A stretch of DNA of 64,000 nucleotides from Ostreococcus lucimarinus. Taxonomy: Eukaryota. This document shows positions 1 to 64,000 of the stretch, in pieces. The notes below the pieces were generated by a model, which was given only the letters and a program-made list of their open reading frames with translations, was not told the DNA's origin and did not search any database. Positions within the stretch are counted from its first letter, which is position 1. Each line of letters opens with the position of its first letter. The stretch is from the NCBI GenBank assembly GCA_000092065.1, contig CP000597.1; one strand, given 5' to 3'. Position numbers and translations under genes: made by a program.

Positions 1-134
1 CCCTAAACCCTAAACCCTAAACCCTAAACCCTAAACCCTAAACCCTAAACCCTAAACCCTAAACCCTAAACCCTAAACCCTAAACCCTAAACCCTAAACC
101 CTAAACCCTAAACCCTAAAACCCTAAACCCTAAA
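1..134. repeat. Telomeric repeat array, about 19 copies of CCCTAAA (C-strand of TTTAGGG), one variant unit CCCTAAAA near the inner end
   Basis: Perfect 7-bp tandem repeat read directly from position 1; the C-rich strand running 5'->3' from the window start is the expected orientation for a left chromosome terminus. Confidence 0.95.
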
Positions 135-267
135 CACAGATGCAAATACATGTTTCATGCGCGTACGCGAAATTCCAGCGTCGTCGACTGCCAGTGTAGT
201 GGTTTAGGTGACCCCTTTACTCGCGCTGCTTTCAGGGCGCCAAAAGCGTCATGTTCCAGAGACACTG

Positions 268-306
268 CTAACCCTAGTTTCTAACCCTAGTTTCTAACCC
301 TAGTTT
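268..306. repeat. Subtelomeric telomere-associated repeat, 3 x 13 bp CTAACCCTAGTTT (contains the telomere permutation AACCCTA)
   Basis: Three exact tandem copies seen in sequence, about 130 bp inside the telomere. Confidence 0.85.
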
Positions 307-328
307 CCTGGGAGCCGACGCGGGACGA

Positions 329-492
329 CGACGGCGACGTGGGTGAGTCGATTTGCATTCCTACTTCAAATCTGGGTCGTTATCTATGGCTTCTTGCGTC
401 GTTCCGTCGCAAAGCAGGAGTTGCGAGAGAAGATGTCGCGCCGCGTCGCGCTGACCCGCTCGATTCGCCGCGCACGCCGCGTTATAGACAAC
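329..492. repeat. Inverted-duplication copy A: reverse complement of 4644-4803 (3' end of the gene at 3446-4774 plus about 29 bp of its 3' flank)
   Basis: I reverse-complemented 341-492 by hand and it matches 4644-4795 base for base; the match degrades at 322-330 / 4800-4810. Protein-level echo in the ORF track (343..714+ and 4412..4933- share ...FAFLLQIWVVIYGFLRRSVAKQELREKMSRRVALTRSIRRARRVIDN...). Confidence 0.9.
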
Positions 493-504
493 GAAAATAA
501 AGTT

Positions 505-2235
505 TCACAAATCGCTCGCGGCAAGCCACAGACGGGTTTTCGCGAGTTCGCTGGCGACGACGTCGGAACGCTCACGGTTTTCGATAGGCGCCAATCCATG
601 AGATGGCGGTTGGGGATCCGTTTGGCACGCCATCGATGCATACCAACGAAGCCATTCGTCGTTTCTCGAAACGTTCGCAGAGACGTCGACGACGGAGGGC
701 GTCGACGAGGCTGAGGCGGCGCCCTCCGTCGTGGTCGGCCAGACTTTGTTCGCAAATGCGATGGCGACGCCGACGTGCAACTTGGCCGTCACCGGCGAGG
801 CGATGCGCACTTGTACGCGTGAGCCGTCGCTGAGTACCAACGCCGCGTTGGTTCTCGTTCGATCAAAGAGCAAAATCGTGCGATCGTCAAATACACCGCG
901 CACGCGACCATCGGCGTAAGCGACGAGTTCGCCCTTCACACCGATCGCCTCGCGCTGGATTACATCCACAGACATCGCTGCAAACGCGTCGGCAACGTCG
1001 TACGCACCCTTCGTTATCGCGTCTCGACGTGCGACGCACGCACGCTCGAATCGTCTCAAACGCTCGACGACGGGAAGCAATTCGACGAACTCGTCGTCTT
1101 CAGCGATGTCCTCTAGCCCGAGTTTTCGCGAAGATGTCTGCGACGTAGTTCCTTCGCTGACAACGCCCGGCGCGACCATTACGATGAAATCGTCAGAGCA
1201 CGCCACGGCGCGTTCGTCTTGGGCAACCGCAACGCACCGCGCGTTTGCCCCCTCCCAAGCGAACATGGCGCCGTCTCCGCTACCGTCGCCGCATGCGCAC
1301 GCCCAAATCGTGCAATATGGCGTCCATTCCACCCACGGTTTCGCCTCGGCGTCGTATGTGTTCAAACCCCGCGAAGACCACCACGACTTTGGGTCCTCTC
1401 GCGACGGGTTCCACGGCGTCCCGCCGATGGCTTCACCACCGAGCAACGCGCGAGGAAGCTCGCTCACGGCATCATCAGCACCGAGTCTGTCTATATCGAC
1501 GTCGCGTTCGGCGATCGAGAACGCCCTCGCGCTTCGCAAAGCGCGAAGCGGAAACGACCATCTCTGAGGCGTCGACGCCACCTCAAATCTCGACCTCTGC
1601 CACACGTGCTCAAAATCACTCCCGCGACTGCCGATGAGCACCGGGTAAAGCACCTCAAAAATAACCCCGTGCGACGCGATGAGTCGCGCTTTGACGCTTC
1701 CGCACCGCGACTCGATGGAAAATCCTCCGTCGTCGTCGACGTTCACGCCTGCAGCTGCGTCCCACGTCGCGCTTTCAATCTTGTTCGCGTGCGCAAACGT
1801 GCGCGCGCCGTCGCCGCGCTCTTGCCGTCGCATTTCTTTCAACATCTCTGGCACGTATCTCGGGACGTCCACCAACGCGTTTCGCACCTCTAAAGCCGCG
1901 TTGACTTTGCTTCGCCATTTCGTCGTCGCGAACGCCGTCAACTGTCGCGTGGCCTTCATCGCGTCGTCTCCCTCGCGCGCGCTGAACCCGAACCCACGTT
2001 GGTCGATCACCATCGTCGAGCAATCTCTAAACGAACACTTCATCGCCGTCGCCGACGACGCGAGAGATTCCCGTCGGGAAACCAGCCGCGCTGACGACGA
2101 CGGTTCAGCGGACACTGTCGCATCTTCCCGCACGATGACGACGCGCACGAGGTCATCGGGCGCGGTCCCGGCGCCCGCATCGGTCGCGAACGACGTCTCT
2201 ACTTCGTACGTCTCGCGCGCGCGTCGTACGTCCAT
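505..2235 (-). CDS. Hypothetical protein, 576 aa, balanced composition, possibly beta-propeller-like; first gene inside the telomere
   Basis: Long ATG-initiated ORF with non-low-complexity composition (W/F/Y/K/E rich), unlike the R/A/S/P-rich artefact ORFs on other frames; no family recognised from memory. Confidence 0.45.
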   Translation of the reverse strand: MDVRRARETYEVETSFATDAGAGTAPDDLVRVVIVREDATVSAEPSSSARLVSRRESLASSATAMKCSFRDCSTMVIDQRGFGFSAREGDDAMKATRQLTAFATTKWRSKVNAALEVRNALVDVPRYVPEMLKEMRRQERGDGARTFAHANKIESATWDAAAGVNVDDDGGFSIESRCGSVKARLIASHGVIFEVLYPVLIGSRGSDFEHVWQRSRFEVASTPQRWSFPLRALRSARAFSIAERDVDIDRLGADDAVSELPRALLGGEAIGGTPWNPSREDPKSWWSSRGLNTYDAEAKPWVEWTPYCTIWACACGDGSGDGAMFAWEGANARCVAVAQDERAVACSDDFIVMVAPGVVSEGTTSQTSSRKLGLEDIAEDDEFVELLPVVERLRRFERACVARRDAITKGAYDVADAFAAMSVDVIQREAIGVKGELVAYADGRVRGVFDDRTILLFDRTRTNAALVLSDGSRVQVRIASPVTAKLHVGVAIAFANKVWPTTTEGAASASSTPSVVDVSANVSRNDEWLRWYASMACQTDPQPPSHGLAPIENRERSDVVASELAKTRLWLAASDL

Positions 2236-2352
2236 CTCGATGCGCGTGCGAGGCGCGCGTCGTTGTGTGTCACAGAGTTTTGAATATTCGACAAATTTCT
2301 CTACTTCGCGAAGGCCACGCGACAGTTGACGGCTATTTGTTCTTCGGACGAT

Positions 2353-3345
2353 CTACGTCGCGAACGCTACGGCTATTTGTTCTTCGAACGATCGAGGCGC
2401 CCAGTCTTGACAAATTTCTCGCACGAGCGCGCGCGAATCCATGGAAATGTCTGGAGGCGCGGCGACTCCTCGAAGCGCCTTGGCCTCGGCGCACGACGCG
2501 ACGGCAATTTTTGACTTGAACACCTGTTCCATCGCCGCGTCGCCTTTGGCTAAGAATTCCGCCACGCCGTTCGCCATGTCGACTCTGCTCACGCGATCTG
2601 GTCCGCCCATGTTATACACCCGGCGATCGGGCAAATCATCGTGGCGCTGAAGCAACGTGCGCACGACTCGAACTATGTCGAAGACGCAAATCGGCGAACG
2701 GAACTCGTCGTCGTAAAACGTCGTCGGCGTCTCCTTGGCGAAGCTTGATGCGATGAAATCTAGAAACAACGTTCGCTCTACGTCCGTTAACGGCGCTTTG
2801 GGTCCCGTGATGATACTCGAACGCAGAACGATCGACCGCGGATAGTCCTTCGCGAGCGTCTCTTCGCAAAACACCTTGCTCGCGCCGTAGGCGTTCACTG
2901 GAGCGCACGCCGTGCTCTCGTCGCTCAACGCCCGTTCGCCGTCATAGACGTGATCCGTCGAAAGTTGTATCCACAGCGGCGCTTGTTTGCCGCGAGACTG
3001 CGCGATGGATGAAATCGCGCTCCACAACGCTCTCGGCGCGTTCGCTCGGCGCGCGAGTTCGGGCGCCGCTTCGCACTGCCCCGGCGACGACATCGCCGCG
3101 CAGTTAATAACGCCGCGCAAGTCGAGGCCTTCGGCCATGAGCGCTCGCGCCGCTTCTTCGCAGCTCTCTTCGCAGTTGAAATCACACTTCACGCGCACCA
3201 TTCGTGCGTCGCAACCGTCGTCGCCACCACTTCTTCTCGACGTCGTGAAAACTACATCGCACGCCTCGGTCGCCGCGATGAATTCGCGCGCGACGAATTG
3301 GGCCAGGTAGCCGTCGATCCCTAGCACGCACACCGCGGTTTTCAT
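2353..3345 (-). CDS. RmlD-like dTDP-4-dehydrorhamnose reductase / NAD(P)-binding Rossmann-fold protein (substrate-binding-domain family)
   Basis: N-terminal Rossmann motif MKTAVCVLGIDGYLAQ, STDHVYDG (RmlD STDYVFDG-like) and YGASK catalytic YxxxK. Start moved to the internal ATG at 3345; the track ORF runs to 3621 through a low-complexity leader. Confidence 0.6.
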   Translation of the reverse strand: MKTAVCVLGIDGYLAQFVAREFIAATEACDVVFTTSRRSGGDDGCDARMVRVKCDFNCEESCEEAARALMAEGLDLRGVINCAAMSSPGQCEAAPELARRANAPRALWSAISSIAQSRGKQAPLWIQLSTDHVYDGERALSDESTACAPVNAYGASKVFCEETLAKDYPRSIVLRSSIITGPKAPLTDVERTLFLDFIASSFAKETPTTFYDDEFRSPICVFDIVRVVRTLLQRHDDLPDRRVYNMGGPDRVSRVDMANGVAEFLAKGDAAMEQVFKSKIAVASCAEAKALRGVAAPPDISMDSRALVREICQDWAPRSFEEQIAVAFAT

Positions 3346-3445
3346 CCCACGCGCTTTTCGACGACGACGCGCGGCGACGAGTGCGACGTTCGCTCGTTCG
3401 TTCCTTGGTTCTGTCGTCAGAGGTGCGCTCGTCAACGCGCTCGCG

Positions 3446-4774
3446 ATGGCCGGTGGATACGTCCCCCCGCACGCGCGACGCGGGAAGAATGCGTCGAGTA
3501 GCGCGTCGACGACGATCGCCTCGCCGACGCTCGATGCTTTCGAGCGCGAGCTGCGCGCGGCGTCTAAACGCATTTCACGGGCCGAAACCGCTGAAGAAGG
3601 ATTGGCGCTGTACGCGCGCACGCTGGAGAATTTACGCGCGTTCGTGGCGAGTTCGAGTCAGGACGAACGTGGTGACGAAGCGCGCGTGAGCCTAGCGAAC
3701 GCCGCGCTCGAGTACGCGGGCGAAATCATGCGAGTCGAACGTCGAAAAGCGTTGAGCACGACGACGCGCGCTGACGAGGCTCGCACAAAAGAGCGGGCGA
3801 TTTCATGCGCGCAAGATGCCCTACGAGCGTTCGAAGGTTTAAGTGGTTCGCCATTAGAGAAGGCGAACGGTGTCGCCACCGCGCTTTCACGAATCGTCGA
3901 GCTTGGGGGCGGCGGTGACAACGCCGCAGAGGTTTCGGCGACGCTGGCTCGAGCCGTGGAAATGTACGATTACTGCGCGACATCAATAGAGAATAGTCAA
4001 GCGCACGAAGACGTCATGCCAGCGCTTTGGAATTGCGCGGACGCACGACTCAAAGTCGCCGAACATCGAGCGGAGACGGGAGACGTAGATGGTGCTTCGA
4101 CGTCTTACAGAGAATCATTCTCCTTATACGAGCGCGCATGCGGGTTTTGCGACGCAAATCGGGGCGACGACTTGAGCGGACTACTGTACGATTGGGGTTG
4201 CAGCTTGACGAGCTACGCGCTGTTCTTGGCACAAAGTTTAGATGCGTCGGAAGACGCAGTCAGAATCGCTGACGCTGCGGTTGAAAAATTGCGCGCTGCG
4301 GGGCAATTTGCAATCGGCGACGTCGGCGCACTAAACGCGCTCGGCGACGCATACCAAACGAAGGCAGAAATTTTGTCCCGGTTTGATGATGCAGCGCCCG
4401 CCGTCGACAGTTTACGTCTTGCGATTTGCGAAGCGTACGACGTCGCGCTGAAATTGAACAGCACTGAGTTGAACAGCACCATCGGCCGCGGAGAAGCACA
4501 CATGGCGCTCGCGGCTTTGTTTCGTCGAAGCGGCGATCACGCCAGAGCTGATGAAGCCTCTGACACGGCTTGGAAAGCTTACGACAAGGCGCTCAAGCTC
4601 GGTGATAAGAATGATCCAGGAACGTGCGAAGAACGATTCGAAGTTGTCTATAACGCGGCGTGCGCGGCGAATCGAGCGGGTCAGCGCGACGCGGCGCGAC
4701 ATCTTCTCTCGCAACTCCTGCTTTGCGACGGAACGACGCAAGAAGCCATAGATAACGACCCAGATTTGAAGTAG
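3446..4774 (+). CDS. Hypothetical alpha-helical repeat (TPR-like) protein, 442 aa; its last about 130 bp are duplicated, inverted, next to the telomere
   Basis: ATG-initiated ORF, helical E/A/L-rich composition with repeated amphipathic segments; overlaps inverted-repeat copy B. Confidence 0.5.
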   Translation: MAGGYVPPHARRGKNASSSASTTIASPTLDAFERELRAASKRISRAETAEEGLALYARTLENLRAFVASSSQDERGDEARVSLANAALEYAGEIMRVERRKALSTTTRADEARTKERAISCAQDALRAFEGLSGSPLEKANGVATALSRIVELGGGGDNAAEVSATLARAVEMYDYCATSIENSQAHEDVMPALWNCADARLKVAEHRAETGDVDGASTSYRESFSLYERACGFCDANRGDDLSGLLYDWGCSLTSYALFLAQSLDASEDAVRIADAAVEKLRAAGQFAIGDVGALNALGDAYQTKAEILSRFDDAAPAVDSLRLAICEAYDVALKLNSTELNSTIGRGEAHMALAALFRRSGDHARADEASDTAWKAYDKALKLGDKNDPGTCEERFEVVYNAACAANRAGQRDAARHLLSQLLLCDGTTQEAIDNDPDLK

Positions 4775-4803
4775 GAATGCAAATCGACTCACCCACGTCG
4801 CCG
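4644..4803. repeat. Inverted-duplication copy B (source copy): 3' end of the 3446-4774 CDS plus 3' flank
   Basis: Exact reverse-complement match to 329-492. Confidence 0.9.
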
Positions 4804-4895
4804 CCGCCGTACCTTGAGTGTCGGTTGTAACGGAAAATGTCTCGGCGCGCTCGCACGCTCGCGCTGCCTCACTCACTGCCGCCACCGAAGCCGAC

Positions 4896-5327
4896 ATGTC
4901 GCGCGAGTTTATGTTTGAGAATGAGTTTGCCATTTGTTGGAAGACGACGGTGCTTCCGAACGTACCGTTGAAGATGCATCGACACGATCGGGCGCGAACG
5001 ATCGTCGCGCTTCAGGGCGGCGTGCTTAAACGCATCGATGAAGATGGCTCGCGCAAGGATTTGGTGTTTGAGACTGGAAAGGCGTACTGGTACGACGCCG
5101 ACCCGCCGGATAATTTGCACGCCGACGCGAATGAAGGCGCAGAGCCCGTCGTGGTCGTCGTAACGGAGTTTAAAACGGAAGAGGATAGAAATGGAACGAG
5201 AGATGCGCGCGCTGAATGCGGGTGCGGTGTCGCGGGGGGCGCGTGCGACTGCCGGTCAAAAATTGGTCCACCGTTCGTAATCCCGGGCTGGGAGCCGCCG
5301 ACAAAAAAGAAAGAAACGAGCGCTTGA
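4896..5327 (+). CDS. Small cupin-like protein, about 143 aa
   Basis: First in-frame ATG at 4896 (track start 4818 is GTG). Beta-rich sequence with the cupin-like pattern HRHDRARTIVALQGGVLK...G.AYWYDA...H...EPVVVVV. Confidence 0.4.
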   Translation: MSREFMFENEFAICWKTTVLPNVPLKMHRHDRARTIVALQGGVLKRIDEDGSRKDLVFETGKAYWYDADPPDNLHADANEGAEPVVVVVTEFKTEEDRNGTRDARAECGCGVAGGACDCRSKIGPPFVIPGWEPPTKKKETSA

Positions 5328-5361
5328 ACGGTGTTTCTTGTCTCAGAATTAGTGCTAGCGT

Positions 5362-6849
5362 TTAATTAGAATTGTCACACATGCTCAGCTGACGAGCAAC
5401 CGCACTACGCGCCGCTTCGATGGCTTCTTGTTCCCTACAAAGGACGTACGCAGCAGCCTTGAATCCGACCAGAGTATCGCCTTCGCGAAGATTTCCGAGT
5501 GTTTCGCGCGCCTTGACTACCAGGTCGTCGCACGCTCGAGTGGACGCCGAGTCGAGCAGGTGCGAAAACGTTCGGAGCACGACGTTTTTGACGTCCTGCT
5601 CGTTGTATTCCAAGAAGCATTCACCGAAAAACATGGCGTTCTCTCCGACACCGACGACACTGTCGACTCGTAATAATGCAGCCTTAGGGTCGATGAAGCT
5701 GATATCATCATCCTCCGCTTTCGCGTGCATTTGAAATCCGATTTCGCTCGCCGCACGAAGGAAGTCTTCCCCGCTGAATTCAACAAAGTTTGTCCGCGAA
5801 CTTTGAACGTCGACGAAGCCATAATTTACGAATAAATCTTCGTCGCTCAAATTCGACCCGTATGAATCAAAAACTTGTTCGCCGCACGCGTACGCTTTAT
5901 GCGCTCGAAGCGTCGCTGTTTGCGATAGCGTGTCGTAAGTCAAAATCGCTTCATCGCCCGCATCCGAAGAGTGGTTCAAGCCGTCGGCCCAAGGAACGAG
6001 TGCCATGACTGAAAATTCGTCATCTTCACCGCTATCACCTCCACTGCCTTCCCAACAGTCTGCGTCTAAATCATTCAGGGTTTCTAACAGCGCATCATCG
6101 CGCACTTCGCGCAAACATTCTTCGTCGTCGAGCTCGTTCAGTCGAAACGCTCGGGAGATGACTATCGAGACCGCCCATCTAACGTGTCGCATCGAAGGCC
6201 AGTTCTCATCGTCGATGTTCAATTCATCGACAATCGAGCGAAAAAGGCGTGTGTCTTCTTCGCACGCGCGTATGAGACCTCTCAAGCGCGCGCCGGCGTG
6301 CGTCGAATTCGCCGGCAGATGCTGTTCGACGTCTTCGTCGCGCCAAAGTAAAGGATGCCACCGACCGTCATCCTCGGGAAGCGTGTCTAAATAAGGCTTC
6401 CATCTCGATGTGGTGTCTTTCAACCGCCACTCGCGCAACAGCGACACCGTCAAGAGTTGAAACGAACTCAAACCGCGCGCTCGAGCTCGCTCGAACGCCG
6501 CGTCTCCAAGCGCCGAGCGCGCGTCGAGCATGGCGTCGCGAGGAATCGCCACGATCACGTCGCCTCGCGCGATGCCATCATCGCACACACACGTCGCACG
6601 CACCCCGTAGCCATCGTCCCCAGGCGGTCGCTCGAGCGTTAACGCGAGCGCGTCGAAAGCGAATCGGTTGCGCAACCAACTCGCGAGGCGCGTTTCCGGC
6701 GAGCCCGACGCGGACGCCGACGCCGACGCGCGCGCTCTCGATCGAGCATTCCAACCAGCTCTCGATCGAGCATTCCAATCATCACGATCGCCCCGAACGA
6801 GCGCGCGAGTCACGCGAACCGCGTTCGCGTTCGCGTTCGCGTTCGTCAT
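5362..6849 (-). CDS. SET-domain protein lysine methyltransferase, Rubisco LSMT / SETD6-like
   Basis: LNHSSDAGDEAILTYD...CGEQVFDSYG...DLFVNYGF matches the SET core (NHS motif, YG) plus a C-terminal Rubis-subs-bind-like region. Start set at ATG 6849 (MTNANAN...); upstream track residues are HR/RR low complexity. Contains a 2 x about 23-bp in-frame tandem duplication (DWNARSRAGWNARSRA). Confidence 0.65.
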   Translation of the reverse strand: MTNANANANAVRVTRALVRGDRDDWNARSRAGWNARSRARASASASASGSPETRLASWLRNRFAFDALALTLERPPGDDGYGVRATCVCDDGIARGDVIVAIPRDAMLDARSALGDAAFERARARGLSSFQLLTVSLLREWRLKDTTSRWKPYLDTLPEDDGRWHPLLWRDEDVEQHLPANSTHAGARLRGLIRACEEDTRLFRSIVDELNIDDENWPSMRHVRWAVSIVISRAFRLNELDDEECLREVRDDALLETLNDLDADCWEGSGGDSGEDDEFSVMALVPWADGLNHSSDAGDEAILTYDTLSQTATLRAHKAYACGEQVFDSYGSNLSDEDLFVNYGFVDVQSSRTNFVEFSGEDFLRAASEIGFQMHAKAEDDDISFIDPKAALLRVDSVVGVGENAMFFGECFLEYNEQDVKNVVLRTFSHLLDSASTRACDDLVVKARETLGNLREGDTLVGFKAAAYVLCREQEAIEAARSAVARQLSMCDNSN

Positions 6850-6912
6850 CGCGAGCGCGTCACTGCCGACACCGCAGTGCAGCGCGCGACGAGCTCGCGA
6901 ACCGACAGCGCG

Positions 6913-7602
6913 ATGCACGCGGCGATGACGAAGACGGCGACGGTGACGATGGCGATGACGCGGATGCCGGCGAACACGAAGCGCGCTGACGCCCGTCGCG
7001 TGCGCGCGAGCGCCGTGCACCGTAACGAAGTCGACGTGGAACTCGATCGACGATCGATGCTGTTGGCGAGCGCGTTCGCCGCGTCGACAACGCTCGGAGG
7101 CGCTCAAAACGCGCTCGCAGCGGTGGATGTCGGCTCAAAGGCGCCGGAGTTTACGCTGCCGGGCACTGCTGGCGACTCTGTGACGCTTTCGGACGCATTG
7201 AAGGCTAACGACTACGTCGTCCTATACTTTTACAACCAAGATGGCTCGCCTGGTTGTAGCATCGAAGCGCAGCGCTTTGAAAGCGCGATCCCGCAATTCA
7301 CCGCCAAGAAGGCGCGCGTACTGGGTGTCTCCATGGACTCTCTCGAGAAGCACGAAGAGTTTTGCGATTCCAAGGGGCTCAAATCGTTCACCCTGTTGAG
7401 CGATAACGACGGCCGAGTCAGCGAGGCGTACGGAGCGGATTTGAAGATTCCCATTTTCGGTCGATTCAGCGATCGCCAAACGTTCTTGATCAAGAATGAC
7501 GGCACGATCGTCAACCACTGGCTCGAGCGCGATTCGTCGATGGCGTCGGTGAAGACGACTGCACACGTCGACCAAATTCTCGCCGCCATCGAAGCCGCGT
7601 AA
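6913..7602 (+). CDS. PRXQ: Peroxiredoxin Q / BCP-type thiol peroxidase, probably plastid-targeted
   Basis: GSPGCSIEAQRF...KKARVLGVSMDSLEKHEEFCDSKGLKSFTLLSDNDGRVSEAYG is the PrxQ/BCP signature (peroxidatic Cys in PGCS/T). S/T/A/R-rich N-terminal transit-peptide-like leader. First ATG at 6913 (track start 6877 is GTG). Confidence 0.8.
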   Translation: MHAAMTKTATVTMAMTRMPANTKRADARRVRASAVHRNEVDVELDRRSMLLASAFAASTTLGGAQNALAAVDVGSKAPEFTLPGTAGDSVTLSDALKANDYVVLYFYNQDGSPGCSIEAQRFESAIPQFTAKKARVLGVSMDSLEKHEEFCDSKGLKSFTLLSDNDGRVSEAYGADLKIPIFGRFSDRQTFLIKNDGTIVNHWLERDSSMASVKTTAHVDQILAAIEAA

Positions 7603-7640
7603 GTGAGATGCATAAATATTACAAACTCAAACACATCGCA

Positions 7641-8408
7641 TCACGTACCTAAGCGAGCAACGACGTGTTCGAACGACTTGGCGCCATCCATCGCGCGCAC
7701 GATCTTTTGCTTCGTCGCTTTCAACACGAGCGGGAATTCCATGTACGTCGCGCCGCCGAAACGCAACCATTCGTCGTCGAGCGTTTCAAACATCAGCGCA
7801 TACAAGCGCTCAAAGGCCTCGTCGCCGTGCGCTTCGATCAACTCGGCGAAGCATATTCCCGTTGACGTCGTCGGGGCTTCTTCTTTGAGTTCGCACATCT
7901 CTACTAAACTAAATGTCAGATTTACTCCCGCGACGGCGAATGGGTACTCAAACTCGCTTCGTTCGCCGTTCTTTTTATGCCGCAGCTTATCGAACGTCTC
8001 CGGTTTGTTTTCTCCCAACCAAATCAAATTCGAGAGAGACAAAAACCCGCCAGCGCGAAAATCAGTCGTCGGCGAGCATCCTTGCCACCCCATCTCCTTC
8101 CAACTCTCGCTCTTTAAATCTTTAGGCGGCGCCTTTGACCCGAACGCGAGCGACCACAACTTTTTCAACGCATCCGTGTGCTCGACTTTGTTCCCGTCGT
8201 ACGCCTCGTGCGCGCGCATCGCCAGTGCGTTTAATCCTCGCTTCTGTGTTTCGCTCAACGCGTACGCCGGCACCGGCGTGAGAAGTCCCAGACTCGCCGC
8301 GATTTGCGACACCAGCGCGGCGAAGAAATCGCCGACGACGCGCAAGGAAAACCCACCTCCGCGACGTCCATCGCCGCCGCCGCTCGCGCCACACGAGCGA
8401 TGCTTCAT
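7641..8408 (-). CDS. ELMO/CED-12 domain protein (ELMOD-like)
   Basis: WKEMGWQGCSPTTDFRAGGFLSLSNLIWL matches the ELMO-domain GFQG.DP.TDFRG.G core. Start at internal ATG 8408; upstream track sequence is low complexity and crosses a (GTTC)7 microsatellite. Confidence 0.65.
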   Translation of the reverse strand: MKHRSCGASGGGDGRRGGGFSLRVVGDFFAALVSQIAASLGLLTPVPAYALSETQKRGLNALAMRAHEAYDGNKVEHTDALKKLWSLAFGSKAPPKDLKSESWKEMGWQGCSPTTDFRAGGFLSLSNLIWLGENKPETFDKLRHKKNGERSEFEYPFAVAGVNLTFSLVEMCELKEEAPTTSTGICFAELIEAHGDEAFERLYALMFETLDDEWLRFGGATYMEFPLVLKATKQKIVRAMDGAKSFEHVVARLGT

Positions 8409-8440
8409 GAGTGACGCCTCGGGTTCTGCCGAGTCGAGTC

Positions 8441-8468
8441 GTTCGTTCGTTCGTTCGTTCGTTCGTTC
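8441..8468. repeat. (GTTC)7 microsatellite in the divergent spacer between the ELMO gene and the large 8538+ gene
   Basis: Direct observation. Confidence 0.9.
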
Positions 8469-8537
8469 TGTCGAACCTCGGAACGTCACACGACGACGTC
8501 GAGCTCGCGGCCCGGCGTCGAGGCGTCGCGCGAGGGC

Positions 8538-11500
8538 ATGCGACGGTGTTTGTACGACGCGTACGCGCACGCGTCGTCGACGCCGCGGGACGATGACGAT
8601 GGAGACGGCGACGACGGAGATGACGATGGACGTTCGACGAGCGGTCGTCGCTCGGAGACGTCGTTGTCGACGACGCCCTCGGGGGACGCGATCGCGATCG
8701 CGCGTCGCAGACGCGGAAAAGTAACCGTGCGCGTCTTTCGGTCGAGCGACGATTGGGCGCACGCGAGGGGAGGGATGGACGAGGACGAAGACGAGGACGC
8801 GACGACGCGCTGGAGCGAAGACGGCGCGGCGTTCGCGCGCGCGTTGAGCGAGACGAGGTCATCCACATCCACGTCGACGGCCACGGCAAGCGTGATGACG
8901 AGAATCGGCGAAGTGGTATGGCGATCTACGTTTGACGGCGCAGTACCGCTGGCGGGGATGGGATTGGCGCTCGCGAAGAAGAAGAAGACGTACGATTTGT
9001 TGCGAGTCAATCTCAAGGGCACGCCCACGGTGTACCGCGAGCGCGTGCGGCTGGACGACGATTTGGGTGATGAATTGGACGACCAAGTGGTGGACTCGGT
9101 GACGCTGGGTAAAAAGTTACGTCACGCGGACGGCGCCGAGTGGGTGGAGCGTGAACGCGAGCTCGTGGTTCTCGGCCGCGGTAAGACATCAGTGGGGACG
9201 GTGATCACGATGTGGACGTACGATGATGCCGATGACTTCCCAAATTTCAGGTGCATGCGAGTGATAGATTGTGGCGGGGACGTCGCACCTCGGCGAAGCA
9301 TGTTTCGTACTCCGCGCCGCTTGCGCGTGGCGCTGCGTTCGGAGGATGGTGCTTTCAGCGTCGCCGTGTGGTCGTCTATCGGATCGTTGAGCGTTTTCTG
9401 CGTCTCTAAAGACGGCGAAGAATTGGTAAAGCGTATCAATACTCGAGATGACGTGTGCGCCGCAGCATGGTGGTCTTTTGACGCGCTTGCAGTGGCGACT
9501 CGAGCGGGAAATCTCACCGTAAAGACGGTTCCCGAAGACGAGAACGTTTTGGGAGACAAACCTGAAACATTTGATTCGATCGAAGATTTAGTGTCCGTGC
9601 CGAATGTTGTGGCTGAAAATGAGCGTGGTCGTTTGTTGCTACTCGAACGTCCTCTTGAAGGTGGATGGCGACTCATCTCAATCAACGAACGAACGCCGCT
9701 CGAAATGTTGCATTCGCACATGGATGTCGAGGAGTGGGGCGTCGCCCTAACCTTGGCTCGCCAACACGGGCTCGACACGGACGAGATTTACAAGACTCGT
9801 TGGAAGCGTTCGCGCATTACGATAGAAGGCTTGACCGACTGGTTATCACGCGTATCAGATCGCGCGTGGGTGGGCGTTCACTGCCTCATCGCATGCGCCG
9901 ATTCGTACGAGATTCAGCGGCACGTGTTGGTGTACGGATTGAAGGAATCGGATGCGCAAGCGAGACGAACGTCTAAAAATGGCGGGTTGGATCCAGAGTG
10001 GAACTGGTGGATTAAGCTTCGATTGGCCTTGCTCGGTGCGCTCGATCGCGCCGATACAGTGCACGAGATCACCGGCGGGGGATTTTCCTCTCAAGTCTAC
10101 TCAAAACTTTTGCGATCGACGATTGCTCAAGCGGCGTTGACTGCGGCATATGCGAGCGATGTGAAATCTTTAGAGATCATCTTCAAGCGACACGCATGCG
10201 GGGTTCGTGACGTGATTTTCGACAGTCTTTCTGCATTGCCCGAAACGTCTCAGGTAGCGACGTATGATAAGCTTTTGCCCTGGTCTGAAGAATACGTCAT
10301 CAGCAGCGGAGCTGCGCAACTTTCGGGACGTCGCACGAGAGATTGGTCAGAGTCAGAAGCGTATCTGAAGGAAATCAATCAATGCGAGGCGGGAGATTAC
10401 GATTTAGCCCGTGCGGCCGATGTTTCGCCGTCGGTTAGTGAAATATTTGATAGCCTCGCTACGAGGGAGTGGTTAAAGTCGGCTACGGAGGAGCTGTGTA
10501 AACTCGCACGATCACCGAACGATTCGATGACGATACATTCTAACGAAGAAATGGAAACATGGACAATACGCAGGTCGTGTGAGATGGACGCGTTCGCTGG
10601 ATCTCTCAGTAGTGCGCATCAACTTTTGGATTCCGCCTCGAGATCTTTGGCTACGAGCACGCTCGTCGACTACGCGTGCGCCGCATCGACACTCGCATCG
10701 ACGGCATTCATACTTTTTGACGCAGACGATCGCCGAATTTGTGACGTTAGCCTTGAGGAATTTCTTGTGAGCGACCCATATGGACGATTATGCACGATTC
10801 TATCGATGTTGAGTGAAAAGAATATGTCTCGGCTCATGTCCGGTCCTGTCAGCGAAATCCTCGCGCACGTTGGCGGTGCGTCAGAAGACGGTGTGGTTCT
10901 CGCGCGAGAGATGATTCAACGTTGGATTTTACGAACATCTGAGGACCGAAATCTTGGGCTAGTATCTCGCATCATTCGCTGGCTCTCTTCGTCGGTAGAA
11001 TCGATCGAATTGGTCGGTGGTCCCGATGCGCTTGCCTCCGTCGTTGTCGAAGCTTCGCTATCGCACGACGATGGCGACGAAAAGTTGATAGCAGAGTTGG
11101 CTGATATGCTCAGTGATCTTCCTTCGCTCGTCGCTGAAGTACCAGTTGCGAAAAAAGCTATCTCGCGTCTGAACGCGTGCAAATTGATGCAACAAAACGA
11201 CGTGAGCGTTTCGCTGAATGACATCGTCAGCGCTGAGCGTGATGAATCCAAGGCTATTAGTTTCGTGCGTACATTCGTCGCAAACGTCGTCGCCAAAAAC
11301 TCTTCTTTGCAGTGGTCGAGTCTGTGGTCAGATCTACACGGATTACAGTCGAGTGTGTTCCGTCGCTCGCTTTCACACGATCAAGTCCTCGGTGAACTGC
11401 TGCGCGCACAACTGCGCGCAAAGGATTGGACGCACGCAAAGCGACACGTTCCCGCGAATGGCCCTGCGGGAGCCGTCGGTGCCCTTGTCGGTGGATTAAA

Positions 11501-14500
11501 AGAGCTTGGAGGCGGCGTGTCTGCCGTTATCTCGCCATCCATTGCGGAAGATATCGTTTGCTCGGTCGCTGAAGAATTCCTCGCGCGGGCCGAACACGTT
11601 GACGACGAGGCGTCGCTCGCAGCCGAAAACTGTCTTCGTTTGATGCCAACTCGAGACACAACGACAAAGAGGCTCAATTTCATCGCTGCGCTGCGTGTGC
11701 TTTCGAAGTACGAAGTTCGCCGCGCACCGAGCGCGATAAACGCTGAAAGTGCTCTCGAGATGGTGCTGGAGTGCGCGAAGAAGGACGACGCCGGATGTCG
11801 CGCGCCCGACTTTTTACAAGAAATCGCCGCCAATCTTGGTGTAAGCGACGACGAAGCACGCATGTCTATAATCCTCGCGACTGGAGTCAAAGCCCTTGAC
11901 GTTGGCGACGTAGAAGCCGCTTACGCGACGGCATCACGCCTCTGCAAGCGCAACTACGGGCCCGCTTGGAAACTGTGCGTCGACGTTGCGCGGGCCATGC
12001 CAATGGATGACACCAAAAGGGTCGCGAAAGGGTCTTTACTAGCATTTGCGCTGGTGCATGCTGATCAAGCTGTTCTCGCAACGCTCCTGGGCGATTGGCA
12101 AGCGACGCAAACGCATCAGATACTGCACGCGTTCGCCGACGCGCACGCGGGCGATGCAAGCGACGACGATGTCGAGAGATCCCTATCGAAAGCCTGCGGG
12201 GATAGTTGGATTGGAACGGGCGTTCGGCCAGGAGTAAAGACTCTCGCGCGTCATTCACACTTTGGTCGAGCTTTAGAATTGATTTTCAGCTCATCCGACG
12301 AGAAGGCGAAAGAAGCTGCAAGTGCCGTCACGTACGCACTCGGCGTTCACGCGACGAACGTATCGGACGATGTTTTGGCGAATGTCGCGCAGAACTCCAT
12401 AGAATTAGCTTTAAAGAGTTGTCGAGCGAGAGATTTTGGCTCTGAAACTCCACCACCGATGATGTGGTCCGCTATGGGGGTTTTACTGACGATGCGAGAT
12501 GCGGTGAAGGTTTCCTCCGTCGTCGACGAAGTCGCGAGCCGTATTCACGACCGCGCGACACTCCAGACGATTCTTCACTTCGGAACGTGCGTGCACGCGC
12601 TCCGAGCTCTTCGTCTGACGTGGGATTCAATTAATTTGCCGAAACCCGTCACGGTTTCTTCGCTCGTTGATTTGGTTGGGAAAATTCAGTCTCCCGGTGA
12701 CGAAATTATGGTTGACGTCGGGTTCGTGAAGCAGTTCAGATCAAGCGTGGGCTCGGTCGTCGACGCCGAGTGGTTGTCGAAAATGATTCCAGAGATCGAT
12801 GCCGGCGCATTTGCTGCAGATGGCGCGGATTATCGCAAGCGAGCCATCATGGCGCTCGCGGCTGGGAGTTCCGGTGCGCTATCCGGTGCTGAGGCGCTCG
12901 ACAACGCCTTGAGACTCGCGGATGTGTACGGCGTTGATTCGTCCGACGTCTACACCGCCCATGCCGCACTTTTAGCGAGTGACAACGCCGAAGAGGTGCG
13001 TCGAGTCACTTCTCTTTTAAAAGAGAAGCTGCCCGCACATCCGAAGAAGAGCGTGGAGACGCTCCAAACATCTGTTTGGGAGACGTTGCCGAGGAGCGGA
13101 AAAGGCGCGCTAGAATCGGCGCTAGCATATTTCGAAGTCATGAGCGCTTGCGAGGATGGCACGGCGAAAAAGTTGTGCGAGATTTCAGATGCGTTGAAGA
13201 GTCTTTCCGCTTCGTGCGTGAATATTGATTTGCACGCGTTCGTTGACGGTAAAGGAGATGCGCCGCCAGATGCTGCGGACGCGATGTTGAACGCAATTCA
13301 GCGCGCCGTTGTCGCGAATGGTCAAAGTGGATTCCCACTCGAAACAGTTGAACGCATCATCGCCGCCGTTCAAAAGTTTCCGAGTGAAATTTCAAACCTC
13401 ACCGTTCCAGAGGACGTGTTCTTCACCGTCGCTCGTTCACTCCTGGCGCCGCCGCCGGGAGCGACGAGACCGAGCCCCGATCACAGATGGGACGCTCTAA
13501 AGTCCGTGGGACTCGATCATCTTGGTGAAAAGCATCTTGTCACCATATTAAACGCCTTAATTGGTGGCGGCGTGTCCACAACGAAGATACAGAGGCCTCC
13601 ATCATCGGTCCACAAAGAACTGAACACATTCAGCGCTGAAATCTCGTCCCGGACTCGCTTGAAAGCGGTGGAAGAAGTCTTGAGCGTCGTCGGCGACGCC
13701 GAAAATCTCAGCGGCGTGCGCGCGGCGAGGGATGACCTACGCCTCGTGATTCGAGTGATGGACGACATTCCTGGACTTAATTCGACACTTTTGAGACTGC
13801 TTGAAGAATCTTTAAGCGATCGAGAGAGTTTACAAGAAGTCGCTAAATCTTGGGTTCAGAACTCGGCGACGTTTGGGCAGCTCTCCACGCTTGCGGCGAC
13901 GCTTGAGTCCGATTCCCCTGAACGGCGCGTAGACGTCCTCTTAGCCGTCTCGAGCGCTTTAAGCGACGCGTTTATAAATGTTTCCGATGAAGCATCGGAG
14001 CTTTTCAACATTGTCCGGCAAACTCTCGGGGGAGGTTCTCCCAAGGATGAGAAACTCGCCGAGGCGAGATTGAGCGCCTTCACAAAGCTCGAAGGTTTCG
14101 TCGCCGTGGCGACGCCCGTAATGCGAGGAAAAATCCTGGAAATTTTATCCGACCTCGCGAGTGAAACTTGCACACTTTGGCCTGGTTGGCGCGCGTCTCA
14201 TCAAGGTCGAGGTATCGTGAACGTCCTGCGTATGCGCACGGGAGCGCTTCTCGCCCCCTTCGGACTCGAGTCGCCGACGGAAGAATCTATTCAAGACGTC
14301 CCCAAAATGTGCGCGTATTTCTCGAATGAACTCGCGCACGGCGACGTAAAGGTTCCTTTTTCCGTGCTCGTAGAAGTTTTAACGCTCTGGGAAGAGCCAC
14401 CGAAGAGAACGAGGATAACTTTGAAGCCATGTTGGATGACTCTCTTGAAGCGAGGTTTGCGAGGCGATGAATGCGGCGAATCCATCGACATCGTCGCCGC

Positions 14501-15074
14501 TCAAATTTTCAGTAGCGGTGCATCGACGACAAAGCGGTGGTTATCGAACGAAGATCTTATGCAGCTTTTGGATGAAGCGAAGCAATCTTCCGATTACGAT
14601 GATTTACTCGTCGCCAAGTTGTCTTTTCTCCTCGGCGAACCGTTTCACGGCTCTCCGACGACTTGGGACGCCGAAGCGGTGGCGCTCGCGGTACACGCAG
14701 AACAAATTCCGAATACCTGTGCGGCTTCGGAAGACGTCTTTAAGACATTTGTTGACTTGTCGTTCGAGCACGTGCGCGGACGGGACGTGCTTCTACCGCA
14801 CATGATCGCCGCGTTAACGCGCGCCAAGATGTACGAACGCGCGGCGTCTCTCGCGCTGCGATTGACGACCGTGCATCCGGTATTCGCCGCCGATTTCGAG
14901 AGTCGTTTAGCCATCTTGCGCGAGCAATTGTACTACCGCGCGCAGGCAAAGCGCGATGGCGTTCAAACGAAGGAAGTGACGTCAGCCATCGACCGCGTCT
15001 TGGTTAAGCTCGAGACGAGCCTTGCGGGCGCGTGCGCCAGCGCCAGCGGCGCGCTCGAGATCGCGCTGTCGTGA
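8538..15074 (+). CDS. Very large (about 2,178 aa) protein, probably NBAS / MAG2-interacting-protein-2 / Sec39-like ER-Golgi tethering factor
   Basis: Uninterrupted 6.5-kb ORF. The segment ERTPLEMLHSHMDVEEWGVALTLARQHGLDTDEIYKTRWKRS resembles the region following the NBAS N-terminal propeller as I recall it (ERTPEEMY...EEYEEALSLA..YGLDTDLVYQRQW); the rest is helical repeats. Family assignment is from memory only. Confidence 0.45.
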   Translation: MRRCLYDAYAHASSTPRDDDDGDGDDGDDDGRSTSGRRSETSLSTTPSGDAIAIARRRRGKVTVRVFRSSDDWAHARGGMDEDEDEDATTRWSEDGAAFARALSETRSSTSTSTATASVMTRIGEVVWRSTFDGAVPLAGMGLALAKKKKTYDLLRVNLKGTPTVYRERVRLDDDLGDELDDQVVDSVTLGKKLRHADGAEWVERERELVVLGRGKTSVGTVITMWTYDDADDFPNFRCMRVIDCGGDVAPRRSMFRTPRRLRVALRSEDGAFSVAVWSSIGSLSVFCVSKDGEELVKRINTRDDVCAAAWWSFDALAVATRAGNLTVKTVPEDENVLGDKPETFDSIEDLVSVPNVVAENERGRLLLLERPLEGGWRLISINERTPLEMLHSHMDVEEWGVALTLARQHGLDTDEIYKTRWKRSRITIEGLTDWLSRVSDRAWVGVHCLIACADSYEIQRHVLVYGLKESDAQARRTSKNGGLDPEWNWWIKLRLALLGALDRADTVHEITGGGFSSQVYSKLLRSTIAQAALTAAYASDVKSLEIIFKRHACGVRDVIFDSLSALPETSQVATYDKLLPWSEEYVISSGAAQLSGRRTRDWSESEAYLKEINQCEAGDYDLARAADVSPSVSEIFDSLATREWLKSATEELCKLARSPNDSMTIHSNEEMETWTIRRSCEMDAFAGSLSSAHQLLDSASRSLATSTLVDYACAASTLASTAFILFDADDRRICDVSLEEFLVSDPYGRLCTILSMLSEKNMSRLMSGPVSEILAHVGGASEDGVVLAREMIQRWILRTSEDRNLGLVSRIIRWLSSSVESIELVGGPDALASVVVEASLSHDDGDEKLIAELADMLSDLPSLVAEVPVAKKAISRLNACKLMQQNDVSVSLNDIVSAERDESKAISFVRTFVANVVAKNSSLQWSSLWSDLHGLQSSVFRRSLSHDQVLGELLRAQLRAKDWTHAKRHVPANGPAGAVGALVGGLKELGGGVSAVISPSIAEDIVCSVAEEFLARAEHVDDEASLAAENCLRLMPTRDTTTKRLNFIAALRVLSKYEVRRAPSAINAESALEMVLECAKKDDAGCRAPDFLQEIAANLGVSDDEARMSIILATGVKALDVGDVEAAYATASRLCKRNYGPAWKLCVDVARAMPMDDTKRVAKGSLLAFALVHADQAVLATLLGDWQATQTHQILHAFADAHAGDASDDDVERSLSKACGDSWIGTGVRPGVKTLARHSHFGRALELIFSSSDEKAKEAASAVTYALGVHATNVSDDVLANVAQNSIELALKSCRARDFGSETPPPMMWSAMGVLLTMRDAVKVSSVVDEVASRIHDRATLQTILHFGTCVHALRALRLTWDSINLPKPVTVSSLVDLVGKIQSPGDEIMVDVGFVKQFRSSVGSVVDAEWLSKMIPEIDAGAFAADGADYRKRAIMALAAGSSGALSGAEALDNALRLADVYGVDSSDVYTAHAALLASDNAEEVRRVTSLLKEKLPAHPKKSVETLQTSVWETLPRSGKGALESALAYFEVMSACEDGTAKKLCEISDALKSLSASCVNIDLHAFVDGKGDAPPDAADAMLNAIQRAVVANGQSGFPLETVERIIAAVQKFPSEISNLTVPEDVFFTVARSLLAPPPGATRPSPDHRWDALKSVGLDHLGEKHLVTILNALIGGGVSTTKIQRPPSSVHKELNTFSAEISSRTRLKAVEEVLSVVGDAENLSGVRAARDDLRLVIRVMDDIPGLNSTLLRLLEESLSDRESLQEVAKSWVQNSATFGQLSTLAATLESDSPERRVDVLLAVSSALSDAFINVSDEASELFNIVRQTLGGGSPKDEKLAEARLSAFTKLEGFVAVATPVMRGKILEILSDLASETCTLWPGWRASHQGRGIVNVLRMRTGALLAPFGLESPTEESIQDVPKMCAYFSNELAHGDVKVPFSVLVEVLTLWEEPPKRTRITLKPCWMTLLKRGLRGDECGESIDIVAAQIFSSGASTTKRWLSNEDLMQLLDEAKQSSDYDDLLVAKLSFLLGEPFHGSPTTWDAEAVALAVHAEQIPNTCAASEDVFKTFVDLSFEHVRGRDVLLPHMIAALTRAKMYERAASLALRLTTVHPVFAADFESRLAILREQLYYRAQAKRDGVQTKEVTSAIDRVLVKLETSLAGACASASGALEIALS

Positions 15075-15179
15075 CGTGCGCGGAACGCGCGCGAAAAATC
15101 TACAAAAAATTACAAAGAATCTCTAGACACCTATGATACATTAGCTAGCGTTGTTGCGATGAAAAAGCACGAATTAGCC

Positions 15180-15965
15180 CTAAACGAGCGACCGGTGATT
15201 GATTCCCAGTTTTTCGCGCAAAGCGTTGCTAAACTGCGCTCGCCGCGTCGTGTGCGAACCAGAACTCGTACTAGTGATGAGGAATTCCTCCAAATCGCCC
15301 GCCTTCGTCGAAAACACGGCGGCGCGGTACGTCGTGAGCGGCGCCTTCGAACGCGCCTCGATACGCGAACGAATCGCGCACTCGAATCCACACATCGACG
15401 GCTCTTCGTCGCCGCTTCGCAGCGGGCACGTGAGGCAATAATTCGACAGTAACGCGTCGTTTTCGTTGCGTTCGTCGTCATCCATCGCTAAATCTTCCGC
15501 GTCAACGAACGCCACGCTCTCACCGCTCGTTTCGTCCGTGAGAATCGTCGGTCGCTTCAATTTCGCGACGACGACGGCGGATTCGTGTCTCCGCAGCGTC
15601 GCGTACAGCTCCAATTCCTTCAAAAACGCCGCGCCCGACGGTCGAGGACTCGATCGCAACACGCCATTCTTCACCTCCATCTCCCTCGCCTTGATGATCG
15701 TTCTCCGCGACGTCGCGCACTCTTCGTCCGTCGTCGCCTCGTCCGAGAGATCGCACAGCCACGCTCGCGTGGATATGTCTCTCCTCGACGCCGCGCCCGC
15801 CGTCGATCCGCCGAGGAACGTCTTCGCGAGCGATTCCACGACTTGCTGCGAGTTCCACGCGTGCGGCGCGCTCGATCCGTTATCGTTATCCATGCTTCCG
15901 TGATCCCCTCCCGCGCCGCCGTGATGCGCCTTCACCGCGCGTCCCCGTCGCGCCGCGGACGCCAT
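15180..15965 (-). CDS. Hypothetical protein (about 260 aa from ATG 15965; alternative ATGs at 16058 and 15893)
   Basis: ORF with moderately complex composition (NYCLTCPLRSGDEEPSMCGFECAIRSRIEARS...); the track start at 16160 is TTG; no family recognised. Confidence 0.3.
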   Translation of the reverse strand: MASAARRGRAVKAHHGGAGGDHGSMDNDNGSSAPHAWNSQQVVESLAKTFLGGSTAGAASRRDISTRAWLCDLSDEATTDEECATSRRTIIKAREMEVKNGVLRSSPRPSGAAFLKELELYATLRRHESAVVVAKLKRPTILTDETSGESVAFVDAEDLAMDDDERNENDALLSNYCLTCPLRSGDEEPSMCGFECAIRSRIEARSKAPLTTYRAAVFSTKAGDLEEFLITSTSSGSHTTRRAQFSNALREKLGINHRSLV

Positions 15966-16316
15966 CTTTCGCCGCGCGCTCGACGTCGACGTCGTCGTCG
16001 CGCGCGCGCCGCGCGTCGTCCGCGGCGCGTCCCGGAGCGCGGGCTGGATCGCGCGCATTTGTCCGCGCGCTCGCCCGTCCGGCCTCGCTCGTCCGGCCTC
16101 GGCGTTCGTTCGCGCCGCGCTGTGTCCACGCGCCAGATCTGTTATCCGAACACGTGCCAACGCACGCGGTCGCGCGGATCGTGACCAACCGAATGGTCAT
16201 AAAATCTATTAATATACGATACAATACACGCATGTCTACACAGCGAACGCACCCACGCGAACCGCCGCCCCGGATCCCGAAGCGTCGCGTCGCCTCGCGT
16301 CGCGTCGCGTCGACGG

Positions 16317-18206
16317 ATGGACCGACGCGCCGACGGACCGGCGCGCGCGTCCGGCGTCCGGCCGCACTCGCGTCCGCGCGCGCCGTTCGACGAGCGAGGG
16401 CGAGGACCGACGATGACGACGGTACCGACGCGCGCGACGACGCGCGCGACGACGGTATCGACGCGCGCGCGAGCGACGCGCGCGATGGCGACGACGACGA
16501 CGACAGCGTCAACGGCTCGGCACGCGGCGACGGGAGGGCGACGCGCGCGCGACGGACGCGCGCGATTAGAGATGACACGCGGGGGCGGTGGAGTGAACGT
16601 CAACGACGCGTCGACGGCGGGCAGGGCGCGCCGACGCGCGCGAGGGGGAAGACGGACGACGACGACGACGACGAACGCGATTAGCGACGCGACGGAGCCA
16701 GAGCTCGCGGCGACGCGCGCGACGATTCCGATATCGTCGTTCGATGAAGAAGAGCGCGCCGTGGATGAAGAGAGGGACGAAGAAACGCACACCGGATCGC
16801 TCGCGGGCGTCGTGGCGCTCATCGTGGGAAGTACCGTGGGGGCGGGGGTGCTGGCGCTTCCGGCGGCGACGGCGGAAGCCGGCATCTTGCCGGCGAGCGG
16901 GGCGTTGATAGGGGTGTGGATCTTACTCGTGTGCGACGCCTTGCTGTTGGCCGAGGTGAATGTGGGGATTATGCGAGAGCGAGACGAAGATCGGTTGACG
17001 CACGGACGAGGGCACTCGCCGGTGGTGATTTCTTTGAGCGACATGGCGGAGCGGACGCTCGGCACCGAAGGCAAAGTTTTCGCGTCGGCGCTGTACTCAT
17101 TCATGTCGCTCACCGTGCTCGTAGCGTACATAAGCAAGGGCGCGGAGATTTTAGATGGCGCGCTCGAAATCGGCCCATCGCTCGCCGCAGTGATGTTCAC
17201 CGCCGGTTTAGGGGGTACGATTTGCTTGGGGGGATCTAAGGTGGCCGACAAGCTGAACCAAATGTTGACGTACGGTTCCCTCATCGCGTTCGCCGCGTTC
17301 GTGGGAAGCGGAGCGTTTTACGCGGATTGGAGCCATGCGAATTGGATGGGCTCGACCGATGCCGTCCCGTCGACGATTCCAATCATTTTCCTCACGCTCG
17401 TGTATCACGACTTGATACCCGTCATGTGCGCGTTTTTGCAAGGCGACATGAAGCAAATTCGGCGAGCTATTTTAATCGGTTCATCGATCCCGCTCGCCAT
17501 GTTTTTGCTGTGGAATACCGTCGCTTTGGCTATGGCTGGAGGTGATATCACGGCGGATCCTCTGAGCATCATATCCGAAGATCTCGGTGGCTCCGCAAGC
17601 GTGCTTTTGAGCCTCTTCGGCGTCAGCGCCATCGGCACGTCCTTCATCGGCGTCTCTCTCGGTATGTCCGAGTATTTGATGCCATTCATGGAGAACGCGT
17701 TAAGCGGTCTCGACGAACCGGAAGAAGAGGCTAGATTGACGCGCGCTTTGTACGAGGCGATGAACACGTACGAAGACGAGAAACCATCTGGCTTGCCGAG
17801 CGTCTCGCGCGTGCTCACGTTCGCCGCCTTCCTCTCCGTCCCCCTCTTCGTCGCGGAACAATGTCCAAACATTTTTCTTCCCGTCACCAACTTTGTCGGT
17901 GCGTACGGAATGACGACACTTTACGGTGTTATGCCGCCAATCATGGCGTATACGATGCGACAAGAGAGGAGAGAGTCTCGGCGAGCCGACCCATTCGCGC
18001 CGCTCGCGTTGCGCTTCAAGACAAACACACTGCTTCCCGGCGGTCGTCTCACGCTCAGCGCGCTCAGTCTATCCGCCGTCGCCATCGCACTTTCTAAAGT
18101 GTACGAGGATATCTCCGTGGTGAGCGGCTCAGGCGTCGACAGCCCGCTGGCCGTCGGAAAACTCGCGGAGCTCGTCGCCGACGTCGCTTCGGCGGTCCCA
18201 CTTTGA
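16317..18206 (+). CDS. Tryptophan/tyrosine permease family (HAAAP, TC 2.A.42) amino-acid transporter with a long low-complexity N-terminal extension
   Basis: LAGVVALIVGSTVGAGVLALPAATAEAGILPASGALIGVWILLVCDALLLAEVN is the conserved TM1-2 region of Trp_Tyr_perm; about 11 hydrophobic segments follow. Confidence 0.7.
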   Translation: MDRRADGPARASGVRPHSRPRAPFDERGRGPTMTTVPTRATTRATTVSTRARATRAMATTTTTASTARHAATGGRRARDGRARLEMTRGGGGVNVNDASTAGRARRRARGGRRTTTTTTNAISDATEPELAATRATIPISSFDEEERAVDEERDEETHTGSLAGVVALIVGSTVGAGVLALPAATAEAGILPASGALIGVWILLVCDALLLAEVNVGIMRERDEDRLTHGRGHSPVVISLSDMAERTLGTEGKVFASALYSFMSLTVLVAYISKGAEILDGALEIGPSLAAVMFTAGLGGTICLGGSKVADKLNQMLTYGSLIAFAAFVGSGAFYADWSHANWMGSTDAVPSTIPIIFLTLVYHDLIPVMCAFLQGDMKQIRRAILIGSSIPLAMFLLWNTVALAMAGGDITADPLSIISEDLGGSASVLLSLFGVSAIGTSFIGVSLGMSEYLMPFMENALSGLDEPEEEARLTRALYEAMNTYEDEKPSGLPSVSRVLTFAAFLSVPLFVAEQCPNIFLPVTNFVGAYGMTTLYGVMPPIMAYTMRQERRESRRADPFAPLALRFKTNTLLPGGRLTLSALSLSAVAIALSKVYEDISVVSGSGVDSPLAVGKLAELVADVASAVPL

Positions 18207-18482
18207 GAATGTCCCACCCTCTTCCCCGCGCGCTCGCGCGCGCTGTATAGTGTAATTGAACTTTGTATCATTTTGTATCATTACATAAACTTGTGTCCTC
18301 GTGCGGTACTCTCGTAGCGTCCATCGCCGACTTCGTCGTCGTGGGTCCCTTCGCGGGCGCTGGAGCCAGCGTGGCGTAGAGCGACGCGAGCCGATTCGCG
18401 TTCGCCGCACACTGCCGCGCGACGCGCGACCTCGGCGCACCGCGCGCGACCCGAACTCGATCAATCTTCTCGCGCGCGCGCG

Positions 18483-19286
18483 ATGGGTGGCAACGCCTCC
18501 AAACAGCTCGTCGACGAGAACCCGCTCGTGACGCGATGCAAATTCGACGATCCGACCGAGGTGGTTGTTCTGCCCAAGGCGAAGATTGAGAAATTTGATC
18601 TAAAGACGGCGCTCGGGATGCGAGTTACCGTGGAACCGGGATGGGAATGGGCGCGCGATGTGGGCGAGGCGCAGGGGAAGAAGTACTGCCCGGTGCGTCA
18701 CGTTGGAATCGTCGAACAAGGCCAGATTAATGTCACGACGAAAGACGGCGCAAAGATGAGATACGCCGCCGGCGACGTCTACTTGATTGAACCCGGGCAC
18801 AACGCGAAGAACAAGCAAGGCGTGAATTTCGTCGGCTATGAATTCGTGAGCAAGATCAATACCGACGCCGCGGGTGGTGGATCGACGTACGCTGCGGAAG
18901 TGGCTTCGTCCGAGGTGGAAGTGAAGCAGCTCGACAAGGCGTCGTTCGCCGCGCCGAGCGTATCCAAGACAATGCCCAACGGCGAGGCGTGCGTGTGCAT
19001 GCTCGGCAACAACCAGGCAAAATCTATGCGAGCGACGCTCCAGCCGGGTTGGACTTGGAAAACCGGCGCTCGCACGCTTTTGCCGCCCGAAAAGCAAACT
19101 CTCGAGGCTTGCCCTGCGCGGCACGTGGGTTACATAACTAAGGGCAAGTTCGCCATGATTGACGCCAAGACGGGCAAAACCACGATCGTTGCACCGGGAA
19201 TGTGTTATGTGTGCGAGCCAGGCCACGATGCCGAAGTCTTGGGCGATGAAACGGTCGAGTTCATTGAGTTTGAAACCATCCTCTAA
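18483..19286 (+). CDS. N-myristoylation-motif protein composed of two tandem-duplicated beta-barrel (cupin-like) domains
   Basis: Begins MGGNASK (Gly2/Ser6 N-myristoylation consensus). Two internal repeats share PGWEW..ARDVG..CPVRHVGIVEQG and PGWTW..CPARHVGYITKG and both end ..EPGH(N/D)A. Confidence 0.5.
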   Translation: MGGNASKQLVDENPLVTRCKFDDPTEVVVLPKAKIEKFDLKTALGMRVTVEPGWEWARDVGEAQGKKYCPVRHVGIVEQGQINVTTKDGAKMRYAAGDVYLIEPGHNAKNKQGVNFVGYEFVSKINTDAAGGGSTYAAEVASSEVEVKQLDKASFAAPSVSKTMPNGEACVCMLGNNQAKSMRATLQPGWTWKTGARTLLPPEKQTLEACPARHVGYITKGKFAMIDAKTGKTTIVAPGMCYVCEPGHDAEVLGDETVEFIEFETIL

Positions 19287-19524
19287 GTTTCCAGCGCAAA
19301 AGCGCGATGAAAAACAGCGCAGCGGCAGCGGCAGCAGCAGCAGAAAATCTCCCCGTATTCCGAGCCTTTGGATTGAATAAGTTGATAGGCTCAATGTACT
19401 TGTCATATCATGTAATACACCGGTGTAATACACCGCACGTAAACGAACGCATAGAGGTTCACACTCGACGACGACGCGAGGGCGTCCAGCGTCCGCATTA
19501 GTCGCCTCCTCAACACCGCAAGCG

Positions 19525-20367
19525 ATGTCTTTTACCCTCGCACGCGCGCGCAGCGGATCGTTCGCCTGCGTGTCGTACGCAAAAGTGCGCGTGAGTCATC
19601 GCAAACGATCTTCAAACCCTCGGAGACACGCGAAAACTTTCGTGAGCGGTGGAGACATTGATTTGGACGCCCTTCTGCCGCCGGACATTGACGGCGATTT
19701 AGAGAGCTTACAGCGCGAGTCCGGCGCAGTGGTCGACGACGATGGTTTCGTGTTAAACTTCGGGGCGCGAGAGGAGGAATTGGAGGCGATTAAAACCGCC
19801 GTGGGTGTCATCGACAGGAGCGACTGGGGACTCATTCGCTCGAGCGGGCCGGGTGCGCCGCGCGCGCTCACTGCCATCGCGGCGAATCACGACGGCTTAG
19901 CGCTCACGCCGGCGGGAAGTGGGTTTGAAATCAAAGTCGCTTCGACGAATGACACCGCACAGGTGTATTGCCAGAGCGAAGGTTTCTTGATTGTCGTCCC
20001 ACCGTCGTCCATCGACGCCGTCGCCAACGTCCTCGAGTCCTCGCCCGAGCAAAATTTCATGGAATTAAACGACCAGTGTGCGTTGCTCACCGTCGTCGGC
20101 CCACAGTGCGCAGATGTCCTCAGCAAGACCGGTCTCGTGGAGGTCTTAACCGACGCCGTGGGTGCCCATCGCGTCTTTGGTCTCGAAAACCGTCCCGTCG
20201 TCGCCGCGCACACGCGCGAGTTCGACGTCTCCGGCGTCAATTTGATCATCGACGAGGCCATCGCCGGTCAGGTGTGGGCTACAATCACTCGCGCTGGGGT
20301 GATACCGTGCGGTTCGCAAGCCTCGGATGAGATCTTACGCGGTCTCGGTCGCCTTCAAGGCGCGTAG
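19525..20367 (+). CDS. GcvT/YgfZ/IBA57-like aminomethyltransferase folate-binding domain protein (possibly C-terminally short)
   Basis: GFLIVVPPSSIDAV...ALLTVVGPQCADVL...IPCGSQASDEILRGLG resembles the GcvT N-terminal/central domains up to the LRlEaG motif, then stops; the C-terminal barrel and the YgfZ KGCYxGQE motif are absent. Confidence 0.45.
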   Translation: MSFTLARARSGSFACVSYAKVRVSHRKRSSNPRRHAKTFVSGGDIDLDALLPPDIDGDLESLQRESGAVVDDDGFVLNFGAREEELEAIKTAVGVIDRSDWGLIRSSGPGAPRALTAIAANHDGLALTPAGSGFEIKVASTNDTAQVYCQSEGFLIVVPPSSIDAVANVLESSPEQNFMELNDQCALLTVVGPQCADVLSKTGLVEVLTDAVGAHRVFGLENRPVVAAHTREFDVSGVNLIIDEAIAGQVWATITRAGVIPCGSQASDEILRGLGRLQGA

Positions 20368-20409
20368 AAAACATAACATCACACACAAAATCTGACATCC
20401 AAACCCCAA

Positions 20410-20427
20410 CGCTAAACCCTAAACCCG
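20410..20427. promoter_or_regulatory. Interstitial telomere-like / telo-box motif CTAAACCCTAAACCC (about 2 units) between two same-strand genes
   Basis: Direct observation, about 120 bp upstream of the ATG at 20550; telo-box AAACCCTAA is a known plant promoter element. Confidence 0.5.
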
Positions 20428-20549
20428 TCGATTAAAAATATCTCGGGCAGTCGGGTGGTTACGACTTCGAATATTCGCGAGGCGGTTGCCCCGCGCGCGC
20501 GTCGACCGCAGTGTCGAGCGCGGGGCGCGCGTGCGACGAGCACAAAATC

Positions 20550-21104
20550 ATGACCACAAACGATCCAAACGTCGTAAACGGCGACAATGGCGTGTACGAC
20601 GAAGACATGACGCTGAACGCGAGGTGTCAATCGTGGCTGCTGACGGGGACGCCATCGGCGTCGTCATCCAACGCGAGTTATCACTCTATCAATACCAGTG
20701 CCACTTGGGAACAGACTATGTCGTGGTGTCCGTGCTCTAAGTGGCCGTGCACGTGCGACGGATGCGGATGTTACGTCGAAGGATGCGACGAGGCGTGGCG
20801 AAGAACGCAGGCCGGCGCCGGAGCGCGCTACGAACCAGCAATCGGGATGTTGTGGGGTGTTTTCGCGCTGTTGATCACGTGCTTTGGCTTGGTGGTGATA
20901 TGGCTAAAGTCACAGCAAAGGACAGAGGCGAGGAGGGAGGCGTACCTCAGATCGATCGTGGACATGACGCCGAAGGATGAGAAATTCAAAGAGCTTTATC
21001 GCGATATGGCGCCGCCGGAGGGGACGTACGTCGTGCACTCTCCGGGTCGTGGTGCGGCGCACATCGCGATCGCAGTGAGAGAAAAACATAGCGCAGAAAA
21101 GTAA
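20550..21104 (+). CDS. Small Cys-rich single-pass membrane protein (about 184 aa)
   Basis: CPCSKWPCTCDGCGCYVEGC cluster followed by a predicted TM helix (MLWGVFALLITCFGLVVIWL); first ATG at 20550 (track start is GTG). Confidence 0.4.
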   Translation: MTTNDPNVVNGDNGVYDEDMTLNARCQSWLLTGTPSASSSNASYHSINTSATWEQTMSWCPCSKWPCTCDGCGCYVEGCDEAWRRTQAGAGARYEPAIGMLWGVFALLITCFGLVVIWLKSQQRTEARREAYLRSIVDMTPKDEKFKELYRDMAPPEGTYVVHSPGRGAAHIAIAVREKHSAEK

Positions 21105-21229
21105 GTTATTATACTCGTGTTGTTTTGCGCAAAACATCACCGGCACACTAATATTAATAACGCCGCCGGCGACCACCGTTGACTGTGAAATATATTATAT
21201 GTACAAGACTTAGTTTACAACAACAATTC

Positions 21230-22233
21230 TCAACGTCTCTTCGCTAATTTCGCCGCTCTTGAGTGATTAGAAGACGCCGAACTCGTGCGTTTTGCAGCTG
21301 GTTTCGGCCTCGTTCGCTTATCCGCAAAAATGGACTCCGAAAGAATATCCTTTCTTTTCTGTTTCCGATTGCGTTCGAAAACCGACGCGTTGAACACTCT
21401 GCGGGCATACTCCTTGTCCTCGTCTCGCTCGGGTTCTAACTTGACGTGCTCGGGTAAACCAAGCGCGCGGGCGTGATCTCTCAACGCGTGCTCTTCTTTA
21501 CGCCGCCCTCGCATGCTTCGACGTAAAGATTTGTTGACGTCGTAGTCTTCCTTCCACCGCGCCTTGCTCAACGCGTTGAGCTCAAAAGTTGTCCTTGCTC
21601 TCGCTCTCGCTCGTTTCTCGTCCTCCACGCCTCGTTCTAATACCGCTATAGGATTCGCTAAAAACTTCGCGCGTTCTTCTTCGTTTTGATATTCCAGCAT
21701 TTGCATCGCATCCTCAGGCGACTCTTCGTCGTCCATCGCTCCGCCGTAGCCCACGCATCGCTCCGCGCCCTTGGTCACATTGTACTCCGTCTTTGCAGGA
21801 TCCGTCTGAACTTCGATCTCCTGCGAACAACACGCCGAGTGCATTGTAAAGCTCCATATAGGCGTCGAATGATACTTCCCAATCTTCCTCTTCTCTGCGT
21901 TGAACCGCACACCCTTCGCAATCATGTGTCCGCACGCCCCGCACTTGACGTTGAAGGGCATCTCAAAACGAATCGTCAGCACACCCTGAGACAGTTTGTT
22001 CGCGCGCTTGCCGAGCGAACCATTTGAGCCCTTATACGCGCTGTTCTTCGCCCCACCCTCGGGCGTCCAATCCTGCGAGTGAATACGACGCGCCGCGGTC
22101 AGTGTCGAGACGACGGCGCTGGAATCGAGCGTCGATTGACGCGCTTCGCGGTCTCTCTTGCGCGGAATCGCGCGAGGATACGTACAGGAGGGTAATAGAA
22201 CCCATCAGCCTGCACCGCAGCTAAGGTTGACAT
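21230..22233 (-). CDS. Splicing factor CWC16/YJU2 (CCDC94/CCDC130, DUF572) homologue, two exons: 22233..22186 and 22072..21230; intron 22185..22073 (113 nt, GTACGT...CACTGAC...CAG)
   Basis: Exon 2 encodes LSQGVLTIRFEMPFNVKCGACGHMIAKGVRFNAEKRKIGKYHSTPIWSFTMHSACC, matching human CCDC130 (ARKLSQGILIIRFEMPYNIWCDGC...RYNAEKKKVGNYYTTPI). The missing N-terminus (MSTLAAVQADGFYYPP|DWTPEGG, cf. KYYPPDYDP) is recovered only by splicing; reading frame checked by hand. Confidence 0.75.
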
Positions 22234-22350
22234 CGCGCGCGCGCGCGTCGCACGCGCATCGCAGTGTAACGCGCGCTCACGACGCGCGCGCTCGCAGTTC
22301 TAAAACTTCTATCTCTTCTTACACGGCTACTGCAATGATGTTCGCGTCAA

Positions 22351-22962
22351 TTAATCCATCATCTCCCAAAGTGCGTTGGCAACGCGGAACTCGTTTCCAG
22401 GTCGCAGCGGCATATCAATCTTCCGCACGTCTCGCGCCGAGCGCGCGTTGACGCGTCCGACGACGCGGTCGCGTTCCTCGTAGTGCCAAGCGATGTTGGA
22501 TATGTGCGCGTACAAGCTCACCTCTCGCTTCGTCGCGGGAATCTCTTCATTGATGATGGTATCCAGCTTTTGTTTGTGCAACTTAATCTCTCCTCGTCGA
22601 TTTTGTAGCTCTTCTTGTTCAATCTCCAGCGCTCGCGCCTCGCGCTCCATGGCGTTGAGGTACTCCCCCGCGGCGCGCTTCTCGGCGTCTAATTTCAGCG
22701 CCCGCTCTCGAGCGACGTGCGCGGCGGCTGGTAATACCGCTTTTCTTTCCGCAACTTTCACCCTTCGCGACATCTCCTTCACCTGCGCCATCATGTGTTC
22801 CTCGCGCCCCGCGCGAATCGTTTGCGCGTCTTCAAAATGTGCCCCGATCGCGCGCACTTTCTTCGCGTCCTCGTCGCTGGCGTAGATGTTCGTCATCTCT
22901 TTCACGAGTTCGTAACACTCGCGAAACGCCGCATCCGTGGCCTCGGCGTCGAGCGAGGTCAT
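22351..22962 (-). CDS. SPC24: Kinetochore NDC80-complex subunit Spc24-like (coiled coil plus C-terminal RWD-like domain)
   Basis: C-terminal IPATKREVSLYAHISNIAWHYEE...RVANALWEMMD parallels human SPC24 IPSAVYVAQLYHQVSKIEWDYE...YLWSLVD; N-terminal heptad coiled coil; start at internal ATG 22962. Confidence 0.55.
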   Translation of the reverse strand: MTSLDAEATDAAFRECYELVKEMTNIYASDEDAKKVRAIGAHFEDAQTIRAGREEHMMAQVKEMSRRVKVAERKAVLPAAAHVARERALKLDAEKRAAGEYLNAMEREARALEIEQEELQNRRGEIKLHKQKLDTIINEEIPATKREVSLYAHISNIAWHYEERDRVVGRVNARSARDVRKIDMPLRPGNEFRVANALWEMMD

Positions 22963-23233
22963 GGTCGCGTCCTGCCGACGCGCGCCTTCGAACGACGCGC
23001 GCGCTCGAACGGGCGAAAAACTGTTTTTCGAAAACGGCGGGCGAACGCGACGCGCGGGGCGGTTTTTTCGCGCGTCGTGTTTCGCTCGCATTGCGGTGTT
23101 ATATAGACTATTCGAGTATTCGTTTACGTAACAAAGTGCGCGCGCGCGTCTGGGTTTTCTTTACTCTGTCCGCGCGGCGCGCCACCGCCGCCGCCGCGAC
23201 CGCACTCCGCGACGCGCTCGCGGCGCGCTCGCG

Positions 23234-24043
23234 ATGCGGGGGACGCGCGCGCGCGCGGCGGCGATGAAAGAGCGCGAAGACGCGTCAGATGATGATGATG
23301 ACGCGACGAGCGAATCACGATCACGGGATGACGACGACGAAGAAGAAGAAGAATCATCGAGCGAGAGTTTCGACGACGACGAGTTCGTGCAGGACGAGGA
23401 CGAGGACGAGGCGGAAGACGAGGACGAATCACAAGGCGAGGACGATGATGATTCAGAAGAAGAAGAAGACGAAGCGTTGGCGAGACCGGTGTCGAACGCC
23501 ATGCTCGGAATGTCACGAGCGTTTCAATCTTTGGTCGGGGACGACGAAGACGAAGACGAGACGACGGCAATGTTGCCGAAGTCGAGAAAGCAACGCGCGG
23601 ACGAATTAGAAGCGAAGGCGGAAGAAAAAGAACGGCGCGCGATTAAGCGCGCAAAACTTGAGGTGAAACAGCGCGGACACGTGAAACCACAGCCGCGCGG
23701 AAGAGATGTGGAGAGCGACATGTTGGAGCGGCGCCTGCACAACACGGCGACGAAGGGCGTCGTGCGCCTCTTCAAAGCCGTGGGTAAGGCTCAGCAAGAC
23801 GCTGAGAAGGCAAAAACAATGCGAAGAAAGGATGCATTGATATCTAAGGCTAAGTTCTTGGAAGAGTTGAGAGGGGAAAAGAAGTCAAAACATGACGCCG
23901 ACGAGAAGTCGACGAGCAAGGCGAGCTTTTTGCACAATGACTTCATGCTCGACGCGGGCAAAAAGATGAAGGACTGGGATCGCGAACAAAGCGCCGCGCC
24001 CAAAGACTTGGAGTACGATGAAGACGAGGACGACGTGTTTTAG
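23234..24043 (+). CDS. RRP15: Ribosomal RNA processing protein RRP15-like
   Basis: Acidic D/E N-terminus, then NTATKGVVRLFKAVGKAQQ...KAKFLEEL...FLHNDFMLDAGKKMKDWDRE, matching the RRP15 core (ATRGVVQLFNAVQKHQ...DDFMMGASMKDWDKE). Confidence 0.65.
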   Translation: MRGTRARAAAMKEREDASDDDDDATSESRSRDDDDEEEEESSSESFDDDEFVQDEDEDEAEDEDESQGEDDDDSEEEEDEALARPVSNAMLGMSRAFQSLVGDDEDEDETTAMLPKSRKQRADELEAKAEEKERRAIKRAKLEVKQRGHVKPQPRGRDVESDMLERRLHNTATKGVVRLFKAVGKAQQDAEKAKTMRRKDALISKAKFLEELRGEKKSKHDADEKSTSKASFLHNDFMLDAGKKMKDWDREQSAAPKDLEYDEDEDDVF

Positions 24044-24142
24044 CGGAATAGAAATTTAACCAAGCGTAGTAGCCGAAAAGACGCGAGTATACCACAATTC
24101 ATTCTTTATTACAACGCGTTCCCTTTGGGCGAAATTGTTTGT

Positions 24143-24946
24143 TCAACTCACTATCACAACGTTTTCCGAATTCTCATTCGTAGAATGTCGTTGCTGTAGC
24201 TCCTCATTCCCGTGCGCATAATGGCATCTTCTTCCGAATGGACACTGGCCGTTCCGCACCCAGGAGTCGCAAATCTTTGTCTTGAACGGCTTCTTCTTCG
24301 AATCCTTCGGAGCGTCACTCTTTTTCCTTTCCGCGTACGTAAGGCGCTGATAAATCATCTCTTGCGCCCTTTGAACGTCGAGTGGACTACCTATTACGCG
24401 ACAGAGCCTATTTCCGTCTGAATTTGTGTATTCTGCGCTAAGCATCGAAACCTTTGCCCCAGACGTTGCGCTCACCTGCGCGATGGCTGATCCCGCTTTT
24501 CCGACTATGGCGCCGACGTGGACCTGCGGCACAGGCACGAGCACGGCCTGCTCGATCGACGTTTGAAGCATGTAGGTTGATCCCATAGACGCCGTGTTTG
24601 CCTCTTCCGTTCGTAGTTCCTCTTCCCCGTGCGCAAACACGCAGCGGTCGCCGAAACGACAGCCTTGCGGCGACTCAAAATTTCTGCACAAGCGCGTCTT
24701 TATCTTTTCGTTCACTTGCGGTCGCATGGCATCACTCATGGTGTATACGTACGGTAGCGGTGCCGGTCTCGGAGGCACGGGCAGTCCCGGACGGTAGGTG
24801 TGCAGAAAGTGACAGTCGGCGCCGTATGCGCACCCGTGAATGCTAAAGAATTTGGCGCACAACTTTTCATCGTTCGCATTCGCAGGTCCCATCCACGCGT
24901 TCGCGCCATCCACGTCCCCATAAGGCGGTTGCACGCTCGCGTTCAT
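24143..24946 (-). CDS. Tandem CCCH zinc-finger protein with a central KH domain
   Basis: Three C-x8-C-x5-C-x3-H fingers (CAKFFSIHGCAYGADCHFLH; TRLCRNFESPQGCRFGDRCVFAH; TKICDSWVRNGQCPFGRRCHYAH) and a KH motif VGAIVGKAGSAIAQVSATSGAKV; start at ATG 24946. Confidence 0.75.
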   Translation of the reverse strand: MNASVQPPYGDVDGANAWMGPANANDEKLCAKFFSIHGCAYGADCHFLHTYRPGLPVPPRPAPLPYVYTMSDAMRPQVNEKIKTRLCRNFESPQGCRFGDRCVFAHGEEELRTEEANTASMGSTYMLQTSIEQAVLVPVPQVHVGAIVGKAGSAIAQVSATSGAKVSMLSAEYTNSDGNRLCRVIGSPLDVQRAQEMIYQRLTYAERKKSDAPKDSKKKPFKTKICDSWVRNGQCPFGRRCHYAHGNEELQQRHSTNENSENVVIVS

Positions 24947-25515
24947 CCCGCGCGAGATCGCGCGCTCGCGCGCGATCGCACGCGTCGACGCGCGTCGCAC
25001 GTCGCGCGCGTGTCTCGACGGCGATGCCCCCCTGCGCGACGCCGGGCGGGAGTTCTTCGATGACGCCCGCGTCTGCGACGACGCCGAACGGTGCGAATAA
25101 ATAAAAGATACGCACGCGCGGTGTCACCTCTCTCGGCGCCCTCGGCGTCGACGGGGAGGCTCGCCCGCGCGCGTATGTCGCCCTCGACGCGCGCGCGATT
25201 TTTCGTCGTTTCGCTCGCGCGCGGCGGTCGTCCGGTCGTCGGATTTCGCGAATCGACATTTTTTTCATGGCGTTCAAGTACCCTCGTATGCGTGACTTAC
25301 CGTCCATTCTTTTTTTTCGAATAATAAATACAGGGTTCGGACGCACCCCGAACGCGCGCTGCCGTCGCGTCCCGCGCGCCCGTTTCGCGGTGGATTGGAT
25401 TGGATTGGCCGGCGCGGTGATTGATTTGATTGATTGACTTATTGACGACGACGACGACGACGACGATGCGTGCGACGTGTCGACCGCACCGCGCGACGCG
25501 ACGACTGACGTCGAC

Positions 25516-26265
25516 ATGGGGTACAAAGATCCCGCGCCGTGGACGTTCACGGGCAAGGCGCTGTACCAGCTCGCGCTCGTGCGCGCCGAGGACGCGCGCG
25601 CGCACGTCCCGAGCGACTTGCGCTTGGTGGAGTTCGCGGGACACACGCTCGGTGGACTGTACGTCGCGCGATACGACGAGTCACCGTGCGGGAAATTAGA
25701 CGAAGTCGTCGTCTTAGGAGGGCTCGTGTGGAATCCACCCACGTCGTGCGCGTGGGCGAGTCGAGTGTACGTCGACAGCGCGGAGGCGCGCGCGCACGGG
25801 ATACGCACGTGCGGATTGCCGTCGCGCGTGGCGGCGTTCAGGGAAGAGACGGACGCGTCGTCAAAGCAAAGGGGCTGGACGAACAAAACTAGATGGTGGC
25901 ACGGGACGAAACGCGGTAAAGGCGACGCGTCCACGGGGGCGGTATCCATAGTCGAAGGAAAGACAAAGGTGTGCGAGTTAGCGCTCCCGAGCGAGCCAAA
26001 ACTTAAAGGACCGCGAATCTCTATGTTCCTTCCGAGCTTTAGCGGTCGAACGAAATCGATTCCTGATTTACTGAAATATTCATTACGCATGAACGCTAAC
26101 GTGCGATTGAGCGCGCCGATCAAGGTGAAACCATCGGACGAGCACGGAGCGGTGACGAATATTCTCAAAGGTAAACCACTCCTGTGCATTGCGTTTGACA
26201 ACATGCGCATGGACGTCGGGGCGCCGCAAAAGGTGAAAGTAGCGCGAGCGAGGGATAGCAAATAG
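25516..26265 (+). CDS. Hypothetical protein, about 249 aa (possibly an acetoacetate-decarboxylase-like/DUF2071 beta fold)
   Basis: Balanced composition (GKALYQLALVRAEDARAHVPSDLRLVEFAGHTLGGLYVARYDESPCGKLDEVVVLGG). The fully overlapping antisense track ORF 24867..26261 is A/R/S/P low complexity and treated as an artefact. Track start 25477 is GTG; first ATG 25516. Confidence 0.4.
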   Translation: MGYKDPAPWTFTGKALYQLALVRAEDARAHVPSDLRLVEFAGHTLGGLYVARYDESPCGKLDEVVVLGGLVWNPPTSCAWASRVYVDSAEARAHGIRTCGLPSRVAAFREETDASSKQRGWTNKTRWWHGTKRGKGDASTGAVSIVEGKTKVCELALPSEPKLKGPRISMFLPSFSGRTKSIPDLLKYSLRMNANVRLSAPIKVKPSDEHGAVTNILKGKPLLCIAFDNMRMDVGAPQKVKVARARDSK

Positions 26266-26315
26266 TGGAAAAATAGTAATAGTGTTATTGGCTAAAAGTC
26301 TAAACTACGTAAAAT

Positions 26316-27533
26316 TCAATCCTCGTGCTCGCGACCGCCGGGGAACTCCGCTCTCACCCTGCCGACGTCCAAGCGCGCTTGCTCCATTCGCGCGATTTCT
26401 TCTAGGCACGAGAGAAGAAAGTATGCGACGAGTGCGGTGACGAAATGACCCCAAAGCTTTGAGGGCGATACCGCAAGCGCTAACGTATTTCTTGTCTTCT
26501 TTCCCGCGCGTCCACTGGCCAAAACCTTCTGCAACATGGAATTAATCGACGCGTTCATGGTCCTGTCAACCTCCCACGACGCAGGAAGCCACCCACTGAA
26601 AAAGGCGATGATTTTCTCTCGACTATTCTTGTAAAACAGCGAAGTTAAGACCAAACCTTGAACCGGAGACTTCACAAATCCTTTACCCATCGTCGTTGCC
26701 GTGATGAACAACCAAAATGGCATCATAAAACTCCCACAGCACACGCCGCACAAATCAAACGCCGCGTTCGGCCAAGAAGACATCGCGAGCAAACCGAGAA
26801 AGCCGTACCGCTTCATGAAGGCAATCATCCACAGCTTGAATCCGTGAATTTTCTTCTGCACCTGATCCATATCGCTCGCATCGACGTGCGTGATGTCACT
26901 CAACTCTTTATTTTCTCGTCCAGCCTTGGCTGCAAAGTAAGAAACCCAATACGGAGGGATTTCCCCGAAGGCGGTGCCGACGCCCCACGCCACGCATTCA
27001 GGTAAAACGCTCAACCAAATGTCCACGTAACTCACTCCGCGCGCACGCGGCTTAGACGCGCACTCGAACAACTCCTCCGTGGGCATCATAAACCAAATGT
27101 TCCTCCGCGTGTCGAAATCTACGTTTCCACACAATTCAACCGTTTGGCAAACCTTTAAGATGTGCGGAAACAAAAACAACAAGCCGGTGTGCATGCCACT
27201 CCCGAACCCAATGGAAGACGACACGCCTAGAGCCACCCACCACAGCCCCCACTCCACCCATCGCTCACATTCATCGACGAACGCAGCGTGTGGGCCGGCG
27301 GTGTCTTTTACCCAGTAACAAAACGCTAAAAACAAAGCCGCCGGATACAACGCTCGCCGACGCGTGCGCACGACGTGTTTCGCCAACTTTGAGCACTCTC
27401 TCGAAGCGACTCTGGCGATTAGATACGACGTCTGCAGCGGATGCCTGGTGAACTTGACCGTTTTCCTCGCGAGTTTCAATTCCTCGATCAACTTCGCCCT
27501 GGCCGTGCTTCGTCGAGTCGGACTCACGGGCAT
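26316..27533 (-). CDS. VMP1: Vacuole membrane protein 1 (VMP1/EPG-3 family) multi-pass membrane protein
   Basis: GSGMHTGLLFLFPHI and flanking hydrophobic helices match the conserved VMP1 core (GSGLHTFLLYLGPHI); about 405 aa, typical VMP1 length. Confidence 0.65.
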   Translation of the reverse strand: MPVSPTRRSTARAKLIEELKLARKTVKFTRHPLQTSYLIARVASRECSKLAKHVVRTRRRALYPAALFLAFCYWVKDTAGPHAAFVDECERWVEWGLWWVALGVSSSIGFGSGMHTGLLFLFPHILKVCQTVELCGNVDFDTRRNIWFMMPTEELFECASKPRARGVSYVDIWLSVLPECVAWGVGTAFGEIPPYWVSYFAAKAGRENKELSDITHVDASDMDQVQKKIHGFKLWMIAFMKRYGFLGLLAMSSWPNAAFDLCGVCCGSFMMPFWLFITATTMGKGFVKSPVQGLVLTSLFYKNSREKIIAFFSGWLPASWEVDRTMNASINSMLQKVLASGRAGKKTRNTLALAVSPSKLWGHFVTALVAYFLLSCLEEIARMEQARLDVGRVRAEFPGGREHED

Positions 27534-27839
27534 GGCTTCGAGATTGATTTAAACCGACGAACGACAACGTTCTCGTCTGTCGCGTAAAGCGGCGAACGAC
27601 GGCGCCGCTCGGGCGCGTGGAGACGATTACTTCGACGCTCGACGAAAACCTCTCGCGCGTCGTCCTACGCGCGAGTCCTTCGCGCTCGGCGCCTCGCCAG
27701 GAATTCGTTGCGAGGCGTCGTATGGAGGGGAACCACTCGTCGCGGGCTCGACTCGAACGCGCGGGCGCCGCATGGACGTTTATAAAAATTACAACTGTAA
27801 GTAGTTAACGAAATGGTGAGTAAATGATGAGTAAACGAA

Positions 27840-29483
27840 TTATCTACTGGTCTCCACTGGGCTCTCCTTCTTTTCACCCGCTTGCGCCGCAGGCATGGTC
27901 ACCTCCTTCGTCGCACTCGCGCCCAAGGCGCCGTCGATGACGCGACGGTACTCGCTCTTCATTTTCACACCGCTCAAGACTTCTATGCGCTCTTTTTGGT
28001 AGAAAATTTGCGTCATAGGCGTCCCAGTCACACCCGCGGCTTCCGCAATTTCAGGATCAGCAGCGATATCTATCTCAACATAGTGCACCTTGTCTCCGTA
28101 CTCCGCGATGACCTTGTCCAACATCGGCTTCAAGCGTCGACATGGGCCGCAAGTGGGCGCCGAGTACATGACCATGACCACGCGGTCTGACTCATGGTAA
28201 AGCTTTCTGAGGGCATACTGACCGTAGTGCTTCGTGACATTGATATCGAATGAGTCTTCATCCTCTCCCTGGATCGCTCGCTCTTCTTCCGAAACAGACT
28301 CCTCTCGTTCGACGCTCTTGCGCTGCTTCGTTTGGTGGTGCTCAACGAGGAGGTTCTTCTCCGTCAAGTAACGCTCGACGGAGATGGCAGCCATGCATCC
28401 GGATCCCGCAGCCGTGATGGCTTGCCGGAACTCTTGATCGTGAAGATCACCGGCCGAGAACACACCCTCAATGGACGTCCTGGTACCCTCTCGCACGACG
28501 ACGTACCCCGCTTCGTCAAGTTCGATTTGGTTGCCAAAAATTTTGCTGTTCGGCGTGTGTCCGATGCCGTAAAACAACCCCTTCACCTTGAGCTGACGCT
28601 CATCTCCGTTATTCGTGTCGCGAAGCTTGAGCGCCCCCAAGTTTCCCTTGCTGTTCGGCGATCCGTCCACGCATTCCGTGTTGTAATGTACGGTGATTGC
28701 CTTGTGTTGAAGCACCCTATCCTGCATAGCCTTGCTGGCGCGCATCGTCGACCCGCGCACGAGTAAGTGCACGTGCTTGGCGTACTTTGTCAAGTACACC
28801 GCTTCTTCCGTGGCGGTGTCACCTCCTCCGACCACCGCGACTTCTTCGCCCTTAAAAATCGGGCTCGCCCCATCGCAAATCGCGCATGCGCTGATCCCTC
28901 GGCTCCACAGCGTCGCCTCGGCGGGAATTCCGAGTCGTTTCGCCGTCGCCCCCGTGGCGACGATCACGCTATTCGCCTTCACCGTTCGATCGGACGACGA
29001 CACCGTGAACGGGCGAGAAGTAAAATCTACCGTCACCACGTCCTCCGTGTGCATCACAGCCCCCCATCGCTCCGCTTGTTTGCGCATCTTGTCCATCAAG
29101 TCGGGCCCCGTCACGCCTTCGGGGAAACCTGGAAAGTTTTCCACCTCTGTCGTCGTCATGAGTTGTCCTCCCGGCACGCCTCCGGCTTGAAACCCCTCAA
29201 ACATCAATGGACGTAAGTTCGCGCGTCCCGCGTAGATCGCGGCGGTGTATCCAGCCGGTCCAGACCCGATGATGACGCAGTTCTCCACGTCCGGGGCGTC
29301 CTCGGTGGCATCTTGCTCTTGCGCGCTCGCCCGCGTCGTCGTCGTCGTCGTCGTCGTCCTCGCGCGTCGCGCGCGCGCGTCGATCGTCGATCGTCGGCAT
29401 CGATTCGCGCGCGCGTGCGATGCTCTCGTCGTCGTCGTCGTCGTCACCTTCACCGCGGCGACGGCGCGCGCGTGCGTCCGCAT
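27840..29483 (-). CDS. NTRC: NADPH-dependent thioredoxin reductase C (thioredoxin reductase fused to a C-terminal thioredoxin domain), plastid-type
   Basis: FAD/NADPH motifs [20 protein letters not shown] and [19 protein letters not shown], redox-active CAICDG, then a Trx domain with [11 protein letters not shown] (WCGPC-type). T/R/A-rich N-terminal leader. Start at ATG 29483 (track start 29594 is GTG). Confidence 0.85.
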
Positions 29484-29944
29484 CGAAATCGCTCGCGCGT
29501 GCTCCACCGCGCGTCGAAGTCGCGGATAATACACGCGCCCGGACCGCCGCGCGAGGGCGCGCCGGGCGCGGTCGGTCGCGGTCGGTCGCGTCACTCACAT
29601 GGCGTTCGAAACACGCGAAATGCGTCCTCGCGGGACGCGATCGGGCAAAAAACGTCCCGAAAAGTAAAAAAAACCATCGCGACCCGCGCGCCGGGGCGTT
29701 CGAACAGTCGAGCGCGCGCGTCCGTCTGTCAAGCTGTCGGTCCTTTCGTCCTGTCCTTTCGTCCTGTCCGTCCCGAGGCCGATGCGCGACGCGGCGGAGC
29801 TGACGGACATCGAACCAGACGACGCGACGGTGGATCCGAGGGCGAAAATTAACTACGACGTGCGCGAGCGATGCGCGCGACGCCCGACCCGCGTCTCGAG
29901 ACGACCGGGCCGACGACTGCACCGTTCAGTCCGACGAGTGAACC

Positions 29945-32082
29945 GTGCGGACGACGGACGAGGGACGACGGAGACTGACCGAACGCGCGCGACGACAGGA
30001 TTGTAACGTCGGTGACTACGTCATCATCAAGGGCGAAAACGAGGACGGGGAAGAGGAGGATTGGTTCGGACAGGCGCGCGACGACAAAGCGCCGCGAGAC
30101 GCGATTGACGCTCTCGAGACGCGAGCGAGAGAGACTGACGGCGATCCTCGTGCGTGCGCGCAGATAAAAGCGAAGGTTGCGCAAAACGAACTCGCCACGG
30201 TGAAATTTCTGCAAAAATGCGAAAATTTAGAAGAATTCATCGATGAGGTGCGTCCGCGAACCGCGCCGGCGAGGCGACTTGAATATTTTCGCATCGACGG
30301 GCTTTGAGCGCGCGCTGACTGACGATTGATTTCACGCGAGCAGTTTCCCGACGCGGAGGAGAGCGATATCACTGACATGTATCAGTGGTGGCAAGGTTAC
30401 GGGACAGAAAACGTCTCACCGGATACCTTCAAGGAGTTGGGTCCCAATATTTTCCACAGGGTACGAACGCCTCGGCGTTTCGAGTGGTCGCGGTCGCGAG
30501 CGCGATCAGACGCGCGATTTACTGACGGATTGCTCGCGCTCAAACAGGCGAGACGATCAGGTTTGGGTGACACGGGCAAGAAGCGGTACTTTTGTCGAGC
30601 TTCCACGTGCATGGGCCGTTGCAATGTGGAAGCCGGACTGAAGCGAAAGGCGCCGGCGACGGCGACTGTGAAGCTAGAGGTTGACGTGGACCTGGAGCCG
30701 AAGAAGAAAGTTAGCGATCTGCTACTCATTCCAAAAGACGCTGTCGAGTGGGAGCCGAACGTTATGGCCGAGTGTCGCTCGACTGACGTCGACAATTACC
30801 CGTTCGAATACGCTACCATGGTACGTACGTCAACGATGCGACGCGACGATCGCCCAAAGCCCCGACTGACATCGTCCACTTTTTACAGCGAGAGCAAGCG
30901 GGAGAAACAGAGAAACATCCGAGAGATTTGAAATCTGCGTGCTACTGCCATGGGATTCGAGGCCTGCGCAAAGTACGTAAGTCAGACGTTACGTGTCCAA
31001 TTATTTAATTATTCCATTAGGATCACACCGATGACGTGCACGCGCTTCACGGCGGTGTTTGTCCAGCTCTCGCTATTCTGGTGCGTATAATTAATTCATC
31101 AACGCACACATCTAGTTTTGCTTACGAAATCTATCGCAGCGCGGTATGGTGATCCATTTGTTTTATGTGAAAGAGGTGCCAAATAAAGGCTACGGAATTT
31201 TCGCCCGAGAACGCATTTCGAAGGGTGCTTACCTCTTCGAATACGTCGGGTAAGCGTGTTCGACGATGTTGTTCATCAATCGTGACTTTTATTGCGGTTA
31301 GGGAGATCATCACGCGTGCGGAAGCGAGCAGACGGGAAGAACAGTACATGGCGAACGGGTACGAATTAATTATTATTTCGACGATGAGAGTAAAAATACT
31401 GACTGCACGCTCGACTTTCTCGAATTCACAGCCAATTTTTTCTCGTCGACATTCAAGGTACGAAGTGAAACGATATGCGTGCTATGCGATGCGCAAACAA
31501 CGCGGGAGATTGAAAGAATTAATTATTAATTGACGGTATATTTTTTTTCGAACAGGGCAAAGAAATTCTCCGTCGTACATGGCATACACGATGGATATGA
31601 CCCGCAAGGGCAATTTAGCGCGTATGCTCAATCACGGCTGCACGCCGAACGTTCGGCTGGTCGAGGCACGGGTTGATGAAGCACTTTTGTCGGTGCGTCT
31701 CCACCTCGGATTAATTAATCGCTGGGCTTGAATTAAATTATTTCACTTTGCAGGGCGTTCAGTCAAAGTTCAGGTCTGCGTCGCGGATGTGTTGCATAGC
31801 GATAGAGGACATCGAGGTACGCGCGATCGAAGCGTCATTTCGCTACTCAAGCGCACGTTACCTTATAGTGGACGATTAATTGCGTTTTATTTTATTTCCG
31901 ACATTGCAGGTGGGCGAGGAACTTTGCATAGACTACGTCCCTGTGAAGAAAGGTGGCAGCATGCGCAAGACTGTTCAATGCGACTGCGGTTCCAGCGACT
32001 GCAGAGTACGTTCCGCGCGTGTGTTCGCCTTTTGTCACTCGAAACTAATTTCGTCGTTTGCAGGGTTGGATTTTCTGACCGG
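29945..32082 (+). CDS. SET2/ASH1-class SET-domain histone-lysine methyltransferase gene with AWS-like and post-SET Cys motifs, about 12 exons / 11 short introns; 5' start uncertain
   Basis: Hand-spliced exons give in-frame GMVIHLFYVKEVPNKGYGIFARERISKGAYLFEYVG|EIITRAEASRREEQYMANG|QFFLVDIQ|GQRNSPSYMAYTMDMTRKGNLARMLNHGCTPNVRLVEARVDEALLS|GVQSKFRSASRMCCIAIEDIE|VGEELCIDYVPVKKGGSMRKTVQCDCGSSDCR|GWIF*, i.e. the SET core (GWG, NH.C.PN, GEEL..DY) plus a post-SET CxCxxxxC; unspliced reading hits stops. Every intron has a GT(A/G)(C/A)G donor, a CTGAC-like branch and an AG acceptor. Upstream exons (CNVGDYVIIKGENEDGEEEDWFGQ...; ACYCHGIRGLRK) join in frame. Confidence 0.7.
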
Positions 32083-32352
32083 TTCACGGTTCACATGCTG
32101 CAGCGACGACAAGCCCGACGCGAGCGTTCGGGTGCCTTCGGGGGCTTTGACGGTCAAGTAGGAAAGAATATTGAATTTTTGTGAAATGCACGCGATTTAG
32201 TCCCGTAATATTCCTTCCACTGCGTCGAAAGCTCGATTCACGCGTGCGTGCGCACGCGTGCTGAGTTCCGTCCTCCGGACGGTGACCTCGTGCCGCACTC
32301 CCACCCTCGGCTGAACGCGAGTAAACTCGACTTCGAGGCGCGGTCACGCGAT

Positions 32353-32890
32353 ATGGACGAGTCAACAGCACGCGCGGAACGTTTACGAGCGATGCGCGAG
32401 GCCGCGTCGAGCGCGAACGCCGACGCACAGGCGAATGCGAACGCACCTTCGAGTACGCTTCCAGCGCCCTTCGTCGACCTCGGGGACGGCGACGATCGTA
32501 CGCCGGGGTTTTACACAGGTGCCGGAGCGTCGAGTATGGATATGAGTGATATTCCTGCGGAATCCACGCGTGCGCCACGCGCTCCACCACCTCCACCACC
32601 TCCGCCGCGTTGGCTAGGGGAACAGAATCAGCGCTTCGGCGGCGGCGGAGGTCGAGGCGGGGGCGGACGAGGCGGCGGACGAGGCGGCGGGCGAGGCGGG
32701 GGATCCCGAGGGCACAAAGCCGCACGTACGGGCGATTATCGCTCTGAAAACACATTCAATCCAGCGAATTATTACAAGGTACGTGCCTCGCGCCAATTTG
32801 CTGTACGCGTGCGCGACTGACGCTCGTTCGTTTCCTCTGGCGCAGCCAACGATGTGCGTCGATCCTTGGCTCACCCTCGAGCGCACCTGA
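32353..32890 (+). CDS. RGG/GAR-box protein, two exons (32353..32778 and 32846..32890; intron 32779..32845)
   Basis: (GGGRGG)n RGG box and a poly-Pro tract. The intron GTACGTGCC...CGACTGAC...CTGGCGCAG is canonical and splicing adds the C-terminus PTMCVDPWLTLERT in frame (stop TGA 32888-32890, frame checked by hand). Confidence 0.55.
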
Positions 32891-33045
32891 TCGCGTTCAT
32901 GATCGATTCTATTGATTGTTTCTAGCTCATTCCTTAGCCATTAATAGCTCGCGTGTAAGACTCAATAGCTGAGTGTGCTTTGTCCAACCGCCGACGCCGA
33001 GAGCGTCAGACGTCGGTGCGCGGCGGTCACCGACTTGAAGTCCCG

Positions 33046-34182
33046 ATGAGCGTCGACGGTGACGACGAGCCCGTGATAGATATGAATGACGCCATGCATC
33101 GCGCCGTGGCGCTCAAGGCCGAGCGATTGCGACGCACGCGAGCGTCGTACGAGGCCGCACCGGTGTTCGTTCGGGACACGCTCGCGACGGATCGAGACGA
33201 AAACTACGTCGAATTGCGAAAGAAACCGCTGGCGGCACGCTTGACGTTTGCCAACAAACTTCTCGATGATGCCAAAGCGTTGGTGCGAGAGGAAGCCCAC
33301 GAGGACGCGCTGGAGGCGTACACAGACGCCTTGGCGGCGTTTTGTCACTTTGAGCGACCGAGCGGGACAGAGAGCACAGAGACGTTGACGTACGTAGATT
33401 ATCTCGAAGACGACGAACGTCAAAGCGAAGGCGTAGAAATGGTGAAACGAATCATGCTTAACGCATCGGCGTGCTTGATGAACATCGATCTGAGGAAGCA
33501 TGCGAAGGCGGTAGAATGGGCGACGACGCGAGCGTTGCGCGCTGACGCCGCGTGCGCCGCCGCATACTACAGAAGAGGACGAGCCAGGACCATGATGACG
33601 GAAGAAGGGACTGTAGAGCAGGCGTTGGATGATTTTAAACGCGCCGTGGATCTCGATCCGGGCGAGAAGCGGTATGTGCGAGCGTTAGCGGAGCACAGTA
33701 GAGAAGTTATGAAGACGACTGAGGTGCAACGAGCCGTCTTCGGAAAGATGTTTTCCGGCGCAAGCGCTATCTACGCCGACGACAAGGCGACAACCGTCGC
33801 AAAATCCACTGTCGACGAGGAGGTCGAACGCGTGCTTCTAGACGAAAGCTTGCTCGTGAAGGCTCAGGAGATGGGTTTCAATGTCGACGCCGACGATTTC
33901 CGTCGAGAACTCGCTTCCCGAGTCCGCGACGAAGTGCACGACAGTCGACGCGAGCGGGCGAAAGAGCTCGGTTTAAATCTTGATGATGATGATGTCAAGC
34001 GCGCGATCGAGTATTTCGAGCGCTCGCGTCGCGGTGGTGATTCGGATGCGAGCTCACGAACTTTTGCGCGCTTCGTTGCTCGCGCTCTCATCGTCCTCGT
34101 CGTCGCTCGCGTCGTGTACGTCGTCCACAAGATTGCGACGAGCCCTATCGATTCCCTCGATGTGCGCGGGGTGATGGATTGA
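33046..34182 (+). CDS. Tail-anchored TPR-repeat protein (TPR domain plus C-terminal transmembrane anchor), Tom20/OEP61-like topology
   Basis: Helical TPR-like repeats (ALEAYTDALAAF..., AYYRRGRARTMM...ALDDFKRAVDLDP) and C-terminal TM ARALIVLVVARVVYVVHKIA; start at ATG 33046 (track start is TTG). Confidence 0.5.
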   Translation: MSVDGDDEPVIDMNDAMHRAVALKAERLRRTRASYEAAPVFVRDTLATDRDENYVELRKKPLAARLTFANKLLDDAKALVREEAHEDALEAYTDALAAFCHFERPSGTESTETLTYVDYLEDDERQSEGVEMVKRIMLNASACLMNIDLRKHAKAVEWATTRALRADAACAAAYYRRGRARTMMTEEGTVEQALDDFKRAVDLDPGEKRYVRALAEHSREVMKTTEVQRAVFGKMFSGASAIYADDKATTVAKSTVDEEVERVLLDESLLVKAQEMGFNVDADDFRRELASRVRDEVHDSRRERAKELGLNLDDDDVKRAIEYFERSRRGGDSDASSRTFARFVARALIVLVVARVVYVVHKIATSPIDSLDVRGVMD

Positions 34183-34302
34183 TTCCGCAGAACACGACTA
34201 GAAATTTTAGTTATTTAGTTTTAGTTGCCGCGCTCGCGAGCGCTCCGGCGCTCCTCCGCGCCTCACTCCTCGGCGCCGCACCGGGAGTCCTCGCCGTGTT
34301 CG

Positions 34303-35031
34303 ATGTCGCTCGCCTCGTGCGCCGCGAGCTCGAACGGCGCGAACCGCGACGCGAAGCGCGATCGCGATCGAGCGCGTCCGCGTCGATCGAACAAGGTCAA
34401 GACCAGACGCGTGTCCCAACACACCGACGTGGCGTTCGTGGAACCGACGCTTTCGAAGCCGCTTTCGAGGCCCGCGCCGTCGTGCGACGCGGCGTCGCTC
34501 CCGGGATTGATCGTGTACGATTTGGACGACACGATATGGTTCCCCGAGCTGTACATGATCGCCGGCGCACCGTTCGTCAAGACGTCAAAGTCCACCGTCG
34601 TGGACAGCGGGGGCGCGCGCTTGGGCTGTTATCCAGCGGCGCTCGCTTCCGTGGCGCTCGCGAAGTCGTGCGGTGCGTTTCGCGAGCGAGGCACGCTGAT
34701 CGCCGTCGCTTCGCGAACGCACAGGGGTAAATGGGCGCGCGAGCTCATGGATGCGTTCGAAGTGCGCGACGGCGACGACGACGCTCGCACGCTCGCCGCG
34801 TGCGTCGATTTCGTCGACATCGCCAGCGGTTCCAAGACGAAACATTTCGCGCGTTTACGCGAAAAATCCGGCGTTCCCTACGCCGAAATGTTATTCTTCG
34901 ATAACGAGCGCGAGAACATCGACGAGGTCGCTCGTCTCGGCGTCGCTTGCGTGCACTGTCCCGGCGGCTTGTCCGCGGACGCCTGGCGGCGCGGCTTGAC
35001 TTTCTTCGTCGACGACGTCGTCGATCCGTAG
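34303..35031 (+). CDS. MDP1: Magnesium-dependent phosphatase-1 (MDP-1), HAD superfamily
   Basis: LIVYDLDDTIWFPELYM matches the MDP-1 DxDxT motif (VVFDLDYTLWP); later GVPYAEMLFFDNERENIDEV matches HAD motif III/IV; start at ATG 34303. Confidence 0.65.
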   Translation: MSLASCAASSNGANRDAKRDRDRARPRRSNKVKTRRVSQHTDVAFVEPTLSKPLSRPAPSCDAASLPGLIVYDLDDTIWFPELYMIAGAPFVKTSKSTVVDSGGARLGCYPAALASVALAKSCGAFRERGTLIAVASRTHRGKWARELMDAFEVRDGDDDARTLAACVDFVDIASGSKTKHFARLREKSGVPYAEMLFFDNERENIDEVARLGVACVHCPGGLSADAWRRGLTFFVDDVVDP

Positions 35032-35210
35032 CGCCGCGCGCGTCCAGGGCTCGTTTATTGTATCACTGCGTAATATAATCTTTATCGTCACAGTTCCACG
35101 CGCGAGCGACGACCGATCGAGCGAGGACGACTCGGCGAACTCCGGGACGCCGCGCGGCGGGCGCGAATGAGCCGCGGCCGTTTGTCGATTCCACACACGT
35201 CGTCGTCGTC

Positions 35211-38200
35211 ATGATGAAGCTGTTCAACAGGGCGAAGTCGCGCGTCGGCGCGCGGAACGCGAGCGACGACGCGTCCGAGAGGCCTCGTCGCGCGCGCGGG
35301 CGCGCGGGCGCGCGCGGGCGCGACGGCGGTGGATTCGCCGACGACGGTGGTGGTGTTGATGATGATTACTTTAGCGACGATTCAGGGCTGCTGCGCGGAC
35401 GCGATGCGAACGATGAGGATGATTTCGCGCGATTCGATGAACATGGCTTCGATAACGACGAAGTCCTGGCGATGGTGAGAGAGTCGTACGGACGAAGAAC
35501 GTTCGCGGCGGAGAGCGGCGTGGTCAAGCTCGCGAGCGAGGGGTTCTTGGCGAGAAAGGCGTGCGGGGACGATTTACACCCTCCCACGGCGCACGCGACG
35601 GCGTTTAACGCGCATAATGCGCCTGACAATGATTTACAGCTCGATTTTGCGTATGGGTATCGAGGACACGACGCGCGAGGGAACGGGGCGTACAACGCGG
35701 ATGGGAAAATCGTATACACGACGGCGGCGTGCGGAGTGGTGTACGACGGGGTTGAACACGTGCAGGACTTCTTCACGTTCCACAGCGATGACATCTTGTG
35801 CTTGGCGATGCATCCAGATGGAGAAATAGCGGCCACGGGGCAGGCTGGTCGAGATCCCGTGGTGTGCGTGTGGAGCACGAAGACGAATCGAGTCTTGGCC
35901 GAGTTGAGGGGATTTCATCAACGCGCGGTGACGAGCTTAAGTTTCGATGCGACGGGAAAATTTCTCGTCACTGTTGGCTTGGACGACGAGCATTCTATTG
36001 CTGTGTACGATTGGGAAAACAAGAAAGTCCTCGCCAACTCTAAAGGCGACACGAAGAGAATTTTCAATTGCAAGTACAATCCACACGACGGACGCATCGT
36101 CACCGTTGGCGAACAGCACGTGAAGTTTTGGGTAATGGAAAATGGCTATCTTGTCGGTAAAAACGGCGTTTTTGGGCGCTTGGGGAAGCCATCGACTGTT
36201 TTATCCATCGCATTTGGCGAGGACGGGAGCACATTTACTGGAATGCAGCACGGTACCATCTACCAGTGGGCCGACGGTGGAGAGGAGTGCATACAGAAAT
36301 TTGACTTTGTTCACGAGGGGCCGGTGCACGATATCTTCGTCACTGAAGATTACATCATTACCGGTGGGAATGATGGTAAAGTGAACTTTTTCACCCAGTA
36401 CATGGAAAAAGTCTTCGCGATTGACATGAGCAAGGTGGCGGAGAGTATCATAGACGATCAAGGCAAGCCGGTGTGTTATTACGACGGACGCGCGCCGTGT
36501 GTCAAATCATTGTACTTATCCGACGTGCAGCTCTTAGTCGGCACGTCCACGGGTGAACTTTATGAGTTTGATCTTAGCACAGAAGATGCGTGGAAAAGGA
36601 ACAGGCGAATCATCACTCAAGGTCATGCCAACGCTGTCGATCGTACGACAATGTTGTTTAATGCGGAACTTTGGGGGTTGGCCTGCCACCCATCCAAAGC
36701 TAAATTTATCACCGCTGGCGATGATAAAACAGTGCGAACGTATGACATGTATCTCCGAAGACAGATTAGCGTGAGAAATGTCGCGAGTCGAGCGCGCTCT
36801 TGCTCGTATAGCCCCGATGGTAAATTGATCGCCGTCGGTTTCTATGGTGGAGGTTTCATGGTTTACGAAGACAAAACTGGGACAGAAGTCGTGGCGAAGA
36901 AGCACCGTCGCGCGATAATTAGCGACGTGAAGTTTAGTCCTGACGGTCGATGGCTCGCTGTGGCAAGTCATGACTTTTTTATCGACATCTACGATGCTTC
37001 CAGCGGTTTCAAGCGCGCCGGTGTGTGCAAAGGACACAGCGCCCCGGTGACGCACTTGGACTGGAGTGAAGATAGTAAGTATCTTCAAACGAACTCGCAA
37101 GATTTCGAGTTGCTTTACTGGGAAATCCCAACATGCGAATTGATTGAGTTTTCAGCGGCGCTGAAAGACGTGAACTGGGCAACATGGACGTGCATCGCGG
37201 GGTGGCCCGTGCAAGGCATTTGGCCAAAGCACAGCGATGGCACTGACGTCAATAGCTGCGCGCGAAGTAGCGACAAAAGAACCGTCGCCACGGCGAACGA
37301 AGACGGTATTGTGCGTTTGTTTAGATATCCATGCGACGTCGGACGAGGTGATCACAAGACGTACGTCGGTCACAGCTTCCACATCACTAAATGTTGCTTC
37401 AGTTACAACGATGAATTCCTCATTACAGTCGGAGGCGAGGATCGTACCATATTGCAATGGCGACATTACGAGCCCGATGAGGGGGATGAAGAGATGACAA
37501 GCGATGTTGAGGAAGAGATTTTCACCGCTGTAGATGATTACGAAGAGACGAATCAATCGAATGCACTGACACCAATGGTTTTCATCGGTCACTTGCGAGG
37601 TATTCCTCAGTACGTTTCGGCCAATGTTCTGCAAGCCTTGCCGTCGAGAGATATTCCAGCGAATACGGGACTCGATCCGGGAAGTCGATTGGCATTTCTG
37701 CCCTGCGCTTCGAGTATTTACGCTCCGGATGATTATACGAGAGACTCGGATATTCTCAAGGCCCCGATGGAGTCCGTCTTGCTTGAGTGCGCGCACGGCT
37801 ATCGCGCGCACGACTCGAGGAATAATTTGTTCTACACCACGCTCGGCGATGTCGTGTACCCCACGGCTGGATTATGCGTCGTGTATAACAGACAAGCGCA
37901 CACACAAATCTTCATGGCGACGAATCCCGCGGCGGAGCAAATTCAAGGCCATACTGATGATGTTACGTGCTTGGCGAGGCATCCGAATGGGCTCGTCTTC
38001 GCGAGTGGAGAAGCTGGGAGAAATCCCAAAATCATTGTGTGGAGTGCGAACGCCGTGTCGCGACCTATCACTGTCATTCAAGGCTACTTCAAAAAAGCCA
38101 TCGTATCAGCGACATTTTCGCGCGATGGCTCACAATTGGCCGCCGTCGATTGCGATTTCGATCACAAGATTGGTGTATACAACTGGCAAACAGGTGAACT

Positions 38201-39626
38201 CCTGTCTCGCTGTAGCGGGAGCCCGGAGAAAATCGTCGCCATTGAGTGGTCGCCGTTTCAAGACTACATGGTCACTCTAGGCGTCAAGCATTGCGTGTTC
38301 TGGTCACCAGATCCACTGAAAGGGCGCAAAGCTGTGTTTTCAAAGCGTGGAACGATCCAAACCTCCCTGTGCTGCGGTTTTCCTGCCGCAGATACCACAG
38401 TCGTCGGCACTCAAGATGGTTCGCTTTACTTGTTCCGAGGTTACCAGCTGGCGACCAACGCCCGCCGCGTGCACAAGGTAGCACAATCGATCGTTGCCAC
38501 ACGGGATACCTTAATTTCCGCTGGATCAGAGGGCGTGGTGAAGTTTTGGACTGCGGACTTGAGCATGCTCCTGCGCAGTGTGAACATCACCTTCCCGAGC
38601 GTCCCAGCGGTGTGCATCAAATCCATGCATTTGCTCGGGAAGATGTTGCTCCTCGGCGCACGATCTGGAGAGGTTTACGAAATGAATACCACATCATATT
38701 CATACAATTTGCTTTTCCAAGGGCACGCGTACGGCGCCATATGGGGGTTAGACACACATCCGAGCGATCACCAAATTTGCACCGTCGGTGACGATTCGAC
38801 GATTCGAATTTGGGACGTGCCTTCAAGGCGGTTGATGATGTCTCGAAATCTCGGTGCGCAAGCCCGTTCAGTGGCGTATCATCCCGACGGAACGCAGATT
38901 TCTGTTGGATTGGCCGGTGGTGGCATCATTATCTTCAGTTCGGACTCTCTGGACACCGTGCACTTGAGAAAAGACCGCGAACAACCGATTGGTGTGCTGA
39001 AATACAGCCCGAACGGCCAATACCTCGCCGTCGGTTCTGAGGAAAATACAATCGATATTTACGACATCTCCAAGCAATACCAACGCATCGGGGTGTCTAA
39101 GGGGCACAGCGCAAAGATCATGCACTTGGACTGGTCCACCGACAGCGCGTTACTGCAATCGTCGAGCGCGAATCGCGAGCTGTTGTTTTGGGAAATGCCC
39201 AACGGCGTGCAGGCGAAATTTCCACAAGACTTGCGAAACGTCGACTGGTACACGTGGACTTCAGTCATCGGATGGCCCGTGCAAGGGGTCATTCCGCAGA
39301 CGTCCGTGGGTGACGATATTACGTGTTGCGATCGCACGCACACGCGCACCGCGGTCGCCACCGGGGATGCACGAGGGGTGTTGCGAGTGTACCAATATCC
39401 TTGCCACAAGGGCGCTCAGGCTAGATGTTTCGGCGCGCACTCGGGCGCCATCACCCAGTGCAAATTCCTCTTCGACGATTCTTACCTCATCACTGTCGGT
39501 GCGGACATGACGATATGTCAATGGCGCGTCGTGTTCGGCGCCTCCACTGGTCTCGCTCTCGCCGCACCGTCGCAATCCGCGCTCGGTCTCGCGCCGCCTT
39601 CGATGGGCGCGCTCTCGTTGCGCTAA
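35211..39626 (+). CDS. Echinoderm microtubule-associated protein-like (EML) protein with two tandem HELP + WD40 tandem-beta-propeller units (1,471 aa)
   Basis: Two copies of the HELP/WD signature (LDFAYGYRGHDARGN..YNADGKIVYTTAACGVVYD....HSDDILCLAMHPDG..AATGQAGRDPVVCVWS and LECAHGYRAHDSRNNLFYTTLGDVVYPTAGLCVVYN...HTDDVTCLARHPNGLVFASGEAGRNPKIIVWS), each followed by WD repeats. Confidence 0.8.
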   Translation: MMKLFNRAKSRVGARNASDDASERPRRARGRAGARGRDGGGFADDGGGVDDDYFSDDSGLLRGRDANDEDDFARFDEHGFDNDEVLAMVRESYGRRTFAAESGVVKLASEGFLARKACGDDLHPPTAHATAFNAHNAPDNDLQLDFAYGYRGHDARGNGAYNADGKIVYTTAACGVVYDGVEHVQDFFTFHSDDILCLAMHPDGEIAATGQAGRDPVVCVWSTKTNRVLAELRGFHQRAVTSLSFDATGKFLVTVGLDDEHSIAVYDWENKKVLANSKGDTKRIFNCKYNPHDGRIVTVGEQHVKFWVMENGYLVGKNGVFGRLGKPSTVLSIAFGEDGSTFTGMQHGTIYQWADGGEECIQKFDFVHEGPVHDIFVTEDYIITGGNDGKVNFFTQYMEKVFAIDMSKVAESIIDDQGKPVCYYDGRAPCVKSLYLSDVQLLVGTSTGELYEFDLSTEDAWKRNRRIITQGHANAVDRTTMLFNAELWGLACHPSKAKFITAGDDKTVRTYDMYLRRQISVRNVASRARSCSYSPDGKLIAVGFYGGGFMVYEDKTGTEVVAKKHRRAIISDVKFSPDGRWLAVASHDFFIDIYDASSGFKRAGVCKGHSAPVTHLDWSEDSKYLQTNSQDFELLYWEIPTCELIEFSAALKDVNWATWTCIAGWPVQGIWPKHSDGTDVNSCARSSDKRTVATANEDGIVRLFRYPCDVGRGDHKTYVGHSFHITKCCFSYNDEFLITVGGEDRTILQWRHYEPDEGDEEMTSDVEEEIFTAVDDYEETNQSNALTPMVFIGHLRGIPQYVSANVLQALPSRDIPANTGLDPGSRLAFLPCASSIYAPDDYTRDSDILKAPMESVLLECAHGYRAHDSRNNLFYTTLGDVVYPTAGLCVVYNRQAHTQIFMATNPAAEQIQGHTDDVTCLARHPNGLVFASGEAGRNPKIIVWSANAVSRPITVIQGYFKKAIVSATFSRDGSQLAAVDCDFDHKIGVYNWQTGELLSRCSGSPEKIVAIEWSPFQDYMVTLGVKHCVFWSPDPLKGRKAVFSKRGTIQTSLCCGFPAADTTVVGTQDGSLYLFRGYQLATNARRVHKVAQSIVATRDTLISAGSEGVVKFWTADLSMLLRSVNITFPSVPAVCIKSMHLLGKMLLLGARSGEVYEMNTTSYSYNLLFQGHAYGAIWGLDTHPSDHQICTVGDDSTIRIWDVPSRRLMMSRNLGAQARSVAYHPDGTQISVGLAGGGIIIFSSDSLDTVHLRKDREQPIGVLKYSPNGQYLAVGSEENTIDIYDISKQYQRIGVSKGHSAKIMHLDWSTDSALLQSSSANRELLFWEMPNGVQAKFPQDLRNVDWYTWTSVIGWPVQGVIPQTSVGDDITCCDRTHTRTAVATGDARGVLRVYQYPCHKGAQARCFGAHSGAITQCKFLFDDSYLITVGADMTICQWRVVFGASTGLALAAPSQSALGLAPPSMGALSLR

Positions 39627-40039
39627 TCGCGTCGGCGCATGCACTTCGCACCGACGCTTTCCCCGCACTCATCACTTTCGCGATGAAATCGCGCAATCAT
39701 CGCGTAATCATCGTCGTCAGTTTGTTGTAATCGTATTTGTATGATTGTTTCTCCACGTTCGCCTCGTCCGACGTGCGATTCCACCGCCCAGATCGCGCGC
39801 GCGCGCGATGGTGTAGGGTTAGAGTATCACACCACACGGACCAAAACGATCCTGACCGTTTGTCTTCTCACCATCGCCGCACCTTATACCGCCGCGCGTC
39901 GCGGCGAGCGCGGCGAGCGCGATCGAAAGGCGACGAGAACGCGTGCGACTACGTACGCACTCTCGTTCCGCGCGATCGCGAACCGTTTGGTCGACCGCGT
40001 GCACGTGCAGCGGCGGCATCGTTCGCGCGCGCGCGAGCC

Positions 40040-43000
40040 ATGGCGTTCAAACCGCTGCTCGCGACGCGGGATCGTCGAGCGCTTCTGGAGGAGTGGCGAC
40101 GGAAAAATGCGAACAAGGCGGGGCGTAAGAACGCGCTCGAACGCTCGGAGGTGAATAAAAGCGAGTCGGTGACGACGCAAACGACGGCTGGGACGACGCC
40201 GGTGAAAACCGTCGTCGGCGGCGCGACGCTCGGCGTAAAGTACGACTACGCCTCAATGCGAGGGAAGGAAAATGACGGAACGAGAGGTGAAATGAACGTA
40301 GAAAATGATGGTTCGTTCGTCACACCGCGGTCGAAGACGAGCGAGGCGCGCGTGGGTACGATGGGGAATGAACGGCGAGGCGCGGGGGAACAAGCGTCGA
40401 CGAGCGAGACGACGACGCCGAGCACGGGGAAAAGGTCAACGTTCTTCTCGTTATCGGGCGCGAGAAAGTCGACTAATGGTGTTGGTGGGGCGACGACGAT
40501 CGATTTAATGCCTTCGCCTGCGGTGCGTGCGCGATTGAAGGCGGTTGAAACTGAAAAGGAGGCGCTGCAAGCGCTGGCTACCAAGTTGCGCGAATCCTCC
40601 GAAGCCGCCCTCGAAGAGGCGTACTCAAAGCGGAGTGAAGCAGAAGAACGAGCGAAATCCATGTCAGAGAGACTGCAAAAAATGGAATCCGACAGGGCGT
40701 CGCTTCAAGCCGATATGGCGGCTGTTCGCGCGCAGGCGCAGGCTCTCGCAAAGGCAAAGGAGGAGCACATGCGCGCGTTGCGCAAAGAGAAGCGTGCCGC
40801 GGAGGCGGCGGCCAAAGCGCTCGAGCAGGCGAAAGAGGACGCGAACACTGCGGTGCAAGAGCGTGAATTTACAATTGCGAATCAGGCGGCGATTTTAGAA
40901 GAGCTCGACGACGAACTCGATCGTGCGGAGCGAAGTCGAGAAAAGGCTGAACTAGTCGCCGCCGAAAAGGACAAACTTCTCAAGCAACTGCGGGCGCAGC
41001 TCGATGAGGCTAAGCACGAGCTCGAGATGGCGACCAAGCATCAGACGTCAAAGCAAAATGCTGATACGGGAGGTGTGCGCGCTAGTCAGGAAAAGTTACT
41101 GCAGCTCGCCGCGGCTCGTCAAGAGGCAGAGGCGGACGCGGCGCGCGCGCGCCAAGAGGCCAAGAGTCTCGCAGTTGAAGTCGAGGCGCGCCGTGCAGAG
41201 TTGGAGACTGTGCAATGCGAACTCGAAAAGTGCTTGCAAGAGGAACGTATGGAGCGACAGCGGGCTGAAGAGGCGTACTCGGAGGTACAGCTTGAGCGAA
41301 ATACCTTAGAAGTACTCGTTGAGAAGCGCACTTTGGAGAAGATTGCTCTGGAGGAGCGACTCGAGGCGGTTACTGAAGAGGCTGAATTTCTTCGATCAGA
41401 AATGAAAGAACGCGATGAAATGCTTCGTGAAGGTAATCAGCTTGTGGAAGCAAAGGAGACCGAGCTTGAACAAGCCGTCACGTATGTGCTACACATTCAG
41501 GAACAGCTCGAGCAAATGCAAGCATCCGGGGGCGGTGACAACACCGAGGTCGCCGAGCGAATCAAAGAGCTGCAAATAAAGCACGAGGCTTTGCGCATGG
41601 AAAAGCAGAAAATTCTCGAGGATATGCACACTGAAATTGCTGAGCGCGATGCACTGTTGTATGCGAGTAAGAAGTCGCTGGAATCGAAAGAGGCTGAGCT
41701 CGAGGCACTGCGAGCTGAGTACAGCACCAGGACGACGGAACTGGGACCACTTGAAATTGAGCTTCAAGGTTTGCGGGAAAGAGTCTATTCTTACAAATTC
41801 GAGTTGGAGGAGAAAAATGCACAACTGGCTGCGAATAATGCGCTCGTGAAACAGATGATGTCGGCCGAAAAGCGACAAACTGCGAATGTTAGACGACTCG
41901 AGTTTGGTCTCGCAGAGCGCGATGAAAAGTTGCGCAACTTCAACGAGGAGCTGAACAACTTGAAAATGGAGTCTGATCAACGAGACGAAAACATTTCCGA
42001 GCGATTGGACAGCTTAAAGCAGCGCGAAGGCGTGCTTGAGGCACTTCAACGTGCCACCGAGTTGCGATTAGAGGAGCTTCGTGAGGAACACGCCGAAGCG
42101 GTGTCAAAGCTTACTGCCGAAAAGGCACGTGCCGAGACGCGGGCCTCACAACTCGAGCAACAGATCGATCAGCTGAAGAATGAGTCTAACTCTCAAAACT
42201 TCGACGAGGTCGAGTCGCTCAAGGCTGAGCTTTCCGAGACGTGCGCCAAATTGGAAGAGTCGCAGCTCGAAATCGGACGGCTTTGTACATCTATTGCAGA
42301 ACTGGAGCACAGCGCGGAAGAATCGATGAGCACTCTGAAGGCGCAACTCGAACTGACAAAGGGTGAACTCGAAAACGCCATCTTGGAGGCGGATGAAGCG
42401 CGCGCGACGACGGAGCAAGTCGAAGCAGACAGTCTCAGCATGATGAAGGACATGCAGACGGTCAGCGAAGACTTGGAGAAGAAAATCAACGAATACAAGC
42501 AATTGGTTCGCACGCGTGATTCGGAGCTCAGAAATCTTAAGAAGGAAGTGCACCTTAAATCATTTGAGTCCGAGCGCTTGAGAGAGTCCCAAAGCACTGG
42601 TCTTAAAGCTATCGAAAAGCTCGAGACTGCGCTCAAGGCAAAGGCTGCCGAGTGCGAGCGAGCGAAGAGCGACATTGTTAAGGCGCAGAAGCAGCTCACG
42701 ATGCTCCAGCAAGAGCTCGGTTCGAGTACGAAGACGCAAAATGAATTGCAGGGAGCGTTGAACGAAATGCACCTCAGACTTTCAAAGTCTGAAGAGCAGC
42801 GAGATATGCTCGCCGGTTCGTTGGCGAGGCAAGAGGAGTATCAGGAGAGCGTCAACAAAGCTCGCGAAGAGATGCATCAAATCGCGTTGGAAGACGCTGC
42901 TGATGAAATCAGAAGCGTGCGACGAAAGTCGACTGTTCTGGCGACGGCTTTACAGCAACATGTGAGAATCAACGAGCTCGACGCAGAAGTTGCTCTGTTG

Positions 43001-43393
43001 GTTGATGAATTTGCCGAGTCGATGCAAGCGACGCCGCAGGCGGCGTTGCCGACGCCGACAATGACACTCAACGAGCCGAAGACCAAGCCAAAGACGTACC
43101 GCAAGACGCCAGCGAAACCAAAGGGAACAAATTCGAGCTTCATCACTCCTGTACGTCCTGACGCAAGCCTGAAGGAAAATATTCACAAGCTCAACGAACG
43201 CGCCGATCAAATTTCCTTCAACGATTTGGCGACGAAGCAGCCCGGTTCGGAGGCAAATGTGTACGCCACGCCAGGTGATGAAAACCAAGGCGCGCGTAAA
43301 ATCGCAGGAATAGAGGGGAAGAAAGCTTTGGCGCCTCATTCCGCGACGAAGACGCGCCCCGCGCTCGGCGCCGTCTCTCAAAATTTAGCGTAG
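40040..43393 (+). CDS. Long coiled-coil protein (about 1,117 aa), function unknown
   Basis: Near-continuous heptad E/K/L/Q-rich sequence typical of myosin-tail/SMC-like coiled coils; basic S/T-P-rich C-terminus. Start at ATG 40040 (track start 39737 is TTG through a low-complexity leader). Confidence 0.55.
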   Translation: MAFKPLLATRDRRALLEEWRRKNANKAGRKNALERSEVNKSESVTTQTTAGTTPVKTVVGGATLGVKYDYASMRGKENDGTRGEMNVENDGSFVTPRSKTSEARVGTMGNERRGAGEQASTSETTTPSTGKRSTFFSLSGARKSTNGVGGATTIDLMPSPAVRARLKAVETEKEALQALATKLRESSEAALEEAYSKRSEAEERAKSMSERLQKMESDRASLQADMAAVRAQAQALAKAKEEHMRALRKEKRAAEAAAKALEQAKEDANTAVQEREFTIANQAAILEELDDELDRAERSREKAELVAAEKDKLLKQLRAQLDEAKHELEMATKHQTSKQNADTGGVRASQEKLLQLAAARQEAEADAARARQEAKSLAVEVEARRAELETVQCELEKCLQEERMERQRAEEAYSEVQLERNTLEVLVEKRTLEKIALEERLEAVTEEAEFLRSEMKERDEMLREGNQLVEAKETELEQAVTYVLHIQEQLEQMQASGGGDNTEVAERIKELQIKHEALRMEKQKILEDMHTEIAERDALLYASKKSLESKEAELEALRAEYSTRTTELGPLEIELQGLRERVYSYKFELEEKNAQLAANNALVKQMMSAEKRQTANVRRLEFGLAERDEKLRNFNEELNNLKMESDQRDENISERLDSLKQREGVLEALQRATELRLEELREEHAEAVSKLTAEKARAETRASQLEQQIDQLKNESNSQNFDEVESLKAELSETCAKLEESQLEIGRLCTSIAELEHSAEESMSTLKAQLELTKGELENAILEADEARATTEQVEADSLSMMKDMQTVSEDLEKKINEYKQLVRTRDSELRNLKKEVHLKSFESERLRESQSTGLKAIEKLETALKAKAAECERAKSDIVKAQKQLTMLQQELGSSTKTQNELQGALNEMHLRLSKSEEQRDMLAGSLARQEEYQESVNKAREEMHQIALEDAADEIRSVRRKSTVLATALQQHVRINELDAEVALLVDEFAESMQATPQAALPTPTMTLNEPKTKPKTYRKTPAKPKGTNSSFITPVRPDASLKENIHKLNERADQISFNDLATKQPGSEANVYATPGDENQGARKIAGIEGKKALAPHSATKTRPALGAVSQNLA

Positions 43394-44237
43394 TAGAAAA
43401 TTTGCGACGGTGAGTCGTTTCATATCAAATGTTACACTTACAATACATTTCCTAAAATAATCTGCGATTGCGAGGTCGAAAATCACGCGGTCAGTCGTTG
43501 GTCACGTCCATCGTCGACATCGGCTGGACGAAAGAAAAAGGCACTTGAACTTTAAGAAGTCTAGTTTCTCATCATGCGGATCGGACGGCTCTTCCAGACA
43601 TGAATCATCATCAAGTTCAGCGGCGCCGAGATGGGATGTAATCGCCCGTTTGGCACCGCAAAGTCATTGCTCGAAAGCGAACGGCACGGCTTCCTATCAT
43701 GAAGGCGAAAATCTATGTTGGGCTCTCTTTGGACAGATCTCAATCAACGCAAAGCTCAGGGAACCGTGGCAGAGGAGCCCGTGACGAAAAAAGCTCGAAA
43801 ATGTCGGTGCAACTTAAAGACACGCAACCGAGTATTTGGAACCCAGAGCGCAACACGACGCACGCTTCGGTTGTAGCACGAGACTTGGGACGCGCCCGGC
43901 GATTAATTGACGCCGCACCGCCCGGGGTGAAGGTCTCATGCGAATTCGCGTCCGCGTCGAGCGGCGACGAATGAAATACGACGCGATGAAATGTACCAGC
44001 GAGACAGGTCAACGACGGGTACTGATTAACCCAACATTGGTTTATATCTGGCATAACCAAATATACGCGTCAAAACCCCGCGACGCGGCGAACGGACATC
44101 GCCCCGCCGACGCGAGTGGGTCTCGACGCGAGACGGAGAAAAACAAGTCGCGTCGAAATCGTACGCACCTCTCGCCGCTTCGCAACTATTAAATACACTC
44201 CACCGCGAGCGTCGACCGCGCCGCCGCTTCGCGCGCG

Positions 44238-44570
44238 CTACGTGTGCTCGAAAAATCTGGCGCTGAGCCAATTGAAGTAGACGTACGCGATCGTCCCTGG
44301 GATCAACGCCGGAACGACGCGCGAGTAATACGCGTCCCTCAGCGCCCAATCGATGACTTCTATCCCAGTTTCCAACCGTCGCGTCCCGCTCAGGTCCCCG
44401 ACCACGGACGCGGTCAAGAGTACGAACGCAACCACGGACGCGGCGCACATCGCAACGCCGCGCGCGACGGCGCTCGAGCGCTCCTCCGGTGGATTCCACG
44501 TCCAAGTCGAGCGCCCGCCGCCGAATTCGCTCGCGCGAAGACGCGGCGACGCCGACGCGCGACGGCTCAT
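44238..44570 (-). CDS. Candidate small membrane protein whose C-terminus resembles cytochrome bc1 subunit 8 (UcrQ/QCR8)
   Basis: My own reverse-complement translation gives ...GIEVIDWALRDAYYSRVVPALIPGTIAYVYFNWLSARFFEHT*, cf. UQCRQ ...[30 protein letters not shown]. The N-terminal part (presequence-like, extra hydrophobic segment) is atypical, so this may be mis-started or spliced. Confidence 0.25.
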   Translation of the reverse strand: MSRRASASPRLRASEFGGGRSTWTWNPPEERSSAVARGVAMCAASVVAFVLLTASVVGDLSGTRRLETGIEVIDWALRDAYYSRVVPALIPGTIAYVYFNWLSARFFEHT

Positions 44571-44748
44571 GAGGGCGTCGACGCGAGGCGAACCGTCATG
44601 GGTTCGACGCACGAACGCGCGCGATGGACGCGACGCGCGTGAACGGGCGCGCGCGCGTGTGACGACGCTCTCGCGCGCGACGCCGCCAAACCTACCGCTC
44701 TCGCGCTCGCTATTACGCTACGTGACGCTAATAAATACTACGCGACGC

Positions 44749-45585
44749 TCACGCGACGTCGATCGATCCCGGGAAACGAAACCTAAAATCGACGCACTCG
44801 CGACCTTCCTCCGAAGCCTTGAGCGAATACTTGCTGTCGAATCGAGCGAAAGCGTCGCACCGCGCCCAACCGCGCGGTTGCGCAAAGTCGCGAAACACGC
44901 GGCGCACGTGCTCGGCGTACTCGGCGTCGTCCGTCGCCACGCTCAGCCTGCCTCCCGGTCGCAGCGCCCTTTCGAGCAGGACGAACAGCAGAGGATTCAC
45001 CAAGCGCCTGTGCGCTTTGGATTCGCCGCGCCACGGGTCCGGAAAGTGGCACGCGACTTCGTCCAGCGAGCGCGCCGTGGCGTACGCGTCCAGCACCCAC
45101 AATCCGTCCGCTCTCGACACCTTGACGCGGTCGCCAAGGCCGCGCGCTTCGATTCCCATCAGCGCCTGCGCGACGCCCGGTCGGTGCACCTCGCATCCGA
45201 CGAAGACGTGGTCGTCGAACGCCGCCGCCGAGCTCAACAAGTTATCACCCATCCCGAATCCGACTTCGAGCGCGCGGCGTCGTCCCGCGCCGCGCGTGCC
45301 GAACAGCGCGTCGTAATCCAGCGTCGTCCACAACGCCGCGTCCGTCTCGCGCGCGCGTCGCGACGCACCGTCGTCGCTTCCCGCGTCGCCGCGTCCCTCG
45401 CGCGCGCGTCGCGCCTCGCGCGCGTCGAACGCGACGCCGTGCGCGCCGTACAGCTCTCGCAGCGCGCGCTTCTGCGCCTTGGACGCGCGCGCGCGGCGGT
45501 CGAGGTACGTCTTGTGCCACGGTCGGTCCAGCGCGCGGCCGCGCGACCGCGGCGCGAGCGACGCGTCGCCGTCGAGCGTCGCCAT
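44749..45585 (-). CDS. TRMB: tRNA (guanine-N7)-methyltransferase, TrmB/METTL1 family
   Basis: CHFPDPWRGESKAHRRLVN matches the TrmB FPDPWxKxRHxKRR motif; upstream SAM-fold motifs (EVGFGMGDNL) present. Confidence 0.75.
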   Translation of the reverse strand: MATLDGDASLAPRSRGRALDRPWHKTYLDRRARASKAQKRALRELYGAHGVAFDAREARRAREGRGDAGSDDGASRRARETDAALWTTLDYDALFGTRGAGRRRALEVGFGMGDNLLSSAAAFDDHVFVGCEVHRPGVAQALMGIEARGLGDRVKVSRADGLWVLDAYATARSLDEVACHFPDPWRGESKAHRRLVNPLLFVLLERALRPGGRLSVATDDAEYAEHVRRVFRDFAQPRGWARCDAFARFDSKYSLKASEEGRECVDFRFRFPGSIDVA

Positions 45586-46397
45586 CGAGTGACGCGCGCG
45601 GACGTCGTCGCGCGACGACGACGCGCATGCGCGACGACGGCGACGCCCGAGCGGTGGCGACGATCGCGCTCGACGCGCGCGCGGCGCGCGAGGACGACGC
45701 GCGACGGATGCGCGACGCGCGCGCGGCGAGGGACGAGGCGGCGAGGCGCGCGGCGCGCGTCGACGCGCGACGACGCGCGGCGCTCTACGAACGCGCGCTC
45801 CGAGACGCGCGTCGCGAGTTCGTCGACGATCTCCGTCGCCGGCACGCCGCGCGAATCGCGCGCGCGTCGTCGTCGCGCGCGCCGACGACGTCCGCGACGA
45901 CGTCCTCGTCGGCGCGCGTCGCCGCCGCGCCGTCGCCGTCGCCCTCGCGCGTCGACGCGACGACCGCGTCGTCGCCGAGCGCGCTCGATTTCCGTTCGTT
46001 CGCGCGTCCGGCGTCGTCGTTCGTCGCGTCGCCGTCGCCGTCGCCGCGTCCGCCGTCGCCCCTCGCGTCGCCGGACGCGCGCGACGTTCGTCTCTGGTCT
46101 CGCGTCGACGCGATGTGTCGAAGCGCCGACCGTCTGCGAGCGCGTCTCGCGTGAGCGCATCGAAACCCGTCGCGCTTCGAGCGGTCGGTCGAGGCGTCGG
46201 AATTCGGTCGTCGTCTCGAATCTAGACATTCTCGCCGCCGTTCGCGCGCGTTCGTTCGCGTTCGTCGTTCGTCGTCGTCCGCGCTGTAAAATTCAAATCT
46301 TCATGTTGTGTCCGTGTGTGAGCTGTCGCGAGTCTCACTCGATCGCCCGTCGGACGCGCGATCGTCCCGCGCGTCGCGCCACGTCGACGCGCGCGAC

Positions 46398-46532
46398 ATG
46401 CGGGACGACGACGACGACGATGCGTTCTGTGACGTCGACGCCATGATCGCGGCGCAGGACGACGCGATCGCGAGCGACGACGGGGGGTTAGATTTGAATT
46501 CGAACGCGCGCGACGATGGATTTCATTACCCG

Positions 46533-46574
<42 letters not shown>

Positions 46575-49175
46575 GCGACGAAACGACGACGGGTGGAATG
46601 CGAACGCGCGCGGTCGACGCGCGGCGCCTCGGACGCGCGCGGGGAGAGAGAAGCGAAAATGGAGACGGGACGGGGGACGACGAGGACGACGGCGACGACG
46701 GCGCGTTTAAACGACGACGACGACGAGGGAGAGGAAAACGATAAGGAAAACGAAGACGACGAGGGAAAGGGACGAGGGAAAACGATGAGGGAAACGATGA
46801 GGAAAACGTTCGACGCGCGAGAGACGGCGAGAGCGGTGACGATGGAGGAGAGGGGGACGGCGAGGCGAGGGACGCCGCGAGCGCGGGCGCGGGACGAGGC
46901 GCCGAGGAAGGACGCGGCGGATATCGAGGGGGAGTGTCAAGGGATAACGCTGGGCGATGGGCGTCGGGTGTACGTGAAGAAAGAGCCGAGCGATAAGCCG
47001 ATCGTGAGTTTGAAGGAGATTTACGCGCGGGCGTCGGAGGACGCGCCGTTGTTGACGCGCTCGATCGAAGACATGTTGGACGAGTACGAAGAGGAACGGT
47101 ATCGAAGAGCGGTGGAAGAGGCGCGCGCGGTGGAAGAAGGCGACGCGGCGACGACGCCGATGGATGCGACGACGACGGCACCGCGCACGGAGGGTCAACT
47201 CAAGGTTGAGCGCTTGCGAGCGAAAATGGGCGGCTTGTTGTGGGCGCAGCGCCACGCTCCGCGAGCGTTTACAGATTTATTGAGCGTCGAGCACGTCAAT
47301 CGAGAGGTGGTGCATTGGATCAAGGGTTGGGATAAGGTTGTTTTCGATCGAAATCCTCCGCCGGCGACGATGAAGAAATTTTACGCCGATCGATACGCCG
47401 AAAAAGCTGGGTTGAAGAAGCGAAGCGGCACGACGGAGACGCACGTGCAGCTCGACCGCAAGCAACGTCCGATGGAGAAGATTCTTCTTCTCTCCGGTCC
47501 ACCGGGCGCGGGTAAGACGACGCTGGCGCATGTCGCGGCCAAGCACTGCGGGTACGAGACGATTGAAATCAACGCGTCCGATGACCGAAGTGCGTCCACG
47601 TTAAAGTTGAAGCTCGCGGACGCGCTGCAAACGCGAAGCGCCTTTGAGAAGCAAAAGCCAAAGTGCGTGATCATCGATGAAATCGATGGTGTACACAACG
47701 GAGGCGGCGGCGGTGGAGCCATTTGGACCGTGATGCACGCGTTAAAAGATGTCAAAGGTCAAGCGCCGTTGTGTCGACCGATCATCGCCATCTGCAACGA
47801 TTTGTATGCCCAAGTGTTGCGACCGCTCCGCGACGTCGCCAAGATTATTCGAATGAAACCGCCGCAAACTTCACATCTCACGGCTCGCATCAGAGACGCG
47901 TGCTTGAAGGAAAATGTTGACATCGAACCGCGCGCAATAGCGCTCGTCGTTGATCGCGTTGATAACGATATTCGCGCCGCATTGAATTCGATTCAACTCA
48001 TCGCCAAGACGAGTTCGTCGGTGACGCTGCGAGACGTCGTCAGCGCCGGCGGTGGATCGAAGGACAACAGGCCTCAAGCTTTCTCCATGTGGCAAGATCT
48101 TTTGCGCGGTCGTCACACGTTTGCAAGGTCGCGTGTCGACGCCGAGTCTGGGATGACGCATATGGACATGATGCGCGAAAAGATTGAAATTTACCAAGAC
48201 AACGACGCCCTTCTCGACGGACTATTTGAAAACATTCCAAACGTGCGCTTTCAAGATGGTAGCATGAGCCGCTTAACGCAAGCTGTGAGCGCGGTGATCG
48301 ATGGTTCGATGTTTCAGACGAAATCGTTCACCACCGGTGATCACAATTTGCGTCGATACGCCGAGGCGTGCATCATGGCGGTGCACTCCACCGCCACACA
48401 CGCCGGCAACCTCGGCGAGTCTTTGGAATGGCCGAAAACGGGTCGGGCGATGAAAGAGCGAAACGCTCGCATGGCTGTGCTGAGCAGTCGACGCGACGCC
48501 ATGGACTTGAAAATCATTCGTCGTTCACTCACGTGCGATGTCACGGAAACTTTGCCTTATTTGAACACCATTCTAGCTCCGGAACTTCGTTCTGTCGGCA
48601 CGAGCTTCATGACGGAGGACGAAAAAACCAAACTCGCCGACGTCGTGAGTCTGATGCGAGCGCACGGTCTGTCGTACAAACCGTCCGCGAGTAAGTATAA
48701 CGAACAATCTTGGAGAGCGGCGGCAAATTCCTTGGTACTGCAACCGCCGGTTGATGACTTCGTCAAGTTTGGTGCGGGCGTAGACGCTTTGAAAGCCGTC
48801 GAACGGTTAACGTGGCGAGAGCGTCGCGAGCGCGAGCGCGAACCCGAGATGAACCACAACGCGCCACAGCACATGAACTTGGTACCAAGGCGCGCGGTAA
48901 ACAATAGTTTACGCTCCATCATCGCGAACTCGCTCGTCACTGACGCTGAAAAGCGTTCAGGCGCGCGAGACGCCGCAGCCGCGGCGGACGCCAAGCAGCG
49001 AAAATCGGATCAAAAAGCGCGCGTGGCGCTCGGCGTCGCCGGTGGGAATTTACACAAAGCTCGTAAAAGTTTGAGCAACGCCCAAGGCGCGCAATTCAAG
49101 TACAACGAAGGATACACCACGGGCGTTCGTAGAACCGTCTTGATGCGGGATCTTTTCCCGCAAAACAAAGCCTAG
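46398..49175 (+). CDS. CTF18: Chromosome transmission fidelity protein 18 (CTF18), RFC-like AAA+ ATPase
   Basis: Walker A LLSGPPGAGKTTLAHVAAKHCGYETIEINASD, Walker B/sensor CVIIDEIDGV, an RFC box and a long C-terminal CTF18-type extension; acidic poly-D N-terminus encoded by a (GAC)13 run. Start at ATG 46398 (track start 46308 is GTG). Confidence 0.75.
46532..46571. repeat. (GAC)13 trinucleotide run encoding poly-Asp in CTF18
   Basis: Direct observation. Confidence 0.9.
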
Positions 49176-49309
49176 TCGCCGGCGTTTGTTCGACGTCGCT
49201 AAAATTGTAGTCTGGAAGAACAGGTTGAAACAGTCTTTCGAGCGAGCGCGTCGCGCGCCACTCCGACGCGCTCTCGGCTCGCGAACTCGCACCTTTACGT
49301 CGATCGACC

Positions 49310-50143
49310 ATGTCGCTCGCATCTCGCGCCGTCGTGGACGTCTCCCAAGCCCCGCGTCGCGCGCGCGACGCTCGAACGCGCGCGACCGGACGACGTCATC
49401 GAGTTATCCAAAAAGCGTCGCCATCGGACGCCGTCCAGCGCGCCAAGGGCGGGGATTACAACGCCGCCGCGGCGACGTTCGTGAATTCATTCTTTTACGA
49501 TGGAAACGTGGACACGCGAGACGTGGAGTATAAAGGGCTGACGCGGGCGTGCTCGAGCGATATGAAGAAGCGGTACGCCGGGGACGGAAACGCTTTAGTG
49601 GTGATTCTTGATGAAGACGACTCACGAGAATGCTTGGCGTGCGGAGGAGTGGAGGTTAGAAAATACGTTGGCGCGGTGGATTACGAGTCGTACGTGAAGA
49701 GTGGGCGCGGTGGGATGGATGTGGAGGGAAAAATTATCGAGCGACCGATTGTGGCGAATTTGGCCACGGCGCGAGCGGCGAGGAGGAAGGGCTACGGGAA
49801 AGCCATCATGGGGGCTTTAGAAGACATCTGCGCCGAGAATGGATTCGATGAGTGTTGCTTAGTCGTAGAGGCGCGGAATAAGCGCGCGCAAGGGCTTTAC
49901 AGAAAGTTGGGGTACAAGGTGATCGGGAGCGATGCCAAGGCGGCGGCGCTGGAGGTTGTCGACGGACGATCGAGAGAAACGACCACGAAGACGCTCGTGA
50001 TGCGGAAGAGCTTGACTAATCCAGGCGCAAACGTGGATACGGTGACGATCGGCGCGGCTGTGCTAGCTTTGGCGCTGTTGAGCGCGGGGCAACAAGCGTT
50101 GGTGGATGCGTTGTACGTCAACTTTGGCATCGATCTGTTTTAG
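49310..50143 (+). CDS. GNAT-family N-acetyltransferase with a hydrophobic C-terminal tail
   Basis: Acetyl-CoA-binding motif A RRKGYGKAIMGALEDICAENG and a downstream LYRKLGYKV motif, typical of GNAT folds. Confidence 0.6.
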   Translation: MSLASRAVVDVSQAPRRARDARTRATGRRHRVIQKASPSDAVQRAKGGDYNAAAATFVNSFFYDGNVDTRDVEYKGLTRACSSDMKKRYAGDGNALVVILDEDDSRECLACGGVEVRKYVGAVDYESYVKSGRGGMDVEGKIIERPIVANLATARAARRKGYGKAIMGALEDICAENGFDECCLVVEARNKRAQGLYRKLGYKVIGSDAKAAALEVVDGRSRETTTKTLVMRKSLTNPGANVDTVTIGAAVLALALLSAGQQALVDALYVNFGIDLF

Positions 50144-50248
50144 AAATATTTTAATATGATATTCCTCGCTAATGTTGTTGTGTCCGCGAAGGCTATTGGC
50201 TTCAAAGCCTGTCCTAATTAGTTTCTGCGCACCGATGACCCTCATCGA

Positions 50249-51254
50249 TCACGCGCGAGCCATTTGTTCTTTCGCCCGCTGGAAATCAGACAGCGTGCGG
50301 AATTTCGTATCCAAAAGCTCCTTGATGTCTTCTCGGATGACCGGCCTGTTATCACCACGGTAGTAGTAATGGAACGCCCAGAACTTTTCCAGTCCGTACA
50401 GCGATCCAGACTTGTAGTCTAACATGGTAAACTCTTCAAAGTCGCGGTAGACGGCTTTTCTGAATCGCTTTTCCAAACCGTAGCTGTAGAACCGGAAGAG
50501 GCATTGCAAACCGTAGTGGTAGTTGTGTCGAGCATCCTCTTCGGCTAAACGGCAGAATTCCTTGTACATCTTGGCGTTGAACGTGCCTCGCAAAAAATAA
50601 CTCCAAAATCTGAATAACGTATTCATCTCTTCGCTGTTGCCGCAGCCCAAACGCTTGCGCTCGTCGACGGCGCGCTGATGAAACGCCTGGTACTTTTGCT
50701 GCTTGAATCCGTTGTCGTCAAGCAGCGTGTGCGAAGGGTGCTGAAATTCAGGGATATCCCGAGGAGACGCGTGATGAGACAAACGGCCTGGCTTCTGAGA
50801 AGGCGATGCGCCCATCGCAGCGCGATCTGAGCCGACAGACGAGCCAGCACCTGTGTGCCAGTTGAACTCACCCTCCGTCGGCGTCGTACCCAGCAACCAT
50901 CCGACGTCGTTACCTCCTACAGTACCTTCGCCTTTGGGCACCGACGAAGGGAAAAAGTGCGTGCGATCTTGCGAGCCGACAGAAAATCCTCCACCGCGCT
51001 TCCAGGACCCGGCGGCGCCGCGATCGCGCCAGCTCCCGGAGGACGCACCTTGTGATCCGACATGCGAAGATTTCTTCCCTTTGAGATCTTTTTGATAGAA
51101 CGCAAGACCGTCGTTGATGACGGTCGCGACATCGCCGTTCGCTCCAGACGGCGGGCGCCCACCTCTGTTCTGACCGCCTCGACCCGGACGTTGGGACACA
51201 ATCATGAGACGGCTCACGTCGACATCCGTCATGTCGTCTTCTTCGTAGTCGTCA

Positions 51255-51286
<32 letters not shown>

Positions 51287-52531
51287 GTCATCTTCCTCCT
51301 CCCCGAAATCTTCATCCATCTCAAACATTTCATCCTCGTCCTTCTTGAGCTTTGACTTTGATCCCTTCTTTTCCGAAGACTGCAAAGGAGAGCCGCCGCT
51401 CGCCGCCGCCATCTGTTGCGTGACGTCGGCGGCGCTCGCTGGCGCTTGCATGGGCGCAACCTGTTGCGGCTTACCGTCTGCATCTAACAACCACGCGTTC
51501 CAGTCACCCATTTTACGAATCTTGTCGTTGCCGGCGCTGATTTCCACCGTCTTAGAGCCAACGAGAGCGTCGTAAATCATGGCTGGATCCGGAGTCATCA
51601 TGCGAATGCGATTGAAACTCGCGATGACGGACAAGGCGATCCATCCCTCCTTGGGGTCCATCTTAGATCTCAAAAACAAATCCTTGCACAAATTCTCCAC
51701 GCTGAAGTAATACTCCACCTGCTGCTTCACAGCGGAAAGAATTTGATCTCGTTGCGGCACTTGCGCCGGCATGATGTGTTGCGGAGGGTAATACATTTGA
51801 GCGCCCTGCGGCATGTAATATCCACCCTCGAACGGCGCCTGATACGAAGAATCAAAGTTCTTGTTACCCCGTCCACCTCGACCGCCCCGACCTCCTCGTC
51901 CCGCGGCGTCGTACTGGAAACGACCGTCGTACCCGTGTCCTCTCGCCCAAGTCTTGTCGCCTTCGCGTCCGCCCCGTCCGCCTCTTCCGCCACCATTACC
52001 GCCTCTGCCACCGTTGTTACCGCGCGCGCCGCCGCCACCTCGATTCCCTCCATTCTTATCACCACCATTCTTCGCGTTCTTACCCTTGCCGTTGCCTCCC
52101 GCCTTGCCGCCTTGCGAGCCCGACGTCCCTCCGCTCTGTTGGCCCTCGCCCGTCCTCGCCCTCGAAGGGGGCACGGTGTCGGGTTTAAGATCTGGATTTT
52201 TCGCATCGCCCAAAGTCGGCCAAGTCACGGGTTTCACCGCCGCGAGCGCCGCGGCCGCGGCCGCATCGCTCGCCACCGTCGGTTTCCCCCACGCCGGCTT
52301 TGTCGGTTCCTCTCGCGTCCCGCCCTCGCTTCTCCGCTTCCCCGCCTCCGCGCCTTCTCCCGATGCCCCCGATCCTTCACTACCTACTCCACCACCACCA
52401 GCGTTCCCTAGACTCCGTCCCTCTCCCGCGCTCGACGCTCGCCTCTGCGTTTCATTCGCATCCTTCCCGCTCGCGCCCTCGCTCGTCTGGCTCGCCCTCC
52501 CTCCGCTCACGACGCTCGCCCACGCGCTCAT
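50249..52531 (-). CDS. LARP1: La-related protein 1 (LARP1): La motif plus C-terminal DM15 repeats
   Basis: La motif [47 protein letters not shown]15 region [60 protein letters not shown]...YGLEKFWAF matches LARP1 (FWSFFLRDNFNRKMYEEF...YGLECLFRYYSYGLEKKFR...YGLEKFWAF); poly-Asp from a (GTCATC)n run. Confidence 0.85.
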
Positions 52532-53121
52532 GTTCGCCGATCCACGACCGAGTTCTTCCCGTCACCTGTCGTCATCGTCATCGTCGCGTTCGTCAGTCTT
52601 CCCCTCTTCCGCCCTCGCCCGTTCCTGTCGCGTCGCGCGTGGCGCGCGTCTCCTCGCGCGCCGCGCCCTCGCGCCTGCAAAACCCTCCAACCGCCCGCCT
52701 CGCGACGCATTCGCCCTCTCCACGCGCGCGCGCGTCGTCACCGCGCGTCACCGTCGCGCCGATCGCGCGTTAACTTTCCCTCGATCTCCTCCCGCGCGCG
52801 TCGCGTCCCGTCGCCGTCGCGTCGCGGCGTCGCGCGTCGCGCGCGCGCGTCCCCGCGCGCGCGCGCGAAAAGTGGTCGTCCGTCGTCGTCGTCGCGTCGC
52901 GCCCTCGCGGTCGCGCGCGTCGCCCTCGCGCGTCGCGCGTCGCGCGCTCGAATTTTATTCGCACCTTTTTCGCGCCGCGTCGCGCGCCGCGACGTCGCGC
53001 TCGACCGCGGTCGCGCGCGATGTGACGACGCGACGAGTAATATCTAGCGTGACGAGGCGTCGCGGGCGGGGTGCCGTCGGTTGGTTGTTTTCCAAAACCC
53101 TACTTACTATTTACCCATACC

Positions 53122-53151
53122 CGGTCGGTCGGTCGGTCGGTCGGTCGGTCG
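53122..53151. repeat. (CGGT)7 microsatellite in the spacer between LARP1 (5') and the RAP-domain gene (3')
   Basis: Direct observation. Confidence 0.9.
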
Positions 53152-53218
53152 CCCGTCCGCCCTCGCACCGGTCGCGTCCGACGATTGAGGCGGCGACGGC
53201 CGCGGCCGCGCGCGCGGT

Positions 53219-56200
53219 TTAATCGGACTCGACGCTCGGCGGTGCGCGCGGACGACGACGACGAATGCCCGCGCCGCGTTGAGTGGCGAGAGATTTACGC
53301 GATCGACGCGCCGGAGATGGGTCGTCGTCGTCGGGGGGGGCGTCGGCGGCGTCGGCGGGCGCGCGCGCGCGCGGAGACGCGCGAGACGGCGGACGCGCGG
53401 CGACGCGAGCGCCGGCGACGCGCGCGACGACGGGGGGGGGCGGGGACGGTGTTGACGGTGTTGACGGTGTTGACGGTGTTGACGGTGATGGTTCGAGCAT
53501 GCCGTATCCGGTGCGTCGAACGGGGGCGGGAGGTTTGGGGACGGAGGCGCCGACGGATTTCATCTCGGGCTTGAACGTGCCGTCGGGGTGTCGCTGGCTT
53601 TCGGCGCCTTGAATGACGAGACGCGAGCCGTCTTGGGCGACGGAGACGTCGTCGTCGGCGAGTGCGCGGATGTGAAAACCAGACATGCCGGAGTCGGACA
53701 TGTCTTCGTCCGAGGCGACGTCCATGAGCGTGAGACCGGCGTCGTCGTAGAGCGTCTTGGCTAAAAACGCGGCGCGTCTGCCGGTGGTTCTCGTCGCGGA
53801 CTCCTCGTCGCACACCTGTTTCCAATCGTACCACGGTATGAATACCGTGGTCCAACCGTTGGTGTCGAGGTAGTGATAACGAATGTTATACGTCCCCGTG
53901 CCGTCGGGTCGCTTCCCCGACATGCGGCGGTTTTGGATGTTTCTCGCAAAGTGCGACGGACCGTCCACCTCGATGGCGAGCTTTTTACCCTTGAGTGCGA
54001 TGTCGAGGGAGAACAAACCGTCTTCGGTGATGTATTCAATTTCGTGTGGCACGCCCATGTTCGTCAGCGTATCGCTCACCTCGCGATGAAACTGACTGAT
54101 GACAACCTTGCTCGATCCGCGCTTCCACGCCGATAACATGTCCTCAATCATCTGCGGGTCGGTGACGAGCGGTCCGTAGGGCGAACACTTTTCAAACAAG
54201 TAATTCGCTTGGAAAAACTGCGTCAAGTCGATGTCCGAAATCGTGGTGGAGTAGTACATTTCCACGATCTTCGCCCTGTAGTTGTCTACGACCCATTCAT
54301 CCGGCCAAAACCCGAGCGTGGCAAAGGCTAAAATCGAATTCGTCACGCCTTGGGTGGGGAAATTCGTCACGCGAGCGCCCAGCTGACTCGCGATTTCACT
54401 CATTAACTCCGTCCCTGGATTCACTCCGAGCTGACCGTACGCCCAAACCGTGTTGCACAACCCTTGATCGGAGAATCTTTCGTCCTCGCGCAATTCTATG
54501 AGCGCGCGCTCTCTAAAGGCTTGGAGAAATTCATCCCCGGGAACGAACCTCAGCGTCGCCAACGACCACAAGATGTTCGCCAAGCTCTGCGTTTGCAAAT
54601 CTGGATCGCTCTTGAAGTGTTTGATCGCCACTTGAAGGACGCACTCCACGATGCTTGGATCCTCGGGAAGCCAACCGAAATTTGCCCACGCCCACAAGGT
54701 GTTCGAGACTTGCGTCAACGCCACTTCGTCGTGCTGCCCGACGCGAAGGTACAACTCTGCGACTTGCGTGAGCACTTCATTTCCTGGGTTGAACCGCAGG
54801 CTGGCGTACGACCAAAGCAAATTGCTACACTCACTGATGTACACGTCCGTCGCTAACGCGGACCAACGCGCCGTGGCGGCTTCGAGCATCTTCATCGAAG
54901 GCGTGTACTCGAGCGTCGCCAGCGCCCACAGCGTGTTCGCCAAACCTTGACAAACAAACGCGTTTGCCTTACGCTCTACGTACATGCACAGCGTGTTCAA
55001 GTAATCGCCGTGGCGAGCTCTTAATTTGTGCGGTTCTCCGTCGAGCGTGGCGATCGCCCATAAAGTATTACTCACGCTCTGTGAGCTCCACATGTTTGGA
55101 ACCGCCTTGATGCTCGCGTGCATCTCGTCCAAGAGTTCGTCGAAGACTTCTAGTGGGTCTAAATGCGTCTTCATCGTCGCCAGCGCCCAAACGACGTTTG
55201 AGAACTCCATGGATTTAAAATCTTTCAGCTGTCGCCTGATCGCCTGCGAAAACTTGGCGATGGTCTCCGGTTTAAGCGTGTACCCCAGCGTGGCGAACGC
55301 CCACAAAGAGTTGCTAATCCCTTGCGGGGCGAAGTCGTCCATGATGAGGTCGCACCAATATTCGCACTTTTGCACCAGCTCCACGTCTATCTTCTTCGAC
55401 GTGTGCATCGTCGCGTACGCCCACAATACGTTGCTCACGTTCTGCGCCGGTGGGTCGTCGTCGTCCAAGTTTGCGATTCGCCTCACCACGAGAGCGACGG
55501 TTGGGTCGTCGTCCGACGTCGTGATGCCGCAGTGCGCGGAGCCCCACAAAATCGCGGACAGTTCGCGAGCGTTGAACCGCCCCAACCCCTTCCCGAGCGG
55601 CGATCCGTTTTGCGAAGCGACGAGATACTCGCGCAATTTCTCAAACAACGCGCGAAATCGCGCGTCTTCCACCACCGCGGGATGCCTCGTCGCCGTCGCC
55701 GGCGCTCCGGCTTCGTTCCTCGTCCGCGTCGAGTTCAATTTCCCCACCCGATGCGCCGCCGTCGCCAAGTTCACCACGTTCATGATTTCCAAATTCTCGC
55801 TCGCGAAATCTAACACGTCCTCGACGTCGTCAAACTTGGCGATGATTTGATTATTCTTCACGTACATGTCGCTCCGCTCGCGCTGTCGCACGTTCGTAGG
55901 TTTGTCCCCTCGCGTCCGCTTCTTCGAGTCCGCCGACTTCGATCGCGCCGCGCCCCTCCCCCGCGCGCCCCCACCCCTTCCTCTCCCCCCCGTCCTTCCT
56001 CGCGACGCCGCTTCCCCGTACGCCCCGCTCGTCTCCGCGTTCATCAACCATCGCGCCGCGCCGCCTCCGCGTCCCGTCCCGCTCGACGACGTCGTCGCCT
56101 CTCCCTCCTCCTCCTCATCCATCCCGTTCGCCGTCGCCCGCGCTCGCGTCGCGACGCACCGTTCTCGAGGCGTCGTCATCCATCGCTCGCGCGTCGTCCC

Positions 56201-56344
56201 GTCGCTCTCGCGCGCGTCTCGCCTCGTCGTCGTCCCTCGTCTCGCCGTCGCCGTCGCCGTCGTCGTCGTCGTCGTCGCGCGCGTCCGAGGTCGTCGTCCC
56301 GCGCGCGCGTCCCGCGTCGCGCGCGCGTCGAGCGTCGCCCGCAT
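53219..56344 (-). CDS. Organellar RNA-binding OPR/FASTK-like helical-repeat protein with a C-terminal RAP domain (1,041 aa)
   Basis: About 10 degenerate 37-38-aa repeats with the hallmark (S/G)N(T/S)LWA(L/F)A(T/S)L spacing; RAP domain ...GLFSLDIALKGKKLAIEVDGPSHFARN...LDTNGWTTVFIPWYDWK (consensus IalEVDGPsHF / GW.vv.ipy.eW). R/T/A-rich targeting-like N-terminus; C-terminal (STP)n tail from a 9-bp tandem repeat at 53441-53488. Confidence 0.75.
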   Translation of the reverse strand: MRATLDARATRDARAGRRPRTRATTTTTTATATARRGTTTRRDARESDGTTRERWMTTPRERCVATRARATANGMDEEEEGEATTSSSGTGRGGGAARWLMNAETSGAYGEAASRGRTGGRGRGGGARGRGAARSKSADSKKRTRGDKPTNVRQRERSDMYVKNNQIIAKFDDVEDVLDFASENLEIMNVVNLATAAHRVGKLNSTRTRNEAGAPATATRHPAVVEDARFRALFEKLREYLVASQNGSPLGKGLGRFNARELSAILWGSAHCGITTSDDDPTVALVVRRIANLDDDDPPAQNVSNVLWAYATMHTSKKIDVELVQKCEYWCDLIMDDFAPQGISNSLWAFATLGYTLKPETIAKFSQAIRRQLKDFKSMEFSNVVWALATMKTHLDPLEVFDELLDEMHASIKAVPNMWSSQSVSNTLWAIATLDGEPHKLRARHGDYLNTLCMYVERKANAFVCQGLANTLWALATLEYTPSMKMLEAATARWSALATDVYISECSNLLWSYASLRFNPGNEVLTQVAELYLRVGQHDEVALTQVSNTLWAWANFGWLPEDPSIVECVLQVAIKHFKSDPDLQTQSLANILWSLATLRFVPGDEFLQAFRERALIELREDERFSDQGLCNTVWAYGQLGVNPGTELMSEIASQLGARVTNFPTQGVTNSILAFATLGFWPDEWVVDNYRAKIVEMYYSTTISDIDLTQFFQANYLFEKCSPYGPLVTDPQMIEDMLSAWKRGSSKVVISQFHREVSDTLTNMGVPHEIEYITEDGLFSLDIALKGKKLAIEVDGPSHFARNIQNRRMSGKRPDGTGTYNIRYHYLDTNGWTTVFIPWYDWKQVCDEESATRTTGRRAAFLAKTLYDDAGLTLMDVASDEDMSDSGMSGFHIRALADDDVSVAQDGSRLVIQGAESQRHPDGTFKPEMKSVGASVPKPPAPVRRTGYGMLEPSPSTPSTPSTPSTPSPPPPVVARVAGARVAARPPSRASPRARAPADAADAPPDDDDPSPARRSRKSLATQRGAGIRRRRPRAPPSVESD

Positions 56345-57060
56345 CGCGCGACGTCACGAATCCCCGTGCGTCGCTCGAACGACGCGCTCTTCGCGCGTCG
56401 GCGTCGACGAATCGACGACGGCGCGAATCGAATCGCGCGCGGTGCGCGTGAATGAATCGACGCGAATCGACGCGAATCGCGCGCGCGCGCCGTCGCGACG
56501 CCGCGCTTATGTCGCGCGCTCGACCGACCGCCGCGCGCTCGCGTCGCGCGTCGTCGCGCGATTCGCGCGTCGTCGCGCGCGCGCGAGTCGCGCCGTCGCG
56601 CGCGCGGTCGCGCGGTGTGGTCTCCTTTTACCATTTCTACGCCTTACTATACGATATATACAACGCATCATGCGTACACGATCCACCATCACGACATGGA
56701 TCACGCGTGTCATCGTACACGTCACACTGTGTGTCCACACCCGTATGTCCGAATTCTCCACCGACGACGCGTCGCGTCGAATCCATCGCTCGGTCGGCAC
56801 GGGGCGACGCGCGCGACAATCGCGATGCGAGCGATGCGGTGCGTTCGAGCGCGATTCGCGCCGATTCGCGACGCGAGCGATTCCGCGCGGCGTCCACGGG
56901 AACGCCGACCGTCGCGCGACGACCGCGCGTCGATCGCGATGACGCGGTCGCGGTGCCGACCGCGCGATGGATTCGAGGCGACGCCGACGGTCGGCGACGA
57001 CGCGACGACGTCGACGCGTCGCGCCGAGGACGCGATTCGAAGAGTCGACGTCTCGCGCGT

Positions 57061-58065
57061 ATGCCGTATGCGCGCGCGGACGGCGCGACGCGCGCACGCG
57101 GAGACGCGCGACGGAGGATCCGTCGCGCGCGCGAGGGGCGCGCGGACGCGCGCGAGACGACGAGGGGCGGCGCGGAGAAGAAGAATAAAACGCCGACGAG
57201 CGACGCGGGTCGAGGACGAAAGAGACCGAACGGGGAAGGGGGAAGAGTGAGACTCGCGCGCGATGACGAAGAGATCGGACGAGGCGATGACGGTGAGACT
57301 GACGAGCGACGCGAACGCGAACGGGCGCGCAGGGCGACGAGGACGGCGACGGCGAACGCGGCGGCGACGGCGCGCGGACGCGCGCGACGAACGACGAAGA
57401 CGCGCGCGGGCGGCGCGTCGGTGGGAACGGAGAAACCGGTGCCGATCGTGATCATAGATAACAAGAGCGATGCGTTCGCCACGGTGGTGGAGGTGTCGTT
57501 CGGAAACTACCTCGGCGAGCTGCTCGACACCGTCGCGGCGCTGAAAAACCTCGGCTTGGACATCAACAAGGGGGACGTGCAAATGTCCGGGGATTCGACG
57601 AAGACGTCGAAATTTTACGTGATCGATCGCGAAAACGGTGAGAAGGTGACCAAGAGCGAGCGCTTGGAGGAGATTCGTCAGACAATCTTGACCAACATGA
57701 TGGCGTTTCACCCGGAAGCCGCCGAGTACATTCAAGCCAAGGCGCCGACGCGCGCGGGGGGCGAGGGGGTCTTGGGTAAGGTGAAGAAGAAGGTGCAAAC
57801 CGGCATCAAGTGCGCCCCGGAGCGGTACCACTCCAAGCTCGAGATCGAAACCACCGATCGACCGGGGTTGTTGGTGGACGTCGTGCGCACGCTCAAGGAT
57901 TTGAGCCTGTGCGTCGTGAGCGCCGAGGTGGACACCATCGGAGATAAGGCGAGCGACATCATCTACGTCACCCATAAAGGTGGGCCGTTGTCGCCGCCGA
58001 TGGAACAACTCGTGGTGAACTCTCTGTCTTACTACTTGTCTCTGACCGAGGAGGAAAGTTACTAA
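57061..58065 (+). CDS. ACT-domain repeat protein (two ACT domains), ACR11/12-like, probably plastid-targeted
   Basis: Two ACT-like beta-alpha-beta-beta-alpha-beta units: VPIVIIDNKSDAFATVVEVSFGNYLGELLDTVAALKNLGLDI and KLEIETTDRPGLLVDVVRTLKDLSLCVVSAEVDT. The track ORF starts at 56452 but its first about 200 codons are R/A/D low complexity; start placed at ATG 57061. Confidence 0.55.
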   Translation: MPYARADGATRARGDARRRIRRAREGRADARETTRGGAEKKNKTPTSDAGRGRKRPNGEGGRVRLARDDEEIGRGDDGETDERRERERARRATRTATANAAATARGRARRTTKTRAGGASVGTEKPVPIVIIDNKSDAFATVVEVSFGNYLGELLDTVAALKNLGLDINKGDVQMSGDSTKTSKFYVIDRENGEKVTKSERLEEIRQTILTNMMAFHPEAAEYIQAKAPTRAGGEGVLGKVKKKVQTGIKCAPERYHSKLEIETTDRPGLLVDVVRTLKDLSLCVVSAEVDTIGDKASDIIYVTHKGGPLSPPMEQLVVNSLSYYLSLTEEESY

Positions 58066-58266
58066 ACGGTTCTGAGAATCTTACGCGTTGACGCGGGTCT
58101 CGACGACGCCGCGAGGGGTGCGTTCGCGAAGCGGCGCTGTAGTCTCGAACAAACTCCAACAAAATGAAATGCTTACTGATCATACCTAACAACACGAACA
58201 TCGCGCTTAATTCGACGACTAGAGGAAATTTTATCAAAACGCTCGGTTCGGGGCGCGCTAAACGCG

Positions 58267-60222
58267 TCAGACGCACGGACAAATGTTTGTGCAGTCGGCG
58301 TGCGCCGCGGCGTACGTGCACGACGCCGGGAGATGGCCGTGAGACGGGCTCAAGAAGCACCGTCCAGAAAGCGCGGAAACGCCACCGCAGTGCTGTGTCT
58401 CGTCGTTGAGCAAGATTTCGTCGCACGCCACGATGTTTCCAGAGCCGTCTGCGCTCGTCGTCCTGGAGATGACGTCGCGGAAATCATTCATAGTGCTCGG
58501 CCACACGTGTTCGGCGCACGTCTTCTGAACCTCGGCGCATCGGGATTCGCACGTTTGCAACGATCCAAACTTGGTTTGAGTCCACTCGATACCGTTCGCC
58601 GTGAGGCGTTGATCGGCCGGGATCGCCTCGACCGGGCCAGATTCTTCCATGGCGCCCATGCCGGCGGCGGCAAACCGGTTAGGATCGACGTTCGCCTTCG
58701 GCGGTTGCGGCGGTTGTTCCACTAGCACCGGCTGTTCCATCAACACCGGTTGCTCCACTTGCGCCGGTTGCTCCACTTGCTCGCCGTAATGATCGTTGTC
58801 GTATTCGCGATCTTGGTATTCGTCCGTCGCCTGCACCACCGGCGCCGTGGACTCCAACGTCGGCTGCGTTTCCACGGGCGGCATCACCGGTGCCGTGGAC
58901 GACGCTTCTACCGGGTTCATCGGAACTTCGGGTAAACCGCCTTGTTCGCACCCGGTGACACCGTAATGGTCGCACACGCACTGAGTGCACGTTTCCCATC
59001 CGTCTTCGTAGCTGATGGATGGATCTTGGTGATCCGTCTTGCAAAATCGACAAGCGCTGTCAGCGTAGCAACCTTGGCCGCCCTCGGTCAGGCATCGCTT
59101 ATCGTACATCAAGTACAAAATCTTGCTATCGCACGTGTTATAGTTGCACGTGAGACCTAAAGCGGCGGAAGCAGTGGACGACGCCGTCAAGAAGCTCGAC
59201 GCCAGTCCTTCGTCTGTCACCTCCGCCACCTGCGGCTCGCTCGAGAATTGTTGCGCAGGCGCCGCTTGCGGTATGTCTGAGAATTCATCATACGCTTGCG
59301 CGGCTTGCACCGGCGCCGCTTGCACCACGGTTGAGGATTGCTCGAGCGTCGGCGTGGCTTGCACCGGCGCCGTCGTTGGCGTGGCTTGCACCGGCGCCGT
59401 CGTCGGCGTGGATTCCAAACCTTCCGGCGTCGGCATCCCCGCGCATCCAGTGCTGAAACCATAATGCTCGCACACGCACGGGTCACAAAGACCCATAGAG
59501 TCCGGAATATCGTTCATACCGCCTTGTTTTTCCATCCCGAGCACGCGGCAGAACCGGCACCCGCTGTCGCCCACGCAACCGATGCCCCCGTTCGCGCACG
59601 CCGGATCGACGTGCTGGAACTTATCTGGACACATGGCCGCGTCGCACGTCGCGCCTTCGGCGATCAACGCCGCGGCACCGTCGACGCCTGAACCCGCGAT
59701 GGGCGTCGAGACGATGCCTGAGCCGACGGCCGCCGCGCCGCTCGCCGCCGCGCCGCTCGCCGCCGCGCCGCTCGAGAAACCGATCGACGAAGACTTAAAA
59801 TTCTCCGCCTCATCCTTGAAAAACTGCGGCACGTCGCCGAGCGCACCGCTGTCCACGTCGTGCGTTCTCGACACCCTCCTCGATCGCTCGGATTCGCTCG
59901 CCGTGTTCCACGCTTCGCCCTCCAACAGCGGATTCGACGCCCCGAGCTCCGTCAGCGCCCCGTCGCGTCTCGCCCCGCCCAACCGCGCCACCGTCTCCTT
60001 CGCTCGGTACCGCCGCGTCAGATCATCGCGAGTTTTCTCATCCAAATCCAACACCGTTCCCTCGTACGCCGCTCCCTCGACCCGTCGCACGCTTCGCTTC
60101 CCCAGCGCCGCGTTCGCGTTCGCGTTCGCGTTCGCCGTCGTCTCCCGCCCCCCCATCGCCGCCATCATCGCCATCATCCCCAGCGACGCCATCGCCGCGC
60201 TCGCCATCGTCCGTCGGTTCAT
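58267..60222 (-). CDS. Cys-rich modular secreted/surface protein: signal-anchor, two paralogous about 70-aa Cys-rich modules separated by mucin-like T/P/A/Q linkers, and a distinct C-terminal Cys-rich domain
   Basis: N-terminus MNRRTMASAAMASLGMMAMMAAMGG (hydrophobic). Module 1 CDAAMCPDKFQHVDPACANGGIGCVGDSGCRFCRV..CDPCVCEHYGFSTGC and module 2 CNYNTCDSKILYLMYDKRCLTEGGQGCYADSACRFCKT..CTQCVCDHYGVTGC share the Cys spacing. Linkers TPTTAPVQATPTTAPVQATPTLEQ and EQPVLMEQPVLVEQP. Start at internal ATG 60222. Confidence 0.55.
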   Translation of the reverse strand: MNRRTMASAAMASLGMMAMMAAMGGRETTANANANANAALGKRSVRRVEGAAYEGTVLDLDEKTRDDLTRRYRAKETVARLGGARRDGALTELGASNPLLEGEAWNTASESERSRRVSRTHDVDSGALGDVPQFFKDEAENFKSSSIGFSSGAAASGAAASGAAAVGSGIVSTPIAGSGVDGAAALIAEGATCDAAMCPDKFQHVDPACANGGIGCVGDSGCRFCRVLGMEKQGGMNDIPDSMGLCDPCVCEHYGFSTGCAGMPTPEGLESTPTTAPVQATPTTAPVQATPTLEQSSTVVQAAPVQAAQAYDEFSDIPQAAPAQQFSSEPQVAEVTDEGLASSFLTASSTASAALGLTCNYNTCDSKILYLMYDKRCLTEGGQGCYADSACRFCKTDHQDPSISYEDGWETCTQCVCDHYGVTGCEQGGLPEVPMNPVEASSTAPVMPPVETQPTLESTAPVVQATDEYQDREYDNDHYGEQVEQPAQVEQPVLMEQPVLVEQPPQPPKANVDPNRFAAAGMGAMEESGPVEAIPADQRLTANGIEWTQTKFGSLQTCESRCAEVQKTCAEHVWPSTMNDFRDVISRTTSADGSGNIVACDEILLNDETQHCGGVSALSGRCFLSPSHGHLPASCTYAAAHADCTNICPCV

Positions 60223-61252
60223 CCGCAGTCCCTCCCCCGCGCCCTCGCTCGCGCCTCGCGCGTCTCGCGCGTCGTCGTCGTCGCTCTCGCGTCGTCGTCG
60301 CGCGTCCCGATCGTCGTCGCGTCGGCCCAGCAGCGACGCCGATTCCGACGCCCGCGCCGCATCGCGCGATCGCGCGTCGTCCGGTGCGCGCATGCTCGGC
60401 GCGCGCGTCGTCGTCGTCCGCGCCGTCGCGCGTCGTCGAGCGTCGCGCGATGCGAGACGGTACCACAACTTTAGTGTTGGCGAAACCACGAAATCCCGTC
60501 CCGCGCGCGTCACCGAACCCGATCGGCGTCGCCCGCCGTGTCTCTGGTATACGGGTACACGCACCGTTCTCATATGAACGCCGAGGTACTATAATACCTC
60601 TAATAACGCTCTATGAAAGGTGCGAGCGGGACGCCCGACCGACCCCTCGTGCGTGTCCGAATGTCCGATCGTCCCCGAATGTCCGAATATCCGAATAATC
60701 CCATCCGTATGCGCGAGCAGTCCGACGCGAAGACCGACCCAAGCGCGGCATCCATCCATCGATGCCCCACTCTTCGACGGCGATTCGCGACGCCGGTCGA
60801 CCCGTGGACGCCGCAGACGCCGACGGACGCCGCCGAGCGCGAAGAGCGGACGGTGTGCGACGCGAACACAACGCGACGACGCGACGACGCGAATCCGGAC
60901 GCGCGACGACGAGGACGCGCTCGAGCGCGCGCGAACGCTGACTGGACGCCGCGTCGGCGCGGCGCGCGACGAAGCGAACGCGCGATGGGGCTCGAGACGG
61001 CGCTGCTGAGGAACCACGAGCGGTTGGGGAAGATCGCGCTCACGGGAGGGTTCGCGTTCGGGTTCGCGTACACGACGAAGACGGGGACGAGTCCGCTCGC
61101 GGGATGGGGATGGACGCCGCGGACGCGCGAGGCGAGCGCGCGCGCGGCGACGGCGAACGATTGATGATTGTTGTTGTTGTAAAAAGAATGGGTTTGTACG
61201 CACGACGATGGCGCGCGGTGATCGACGCGCGCGGTTTGACTAGGGCTAAGAT

Positions 61253-61293
61253 GAACGAACGAACGAACGAACGAACGAATGAATGAATGAACG
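61253..61293. repeat. (GAAC)n/(GAAT)n microsatellite in the spacer downstream of the transporter gene
   Basis: Direct observation. Confidence 0.85.
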
Positions 61294-61362
61294 CGTCGGG
61301 GCGCGCCGGCGCCCTCGGCGGCGCGACGCGCGAGGAGAAATATTTCGACGTCTCGGACGCGC

Positions 61363-64000
61363 TCACGTCGACGCCGCGGTCGCGATCGCACCGCCGAGCT
61401 CGACGTCGGCGGTGGGTTCGATATCGGAACCGCGACGACGGTGGCGCGCGGCACGGGACCGAGCGGCGCGGTCGACGACGGCGGTCCACGCCGCGCGGAA
61501 CCCCACCGTGGTGGCGACGACGACGACGACGAAGGCGACGACGATGACGACGTACGGGATCCATATCGCGTCGTCGCCGACGCCTAAGACGACGATACTG
61601 ACGATCAAGAGCGTGATCTGCATGGGGAAACCAAATTTGATAAAGTCGGCGAACACGTAGCCGCCCGGGCCGTACACCATGAGGTTGGTTTGGTATCCGA
61701 AGGGCGACATGAAGGACGCCGAGGCGGCGAGCATGAGTAAGAAGGCCATCTTTTCGAGCGCGATGTTTTCAGATTCCGCGGCGCTGGCGGCGATGGGAAG
61801 CATCAAAGCCGCGGCGGCGTTGTTCGTCACGATGTTGGAGATCAAGAACGTGGCGAGGTAGACGGCGACGAGCAAGCCGATTTCACCCGTGTTCGTGACG
61901 CGACCCAACGCGACGAGTTTCTTCGCCACGGCTTCGGCGACGCCACTGTTTTGCATGGCGCGCGAAATTCCAAAAGCACCGGCGATGGTGACTATGACGT
62001 CCCATTTTATGGCGTTTCGAGCCTCTTGCTGCGTCAGAGTGCCAGAGGCGATCATCACAGCCGCCGCGAGCACCGCGGCGGTGAAGAGCTCCATGACGCC
62101 GGCGGTGTACAAACTAATCATTGCCAGCGCGCACAAGAGCGAGGGGATGAGTAATCGCAAACGAGGGGGCGTAGAATCGTCCAAAACACTGATCAGAGCG
62201 AACGCGCCCTGCGCCCGGGCGCTTTGTTTGAAATCTTCACCGGCGTCGAGTAAAAGCACGTCGCCGGGGTGCAAGACGACGTCGCCAATTCTTGAGTGCA
62301 CGCGCGCGCCCTCGCGATGGACGGCGATGACGACTGCGTTGAATCGCGTGCGAAATTTGATGTCTCGAATAGACTTACCGACCAAATCTCCAGTTTTCGC
62401 GACCACGGCTTGAATCAATCGACGGTCGTGACTGGAGATTTCGAGCTTGTCCACTTGGTCGCTCGAGTACGGCGCCAGCCCCGGAACCCGACGAAGACTG
62501 GCGATGGCGTTGGCGCCACCGGCGTACCACATCACGTCATTTGCTTCTAAAGGCTCACTCGGATCGATCACAGTGGTTCTGTCCGCGGGAGATTCAACCA
62601 TGGCGACGACAGCCGCTGCGCCGACGCTCACGATGGATCGCGTGCGCTCGATTGATACCAAAAACAAACCCGGCAACGACCGCAAGCCGCTCTCGACCGC
62701 CGTCTTGCCTATGAAATTCTTCGCCGTAGCTTCAATGCGCACGGCGATGAGGAACTCTTTCCCTGTGTTCATCGTTCCCGATCCATGACCGATGATTTCT
62801 AAATCCTCGCGAGTCTTCGCCAAGCGCTCGTCCTCCTCAACGACGACGTCTTCAGATTCCTCCAAGAGCTTGATCAAAGGTGAACTATCCTGCGCCTGTA
62901 ATACGAGAGTATCACCCACTTGAAAAATCAGCGCGTTTAGCTTACCCGGTGGCGCGCGACCGCCACGTTGCACAGCGATGATGGCGCCGCCGTACGTGAC
63001 GCGCAAATCCGCCTCTCCTGGAGTCTTTCCCACGAGCGATGACGTCGGTTTCACACTGCATCGAACGACGGATTGCCCGCGCCTTTTCACGGCTTCAATC
63101 CCAGTCACGGGTTCGAGTAAAGTTTTGATCACCGTCGTGATCTCCTCTTTCGTCGTGGTGTTTTGCAACACTTGCAAGCGCCAAATAGAAACCGATCGCG
63201 AACCCACCGCCGAAGCTTCGCAATGTAACAACTGCACACGCAAGCGATTCAACGCCTGCGAGATGTCGTGCAACAACCCGGGTCGATCGTTCGCACTAAT
63301 TCCGAGCACCATACGTCCAACGTGTTCGGGGTTATTTTGATCGGCATCGGGATCGACATCCACGGTCACCAACGGCGGCCCCAGGGCGGTTTCGCTCTCC
63401 TTGGCGCTAATCATCGCGTCACCGTCGCCGCGAGCTTCACCGAGAGCATTCTTCAGATTTTCGCCGTACATCCGCAACGCCTGAGCTTTGATCGCTCGTG
63501 CGGTGCCGTCGTCAGAATCACTGGCGCCACCAGAAGTATACGCGTTGCCGTCGGAGGATGAATACCCCGGGCTCAGCGGGAGCGCGCTCCCAGCGTCGCT
63601 CGAGTCTTGGTTCGATCCGTGCGATCTGCGAGGTCGAGCCTTTTGTCGACGCTTCCGCAAGGCATAAATTCCACCTTCCGATTCTTTGTAAATGGCGTGC
63701 GTGCGCGCGAGCTTTTGTAAATCCGCAATGCTGCTCGCCGAGTGCATGGCGACGACGTCCTTCTCGTCACCTCCGTCAAACGACGTCTCTCTCGCGCCTT
63801 CGTCTTCGTCTTCGTCGTACTCTTGCGTGATCGCCATCAACCCATACTCCGCGCACACCTTCCCGAGCGACTCGATCATCCCGGTAAAATACAAAATATC
63901 GCCCTGGTTCAGGATGAACTCTGGTCCGATGGCGCGCAACAACGCTTGGTTTCTGCGCACGCTCACCAGGTACAATCCCGGCAAACCTCGCAATCCGCTC
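61363..64000 (-). CDS. SLC13/DASS-superfamily anion transporter with two internal TrkA-C domains, SAC1/SLT-like Na+/sulfate transporter; 5'-truncated by the window end
   Basis: Two RCK_C/TrkA-C-like regulatory segments (..GDTLVLQAQDSSPLIKLLE.. and ..GDVLLLDAGEDFKQSARAQG..) sit between N- and C-terminal polytopic hydrophobic halves. This architecture is characteristic of Chlamydomonas SAC1/SLT1-3 and the bacterial CitT/YbiR-like DASS group. The ORF runs off the window at 63993 without an upstream stop. Confidence 0.6.
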   Translation of the reverse strand, partial: SGLRGLPGLYLVSVRRNQALLRAIGPEFILNQGDILYFTGMIESLGKVCAEYGLMAITQEYDEDEDEGARETSFDGGDEKDVVAMHSASSIADLQKLARTHAIYKESEGGIYALRKRRQKARPRRSHGSNQDSSDAGSALPLSPGYSSSDGNAYTSGGASDSDDGTARAIKAQALRMYGENLKNALGEARGDGDAMISAKESETALGPPLVTVDVDPDADQNNPEHVGRMVLGISANDRPGLLHDISQALNRLRVQLLHCEASAVGSRSVSIWRLQVLQNTTTKEEITTVIKTLLEPVTGIEAVKRRGQSVVRCSVKPTSSLVGKTPGEADLRVTYGGAIIAVQRGGRAPPGKLNALIFQVGDTLVLQAQDSSPLIKLLEESEDVVVEEDERLAKTREDLEIIGHGSGTMNTGKEFLIAVRIEATAKNFIGKTAVESGLRSLPGLFLVSIERTRSIVSVGAAAVVAMVESPADRTTVIDPSEPLEANDVMWYAGGANAIASLRRVPGLAPYSSDQVDKLEISSHDRRLIQAVVAKTGDLVGKSIRDIKFRTRFNAVVIAVHREGARVHSRIGDVVLHPGDVLLLDAGEDFKQSARAQGAFALISVLDDSTPPRLRLLIPSLLCALAMISLYTAGVMELFTAAVLAAAVMIASGTLTQQEARNAIKWDVIVTIAGAFGISRAMQNSGVAEAVAKKLVALGRVTNTGEIGLLVAVYLATFLISNIVTNNAAAALMLPIAASAAESENIALEKMAFLLMLAASASFMSPFGYQTNLMVYGPGGYVFADFIKFGFPMQITLLIVSIVVLGVGDDAIWIPYVVIVVAFVVVVVATTVGFRAAWTAVVDRAARSRAARHRRRGSDIEPTADVELGGAIATAAST

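What the first reader, a model, noticed from the sequence alone, without database searches (positions are those of the whole stretch)
1..4810. Subtelomeric inverted duplication: the 3' end of the third gene is copied, inverted, immediately inside the telomere, bracketing the first three genes
Positions 329-492 are an exact reverse complement of 4644-4803, which I verified by hand. The duplicated piece is the last about 45 codons plus 3' flank of the helical-repeat gene at 3446-4774. The two arms enclose a 4.1-kb segment carrying three genes, directly abutting the 3 x 13-bp TAS repeats and the (TTTAGGG)19 telomere. Such terminal foldback/inverted duplications are footprints of break-induced replication, breakage-fusion-bridge cycles or telomere healing. 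If real, the segment can invert by IR recombination, and the duplicated gene fragment could produce antisense RNA against its parent gene. It could also be an end-of-contig assembly artefact.
Basis: seen in the sequence. Interest (0 to 1): 0.7.

Follow-up and report, generated by a model that had tools for sequence, protein, structure and literature searches.

The report
Inversion scar at an alga's chromosome end
The 161-171 bp inverted repeat next to this Ostreococcus lucimarinus telomere is real and marks a three-gene end block that lies in both orientations, with many different junctions, in wild populations, so it is a recombination scar at an inversion hotspot and not a sign of chromosome breakage and telomere healing.

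Summary
Window 332-492 is the exact reverse complement of 4643-4803 (161 bp), extending to 171 bp (322-492/4643-4813) with 3 mismatches. These are the only two copies in 64 kb. The window is Ostreococcus lucimarinus CCE9901. About 50 contigs from about 40 public metagenomes show that the enclosed block (g1 C5orf34-like, g2 RmlD-like, g3 helical) occurs in both orientations and in a third gene order. There are at least seven junction types upstream of gene 4, yet almost no SNPs inside the block. The opposite orientation (subtelomere-g3(-) g2(+) g1(+)-g4) is shared with a sister lineage and looks ancestral. Arm A is therefore g3's original 3' end left beside its native subtelomere, and arm B is the copy that keeps g3 whole. 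The repeat's inner edge coincides exactly with a widespread 40-nt inverted relic of g3 (f40) beside g1. Its outer edge is a junction to the last 17 nt of a lost L-PSP/RidA gene. I conclude that homologous recombination seeded at f40 produced the repeat. Foldback/breakage-fusion-bridge, telomere healing, a dispersed repeat and an assembly artefact are not supported. Any g1 read-through would give sense RNA of g3's end, not antisense. This is a new instance of a known kind and moderately interesting as a natural inversion hotspot.

The parts
1..135 (.). Telomere, (CCCTAAA)x19.1 with one CCCTAAAA variant
136..267 (.). Unique subtelomeric sequence (type T1). A 17-nt block at w210-226 is shared, in the same order and orientation, with the sister-lineage contig L025 beyond g3.
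268..307 (.). 3.1 copies of the 13-bp telomere-like repeat CTAACCCTAGTTT
308..331 (-). Tprox1: native sequence just beyond g3's 3' flank in ancestral-orientation haplotypes. Its last 10 nt (322-331) match 4804-4813 at 7/10, a pre-existing microhomology.
322..492 (-). Arm A (exact core 332-492). On the minus strand it is a sense copy of g3 codons 400-442 (492-364), the stop (363-361), GAATG (360-356) and module P (355-332). Interpreted as g3's original 3' end left at its ancestral site; now a gene relic 12 nt downstream of g1's stop.
453..492 (-). f40: the inner 40 nt of arm A. In 21 wild contigs this 40-nt piece alone sits beside g1, joined to the L-PSP gene tail. It shares the same inner boundary and spacer as arm A. 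Proposed recombination seed.
493..504 (-). 12-nt spacer between arm A and g1's stop codon. The window variant GAAAATAAAGTT also occurs in L050, which has only f40.
505..2235 (-). g1, C5orf34-like protein, 576 aa (ABP00492 / XP_001422175)
2353..3345 (-). g2, RmlD/NAD-epimerase-like (dTDP-4-dehydrorhamnose reductase-like), 330 aa
3446..4774 (+). g3, 442-aa helical (TPR-like) protein (ABP00387 / XP_001422070). Intact in every haplotype seen except the 443-aa form in L043.
4643..4813 (+). Arm B (exact core 4643-4803): the functional 3' end of g3 plus GAATG and module P (4780-4803)
4801..4817 (+). Last 17 nt, including the TGA stop, of an L-PSP/RidA gene that is intact at this position in the sister lineage (L025:4644-5123) and lost here. 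It overlaps P by CCG (4801-4803), a 3-nt microhomology at the outer edge of the exact repeat.
4818..4892 (+). Rstart: the former L-PSP 3' region and gene 4 upstream region, with TGTAA at 4826-4830. In other haplotypes it is found inverted next to the subtelomere or replaced by subtelomeric sequence.
4893..5327 (+). g4, small cupin-like protein (ABP00388, 143 aa from this ATG). It is the fixed anchor against which the block's orientation is read.

Best explanation
The repeat is a recombination scar of a polymorphic inversion of the terminal three-gene block in Ostreococcus lucimarinus. The inferred ancestral order was telomere-subtelomere-P'-g3(-) g2(+) g1(+)-[L-PSP]-g4. Loss of the L-PSP gene body left its last ~60 nt and a 40-nt inverted copy of g3 codons 400-413 (f40) beside g1's stop, joined at a GTC microhomology; this step is inferred. 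f40 gave homology in inverted orientation to g3's own 3' end. Recombination at that 40-nt seed joined 'subtelomere + native g3 3' end' to 'spacer + g1(-) g2(-) g3(+)'. This could have been a crossover within one ancestral-type chromosome, or a crossover or break-induced copying between chromosomes carrying the block in opposite orientations. It produces the window's left junction exactly. The right junction (g3-P joined to the last 17 nt of L-PSP through CCG) comes from a microhomology-mediated join. The overlap of these two junctions defines the 161-bp exact repeat. Arm A is a non-functional relic in g1's 3' flank. Arm B keeps g3 intact, which is why a breakpoint inside the gene is tolerated. 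The repeat is also a substrate for further flipping. Shown: the repeat, both orientations in nature, the junction identities, and arm A lying at g3's native site. Inferred: the order of events, the recombination mechanism, and ongoing flipping.
For: Repeat real and unique in the window. Species is O. lucimarinus CCE9901. Both orientations are common: g1->g4 in 17 loci and g3->g4 in 23, with six distinct spacings. Opposite-orientation contigs reach 350 kb and have no long repeat, so assembly is unambiguous (L004, L043-L046, L049, L051). Sister lineage L025 (g1 90% identical) has g3(-) g2(+) g1(+) L-PSP g4. Beyond g3 it has sequence collinear with window 210-338. L049 and L051 show full g3-P-Tprox-13-bp repeats. 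H4, H5 and H6 carry g3-P plus 27, 55 and 115 nt of subtelomere moved next to g1 or g4. P-subtelomere is therefore g3's native flank, as at arm A. The arm A inner boundary with its spacer is identical to the f40 boundary found in 21 loci in three outer contexts. The window spacer variant occurs with f40 alone in L050. Module Q next to f40 is the tail of L-PSP, and the window retains its last 17 nt. The outer edge has a CCG overlap and a 7/10 match, P about 0.007. For the 64-nt Q arm all four reciprocal junctions exist, and the arm is shorter than the assemblers' k. That shows at least one inversion of this block by recombination between inverted repeats. Wild scaffold L011 has the full-arm structure with an arm-specific SNP.
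Against: No recombination event was observed directly. The flipped isomer of the window haplotype (g1-spacer-full G3end-P-g4) and the predicted reciprocal products were not found. Short-read contigs could not resolve a 161-bp repeat in any case. Polarity rests on one sister-lineage contig plus junction logic, and the sister lineage is itself polymorphic (L042: g3(+)-1108-aa gene-L-PSP-g4). SNPs in the block are too few to reconstruct parentage. The block is nearly identical among haplotypes, so left/right junction pairings in short-read contigs can be chimeric (L014, L002, L003, L041); only local junctions are safe. Only one independent wild instance of the full 171-bp arm was found. The rest of the O. 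lucimarinus genome could not be searched for extra copies.
Confidence: 0.7

Rival explanations
1. One-step inversion with staggered breaks (Ranz et al. 2007). Two offset nicks around g3's last 161 bp plus a break between g1 and gene 4, followed by fill-in and end joining, inverted the block and duplicated the stretch between the nicks. On this view the 40-nt f40 relics are later deletion derivatives of a full arm.
For: The pattern matches the published class: inverted duplications of unique, often genic, sequence of 46 bp to 1.9 kb at one or both breakpoints, with breakpoint reuse. The window junctions show only 3-nt microhomology, as in end joining. Other inversions at this locus (H4, H5, H6) are clean end-joining-type events.
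Against: It requires the inner nick and the distal break to fall by coincidence exactly on the f40 boundaries. f40 is far more widespread (21 loci; T2, T3 and R contexts) than the full arm (2 loci). f40 is fused to L-PSP-tail sequence that the window haplotype lacks, so f40 forms cannot descend from the window form. The required precursor junction, g1-spacer directly on the L-PSP tail, was not seen.
Confidence: 0.15
2. Terminal foldback, breakage-fusion-bridge cycle or telomere healing. A broken chromosome end folded back or fused, copied inward sequence in inverted orientation, and was capped by a new telomere.
For: An inverted repeat lies within 330 bp of a telomere. Some wild haplotypes carry at least 6 kb more DNA distal to g3 (L044, L046), so the short T1 end may itself be an old truncation.
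Against: The arms are 171 bp with a 4.15-kb single-copy spacer, not a large palindrome. Nothing else is duplicated. Arm A and 250 nt of flanking subtelomere are identical to the native g3-subtelomere junction of opposite-orientation contigs and collinear with the sister lineage. The end was therefore not newly made. The same block is inverted many times with other breakpoints and no duplication.
Confidence: 0.03
3. Assembly artefact at the contig end (collapsed or chimeric repeat).
For: It lies at the end of a record, and repeats near telomeres are error-prone.
Against: Independent metagenome scaffold L011 reproduces window 235-8000 at 99.95% with both arms, and its arm B carries a SNP absent from arm A. 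The arm sequence and both flanks each occur in other wild contigs. From my own knowledge, not checked here (one search failed): the reference is a finished Sanger assembly whose reads exceed 171 bp.
Confidence: 0.02
4. Dispersed repeat or terminal inverted repeats of a mobile element that carries the three genes.
For: Two inverted copies flank a gene-bearing segment that changes orientation.
Against: The arm is simply the coding 3' end of g3 plus its flank. There are only two copies in 64 kb. Every external match lies at this locus. There are no target-site duplications, since the flanks GAGCCGACGC and CTTGAGTGTC differ, and no transposase or recombinase in the block. Breakpoints differ between haplotypes.
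Confidence: 0.02

Closest known systems
Inverted duplications at inversion breakpoints (Drosophila melanogaster group; Ranz et al. 2007, PMC1885836)
   Same: A unique genic sequence is present once at each end of an inverted segment, in inverted orientation. One copy is a relic and the other keeps the gene intact. The size is within the reported 46 bp to 1.9 kb range. Breakpoint regions are reused.
   Different: Here the inner edge coincides with a pre-existing 40-nt inverted seed, which favours homologous recombination over staggered nicks. The inversion is only 4.2 kb, sits at a chromosome end, and is still polymorphic alongside many sibling rearrangements in wild populations.
Flip-flop isomerisation between inverted repeats (plastid genome IR isomers, yeast 2-micron circle, herpesvirus segments; from my own knowledge)
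   Same: A segment bracketed by inverted repeats occurs in both orientations. For the 64-nt Q arm all four reciprocal junctions are observed.
   Different: The arms are short (40-171 bp) and differ between haplotypes. No dedicated recombinase is evident. Ongoing switching within one strain was not shown, and the four junctions need only one historical event.
Foldback inversion, breakage-fusion-bridge and telomere healing
   Same: An inverted duplication close to a telomere.
   Different: No large palindrome and no terminal loss at this step. The native subtelomere is retained.
Templated insertions in microhomology-mediated repair (polymerase theta end joining, or microhomology-mediated break-induced replication; from my own knowledge)
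   Same: f40 is a short inverted copy of sequence 4 kb away. It was inserted where the L-PSP gene was deleted, with a 3-nt GTC microhomology and nearby imperfect homology.
   Different: This applies to the seed only, and the enzymology is untestable here.
Structural hypervariability of Ostreococcus outlier chromosomes (PMC5498103, PMC13390643)
   Same: Same genus, with abundant structural variation within populations and NHEJ-type junctions.
   Different: Those cases are large deletions, translocations and size changes on low-GC outlier chromosomes. This is a kilobase-scale inversion cluster on a chromosome end of ordinary composition (56-65% GC) with conserved housekeeping-type genes.

Membership tests
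Breakpoint-associated inverted duplication of an inversion | The segment between the copies is inverted relative to the ancestral or outgroup arrangement | tested here: met
   Sister lineage L025 and many O. lucimarinus contigs have g3(-) g2(+) g1(+)-g4, while the window has g1(-) g2(-) g3(+)-g4. Caveat: the sister lineage is itself polymorphic.
Breakpoint-associated inverted duplication of an inversion | The duplicated sequence is single-copy and non-repetitive in the uninverted arrangement | tested here: inconclusive
   The full 161-bp unit is single-copy in L004, L008 and L019-L024. Most ancestral-type contigs already hold a second, 40-nt partial copy, f40.
Breakpoint-associated inverted duplication of an inversion | One copy at each breakpoint, in inverted orientation, with one copy a truncated relic | tested here: met
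   Arm A is a 43-codon relic and arm B is part of intact g3.
Breakpoint-associated inverted duplication of an inversion | The duplication is created in the same event as the inversion (staggered breaks) | not testable with these tools
   The coincidence of the arm boundary with f40 argues for recombination at a pre-existing seed instead.
Inverted-repeat-mediated flip-flop segment | Both orientations exist with all four reciprocal arm/insert junctions | tested here: inconclusive
   Met for the 64-nt Q arm. For the window's own 161-bp arm only two of the four junctions are diagnostic and seen. The flipped-window junction was not found and is not resolvable by k<=141 assemblies.
Inverted-repeat-mediated flip-flop segment | Switching continues within a clonal lineage | not testable with these tools
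   Needs long reads or PCR on strain CCE9901.
Foldback / breakage-fusion-bridge terminal inverted duplication with telomere healing | A large inverted duplication with little or no spacer, running to a new chromosome end | tested here: not met
   171-bp arms, a 4150-nt single-copy spacer and no other duplication.
Foldback / breakage-fusion-bridge terminal inverted duplication with telomere healing | Telomere added de novo at a non-native site | tested here: not met
   The arm A flank equals the native g3-subtelomere junction in L009, L049 and L051 and is collinear with L025.
Transposon terminal inverted repeats / dispersed repeat | Multiple genomic copies, target-site duplication, element-encoded recombinase | tested here: not met
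   Two copies in 64 kb, all external matches at this locus, flanks differ, and no transposase among g1-g3. The whole genome was not searchable.

The most novel reading that the evidence does not exclude
The end of this chromosome is a high-rate, possibly selected, inversion switch. Repeated flipping of the three-gene cassette decides whether g1 or g3 lies against the telomere, which 3' region each of them uses, and what sequence sits upstream of gene 4. That would be a eukaryotic nuclear analogue of bacterial phase variation. It would be maintained in huge haploid populations and would explain why structural diversity here (at least seven junction types) far exceeds nucleotide diversity (about 0.1-0.3%).
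Probability: 0.08. Interest if true: 0.85.

Novelty: new member of a known kind. Interest (0 to 1): 0.5.

Why it matters
It turns a curiosity in one reference genome into a documented natural inversion hotspot in a globally abundant, culturable, haploid picoalga. Both orientations occur at comparable frequency, there are many independent breakpoints within about 5 kb, and the background is nearly SNP-free. That offers a tractable system to measure inversion rates. It could separate recombination between short inverted repeats from staggered-break or end-joining mechanisms, and test position effects at a telomere. It also warns annotators and population genomicists that the reference arrangement of this chromosome end is a minority haplotype, and that gene 4's upstream region and the 3' regions of g1 and g3 differ between strains.

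Tried and rejected
(2) An exact look-up of the small ORF 339-500, specific to the arm A-spacer junction, found nothing on record. (3) SNP matrices of the block, intended to trace the window haplotype's parents, had too few sites: 13, later 11 non-singleton. (4) Distant orthologue contigs (g1 40% identical) have g1, g4, g5 and g3 nearby but in another order, so they do not help with polarity. (5) A search for the predicted reciprocal of the window's right junction (Tprox|Q') and for the flipped-window junction found neither. (6) Poly(A)-signal analysis: TGTAA is enriched after stops (8/30 ORFs vs about 1.3 expected) and lies 52 nt after g3's stop, but none lies in g1's 3' flank, so it cannot show whether arm A serves as g1's 3' UTR. 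(7) The O. lucimarinus genome paper could not be opened, so the Sanger-finished status is from memory. (8) I first read the window-type spacer in Logan contigs L015 and L016 as extra evidence for the full arm. I rejected this after L050 showed the same spacer with f40 only. (9) I tested whether the large gene distal to g3 in L044/L046 equals the 1108-aa gene of L042. There was no similarity; only a ~15-40-nt element is shared. (10) The 629-aa gene-1 forms were suspected to be fusions into the arm. They are N-terminal extensions caused by the H4 rearrangement.
Full report
OBSERVATION. The window starts with (CCCTAAA)x19.1 at 1-135, then 132 nt of unique sequence, then CTAACCCTAGTTT x3.1 at 268-307. 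The repeat finder gives inverted arms 322-492 and 4643-4813: 171 nt, 98% complementary, 4150 nt apart. A base-by-base comparison shows an exact 161-bp core, 332-492 = reverse complement of 4643-4803, plus 10 outer nt with 3 mismatches. These are the only two copies in 64 kb, and nothing else in the window repeats at this length and identity. The arms enclose g1 (505-2235, minus strand, C5orf34-like, 576 aa), g2 (2353-3345, minus, RmlD/epimerase-like, 330 aa) and most of g3 (3446-4774, plus, 442-aa helical protein). The repeat covers g3 codons 400-442, the stop, and 29-39 nt of flank.

SOURCE. The four proteins are exact matches to Ostreococcus lucimarinus CCE9901 entries ABP00492, ABP00493, ABP00387 and ABP00388 on a 366,173-bp record. 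GC content of 56-65% and conserved genes indicate an ordinary chromosome, not an outlier one.

THE SAME LOCUS IN WILD POPULATIONS. Exact-protein look-ups returned about 50 contigs from about 40 metagenome or sequencing-run assemblies. The DNA of the block (w507-4642) is 99.5-100% identical among them, with only 11-13 variable sites. The architecture differs sharply. Reading what lies within 420 nt upstream of gene 4's ATG, g1 points into g4 in 17 loci and g3 points into g4 in 23 loci, with six different spacings.

The main forms are as follows. T = subtelomere; R = gene-4 side; P = the 24 nt after g3's stop+GAATG in the window; K/Q = L-PSP tail, explained below.
- Window type: T1-P'-relic-spacer-g1(-) g2(-) g3(+)-P-R. 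Seen only in the window and L011.
- Ancestral-like type: T-...-g3(-) g2(+) g1(+)-spacer-f40-K-R. Seen in L009 and in long contigs L043 to L046, L049 and L051, up to 350 kb.
- Direct type: g3(-) g2(+) g1(+) joined straight onto R, with g1 at 577 aa. Seen in L004 (56 kb), L005 and L008.
- H4: telomere-T3-g2(-) g3(+)-P-27 nt of subtelomere-g1(+)-R. 17 contigs up to 99 kb; here g1 is mis-called as 629 aa.
- H5: T3-inverted R start-K'-f40-spacer-g1(-) g2(-) g3(+)-P-55 nt of subtelomere-g4. 20 contigs.
- H6: g1(-) g2(-) g3(+)-P*-115 nt of subtelomere including 13-bp repeats-g4.
- T2/Q types: T2-Qx'-f40-spacer-g1(-)...g3(+)-Q-R in L013, L047 (142 kb), L048 and L050; and T2-Qx'-g3(-)... in L004 and L005.

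One caveat applies throughout. The block is nearly identical among haplotypes, so short-read assemblers can pair a left junction from one haplotype with a right junction from another. L014 has T on both sides; L002, L003 and L041 have R on both sides, with overlaps equal to k. I therefore rely on local junctions, each of which gives orientation on its own, and on long contigs that lack long repeats.

WHAT THE MODULES ARE. A lineage whose g1 is 90% identical (L025) has g3(-) g2(+) g1(+), then an intact 159-aa L-PSP/RidA gene, then g4. The last ~60 nt of that gene read ...GTCCATGGCG-TTACCCGAATATTTAGTCGAGATCCAAATCACCG-CCGCCGTACCTTGA. This is exactly the 'c+Q' module found in many O. lucimarinus junctions, followed by the 17 nt the window still has at 4801-4817. 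L-PSP is absent from the whole 64-kb window.

So O. lucimarinus lost the L-PSP body. In its place, beside g1's stop, most haplotypes have a 12-13-nt spacer plus f40. f40 is a 40-nt inverted copy of g3 codons 400-413 (= window 453-492), joined to the L-PSP tail at a GTC microhomology with further imperfect similarity. f40 occurs in 21 loci, next to R, T2 or T3.

POLARITY. Four lines of evidence point the same way.
- The adjacency g1(+) -> L-PSP (tail) -> g4 is shared by the sister lineage and the O. lucimarinus f40-K-R junction.
- Beyond g3's 3' end, L025 has a 17-nt exact match to w210-226, then degenerate telomere-like motifs, then a GGGAG...GACGACGACGGCGACG tract. These lie in the same order and orientation as window 210-338.
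- L049 and L051 (53 and 56 kb, with no repeat longer than 40 nt) show full-length g3-P-Tprox-13-bp repeats.
- H4, H5 and H6 carry g3-P plus 27, 55 or 115 nt of subtelomere that moved together with g3.

Hence subtelomere-P'-g3(-) is the native arrangement and the window orientation is derived. Arm A with its flank is g3's original 3' end left in place. In L009 the same 253 nt (w240-492) continue into the g3 body at 100% identity. Arm B is the copy attached to the relocated gene. The polarity is not airtight, because sister contig L042 has g3(+)-1108-aa gene-L-PSP-g4. That shows the sister lineage also rearranges this end.

HOW THE REPEAT AROSE. Two boundaries define it. The inner boundary (w492|493, then the spacer and g1's stop) is identical to the f40|spacer boundary of the common haplotypes. 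The window's spacer variant GAAAATAAAGTTTC also occurs with f40 alone in L050, a 73-kb window-orientation contig ending in telomere repeats. The outer boundary of arm B is P joined to the last 17 nt of L-PSP through a CCG overlap. The next 10 nt match the native P flank at 7/10, with P about 0.007.

The simplest account is homologous recombination seeded at f40. One route is a crossover between f40 and g3's own codons 400-413 on an ancestral-type chromosome, which are in inverted orientation. The other is a crossover or break-induced copying at the same 40 nt between a window-orientation chromosome (such as L050 or L001) and the native g3 end of an opposite-orientation chromosome. In the second route the two 40-nt tracts have the same polarity relative to the telomere. 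Either route yields T1-P'-full relic-spacer-g1(-) exactly.

In the second route no further step is needed. The 161-bp repeat is simply the overlap between 'native g3 end + P + subtelomere' and 'g3 end + P + L-PSP tail'. In the first route g3 is truncated at codon 413 and must be restored by copying from arm A. Junction R-c in L002 (g3 stop-GAAATG-CGAATCGAGCGGGT-CCATGGCG-Q) looks like the footprint of such a repair.

Independent support that inverted-repeat recombination operates here comes from the 64-nt Q arm. Its copy next to T2 and its copy next to R are each found joined to either end of the block, giving all four reciprocal junctions. The arm is shorter than the assemblers' k of 119-141, so the junctions are unambiguous.

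RIVALS. A one-step staggered-break inversion (Ranz et al. 2007) fits the general pattern. However, it needs the breaks to coincide with the f40 boundaries by chance. It cannot derive the widespread f40-L-PSP-tail junctions from the window form, which lacks that tail. Its precursor junction was not seen.

Foldback, breakage-fusion-bridge or telomere healing is contradicted by the short arms, the 4.15-kb single-copy spacer, the absence of any larger duplication and the retained native subtelomere. An assembly artefact is contradicted by L011, an independent wild scaffold matching w235-8000 at 99.95% with both arms, where arm B alone carries a SNP at w4675. A mobile element or dispersed repeat is contradicted by copy number, genic content, lack of target-site duplications and variable breakpoints.

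CONSEQUENCES. All haplotypes keep g1 (576/577 aa) and g2 (330 aa) intact. g3 is 442 aa in all of them except L043, where it is 443 aa with a different 3' end. The duplication is what allows a breakpoint inside g3 without losing the gene.

On g1's strand, arm A lies 12 nt after the stop as a sense copy of g3's end, followed by the 13-bp repeats and the telomere. Read-through from g1 would therefore make sense RNA, not antisense. The relic happens to be in frame with g1 (a 1-in-3 chance, and out of frame in haplotypes with a 13-nt spacer).

g3's 3' region in the window is the former L-PSP 3' region, with TGTAA 52 nt after the stop. TGTAA is enriched after stops in this window, but nothing comparable lies downstream of g1. 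Gene 4's upstream sequence differs radically between haplotypes. Whether the 161-bp arms still flip in CCE9901 is untested.

NOVELTY. Inverted duplications at inversion breakpoints, repeat-mediated inversions and unstable subtelomeres are all known. In Ostreococcus, published structural hypervariability concerns the outlier chromosomes. I found no description of this locus or of a kilobase-scale inversion cluster at an ordinary chromosome end. I rate it a new member of a known kind and of moderate interest. Its value is as a natural, SNP-poor, culturable system with many independent inversion junctions.

Noticed in passing
window 4801-4817; L025:4644-5123; L042:4005-4496: An L-PSP/RidA gene (159 aa) sits between g1 and g4 in the sister lineage. 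In the window only its last 17 nt, including the stop, survive. Other O. lucimarinus haplotypes keep about 60 nt. There is no L-PSP homologue anywhere in the 64-kb window.
   Followed up: yes
window 1934-1957 and 2310-2333: A perfect 24-nt inverted repeat: a piece of g1 coding sequence copied in inverted orientation into the g1-g2 intergenic region. The H4 rearrangement breakpoint (w2323|2328) falls inside its right arm. It may be another small templated insertion acting as a breakpoint.
   Followed up: partly
window 2329-2353 and 2369-2393: A 40-nt-period tandem duplication (25 nt, 96% identical) covering g2's last codons and the sequence just after its stop. The H4 left junction starts at the first copy.
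   Followed up: no
L019:1-385, L029:1-200, L001:1-566, L044:1-2620, L045:1-970: At least four unrelated sequences lie between this block and the telomere in different wild haplotypes: T1, T2 (91% to T1), T3, and a longer end with two more genes of 193 aa and >889 aa in L044/L046. This suggests subtelomere exchange or terminal truncation. L042, L044, L045 and L046 share a short element, GAATTAAAAAACGCT.
   Followed up: partly
L042:485-3811: A sister-lineage haplotype has a 1108-aa secreted/membrane-type protein gene between g3(+) and L-PSP. It has no homologue in the window or in the other contigs examined.
   Followed up: partly
window 361-492 vs L025:348-479 and L042:1-213: g3's last ~130 nt are 98.5-99% identical between the two lineages, while the block as a whole is 94% identical. 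This could reflect strong constraint or recent exchange of this very segment.
   Followed up: no
window 493-507: g1's TGA stop, the 12-nt spacer and the g3 relic are in one reading frame. Stop read-through would append 47 residues ending in g3's C-terminus. This is probably chance, since the spacer is 11 nt (frame-shifted) in other haplotypes.
   Followed up: partly
window 20411-20426: An interstitial telomere-like motif (CTAAACCCTAAACCC, two repeat units) lies 20 kb from the end.
   Followed up: no
window 40001-48000 and 45532-46612 / 52795-56334: A region with strong AT skew (0.26 and 0.14) and GC up to 65%. It contains diverged low-identity (68-80%) direct and inverted self-similarities, including a 428-nt imperfect palindrome at 45532-45959.
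   Followed up: no
L002:1-40 (= L012 end; ERZ27252021 k141_283232): The public metagenome contig ends in a Nextera adapter (TCGTCGGCAGCGTCAGATGTGTATAAGAGACAG), which is contamination in the assembly.
   Followed up: no
L026-L028 (g1 orthologue 40% identical): In a more distant relative, g1, g4, ELMO, redoxin, g5 and g3 are all within 12 kb but in a different order, and g2 and L-PSP are absent. This gene neighbourhood has been reshuffled repeatedly over longer timescales too.
   Followed up: partly

What the first reader, a model, noticed from the sequence alone, without database searches (positions are those of the whole stretch)
29945..32160. Intron-dense SET2-class methyltransferase gene (about 11 introns in 2.2 kb) in an intron-poor neighbourhood, with AT-rich introns sharing a TAATTA/TTAATTA motif
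Nearly every other gene in the 64 kb is a single uninterrupted ORF. The other two spliced genes I found have one GC-rich intron each. This SET gene instead has about 11 introns of 48-100 nt with canonical GTACG/GTGCG donors, CTGAC branch sites and CAG/TAG acceptors. From intron 4 onward the introns become strikingly AT-rich. Six of them carry the same (G)AATTAATTA(TT) core: introns 4, 5, 7, 8, 9 and 10; for example GAATTAATTATTATTTCG, GAATTAATTATTAATTGACG, GATTAATTAATCG and CAATTATTTAATTATTCC. TAATTA is the canonical homeodomain-binding core, and TTAATTAA is palindromic. Candidate explanations: the introns may descend from one propagating intron family (introner-like, though much shorter than described Micromonas introner elements); they may host a shared intronic regulatory or splicing-enhancer element for this chromatin-modifier gene; or the gene lies in a compositionally distinct patch, as in prasinophyte 'outlier' regions.
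Basis: seen in the sequence. Interest (0 to 1): 0.6.

Follow-up and report, generated by a model that had tools for sequence, protein, structure and literature searches.

The report
Conserved AATTAATT elements in SET-gene introns
An apparently unannotated histone-methyltransferase-like gene of the tiny green alga Ostreococcus lucimarinus has 13 confirmed introns, and six of them carry the same short A/T-rich sequence next to their splice sites, kept in place across six Ostreococcus-type lineages, so it is probably a functional splicing signal rather than chance.

Summary
The window is Ostreococcus lucimarinus CCE9901, on a 366-kb chromosome that is neither outlier chromosome. The gene (CDS 29782-32078, 424 aa) has 13 introns, not about 11. 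A spliced metatranscriptome contig matches the modelled mRNA without gaps. Intron 2 is GC-AG. No NCBI or UniRef protein from O. lucimarinus or O. tauri matched it. Its closest solved relatives are Clr4/SUV39H2, not Set2.

Introns 1-5 are GC-rich with CTGAC branch sites. Introns 6-13 have 33-50% GC. TTAATT/AATTAA/TAATTA occurs in introns 6, 7, 9, 10, 11 and 12, far above dinucleotide shuffles.

Five other Ostreococcus-type lineages keep all 13 intron positions, with proteins 40-46% identical. They keep the motif in the same introns and at the same places. GAATTAATTA sits at +5 of intron 9 in five of six.

Exon GC3 is normal, so the AT-richness is intron-specific. The motif is anticorrelated with canonical branch sites. 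The introns share nothing beyond the motif.

Best reading (about 0.5): a selected UA-rich RNA splicing element, working like plant UA-rich intron elements. The introner and outlier-patch readings are not supported. A DNA-level binding-site cluster is not excluded.

The parts
29782..32078 (+). CDS of a 424-aa SET-domain (SUV39/Clr4-like) methyltransferase gene, 14 exons and 13 introns; no match in public reference proteomes
   Evidence: Spliced alignment. Ungapped match of transcript contig L003 to the modelled mRNA. Pfam SET domain, 5.8e-22. Best solved relative Clr4. No NCBI or UniRef O. lucimarinus or O. tauri protein among the hits.
29860..29998 (+). Intron 1: 139 nt, GC 0.71, GTGCGC donor, ACTGAC branch site, phase 0
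   Evidence: ACTGAC is shared by 6 of 6 lineages.
30074..30163 (+). Intron 2: 90 nt, GC 0.69, GC-AG (donor GCGCGC), CTGAC branch site, phase 0, in frame with no stop if retained
   Evidence: The donor is GTGCGC in lineages L007, L008, L009, L011 and L014.
30248..30343 (+). Intron 3: 96 nt, GC 0.61, canonical (CTGACTGAC)
30461..30547 (+). Intron 4: 87 nt, GC 0.62, canonical (ACTGAC)
30821..30888 (+). Intron 5: 68 nt, GC 0.56, canonical (ACTGAC)
30973..31020 (+). Intron 6: 48 nt, GC 0.33, no CTRAC branch site
30999..31013 (+). Motif patch in intron 6: AATTATTTAATTATT, ending 7 nt before the 3' splice site
   Evidence: TTAATT occurs here in 6 of 6 lineages.
31081..31139 (+). Intron 7: 59 nt, GC 0.37
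31087..31096 (+). Motif patch in intron 7: ATAATTAATT, directly after the donor GTGCGT
   Evidence: Identical ATAATTAATT in O. mediterraneus; degenerate in L016, L018, L022 and L021.
31250..31301 (+). Intron 8: 52 nt, GC 0.42, no motif in any lineage, phase 2
31359..31431 (+). Intron 9: 73 nt, GC 0.37, phase 2, CTGAC branch site present
31363..31378 (+). Motif patch in intron 9: GAATTAATTATTATTT, starting at intron position +5
   Evidence: GAATTAATTA at +5 to +14 in 5 of 6 lineages.
31432..31457 (+). Exon 10: a 26-nt microexon lying between the two introns (9 and 10) whose copies keep the longest shared core, GAATTAATTATTA
   Evidence: Its flanking intron positions and phases are conserved in all six lineages.
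31458..31555 (+). Intron 10: 98 nt, GC 0.38, phase 1
31516..31535 (+). Motif patch in intron 10: GAATTAATTATTAATTGACG; the A/T run ends 24 nt before the 3' splice site and abuts a TTGAC branch-like site
   Evidence: GAATTAATTATTGAC at the same place in O. mediterraneus.
31693..31753 (+). Intron 11: 61 nt, GC 0.41, no CTRAC branch site
31709..31720 (+). Motif patch 11a: GATTAATTAATC
31730..31743 (+). Motif patch 11b: GAATTAAATTATTT, ending 10 nt before the 3' splice site
   Evidence: Five of the six lineages have two A/T runs in this intron (L022 has one).
31817..31909 (+). Intron 12: 93 nt, GC 0.44, no CTRAC branch site
31874..31882 (+). Motif patch in intron 12: GATTAATTG, followed by the U-rich run TTTTATTTTATTT
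32006..32063 (+). Intron 13: 58 nt, GC 0.50, no motif, CTAAT branch-like site
27843..29594 (-). Divergently oriented neighbour: NTRC (thioredoxin reductase fused to thioredoxin), used as the synteny anchor
   Evidence: Pfam. The same neighbour is present in L016-L022.

Best explanation
The locus is a real, expressed SET-domain gene of Ostreococcus lucimarinus with 13 introns. It is closest to the SUV39/Clr4 class, and no protein from the reference proteomes matches it.

Its first five introns use the standard Mamiellales signals: a GTGCG-type donor, a CTGAC branch site about 20 nt from the acceptor, and GC-rich sequence. Six of the last eight introns lack most of those signals. Instead they carry one or two UA-rich patches with the core AAUUAAUU, often GAAUUAAUUA. 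Each patch sits directly after the 5' splice site (introns 7 and 9) or just upstream of the branch-site or 3' splice-site region (introns 6, 10, 11 and 12).

I propose that these patches act in the pre-mRNA as intron-recognition or splicing-enhancer elements that stand in for the canonical GC-rich signals. This is the way U/UA-rich elements work in land-plant introns. The likely reader is an RNA-binding protein of the UBP1/TIA-1 type or the SF1/STAR type; UUAAU also fits the yUnAy branch-site consensus. Because the patches mark several introns of one gene, they could also make its splicing, and so the methyltransferase level, adjustable.

Shown here: the gene model and its splicing; the enrichment of the motif; its conservation at the same positions in six lineages; slower evolution of the patches; the restriction of AT-richness to the introns; and the inverse relation to CTRAC branch sites.

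Inferred, not shown: action at the RNA level; any effect on splicing; and the identity of the trans-acting factor.
For: 1. Splicing is real. L003 aligns without gaps to the modelled mRNA, and L001 confirms junctions 5-13.
2. The motif is far above chance in the window. It is absent from other AT-rich DNA of the window: 3 hits in 2457 nt outside the gene against 17 in 396 nt inside.
3. Out-of-sample replication. In syntenic loci of five other lineages, almost all TTAATT, AATTAA and TAATTA hits within 15-18 kb fall in the SET orthologue. In about 190 kb sampled, AATTAATT occurs once outside these genes.
4. All 13 intron positions and phases are shared by the six lineages. The motif is present in 28 of 76 orthologous introns, against 7.3 +/- 2.4 in dinucleotide shuffles (maximum 16 in 1000).
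5. The only 8-mers shared by at least 4 of 6 lineages within one orthologous intron are AATTAATT-family words, in introns 6, 9 and 11. They are conserved about as well as the ACTGAC(G) branch-site words (6- and 7-mers) of intron 1.
6. Position is conserved: GAATTAATTA at +5 of intron 9 in 5 of 6 lineages, and the intron 6 patch ends 1-7 nt before the 3' splice site in 6 of 6.
7. In a lineage about 92% identical, the patches changed at 2 of 60 sites, against 32 of 232 other intronic A/T sites (Fisher p=0.023).
8. Exon GC3 is 0.63 (3' half 0.60), like the neighbours at 0.60-0.75, while introns 6-12 are at 0.33-0.44 GC. The low GC is therefore specific to the introns.
9. The motif and a canonical CTRAC branch site exclude each other: 4 of 28 motif introns have CTRAC against 30 of 48 others (p=4e-5; within introns 6-13, p=0.016). 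Where a lineage lacks the motif (L016 introns 7 and 12; L021 introns 10 and 12) it has a CTRAC branch site.
10. The A/T runs are U-biased on the sense strand (430 T against 307 A, p=7e-6). Degenerate variants are (UUUA)n-like and never A-rich.
11. Precedent: U/UA-rich intron elements and UBP1, RBP45 and RBP47 in plants (PMC3355732). AT-rich, branch-site-poor introns are known in Mamiellales outlier and mating-type regions (PMC3879977, PMC13298755).
Against: - No experiment or quantitative RNA-seq was available, so an effect on splicing is not shown.
- The core is a DNA palindrome, so action at the DNA level cannot be excluded from sequence alone.
- General UA-richness does not explain why this exact word is kept.
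- The sense-strand U bias of the patches (0.58) is close to that of the surrounding intron sequence (0.56), so it is weak evidence.
- The anticorrelation with CTRAC is partly a consequence of base composition, and the lineages are not independent samples.
- Only the O. lucimarinus and O. mediterraneus models rest on transcripts. The L016, L018, L021 and L022 models are homology plus GT-AG predictions, and two introns in them are doubtful.
- I could not test whether other Ostreococcus introns, such as those of the big outlier chromosome, carry the motif.
Confidence: 0.5

Rival explanations
1. The patches are DNA elements. They would form a cluster of palindromic TAATTA/AATTAATT binding sites for a homeodomain, ARID, AT-hook or similar protein, or act as nucleosome- or methylation-positioning sequences. 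Such sites would regulate transcription or chromatin of this chromatin-modifier gene from within its introns, which is plausible in a genome with almost no intergenic space.
For: - The core is a perfect palindrome.
- There are 8 patches within about 900 bp, conserved across lineages.
- TAATTA as a homeodomain core is established knowledge (recalled, not tested here).
Against: - Every patch abuts a splice site, either within +2 to +11 of the donor or in the last ~35 nt before the acceptor; intron 9's sits at +6 in five of six lineages.
- There is none in the exons, the promoter or the 3' UTR.
- The patches are interchangeable with CTRAC branch sites.
- Degenerate variants are U-rich on the sense strand only.
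- The flanks are asymmetric: a 5' G is common and a 3' C is rare.
Confidence: 0.15
2. The self-complementary copies pair with each other in the pre-mRNA: intron 6 with intron 7 around exon 7, the 5' end of intron 9 with the 3' end of intron 10 around the 26-nt microexon, and two copies within each of introns 11 and 12. This pairing would loop out exons or bring splice sites together to control exon skipping or the order of splicing.
For: - The minimum-free-energy fold of intron 6-exon 7-intron 7 pairs the two patches (z = -1.77; 5 of 200 shuffles fold as well).
- Folds of intron 9-exon 10-intron 10 pair the two intron ends in most lineages.
Against: - The duplex energy of the intron 9 5' end with the intron 10 3' end is unexceptional among all intron-end pairs: rank 14 to 120 of 121-169, near the median in five of six lineages.
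- The z-scores are weak or positive.
- The intron 7 patch is degenerate in four lineages while the intron 6 patch is kept.
- Helices made only of A-U pairs, 8-10 bp long, are marginally stable.
Confidence: 0.1
3. The motif is a premature-stop safeguard. Repeats of TAATTAATTAA put TAA in all three reading frames, so retained introns would be sent to nonsense-mediated decay.
For: - In the two motif-bearing introns of the window whose length is a multiple of three (6 and 12), the first in-frame stop lies in the patch.
- Core nonsense-mediated-decay factors are reported as expressed in Mamiellales (PMC13298755).
Against: - The first in-frame stop lies in an A/T run in only 10 of 31 motif-bearing introns, and 7 have no in-frame stop at all.
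- The most conserved copy (intron 9 in the window) gives no in-frame stop.
- A single TAA would be enough and would not need positional conservation.
Confidence: 0.05
4. The motif is a relic of common origin with no present function. The Ostreococcus-specific introns would have arisen from one propagating AT-rich element (introner- or transposon-like), or the patches would be slippage-prone (AATT)n simple sequence in a locally AT-biased region.
For: - Introns 7-13 lie at positions not shared with the Mantoniella-like homologue, which has 7 introns of which about 4 are shared. Micromonas-like homologues are intronless.
- The motif is simple sequence.
Against: - The introns are fixed at identical positions in six lineages.
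- There is no similarity beyond the A/T runs.
- The patches are conserved while their flanks cannot be aligned, and they evolve more slowly than other A/T sites.
- Exon GC3 is normal.
- AT-rich DNA elsewhere in the window lacks the word.
Confidence: 0.07

Closest known systems
BOC1 / mating-type-region introns of Mamiellales (Derelle 2006; Moreau 2012, PMC3491373; Verhelst 2013, PMC3879977; Condon 2026, PMC13298755)
   Same: Short, AT-rich introns, many per gene, mostly without the canonical CTGAC branch site, with a sharp GC drop at exon-intron borders.
   Different: - This gene lies on a 366-kb chromosome of ordinary composition, with normal exon GC3.
- The same gene also holds five canonical GC-rich introns.
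- BOC1 introns are described as having no conserved signals and are explained by erosion without recombination. These introns carry a conserved word at conserved positions.
U/UA-rich intronic elements of land-plant introns and their binding proteins UBP1, RBP45 and RBP47 (Goodall and Filipowicz 1989, as reviewed in PMC3355732)
   Same: UA-rich sequence inside short introns, placed near the splice sites and U-biased on the RNA strand, apparently taking the place of strong consensus signals.
   Different: - Plant elements are compositional and spread through nearly all introns. Here there is a specific palindromic word in six introns of one gene, in an otherwise GC-rich genome.
- Neither function nor binding protein was tested here.
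Introner elements of Micromonas (Worden 2009; Verhelst 2013, PMC3879977)
   Same: Several introns of one green picoalga share sequence. The IE-C class is also short, about 67 nt.
   Different: - Introner elements share similarity along their length, occur in hundreds to thousands of copies, are strain-specific (recent) and favour high-GC regions.
- These introns share only an 8-10 nt word, are fixed across six lineages and are AT-rich.
Homeodomain TAATTA binding-site clusters
   Same: The core TAATTA is identical, and the copies are clustered.
   Different: All copies lie inside introns next to splice sites, and none in the promoter. No transcription factor or binding was tested. This is a resemblance only.
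SUV39/Clr4-class H3K9 methyltransferases
   Same: Best sequence match of the SET and post-SET region (Clr4 1.2e-19, SUV39H2 7e-15). The CxCx4C post-SET motif and the NH(S/G)C motif are present.
   Different: - Pfam detects no Pre-SET or chromodomain.
- The N-terminal half is lineage-specific.
- The family is known only from Ostreococcus, Mantoniella and Micromonas-like sequences.

Membership tests
BOC1 / mating-type-region introns (definition in PMC3879977) | Short, under 75 nt | tested here: inconclusive
   Introns 6, 7, 8, 9, 11 and 13 are 48-73 nt; introns 10 and 12 are 98 and 93 nt.
BOC1 / mating-type-region introns | AT-rich, under 43% GC | tested here: inconclusive
   Introns 6-11 are at 0.33-0.42 GC (met); intron 12 is 0.44 and intron 13 is 0.50.
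BOC1 / mating-type-region introns | Located in the low-GC BOC1 region of the big outlier chromosome | tested here: not met
   The contig is the 366,173-bp chromosome of O. lucimarinus CCE9901. Window GC is about 0.58. Exon GC3 is 0.63, like the neighbours. The small outlier chromosome is chromosome 18, 149 kb (PMC3491373).
BOC1 / mating-type-region introns | No discernible branch-site motif or other conserved signal | tested here: inconclusive
   CTRAC is absent from 24 of 28 motif-bearing introns, which fits. They do carry a conserved AATTAATT word, which does not.
Introner elements | Copies share similarity along their length | tested here: not met
   With the A/T runs removed, local alignment scores between introns equal those of shuffles.
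Introner elements | Recent, lineage-specific insertion with presence/absence differences between close strains | tested here: not met
   All 13 positions are shared by six lineages. No presence/absence difference in 12 environmental genomic loci.
Introner elements | Many copies genome-wide | not testable with these tools
   No Ostreococcus whole-genome collection could be scanned. AATTAATT occurs once outside the SET genes in about 190 kb.
Plant-type UA-rich intronic splicing elements | U/UA-rich intron sequence required for efficient splicing | not testable with these tools
   Needs mutagenesis. Indirect support: conservation, placement next to splice sites, and exclusion with CTRAC.
Plant-type UA-rich intronic splicing elements | Bound by UBP1, RBP45, RBP47 or TIA-1-type RRM proteins | not tested
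   No search for or assay of the factor was done.
   No AWS hit even at E up to 5. Set2 scores 3.8e-12 and SETD2 about 2e-9, against Clr4 at 1.2e-19.
SUV39/Clr4 class | Pre-SET zinc cluster plus SET plus post-SET; closest similarity to SUV39 proteins | tested here: inconclusive
   The closest solved relatives are Clr4 and SUV39H2, and the post-SET CxCx4C is present. Pfam Pre-SET is not detected. The structure model was too poor to use (pLDDT 34.5).
Homeodomain binding-site cluster | Sequence-specific binding of a homeodomain protein to the TAATTA copies | not testable with these tools
   Only the core sequence match is available.

The most novel reading that the evidence does not exclude
AAUUAAUU is the recognition word of a second, sequence-specific intron-recognition or splicing-control pathway in Ostreococcus, read by a dedicated RNA-binding protein. 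Either it is the missing signal that lets the branch-site-less AT-rich introns of Mamiellales be spliced at all, which would mean those introns are not simply eroded. Or it is a gene-specific switch that sets the level of a lineage-specific SUV39-like methyltransferase by controlled splicing of six introns and a 26-nt microexon.
Probability: 0.2. Interest if true: 0.8.

Novelty: new variant of a known kind. Interest (0 to 1): 0.6.

Why it matters
Mamiellales genomes hold two intron populations: GC-rich introns with very strict signals, and AT-rich, branch-site-poor introns confined to the non-recombining outlier or mating-type region. The AT-rich class is currently explained by mutational erosion and is linked to poor splicing (PMC13298755).

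This gene is a natural counter-example. AT-rich, mostly branch-site-less introns sit beside canonical introns within a single transcript. The gene lies in an ordinary chromosome region with normal synonymous-site composition. The introns have kept this form across six lineages whose proteins are 40-46% identical, and they carry a conserved word at conserved places. That points to selection rather than erosion.

It also gives a compact, experimentally tractable substrate: one gene with both intron types. It could be used to ask how an intron-poor alga with strict splice signals recognises non-canonical introns.

Finally, it adds a SUV39-like gene that did not turn up among the reference proteomes searched, probably because its structure defeats gene finders.

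Tried and rejected
- **First gene model was wrong at the 5' end.** Treating 29945-29998 as intron 1 and using a GT donor at 30064 broke the reading frame. Homologues and transcripts gave intron 1 as 29860-29998 and a GC-AG intron 2.
- **RNA-RNA bridge between motif copies.** The folds were suggestive, but duplex energies were not specific.
- **Stop-codon safeguard.** Not consistent across introns.
- **Intron-hosted RNA genes.** No Rfam match in 29600-32300 at E up to 1.
- **Regional low GC.** Rejected by exon GC3.
- **Introner family.** Rejected. A first masking attempt was invalid, because masked N characters matched one another, and it was redone.
- **Structure prediction of the O. mediterraneus orthologue.** Five-sequence alignment, pLDDT 34.5. 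It was too poor for a fold search, so the N-terminal domain stays unclassified.
- **Looking up P0002 in the contig index.** Not on record. Synteny through the NTRC neighbour was used instead.
- **Derelle 2006.** Not held in the paper library.
- **Genome-wide motif test.** Could not be run.
- **Candidate intron at 58118-58222 with TTAATT near its end.** It lies in intergenic or 3' UTR sequence and was not pursued.


Full report
**Source of the window.** Five uninterrupted ORFs of the window match proteins in the public collection exactly. Three of them are held there as NCBI records, two named as O. lucimarinus CCE9901 proteins (for example XP_001422175 and XP_001422070) on a 366,173-bp record. 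Window GC is about 0.58. The small outlier chromosome of this species is chromosome 18, 149 kb (PMC3491373). The big outlier is chromosome 2; that it is far larger than 366 kb is my own recollection. The gene therefore lies on an ordinary chromosome.

**Gene model.** I read the region and translated it. Homologues and a spliced protein-to-DNA aligner that I wrote give:
- CDS 29782-32078, 424 aa, 14 exons and 13 introns.
- Intron phases 0,0,0,0,0,0,0,2,2,1,0,0,0.

Intron 2 (30074-30163) is a GC-AG intron. In related environmental lineages its donor is GT.

Two independent spliced contigs support the model. Logan contig L001 confirms junctions 5-13. JGI contig L003 aligns without a single gap over 1433 nt, at 99.65% identity, to the modelled mRNA.

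Neither protein search returned an O. lucimarinus or O. tauri entry from NCBI or UniRef. The gene appears to be unannotated.

**What the protein is.** Pfam detects only a SET domain. The closest solved structures are Clr4 (1.2e-19) and SUV39H2 (7e-15), ahead of Set2 (3.8e-12). A structure model was too poor to use.

**The observation.**
- Introns 1-5 have 0.56-0.71 GC and each carries an (A)CTGAC branch site about 20 nt from the acceptor.
- Introns 6-13 have 0.33-0.50 GC.
- TTAATTA occurs 7 times in the 64 kb, and 6 of those hits lie in introns of this gene; 1.45 are expected for the whole window.
- AATTAATT occurs 4 times against 0.41 expected, with 3 in the gene.
- Shuffling each of introns 6-13 while keeping its dinucleotides gives TTAATT 0.76 (observed 7) and TAATTA 0.37 (observed 5). 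It gives 1.1 motif-bearing introns (observed 6). None of 5000 shuffles reached the observed values.
- The word is not simply what AT-rich DNA looks like here. Windows with at most 30% GC outside the gene total 2457 nt with 3 hits; those inside total 396 nt with 17 hits.
- Elsewhere in the window only scattered, unvalidated intron-like patterns exist.

**Population level.** Twelve environmental genomic loci, 91-99.8% identical to the window, all keep all the introns. In the lineage about 92% identical, the A/T patches changed at 2 of 60 positions. Other intronic A/T positions changed at 32 of 232, and G/C positions at 20 of 178 (Fisher p=0.023 against other A/T sites). The patches therefore evolve several-fold more slowly than comparable sites.

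**Other lineages.**
- The upstream neighbour is NTRC. NTRC homologues led to syntenic loci of five further Ostreococcus-type lineages: L016/17, L018, L019/20, L021 and L022.
- L019/20 is O. mediterraneus. The other four are unnamed environmental lineages.
- In three of these loci, TTAATT, AATTAA and TAATTA hits pile up in the SET orthologue. In L019, 10 of 11, 13 of 13 and 7 of 7 hits within 17.7 kb lie there.
- The O. mediterraneus model rests on a transcript-derived protein (P0002) and has 13 introns with the same phases.
- The homology-based models of L016, L018, L021 and L022 agree. Two introns in them are doubtful.
- On a protein alignment all 13 positions coincide, although the proteins are only 40-46% identical to the window's.

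**Motif conservation across lineages.**
- The motif is present in 28 of 76 orthologous introns, against 7.3 +/- 2.4 expected (maximum 16 in 1000 shuffles).
- An unbiased search for 8-mers shared by at least 4 of 6 lineages within one orthologous intron returns only AATTAATT-family words, in introns 6, 9 and 11. At 6- and 7-mers it also returns the ACTGAC(G) branch site of intron 1.
- Position is conserved too:
  - GAATTAATTA occupies +5 to +14 of intron 9 in five of six lineages.
  - The intron 6 patch ends 1-7 nt before the acceptor in all six.
  - The intron 10 patch abuts the TTGAC/CTGAA branch-like site.
  - Intron 11 has two A/T runs in five of the six lineages.
- Introns 1-5, 8 and 13 lack the word, apart from a single hit in L021's intron 1.
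- In about 190 kb of sampled Mamiellales DNA, AATTAATT occurs once outside these genes.

**Deeper history.** A Mantoniella antarctica-like homologue (L023) has 7 introns of ordinary GC. About four sit at positions shared with Ostreococcus (introns 2, 3, 4 and 6), and none has the motif. Two GC-rich, Micromonas-like homologues (L002 and L024) have no introns. Introns 7-13 are therefore specific to the Ostreococcus branch, by gain there or by loss elsewhere.

- *Outlier patch.* GC3 of the gene's exons is 0.63 (5' part 0.66, 3' part 0.60), inside the 0.60-0.75 range of eight neighbouring genes. The same holds in the other lineages. The AT-richness is a property of the introns, not of the region, so a regional mutation or recombination effect is not the cause.
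- *Introner family.* With the A/T runs removed, introns 6-12 of one species are no more alike than shuffles (one search was invalid). They are also ancient and fixed.
- *Shared functional element.* This is what the conservation data support.

**Mechanism.**
- The patches hug the splice sites.
- They exclude canonical CTRAC branch sites: 4 of 28 motif introns have one, against 30 of 48 others (p=4e-5; within introns 6-13, p=0.016).
- Where a lineage lacks the word (L016 introns 7 and 12; L021 introns 10 and 12), a CTRAC branch site is present.
- The A/T runs are U-biased on the sense strand (430 T against 307 A). Degenerate versions are (UUUA)n-like and never A-rich, though the surrounding intron sequence has a similar bias.
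- UUAAU fits the yUnAy branch-site consensus. CTAATT is the commonest branch-like hexamer in the AT-rich introns of rice and Plasmodium (table in PMC2483917). Copies near the 3' end may therefore double as branch sites.
- The copies at +5 of introns 7 and 9 are too close to the donor to be branch sites. They resemble the U/UA-rich elements downstream of 5' splice sites that UBP1/TIA-1-type proteins bind (PMC3355732; the TIA-1 part is my own knowledge).

I therefore favour an RNA-level, protein-read, UA-rich intron-recognition element that replaces the strict GC-rich signals. Confidence is about 0.5.

**Rivals tested.**
- *RNA-RNA pairing of the self-complementary copies.* Folds were suggestive, but the duplex energy of the intron 9 and intron 10 ends is ordinary among all intron-end pairs, and the intron 7 copy is not conserved.
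- *Stop-codon safeguard.* It fits only 10 of 31 motif-bearing introns.
- *Hidden RNA genes.* There is no Rfam match.
- *DNA-level binding-site cluster (homeodomain, AT-hook and the like).* This cannot be excluded from sequence. It does not explain the placement next to splice sites or the exchange with branch sites.

**Relation to what is known.** Short, AT-rich, branch-site-poor introns are known in Mamiellales, but only in the low-GC region of the big outlier (mating-type) chromosome. They are described as lacking conserved signals (PMC3879977). They have recently been explained as erosion without recombination, accompanied by heavy intron retention (PMC13298755 and PMC13308817). The introns here share the composition but fail the location criterion and carry a conserved word. 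I found no description of such a word in the papers read. I rate this a new variant of a known kind.

**Limits.**
- There is no genome-wide motif survey, no quantitative expression data and no experiment.
- Four of the six gene models lack transcript support.
- The lineages are phylogenetically related, so the counts are not independent.

Noticed in passing
window 29782-32078: Neither protein search returned an NCBI or UniRef protein of O. lucimarinus or O. tauri for this gene. It seems to be missing from the reference annotations, probably because its 14 small exons include a 26-nt microexon and a GC-AG intron.
   Followed up: partly
window 30074-30079; L007, L008, L009, L011 and L014: The intron 2 donor is GC (GCGCGC) in the window and in L006, but GT (GTGCGC) in the lineages about 92-96% identical. 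This is a natural GC-AG / GT-AG difference between close relatives.
   Followed up: partly
window 29543-29998: The NTRC-SET intergenic region and exon 1 / intron 1 diverge sharply between close lineages. The blastn match to the ~92% lineage breaks between 29542 and 29780, intron 1 is rich in indels, and L006/L007 show a different sequence (ATGAGCGG...) where the window's start codon lies.
   Followed up: partly
L003 1-149: The first 149 nt of the spliced transcript contig match nothing in the window or in any other fetched locus. This could be an assembly chimera or an alternative 5' end.
   Followed up: partly
window 31432-31457: Exon 10 is a 26-nt microexon. Its flanking intron positions and phases are conserved in all six lineages, and it lies between the two introns (9 and 10) whose copies keep the longest shared core.
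   Followed up: partly
L001 902-2436 = window 32059-33592: The Logan contig that is spliced across the SET gene continues unspliced through the convergent 223-aa ORF (32087-32755, minus strand) and into the next gene. This suggests overlapping or read-through transcripts at the 3' end.
   Followed up: no
L002 6001-7314; L024 2279-3694; L023 4226-6301: Homologues in GC-rich, Micromonas-like contigs have no introns. The Mantoniella antarctica-like homologue has 7 introns of ordinary GC. In L024 the gene sits next to a TPR gene, as it does in Ostreococcus.
   Followed up: partly
window 30074-30163 and 30461-30547: Introns 2 and 4 have lengths that are multiples of three and contain no in-frame stop. 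Retaining either would add 30 or 29 residues in frame.
   Followed up: no
window 29738-29775 and 29570-29590: Short tandem repeats lie in the shared promoter / 5' UTR region: gtcctttcgtcctgtcctttcgtcctgtccgtcc and ggtcggtcgcggtcggtcgc.
   Followed up: no
window 12629-12636: This is the only AATTAATT outside the SET genes in about 190 kb of sampled sequence. It lies inside the 2178-aa ORF 8538-15074.
   Followed up: no
window 45001-46000 and 52001-53000: Local GC peaks (0.75 and 0.70). The second has strong negative GC and AT skew.
   Followed up: no

Follow-up and report, generated by a model that had tools for sequence, protein, structure and literature searches.

The gene described here lies on the minus strand of a 64-kb stretch of the Ostreococcus lucimarinus genome, which was analysed as a whole and is called the window below. 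It encodes the 'predicted protein' XP_001422191.1 / A4S9L4 of strain CCE9901, the function of which is unstudied; a literature search by accession found no mention of it. The minus-strand ORF is uninterrupted at 58267-60573. Reading from 60222, the start proposed in the earlier note, gives 651 aa with 30 Cys, and the annotated protein of 646 aa (an exact match to ABP00508.1/A4S9L4) starts at 60207. Most likely, however, the start codon is at 60393, 57 codons upstream of 60222, and 60222 is probably placed too far downstream. No stop codon interrupts the frame up to 60573, the protein was called in metagenomes with a length of 708 aa, and a tail motif encoded upstream of 60222 is conserved in homologues. 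The features of the locus are as follows:

58267..60393, minus strand: preferred coding sequence of 708 aa plus stop, beginning with MRAPDD (open ORF, metagenome gene calls, conserved upstream tail motif).
60208..60393, minus strand: predicted cytosolic N-terminal tail of 62 aa, rich in R, D, E and A (K+R bias before the hydrophobic segment across the family).
60328..60345, minus strand: acidic dileucine motif ESASLL, fitting [DE]xxxL[LI] (codons read directly; conserved in homologues).
60148..60207, minus strand: single hydrophobic segment MASAAMASLGMMAMMAAMGG, a putative signal anchor or, should translation begin downstream, the h-region of a signal peptide (highest-scoring Kyte-Doolittle window).
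59653..60147, minus strand: juxtamembrane region of 165 aa without Cys, with the short conserved motifs A[AS]LGK, AxYEG and GxLGDVPxF[FM]K and an (AAASG)n repeat (family alignment).
59434..59649, minus strand: Cys module 1, 72 aa, 10 Cys (HMM match in the six-frame translation, i-E 3.5e-22).
59152..59433, minus strand: linker 1, rich in P, T, A, S and Q, without Cys, holding the TPTTAPVQA repeat (TRF; region identities).
58939..59151, minus strand: Cys module 2, 71 aa, 10 Cys, with invariant GGxGC...CRFC...CxxCxC...GC (alignment; AlphaFold2 model).
58699..58938, minus strand: linker 2, rich in P, Q and E, without Cys, holding an 18-bp EQPVL-type repeat (TRF; region identities).
58594..58698, minus strand: conserved Cys-free segment KANVDPNRFAAAGMGAMEESGPVEAIPADQRLTAN before the last domain, with 57-74% identity to two-module orthologues and 17% to the one-module homologue P0010.
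58270..58593, minus strand: C-terminal domain of 108 aa with 10 Cys, ending in CPCV, similar to the C-terminal accessory domain of GnT-V/MGAT5 (profile comparisons via intermediates).
60654..60696, no strand assigned: degenerate period-8 microsatellite (TGTCCGAA)n (weak TRF array).

Upstream of the gene, three short direct repeats had been noted at 60690-60730. The repeat CGAATGTCCGA is actually located at 60658-60694, in two exact copies and one with a mismatch. Allowing at most one mismatch, it occurs four times in the window, compared to a mean of 3.3 in shuffled sequences, and 45 of 100 shuffles reach four. A role as regulatory element was therefore rejected, as the count is at chance level and there is no reason to tie the repeat to the function of the gene.

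The N-terminal tails of the homologues are barely alignable except for the motif ExxxLL, which is present in every complete homologue (9/9 lineages with the N-terminus available) and lies within approximately 20 residues of the N-terminus. Across these nine lineages it takes the forms ESASLL, ESIALL, ERAALL, ENARLL, EGAPLL, ERIALL, ERVTLL and EDSPLL, and its chance occurrence per tail, as estimated by composition-preserving shuffles of each tail separately, is P=0.01-0.05. [D/E]xxxL[L/I] is the canonical signal for the AP sigma subunit and serves vacuolar as well as endocytic sorting in plants (PMC8905187). The tail is followed by MASAAMASLGMMAMMAAMGG, which is weak in O. lucimarinus, with a 19-residue Kyte-Doolittle mean of 1.44 that falls below the usual threshold of 1.6; the equivalent segments of the homologues reach 1.9-2.65 and are placed 40-100 residues from the N-terminus. 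Across the family, the 15 aa before the segment contain three to five K+R, and the 15 aa after it one to three. Because a charged tail with ESASLL or its equivalent is found in every complete homologue, the N-terminus is suggested to act as a signal anchor of type II, preceded by a sorting motif on the cytosolic side, and not as a plain secretion signal. Thus, the signal-anchor-like hydrophobic N-terminus seen earlier does exist, although in a weak form in this species, but the N-terminus is longer than assumed and carries the dileucine tail upstream.

The reference annotation, in which the protein starts at the hydrophobic segment, treats this segment as a signal peptide. With a start at 60207 or 60222, the product could be a soluble secreted or cell-coat glycoprotein, released or deposited in the extracellular matrix after cleavage. 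In line with this, MNRRT, the 20-aa moderately hydrophobic stretch and the AxA sites in ANANANANA resemble the n-, h- and c-regions of a signal peptide, the hydrophobicity of 1.44 is nearer to that of a signal peptide than to that of a TM helix, and the distant relatives of the C-terminal domain are secreted tandem-repeat proteins. However, the in-frame upstream tail with its ExxxLL is conserved as protein in all lineages, strain variants differ in the tail by substitutions and one 1-codon indel only and thus keep the frame, and the homologous segments are both more hydrophobic and far from the N-terminus. The conserved A[AS]LG was considered as signal peptidase site and rejected, since it is 15-20 residues beyond the hydrophobic core, which is too far. 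We give secretion some chance of being correct and prefer the type II signal anchor.

All 30 Cys of the protein fall into three blocks of 10, and the linkers are Cys-free, which bears out the earlier proposal of one ORF with three Cys-rich domains. The first two blocks are paralogous modules (BLASTP E=9e-12, 39% identity, 10/10 Cys in register), as the earlier note had described them. Its statement that it could not assign them to a known family such as EGF, TNFR or thrombospondin holds as well: the full protein has no Pfam family at E<=10 and no NCBIfam match, and the module does not match EGF, laminin-EGF, TNFR, TSP1, furin-like/GF-receptor, PSI or similar domains. AlphaFold2 modelled module 2 with a pLDDT of 85.1 and a pTM of 0.70, and in a fold search with the 10-Cys module neither PDB nor BFVD yielded a structural neighbour, so that no common known domain emerged from this check either. 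When PDB sequences were searched with profiles of the module and the C-terminal domain built from the family alone, the result was noise only. A word-indexed search, the one search run with the module, gave two extra proteins. On the basis of the model, the module is predicted to be an autonomously folding unit of 70 residues and a candidate new domain family.

Between these blocks, linker 1 contains P11, T13, S11 and A18 among 93 residues, and linker 2 contains P15, Q10 and E11 among 80. TRF detected tandem arrays in both: TPTTAPVQA with a period of 27 bp at 59347-59411 (2.4 copies, 94% matches) and (V/M)EQP(V/A)(L/Q) with a period of 18 bp at 58711-58777 (3.7 copies). Thus, both arrays noted earlier exist, but the EQPVL-type array is positioned between module 2 and the C-terminal domain and not between the two modules. 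Identity to the orthologues is only 15-27% for linker 1 and 9-34% for both linkers together. Being Pro/Thr/Ser/Ala-rich, Cys-free, repetitive and poorly conserved, the linkers have the features of mucin-like or hydroxyproline-rich spacers. The earlier view of a modular, Cys-rich secreted or surface protein is supported, with P/T/A/Q linkers of low complexity in an extracytoplasmic architecture. The protein contains no N-glycosylation sequon; from their composition, the linkers may be O-glycosylated. A third array, (AAASG)n with a period of 15 bp at 59729-59774 (TRF), lies in the juxtamembrane region, and strains differ there by an indel of 5 aa.

The C-terminal domain is the most conserved part of the protein, with 62-73% identity to the orthologues and 40% to P0010. 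The earlier note had described a third, distinct domain with 10 Cys that could not be assigned. The domain with its 10 Cys is present, but it can be assigned, as it groups with the GnT-V/MGAT5 accessory domain. In an exhaustive hmmsearch of 1.84e9 representatives, the family profile of the domain found tandem-repeat proteins with E=1e-9 to 1e-4, and hhalign between the profile and the tandem repeats gave 98.4% (E=8e-15). The repeats, in turn, match positions 451-557 of 557 of Pfam PF15024 (E=7e-7) and MGAT5 PDB chains (E=1.7e-5), and a merged profile of C-terminal domain and repeats aligns to MGAT5 with E=1.1e-4 and all eight core Cys. Direct comparisons did not recover this relationship: the O. 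lucimarinus domain has no Pfam match at E<=10, two orthologues match PF15024 over the right region with E about 1, and the family profile reaches a non-significant hhalign probability of 1% against a single human MGAT5 segment. W3, C14, C18, C25, P31, C56, C78, C91, C104, P105 and C106 are invariant in 22 domains including that of O. lucimarinus. The conserved framework comprises W...C-x3-C-x6-C...WP, a terminal FCPC and eight core Cys, and the same Cys columns align to the MGAT5 chains. Thus, judged by these alignments, the domain is homologous to the GnT-V/MGAT5 C-terminal accessory domain, a transitive relationship that runs via intermediate sequences only. The accessory domain of GnT-V is luminal, has five disulfides and no assigned function (PMC6107550). 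An AlphaFold2 model of the domain built from a 6-sequence alignment reached a pLDDT of 37.6 only and was unusable for its fold. An early impression that the domain might be C-type-lectin-like was dropped, as it had no support of any kind.

Since the C-terminal domain is homologous to a luminal domain, and since its repeat relatives occur in proteins with signal peptides, the Cys-rich domains are probably extracytoplasmic. CxxC-type spacing and the weak hydrophobic segment of O. lucimarinus might also be read as those of an intracellular protein in which CxxC and CxxCxC clusters chelate zinc in the cytosol or nucleus, the hydrophobic stretch not being a membrane segment. Against this speak the homology to a luminal, disulfide-bonded domain (PMC6107550) and to secreted repeats, the lack of His at the invariant positions of the modules in the alignment, the even number of 10 Cys in each domain and the strong hydrophobic segments of the homologues. 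We regard zinc binding as very improbable and extracytoplasmic, disulfide-bonded domains as the better description.

A further question is whether the relationship to GnT-V extends to enzymatic activity. No Pfam or NCBIfam match to a GT-B catalytic domain was found anywhere in the protein, and even the intermediates match PF15024 at positions 451-557 only. With no catalytic domain present, the protein is not an enzyme, and thus not one of GT18. It could still be a non-catalytic 'pseudo-glycosyltransferase' that resides in the Golgi as a scaffold or partner in the biosynthesis of glycans or of scale or wall polymers and has retained type II topology together with the C-terminal domain of GnT-V. 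This topology is standard for Golgi glycosyltransferases including GnT-V (PMC6107550), and the only context in which the domain has a solved structure is a Golgi enzyme. However, besides the missing GT-A or GT-B region and the zero Pfam matches on the whole protein, the rest of the sequence consists largely of low-complexity linkers and a juxtamembrane region of poor conservation, acidic dileucine signals typically direct post-Golgi sorting and not Golgi retention (PMC8905187), and long stalks with a distal domain better suit a binding protein at the surface or in a lumen. Golgi residence therefore appears unlikely to us, and a post-Golgi membrane protein is preferred.

Homologues are few: the word-indexed search yielded 10 proteins, and the exhaustive search, run with the C-terminal domain profile only, yielded 26 matches in 1.84 billion representatives. 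By these searches, the family is narrow and apparently specific to Ostreococcus and close picoalgal relatives, in agreement with the lineage specificity suggested before. Its members carry one or two 10-Cys modules, P0010 being a one-module form; the smallest, P0089, has the tail motif, a TM segment, one module, an AP-rich linker and the C-terminal domain in 266 aa. An ORF with the 10-Cys module alone (P0070) was also seen, in an uninformative genomic context. Orthology is indicated by the conserved gene order CitMHS/TrkA_C transporter - Cys-rich gene - ACT-domain gene, which is found here and in three other lineages or strains. The search for paralogues recommended earlier was negative within the 64-kb window (HMM, six-frame translation), where the gene is thus single-copy. 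Among nine strain variants, 15 of 709 columns are variable, none of them in the linkers or module 2.

These data bear on the idea, put forward in the earlier note, that the protein is a candidate for interaction with viruses or predators. A fast-evolving surface glycoprotein recognized by prasinoviruses or grazers, for example as virus receptor, would fit the fact that lineage-specific, surface-exposed glycoproteins are the kind of molecule viruses exploit, and the linkers and tail indeed diverge fast between species. However, the functional domains are well conserved, and a gene with one copy in the window, conserved synteny in three lineages and hardly any polymorphism does not support a virus arms race. 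Further, viral homologues were found neither in a limited scan of viral contigs with a narrow C-terminal domain alignment nor in BFVD. We therefore consider such a role quite unlikely.

In our opinion, the product is best explained as a type II glycoprotein that passes the membrane once, belongs to the secretory/endocytic system, is sorted by adaptors and carries a distal binding domain on glycosylated stalks. To this reading, in which the function is inferred, we assign a probability of roughly 0.55. The charged tail would face the cytosol, where clathrin-adaptor (AP) complexes could read ExxxLL and thereby sort the protein among the trans-Golgi network, the plasma membrane and the endosome or vacuole. 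The one hydrophobic segment would serve as anchor, followed by the Cys-free juxtamembrane region and one or two 10-Cys modules in a disulfide-bonded ectodomain, with the Pro/Thr/Ala/Gln-rich spacers as putative O-glycosylated stalks. The membrane-distal C-terminal domain, as the most conserved part, may be the working end that binds a ligand, either glycan or protein. Its designation as 'binding domain' is only a guess, given that the GnT-V domain has no known function. The overall logic resembles, by analogy, that of type II endocytic or sorting receptors. A more specific and tentative version, which we think is rather improbable in its entirety, is that the 10-Cys module is a new disulfide-rich fold limited to Mamiellophyceae-like picoalgae, that the protein is an adaptor-sorted endocytic or sorting receptor with a GnT-V-C-like tip binding glycan or protein, and that it could be a docking site for prasinoviruses.

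The findings are modest and not very surprising to a specialist, with function predicted from sequence, but they are of use for several reasons. The accessory domain of GnT-V, a cancer-relevant enzyme, is structurally solved and functionally unassigned, and it emerges here as a mobile extracellular module with relatives in tandem repeats of secreted metagenomic proteins and in a picoalgal membrane protein, where it is the best-conserved domain. These non-enzymatic contexts suggest that the domain has an autonomous role, probably binding, and they offer simpler systems for its study. If the receptor reading is true, ligand binding by the tip domain would open a first way to the function of a domain that even in the human enzyme is unexplained. 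The 10-Cys module, confidently predicted and with no detectable relatives, is a candidate for a new domain family. Last but not least, very few surface or endomembrane proteins of Ostreococcus are characterised, and a type II glycoprotein that is conserved, present once and equipped with a clear sorting signal would be useful as a marker of, or a way into, trafficking and the cell surface in the smallest free-living eukaryotes.

Among known systems, the closest in sequence is the accessory domain of GnT-V/MGAT5 (GT18; human G628-L741, PDB 5ZIB/6YJQ), which has the same order of eight core Cys and shares the N-terminal W/G...C-x3-C-x6-C block and the terminal (F/V)CPC. Both domains stand at the very C-terminal end of a luminal protein of type II topology, which is predicted in the picoalgal case, and have about five disulfides (PMC6107550), putative ones in the picoalgal domain. 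In contrast to GnT-V, the picoalgal protein has neither the GT-B catalytic domain nor the GnT-V N-domain, its C-terminal domain has two extra Cys elsewhere (HC...DC) and no CKDCL tail, and the similarity is significant only through the intermediate tandem-repeat sequences. These intermediates, the uncharacterised secreted metagenomic proteins P0091 and P0094-P0097, contain two to four tandem copies of an approximately 95-aa repeat (W..G..GqsC..vC...C.e.WP...F...C...CwW...C...RFCPC) and belong to the same domain family. Unlike the picoalgal protein, they have signal peptides and tandem arrays with Pro-rich linkers, and they lack the 10-Cys module, the TM anchor and the dileucine tail. In its predicted layout, the protein is similar to endocytic receptors of type II from the C-type lectin class, such as DC-SIGN and the asialoglycoprotein receptor, which have a dileucine-type internalisation signal in the cytosolic tail, one signal anchor, an elongated neck and, at the C-terminal tip, a disulfide-rich binding domain. 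This is a functional analogy only, in which ligand binding and endocytosis are putative for the picoalgal protein; it has no C-type lectin domain (no Pfam match), and the folds differ. Finally, plant VIT1 and NRAMP3/4 have the same N-terminal [D/E]xxxL[L/I] consensus in a cytosolic tail (PMC8905187), adaptor binding being only predicted in our case. Those proteins are polytopic transporters, while the picoalgal protein would present a large ectodomain on a single membrane pass.

An ORF scan of the window places the Cys-rich protein in a single uninterrupted ORF, and translation from position 60222, the start used in the earlier note, gives 651 residues. All 30 cysteines of this protein fall into three blocks of ten, and a count over the 651 residues found none in the juxtamembrane region, linker 1 or linker 2. 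The layout is as follows:

58267-60573, minus strand: uninterrupted ORF
59434-59649, minus strand: module 1, paralogue of module 2
59347-59411, minus strand: TPTTAPVQA repeat, a 27-bp tandem array (TRF)
58939-59151, minus strand: module 2, paralogue of module 1
58711-58777, minus strand: EQPVL-type repeat, an 18-bp tandem array

The two modules, described in the earlier note as paralogues with about 10 Cys each, indeed align in BLASTP (E=9e-12, 39% identity) with ten of ten Cys in register. Both linker arrays that it reported are present, but the EQPVL-type repeat, which it had placed between the modules, lies between module 2 and the C-terminal domain (C-domain). No N-x-S/T sequon is present in the 651-residue protein (window 58270-60222, minus strand). 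Directly after the hydrophobic segment, a (CGCGTT)4.5 array at 60109-60135 encodes a ANANANANA run, which reads ARANANANA in one strain variant. The three upstream direct repeats reported at 60690-60730 were mispositioned: they lie at 60658-60694, with two exact copies and a mismatched third. Their count does not exceed that in dinucleotide-preserving shuffles and the only TRF call in this region is a weak microsatellite of period 8, so we treated them as noise. At the window level we noted an intergenic (GAAC)10 microsatellite upstream of the Cys-rich gene (61253-61293), an AT skew of 0.23-0.28 at 40-44 kb within a long ORF (39737-43393), and GC outliers at 44-46 kb (0.69), 52-54 kb (0.68) and 56-58 kb (0.68).

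The ORFs neighbouring the gene match O. lucimarinus CCE9901 ABP00492.1 and ABP00387.1 letter for letter, and the gene itself is annotated as 'predicted protein' (ABP00508.1 / XP_001422191.1 / UniProt A4S9L4); no paper mentioning these accessions was found in the searchable literature library. The XP_001422191.1 / A4S9L4 model has 646 aa and starts with MASAAMASLG at 60207, and marine-metagenome gene calls for the same protein have 708 aa and start with MRAPDD at 60393. The 62-residue tail is absent from the RefSeq/UniProt model because this model begins at the hydrophobic segment. Every homologue with an available N-terminus has a single hydrophobic segment 25-105 residues from the start, and the charged stretch before it holds [DE]xxxLL within about 20 residues of the likely start. 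The motif reads ESASLL in the window and, in the homologous proteins, ESIALL (P0002), ENARLL (P0005, P0006, P0008, P0009), EGAPLL (P0010, P0082, P0085, P0086), ERIALL (P0087), ERVTLL (P0088), EDSPLL (P0089) and ERAALL (P0007, in the in-frame stretch preceding the called start). Apart from it the tails are Leu-poor and barely alignable, and composition-preserving shuffles give a chance of 1-5% per tail. Basic residues number 3-5 per 15 before the hydrophobic segment vs 1-3 after it. Together, the retained tail motif, the position of the hydrophobic segment and the charge bias make 60393 the most likely start codon; the reference start at 60207 is probably wrong.

With the start at 60393, the protein would most likely be a type II membrane protein held by a signal anchor, its tail in the cytosol, a topology to which the longer N-terminus and its conserved dileucine signal point. 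The hydrophobic segment scores a moderate 1.44 in the window and up to 1.9-2.65 in orthologues. We regard as rather unlikely the reading that the signal peptide is cleaved and the protein is soluble, either secreted or part of a coat. The motif [D/E]xxxL[L/I] is the canonical signal for the sigma subunits of AP complexes and in plants steers vacuolar (AP-1, AP-4) and endocytic (AP-2) sorting (PMC8905187). We infer that the tail motif binds adaptor complexes here as well; AP complexes would then shuttle the protein among the TGN, the plasma membrane and the endosome or vacuole. All family members carry an [AS][AS](L/F)G motif 10-25 residues past the hydrophobic segment (AALGK, ASLGK, SALGS, FSALGG and others), and the juxtamembrane region (window 59653-60147, minus strand; likewise in homologues) contains more xLGx motifs downstream of it. 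One possibility is that the [AS][AS](L/F)G motif is a shedding or processing site.

The third Cys-rich domain had been considered unassignable, and its placement came through intermediate proteins. Beyond the family, an exhaustive C-domain search retrieved five metagenomic proteins (P0091, P0094-P0097; library-wide E=1e-9 to 1e-4) built of 2-4 tandem Cys-rich repeats of about 95 residues with the pattern W..G..GqsC..vC...C.e.WP...F...C...CwW...C...RFCPC, several of them with N-terminal signal peptides. P0097 has, in addition, a second type of large Cys-rich repeat in two copies (...IFSPxxRADWxTF...PHWIVDVTRPQNGCGGCT...). Profile-profile comparison of the family C-domain with the tandem repeats gave 98.4% probability (E=8e-15, 98 columns). 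The repeat proteins in turn match positions 451-557 of 557 of PF15024 (glycosyltransferase family 18) with E=7e-7 to 6e-4, one of them exceeding the gathering score, and their profile matches solved MGAT5/GnT-V chains (5ZIB, 5ZIC, 6YJQ and others; E=1.7e-5). A merged profile matches these chains with E=1.1e-4, aligning eight of eight core Cys and the terminal CPC. In the GnT-V crystal structure this region (G628-L741) is the 'C-terminal domain'; together with a second accessory domain it flanks the GT-B core, it contains five of the eight disulfides in the enzyme, and it has no assigned function (PMC6107550; PMC7014118).

Direct comparison was not significant: the window's own C-domain has no Pfam match, two orthologous C-domains hit the right region of PF15024 at E of about 1, and hhalign of the family profile with a single human GnT-V segment gave 1% probability. 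Therefore the assignment rests on transitive homology and the shared Cys framework, by which the C-domain is assignable to the superfamily of the GnT-V C-terminal accessory domain. An AlphaFold2 model from a six-sequence alignment reached a pLDDT of only 37.6, too low to confirm the fold. This assignment would show that the accessory domain is a mobile module outside glycosyltransferases. The protein contains no catalytic domain, which rules out a GT18 enzyme; a Golgi-resident non-catalytic partner of glycosylation enzymes is a further reading, which we judge improbable.

The apparent homology of the C-domain to secreted repeats and to the luminal GnT-V domain with its five disulfides suggests that the Cys domains are luminal or extracellular and disulfide-bonded and that the tail is cytosolic. 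That the cysteines instead serve a cytosolic zinc-binding protein seems very improbable to us.

Alignment of 23 diverse copies of the 10-Cys module revealed the invariant signature C-x4-C...D.xC..GGxGC.....CRFC...C..C.C......GC. AlphaFold2 predicts it with a mean pLDDT of 85.1 and pTM of 0.70; the model contains two helices and a few strands, all short. The module profile found no relatives in Pfam or PDB sequences, and Foldseek found no structural neighbour at E<=10 among all PDB chains and BFVD, although fold searches of this kind have little power for small, irregular domains rich in disulfides. The claim that the modules fit no known family thus stands; in prediction the module is a confidently folded, autonomous unit without detectable relatives, and a new fold is possible. 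The word-indexed search also found the module on its own in two short ORFs, P0070 and P0071. P0070 is a stand-alone 116-119-aa ORF with one module copy, without C-domain or obvious signal peptide, on GC-rich marine contigs (L006 1148-1507, L007 1786-2145, L008 430-780); possibly it is a small protein in its own right, or else one exon of a larger gene.

The family is lineage-specific, as proposed. A word-indexed search of 5.8 billion proteins found only ten relatives (666-769 aa), without Pfam domains and without a name in any source examined. The C-domain profile had only 26 matches at E<=0.001 in an exhaustive HMM search of 1.84 billion cluster representatives, 17 of which (E<=1e-10) are the same family or its fragments. 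Two modules are present in the window protein, P0002-P0009, P0083, P0087 and P0088, and one in P0010, P0082, P0084-P0086 and P0092; the minimal form (P0089, 266 aa) consists of tail, TM, one module, AP-rich linker and C-domain. Conservation along the protein is a mosaic: identity to orthologues is 62-73% in the C-domain (40% to P0010), 45-61% in the modules and 9-34% in the linkers. The gene is flanked by:

56452-58065, plus strand: ACT-domain gene
61363-63993, minus strand: CitMHS/TrkA_C (Na/sulfate-symporter-like) transporter gene

Transporter gene, Cys-rich gene and ACT gene follow one another in this order in the window and in no fewer than three other strains or lineages (L001, L003/L004, L005), one strain-level and two from farther lineages with 55% and 57% GC; a fourth contig, L009, keeps the ACT neighbour. 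These shared flanks make the genes orthologues of a single-copy core gene, and from microsynteny and marine origin the other lineages would be Mamiellophyceae. No second copy of module or C-domain exists elsewhere in the 64-kb window. Among nine strain-level variants, only 15 of 709 columns vary, none of them in the linkers or module 2 and one of them an in-frame codon indel in the tail. The earlier note had proposed a surface for virus or predator interaction, for which we found no positive evidence; the scarcity of polymorphisms, the single gene copy and the conserved synteny speak against an arms-race locus, and we consider this idea quite improbable.

The earlier observation was, as a whole, essentially correct, and it gains three refinements: the longer, dileucine-bearing N-terminus, the placement of the third domain in the GnT-V accessory superfamily and the confidently folded 10-Cys module without detectable relatives. 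Our preferred reading, with a probability of about 0.55, is an AP-sorted type II protein in which the P/T/A/Q-rich, fast-diverging, repeat-bearing linkers would form extended stalks, probably O-glycosylated or hydroxyproline-glycosylated, and the C-domain, most conserved and membrane-distal, would be the functional tip. A receptor or binding function taken alone is much less certain. In its overall logic, the protein would resemble type II endocytic or sorting receptors.
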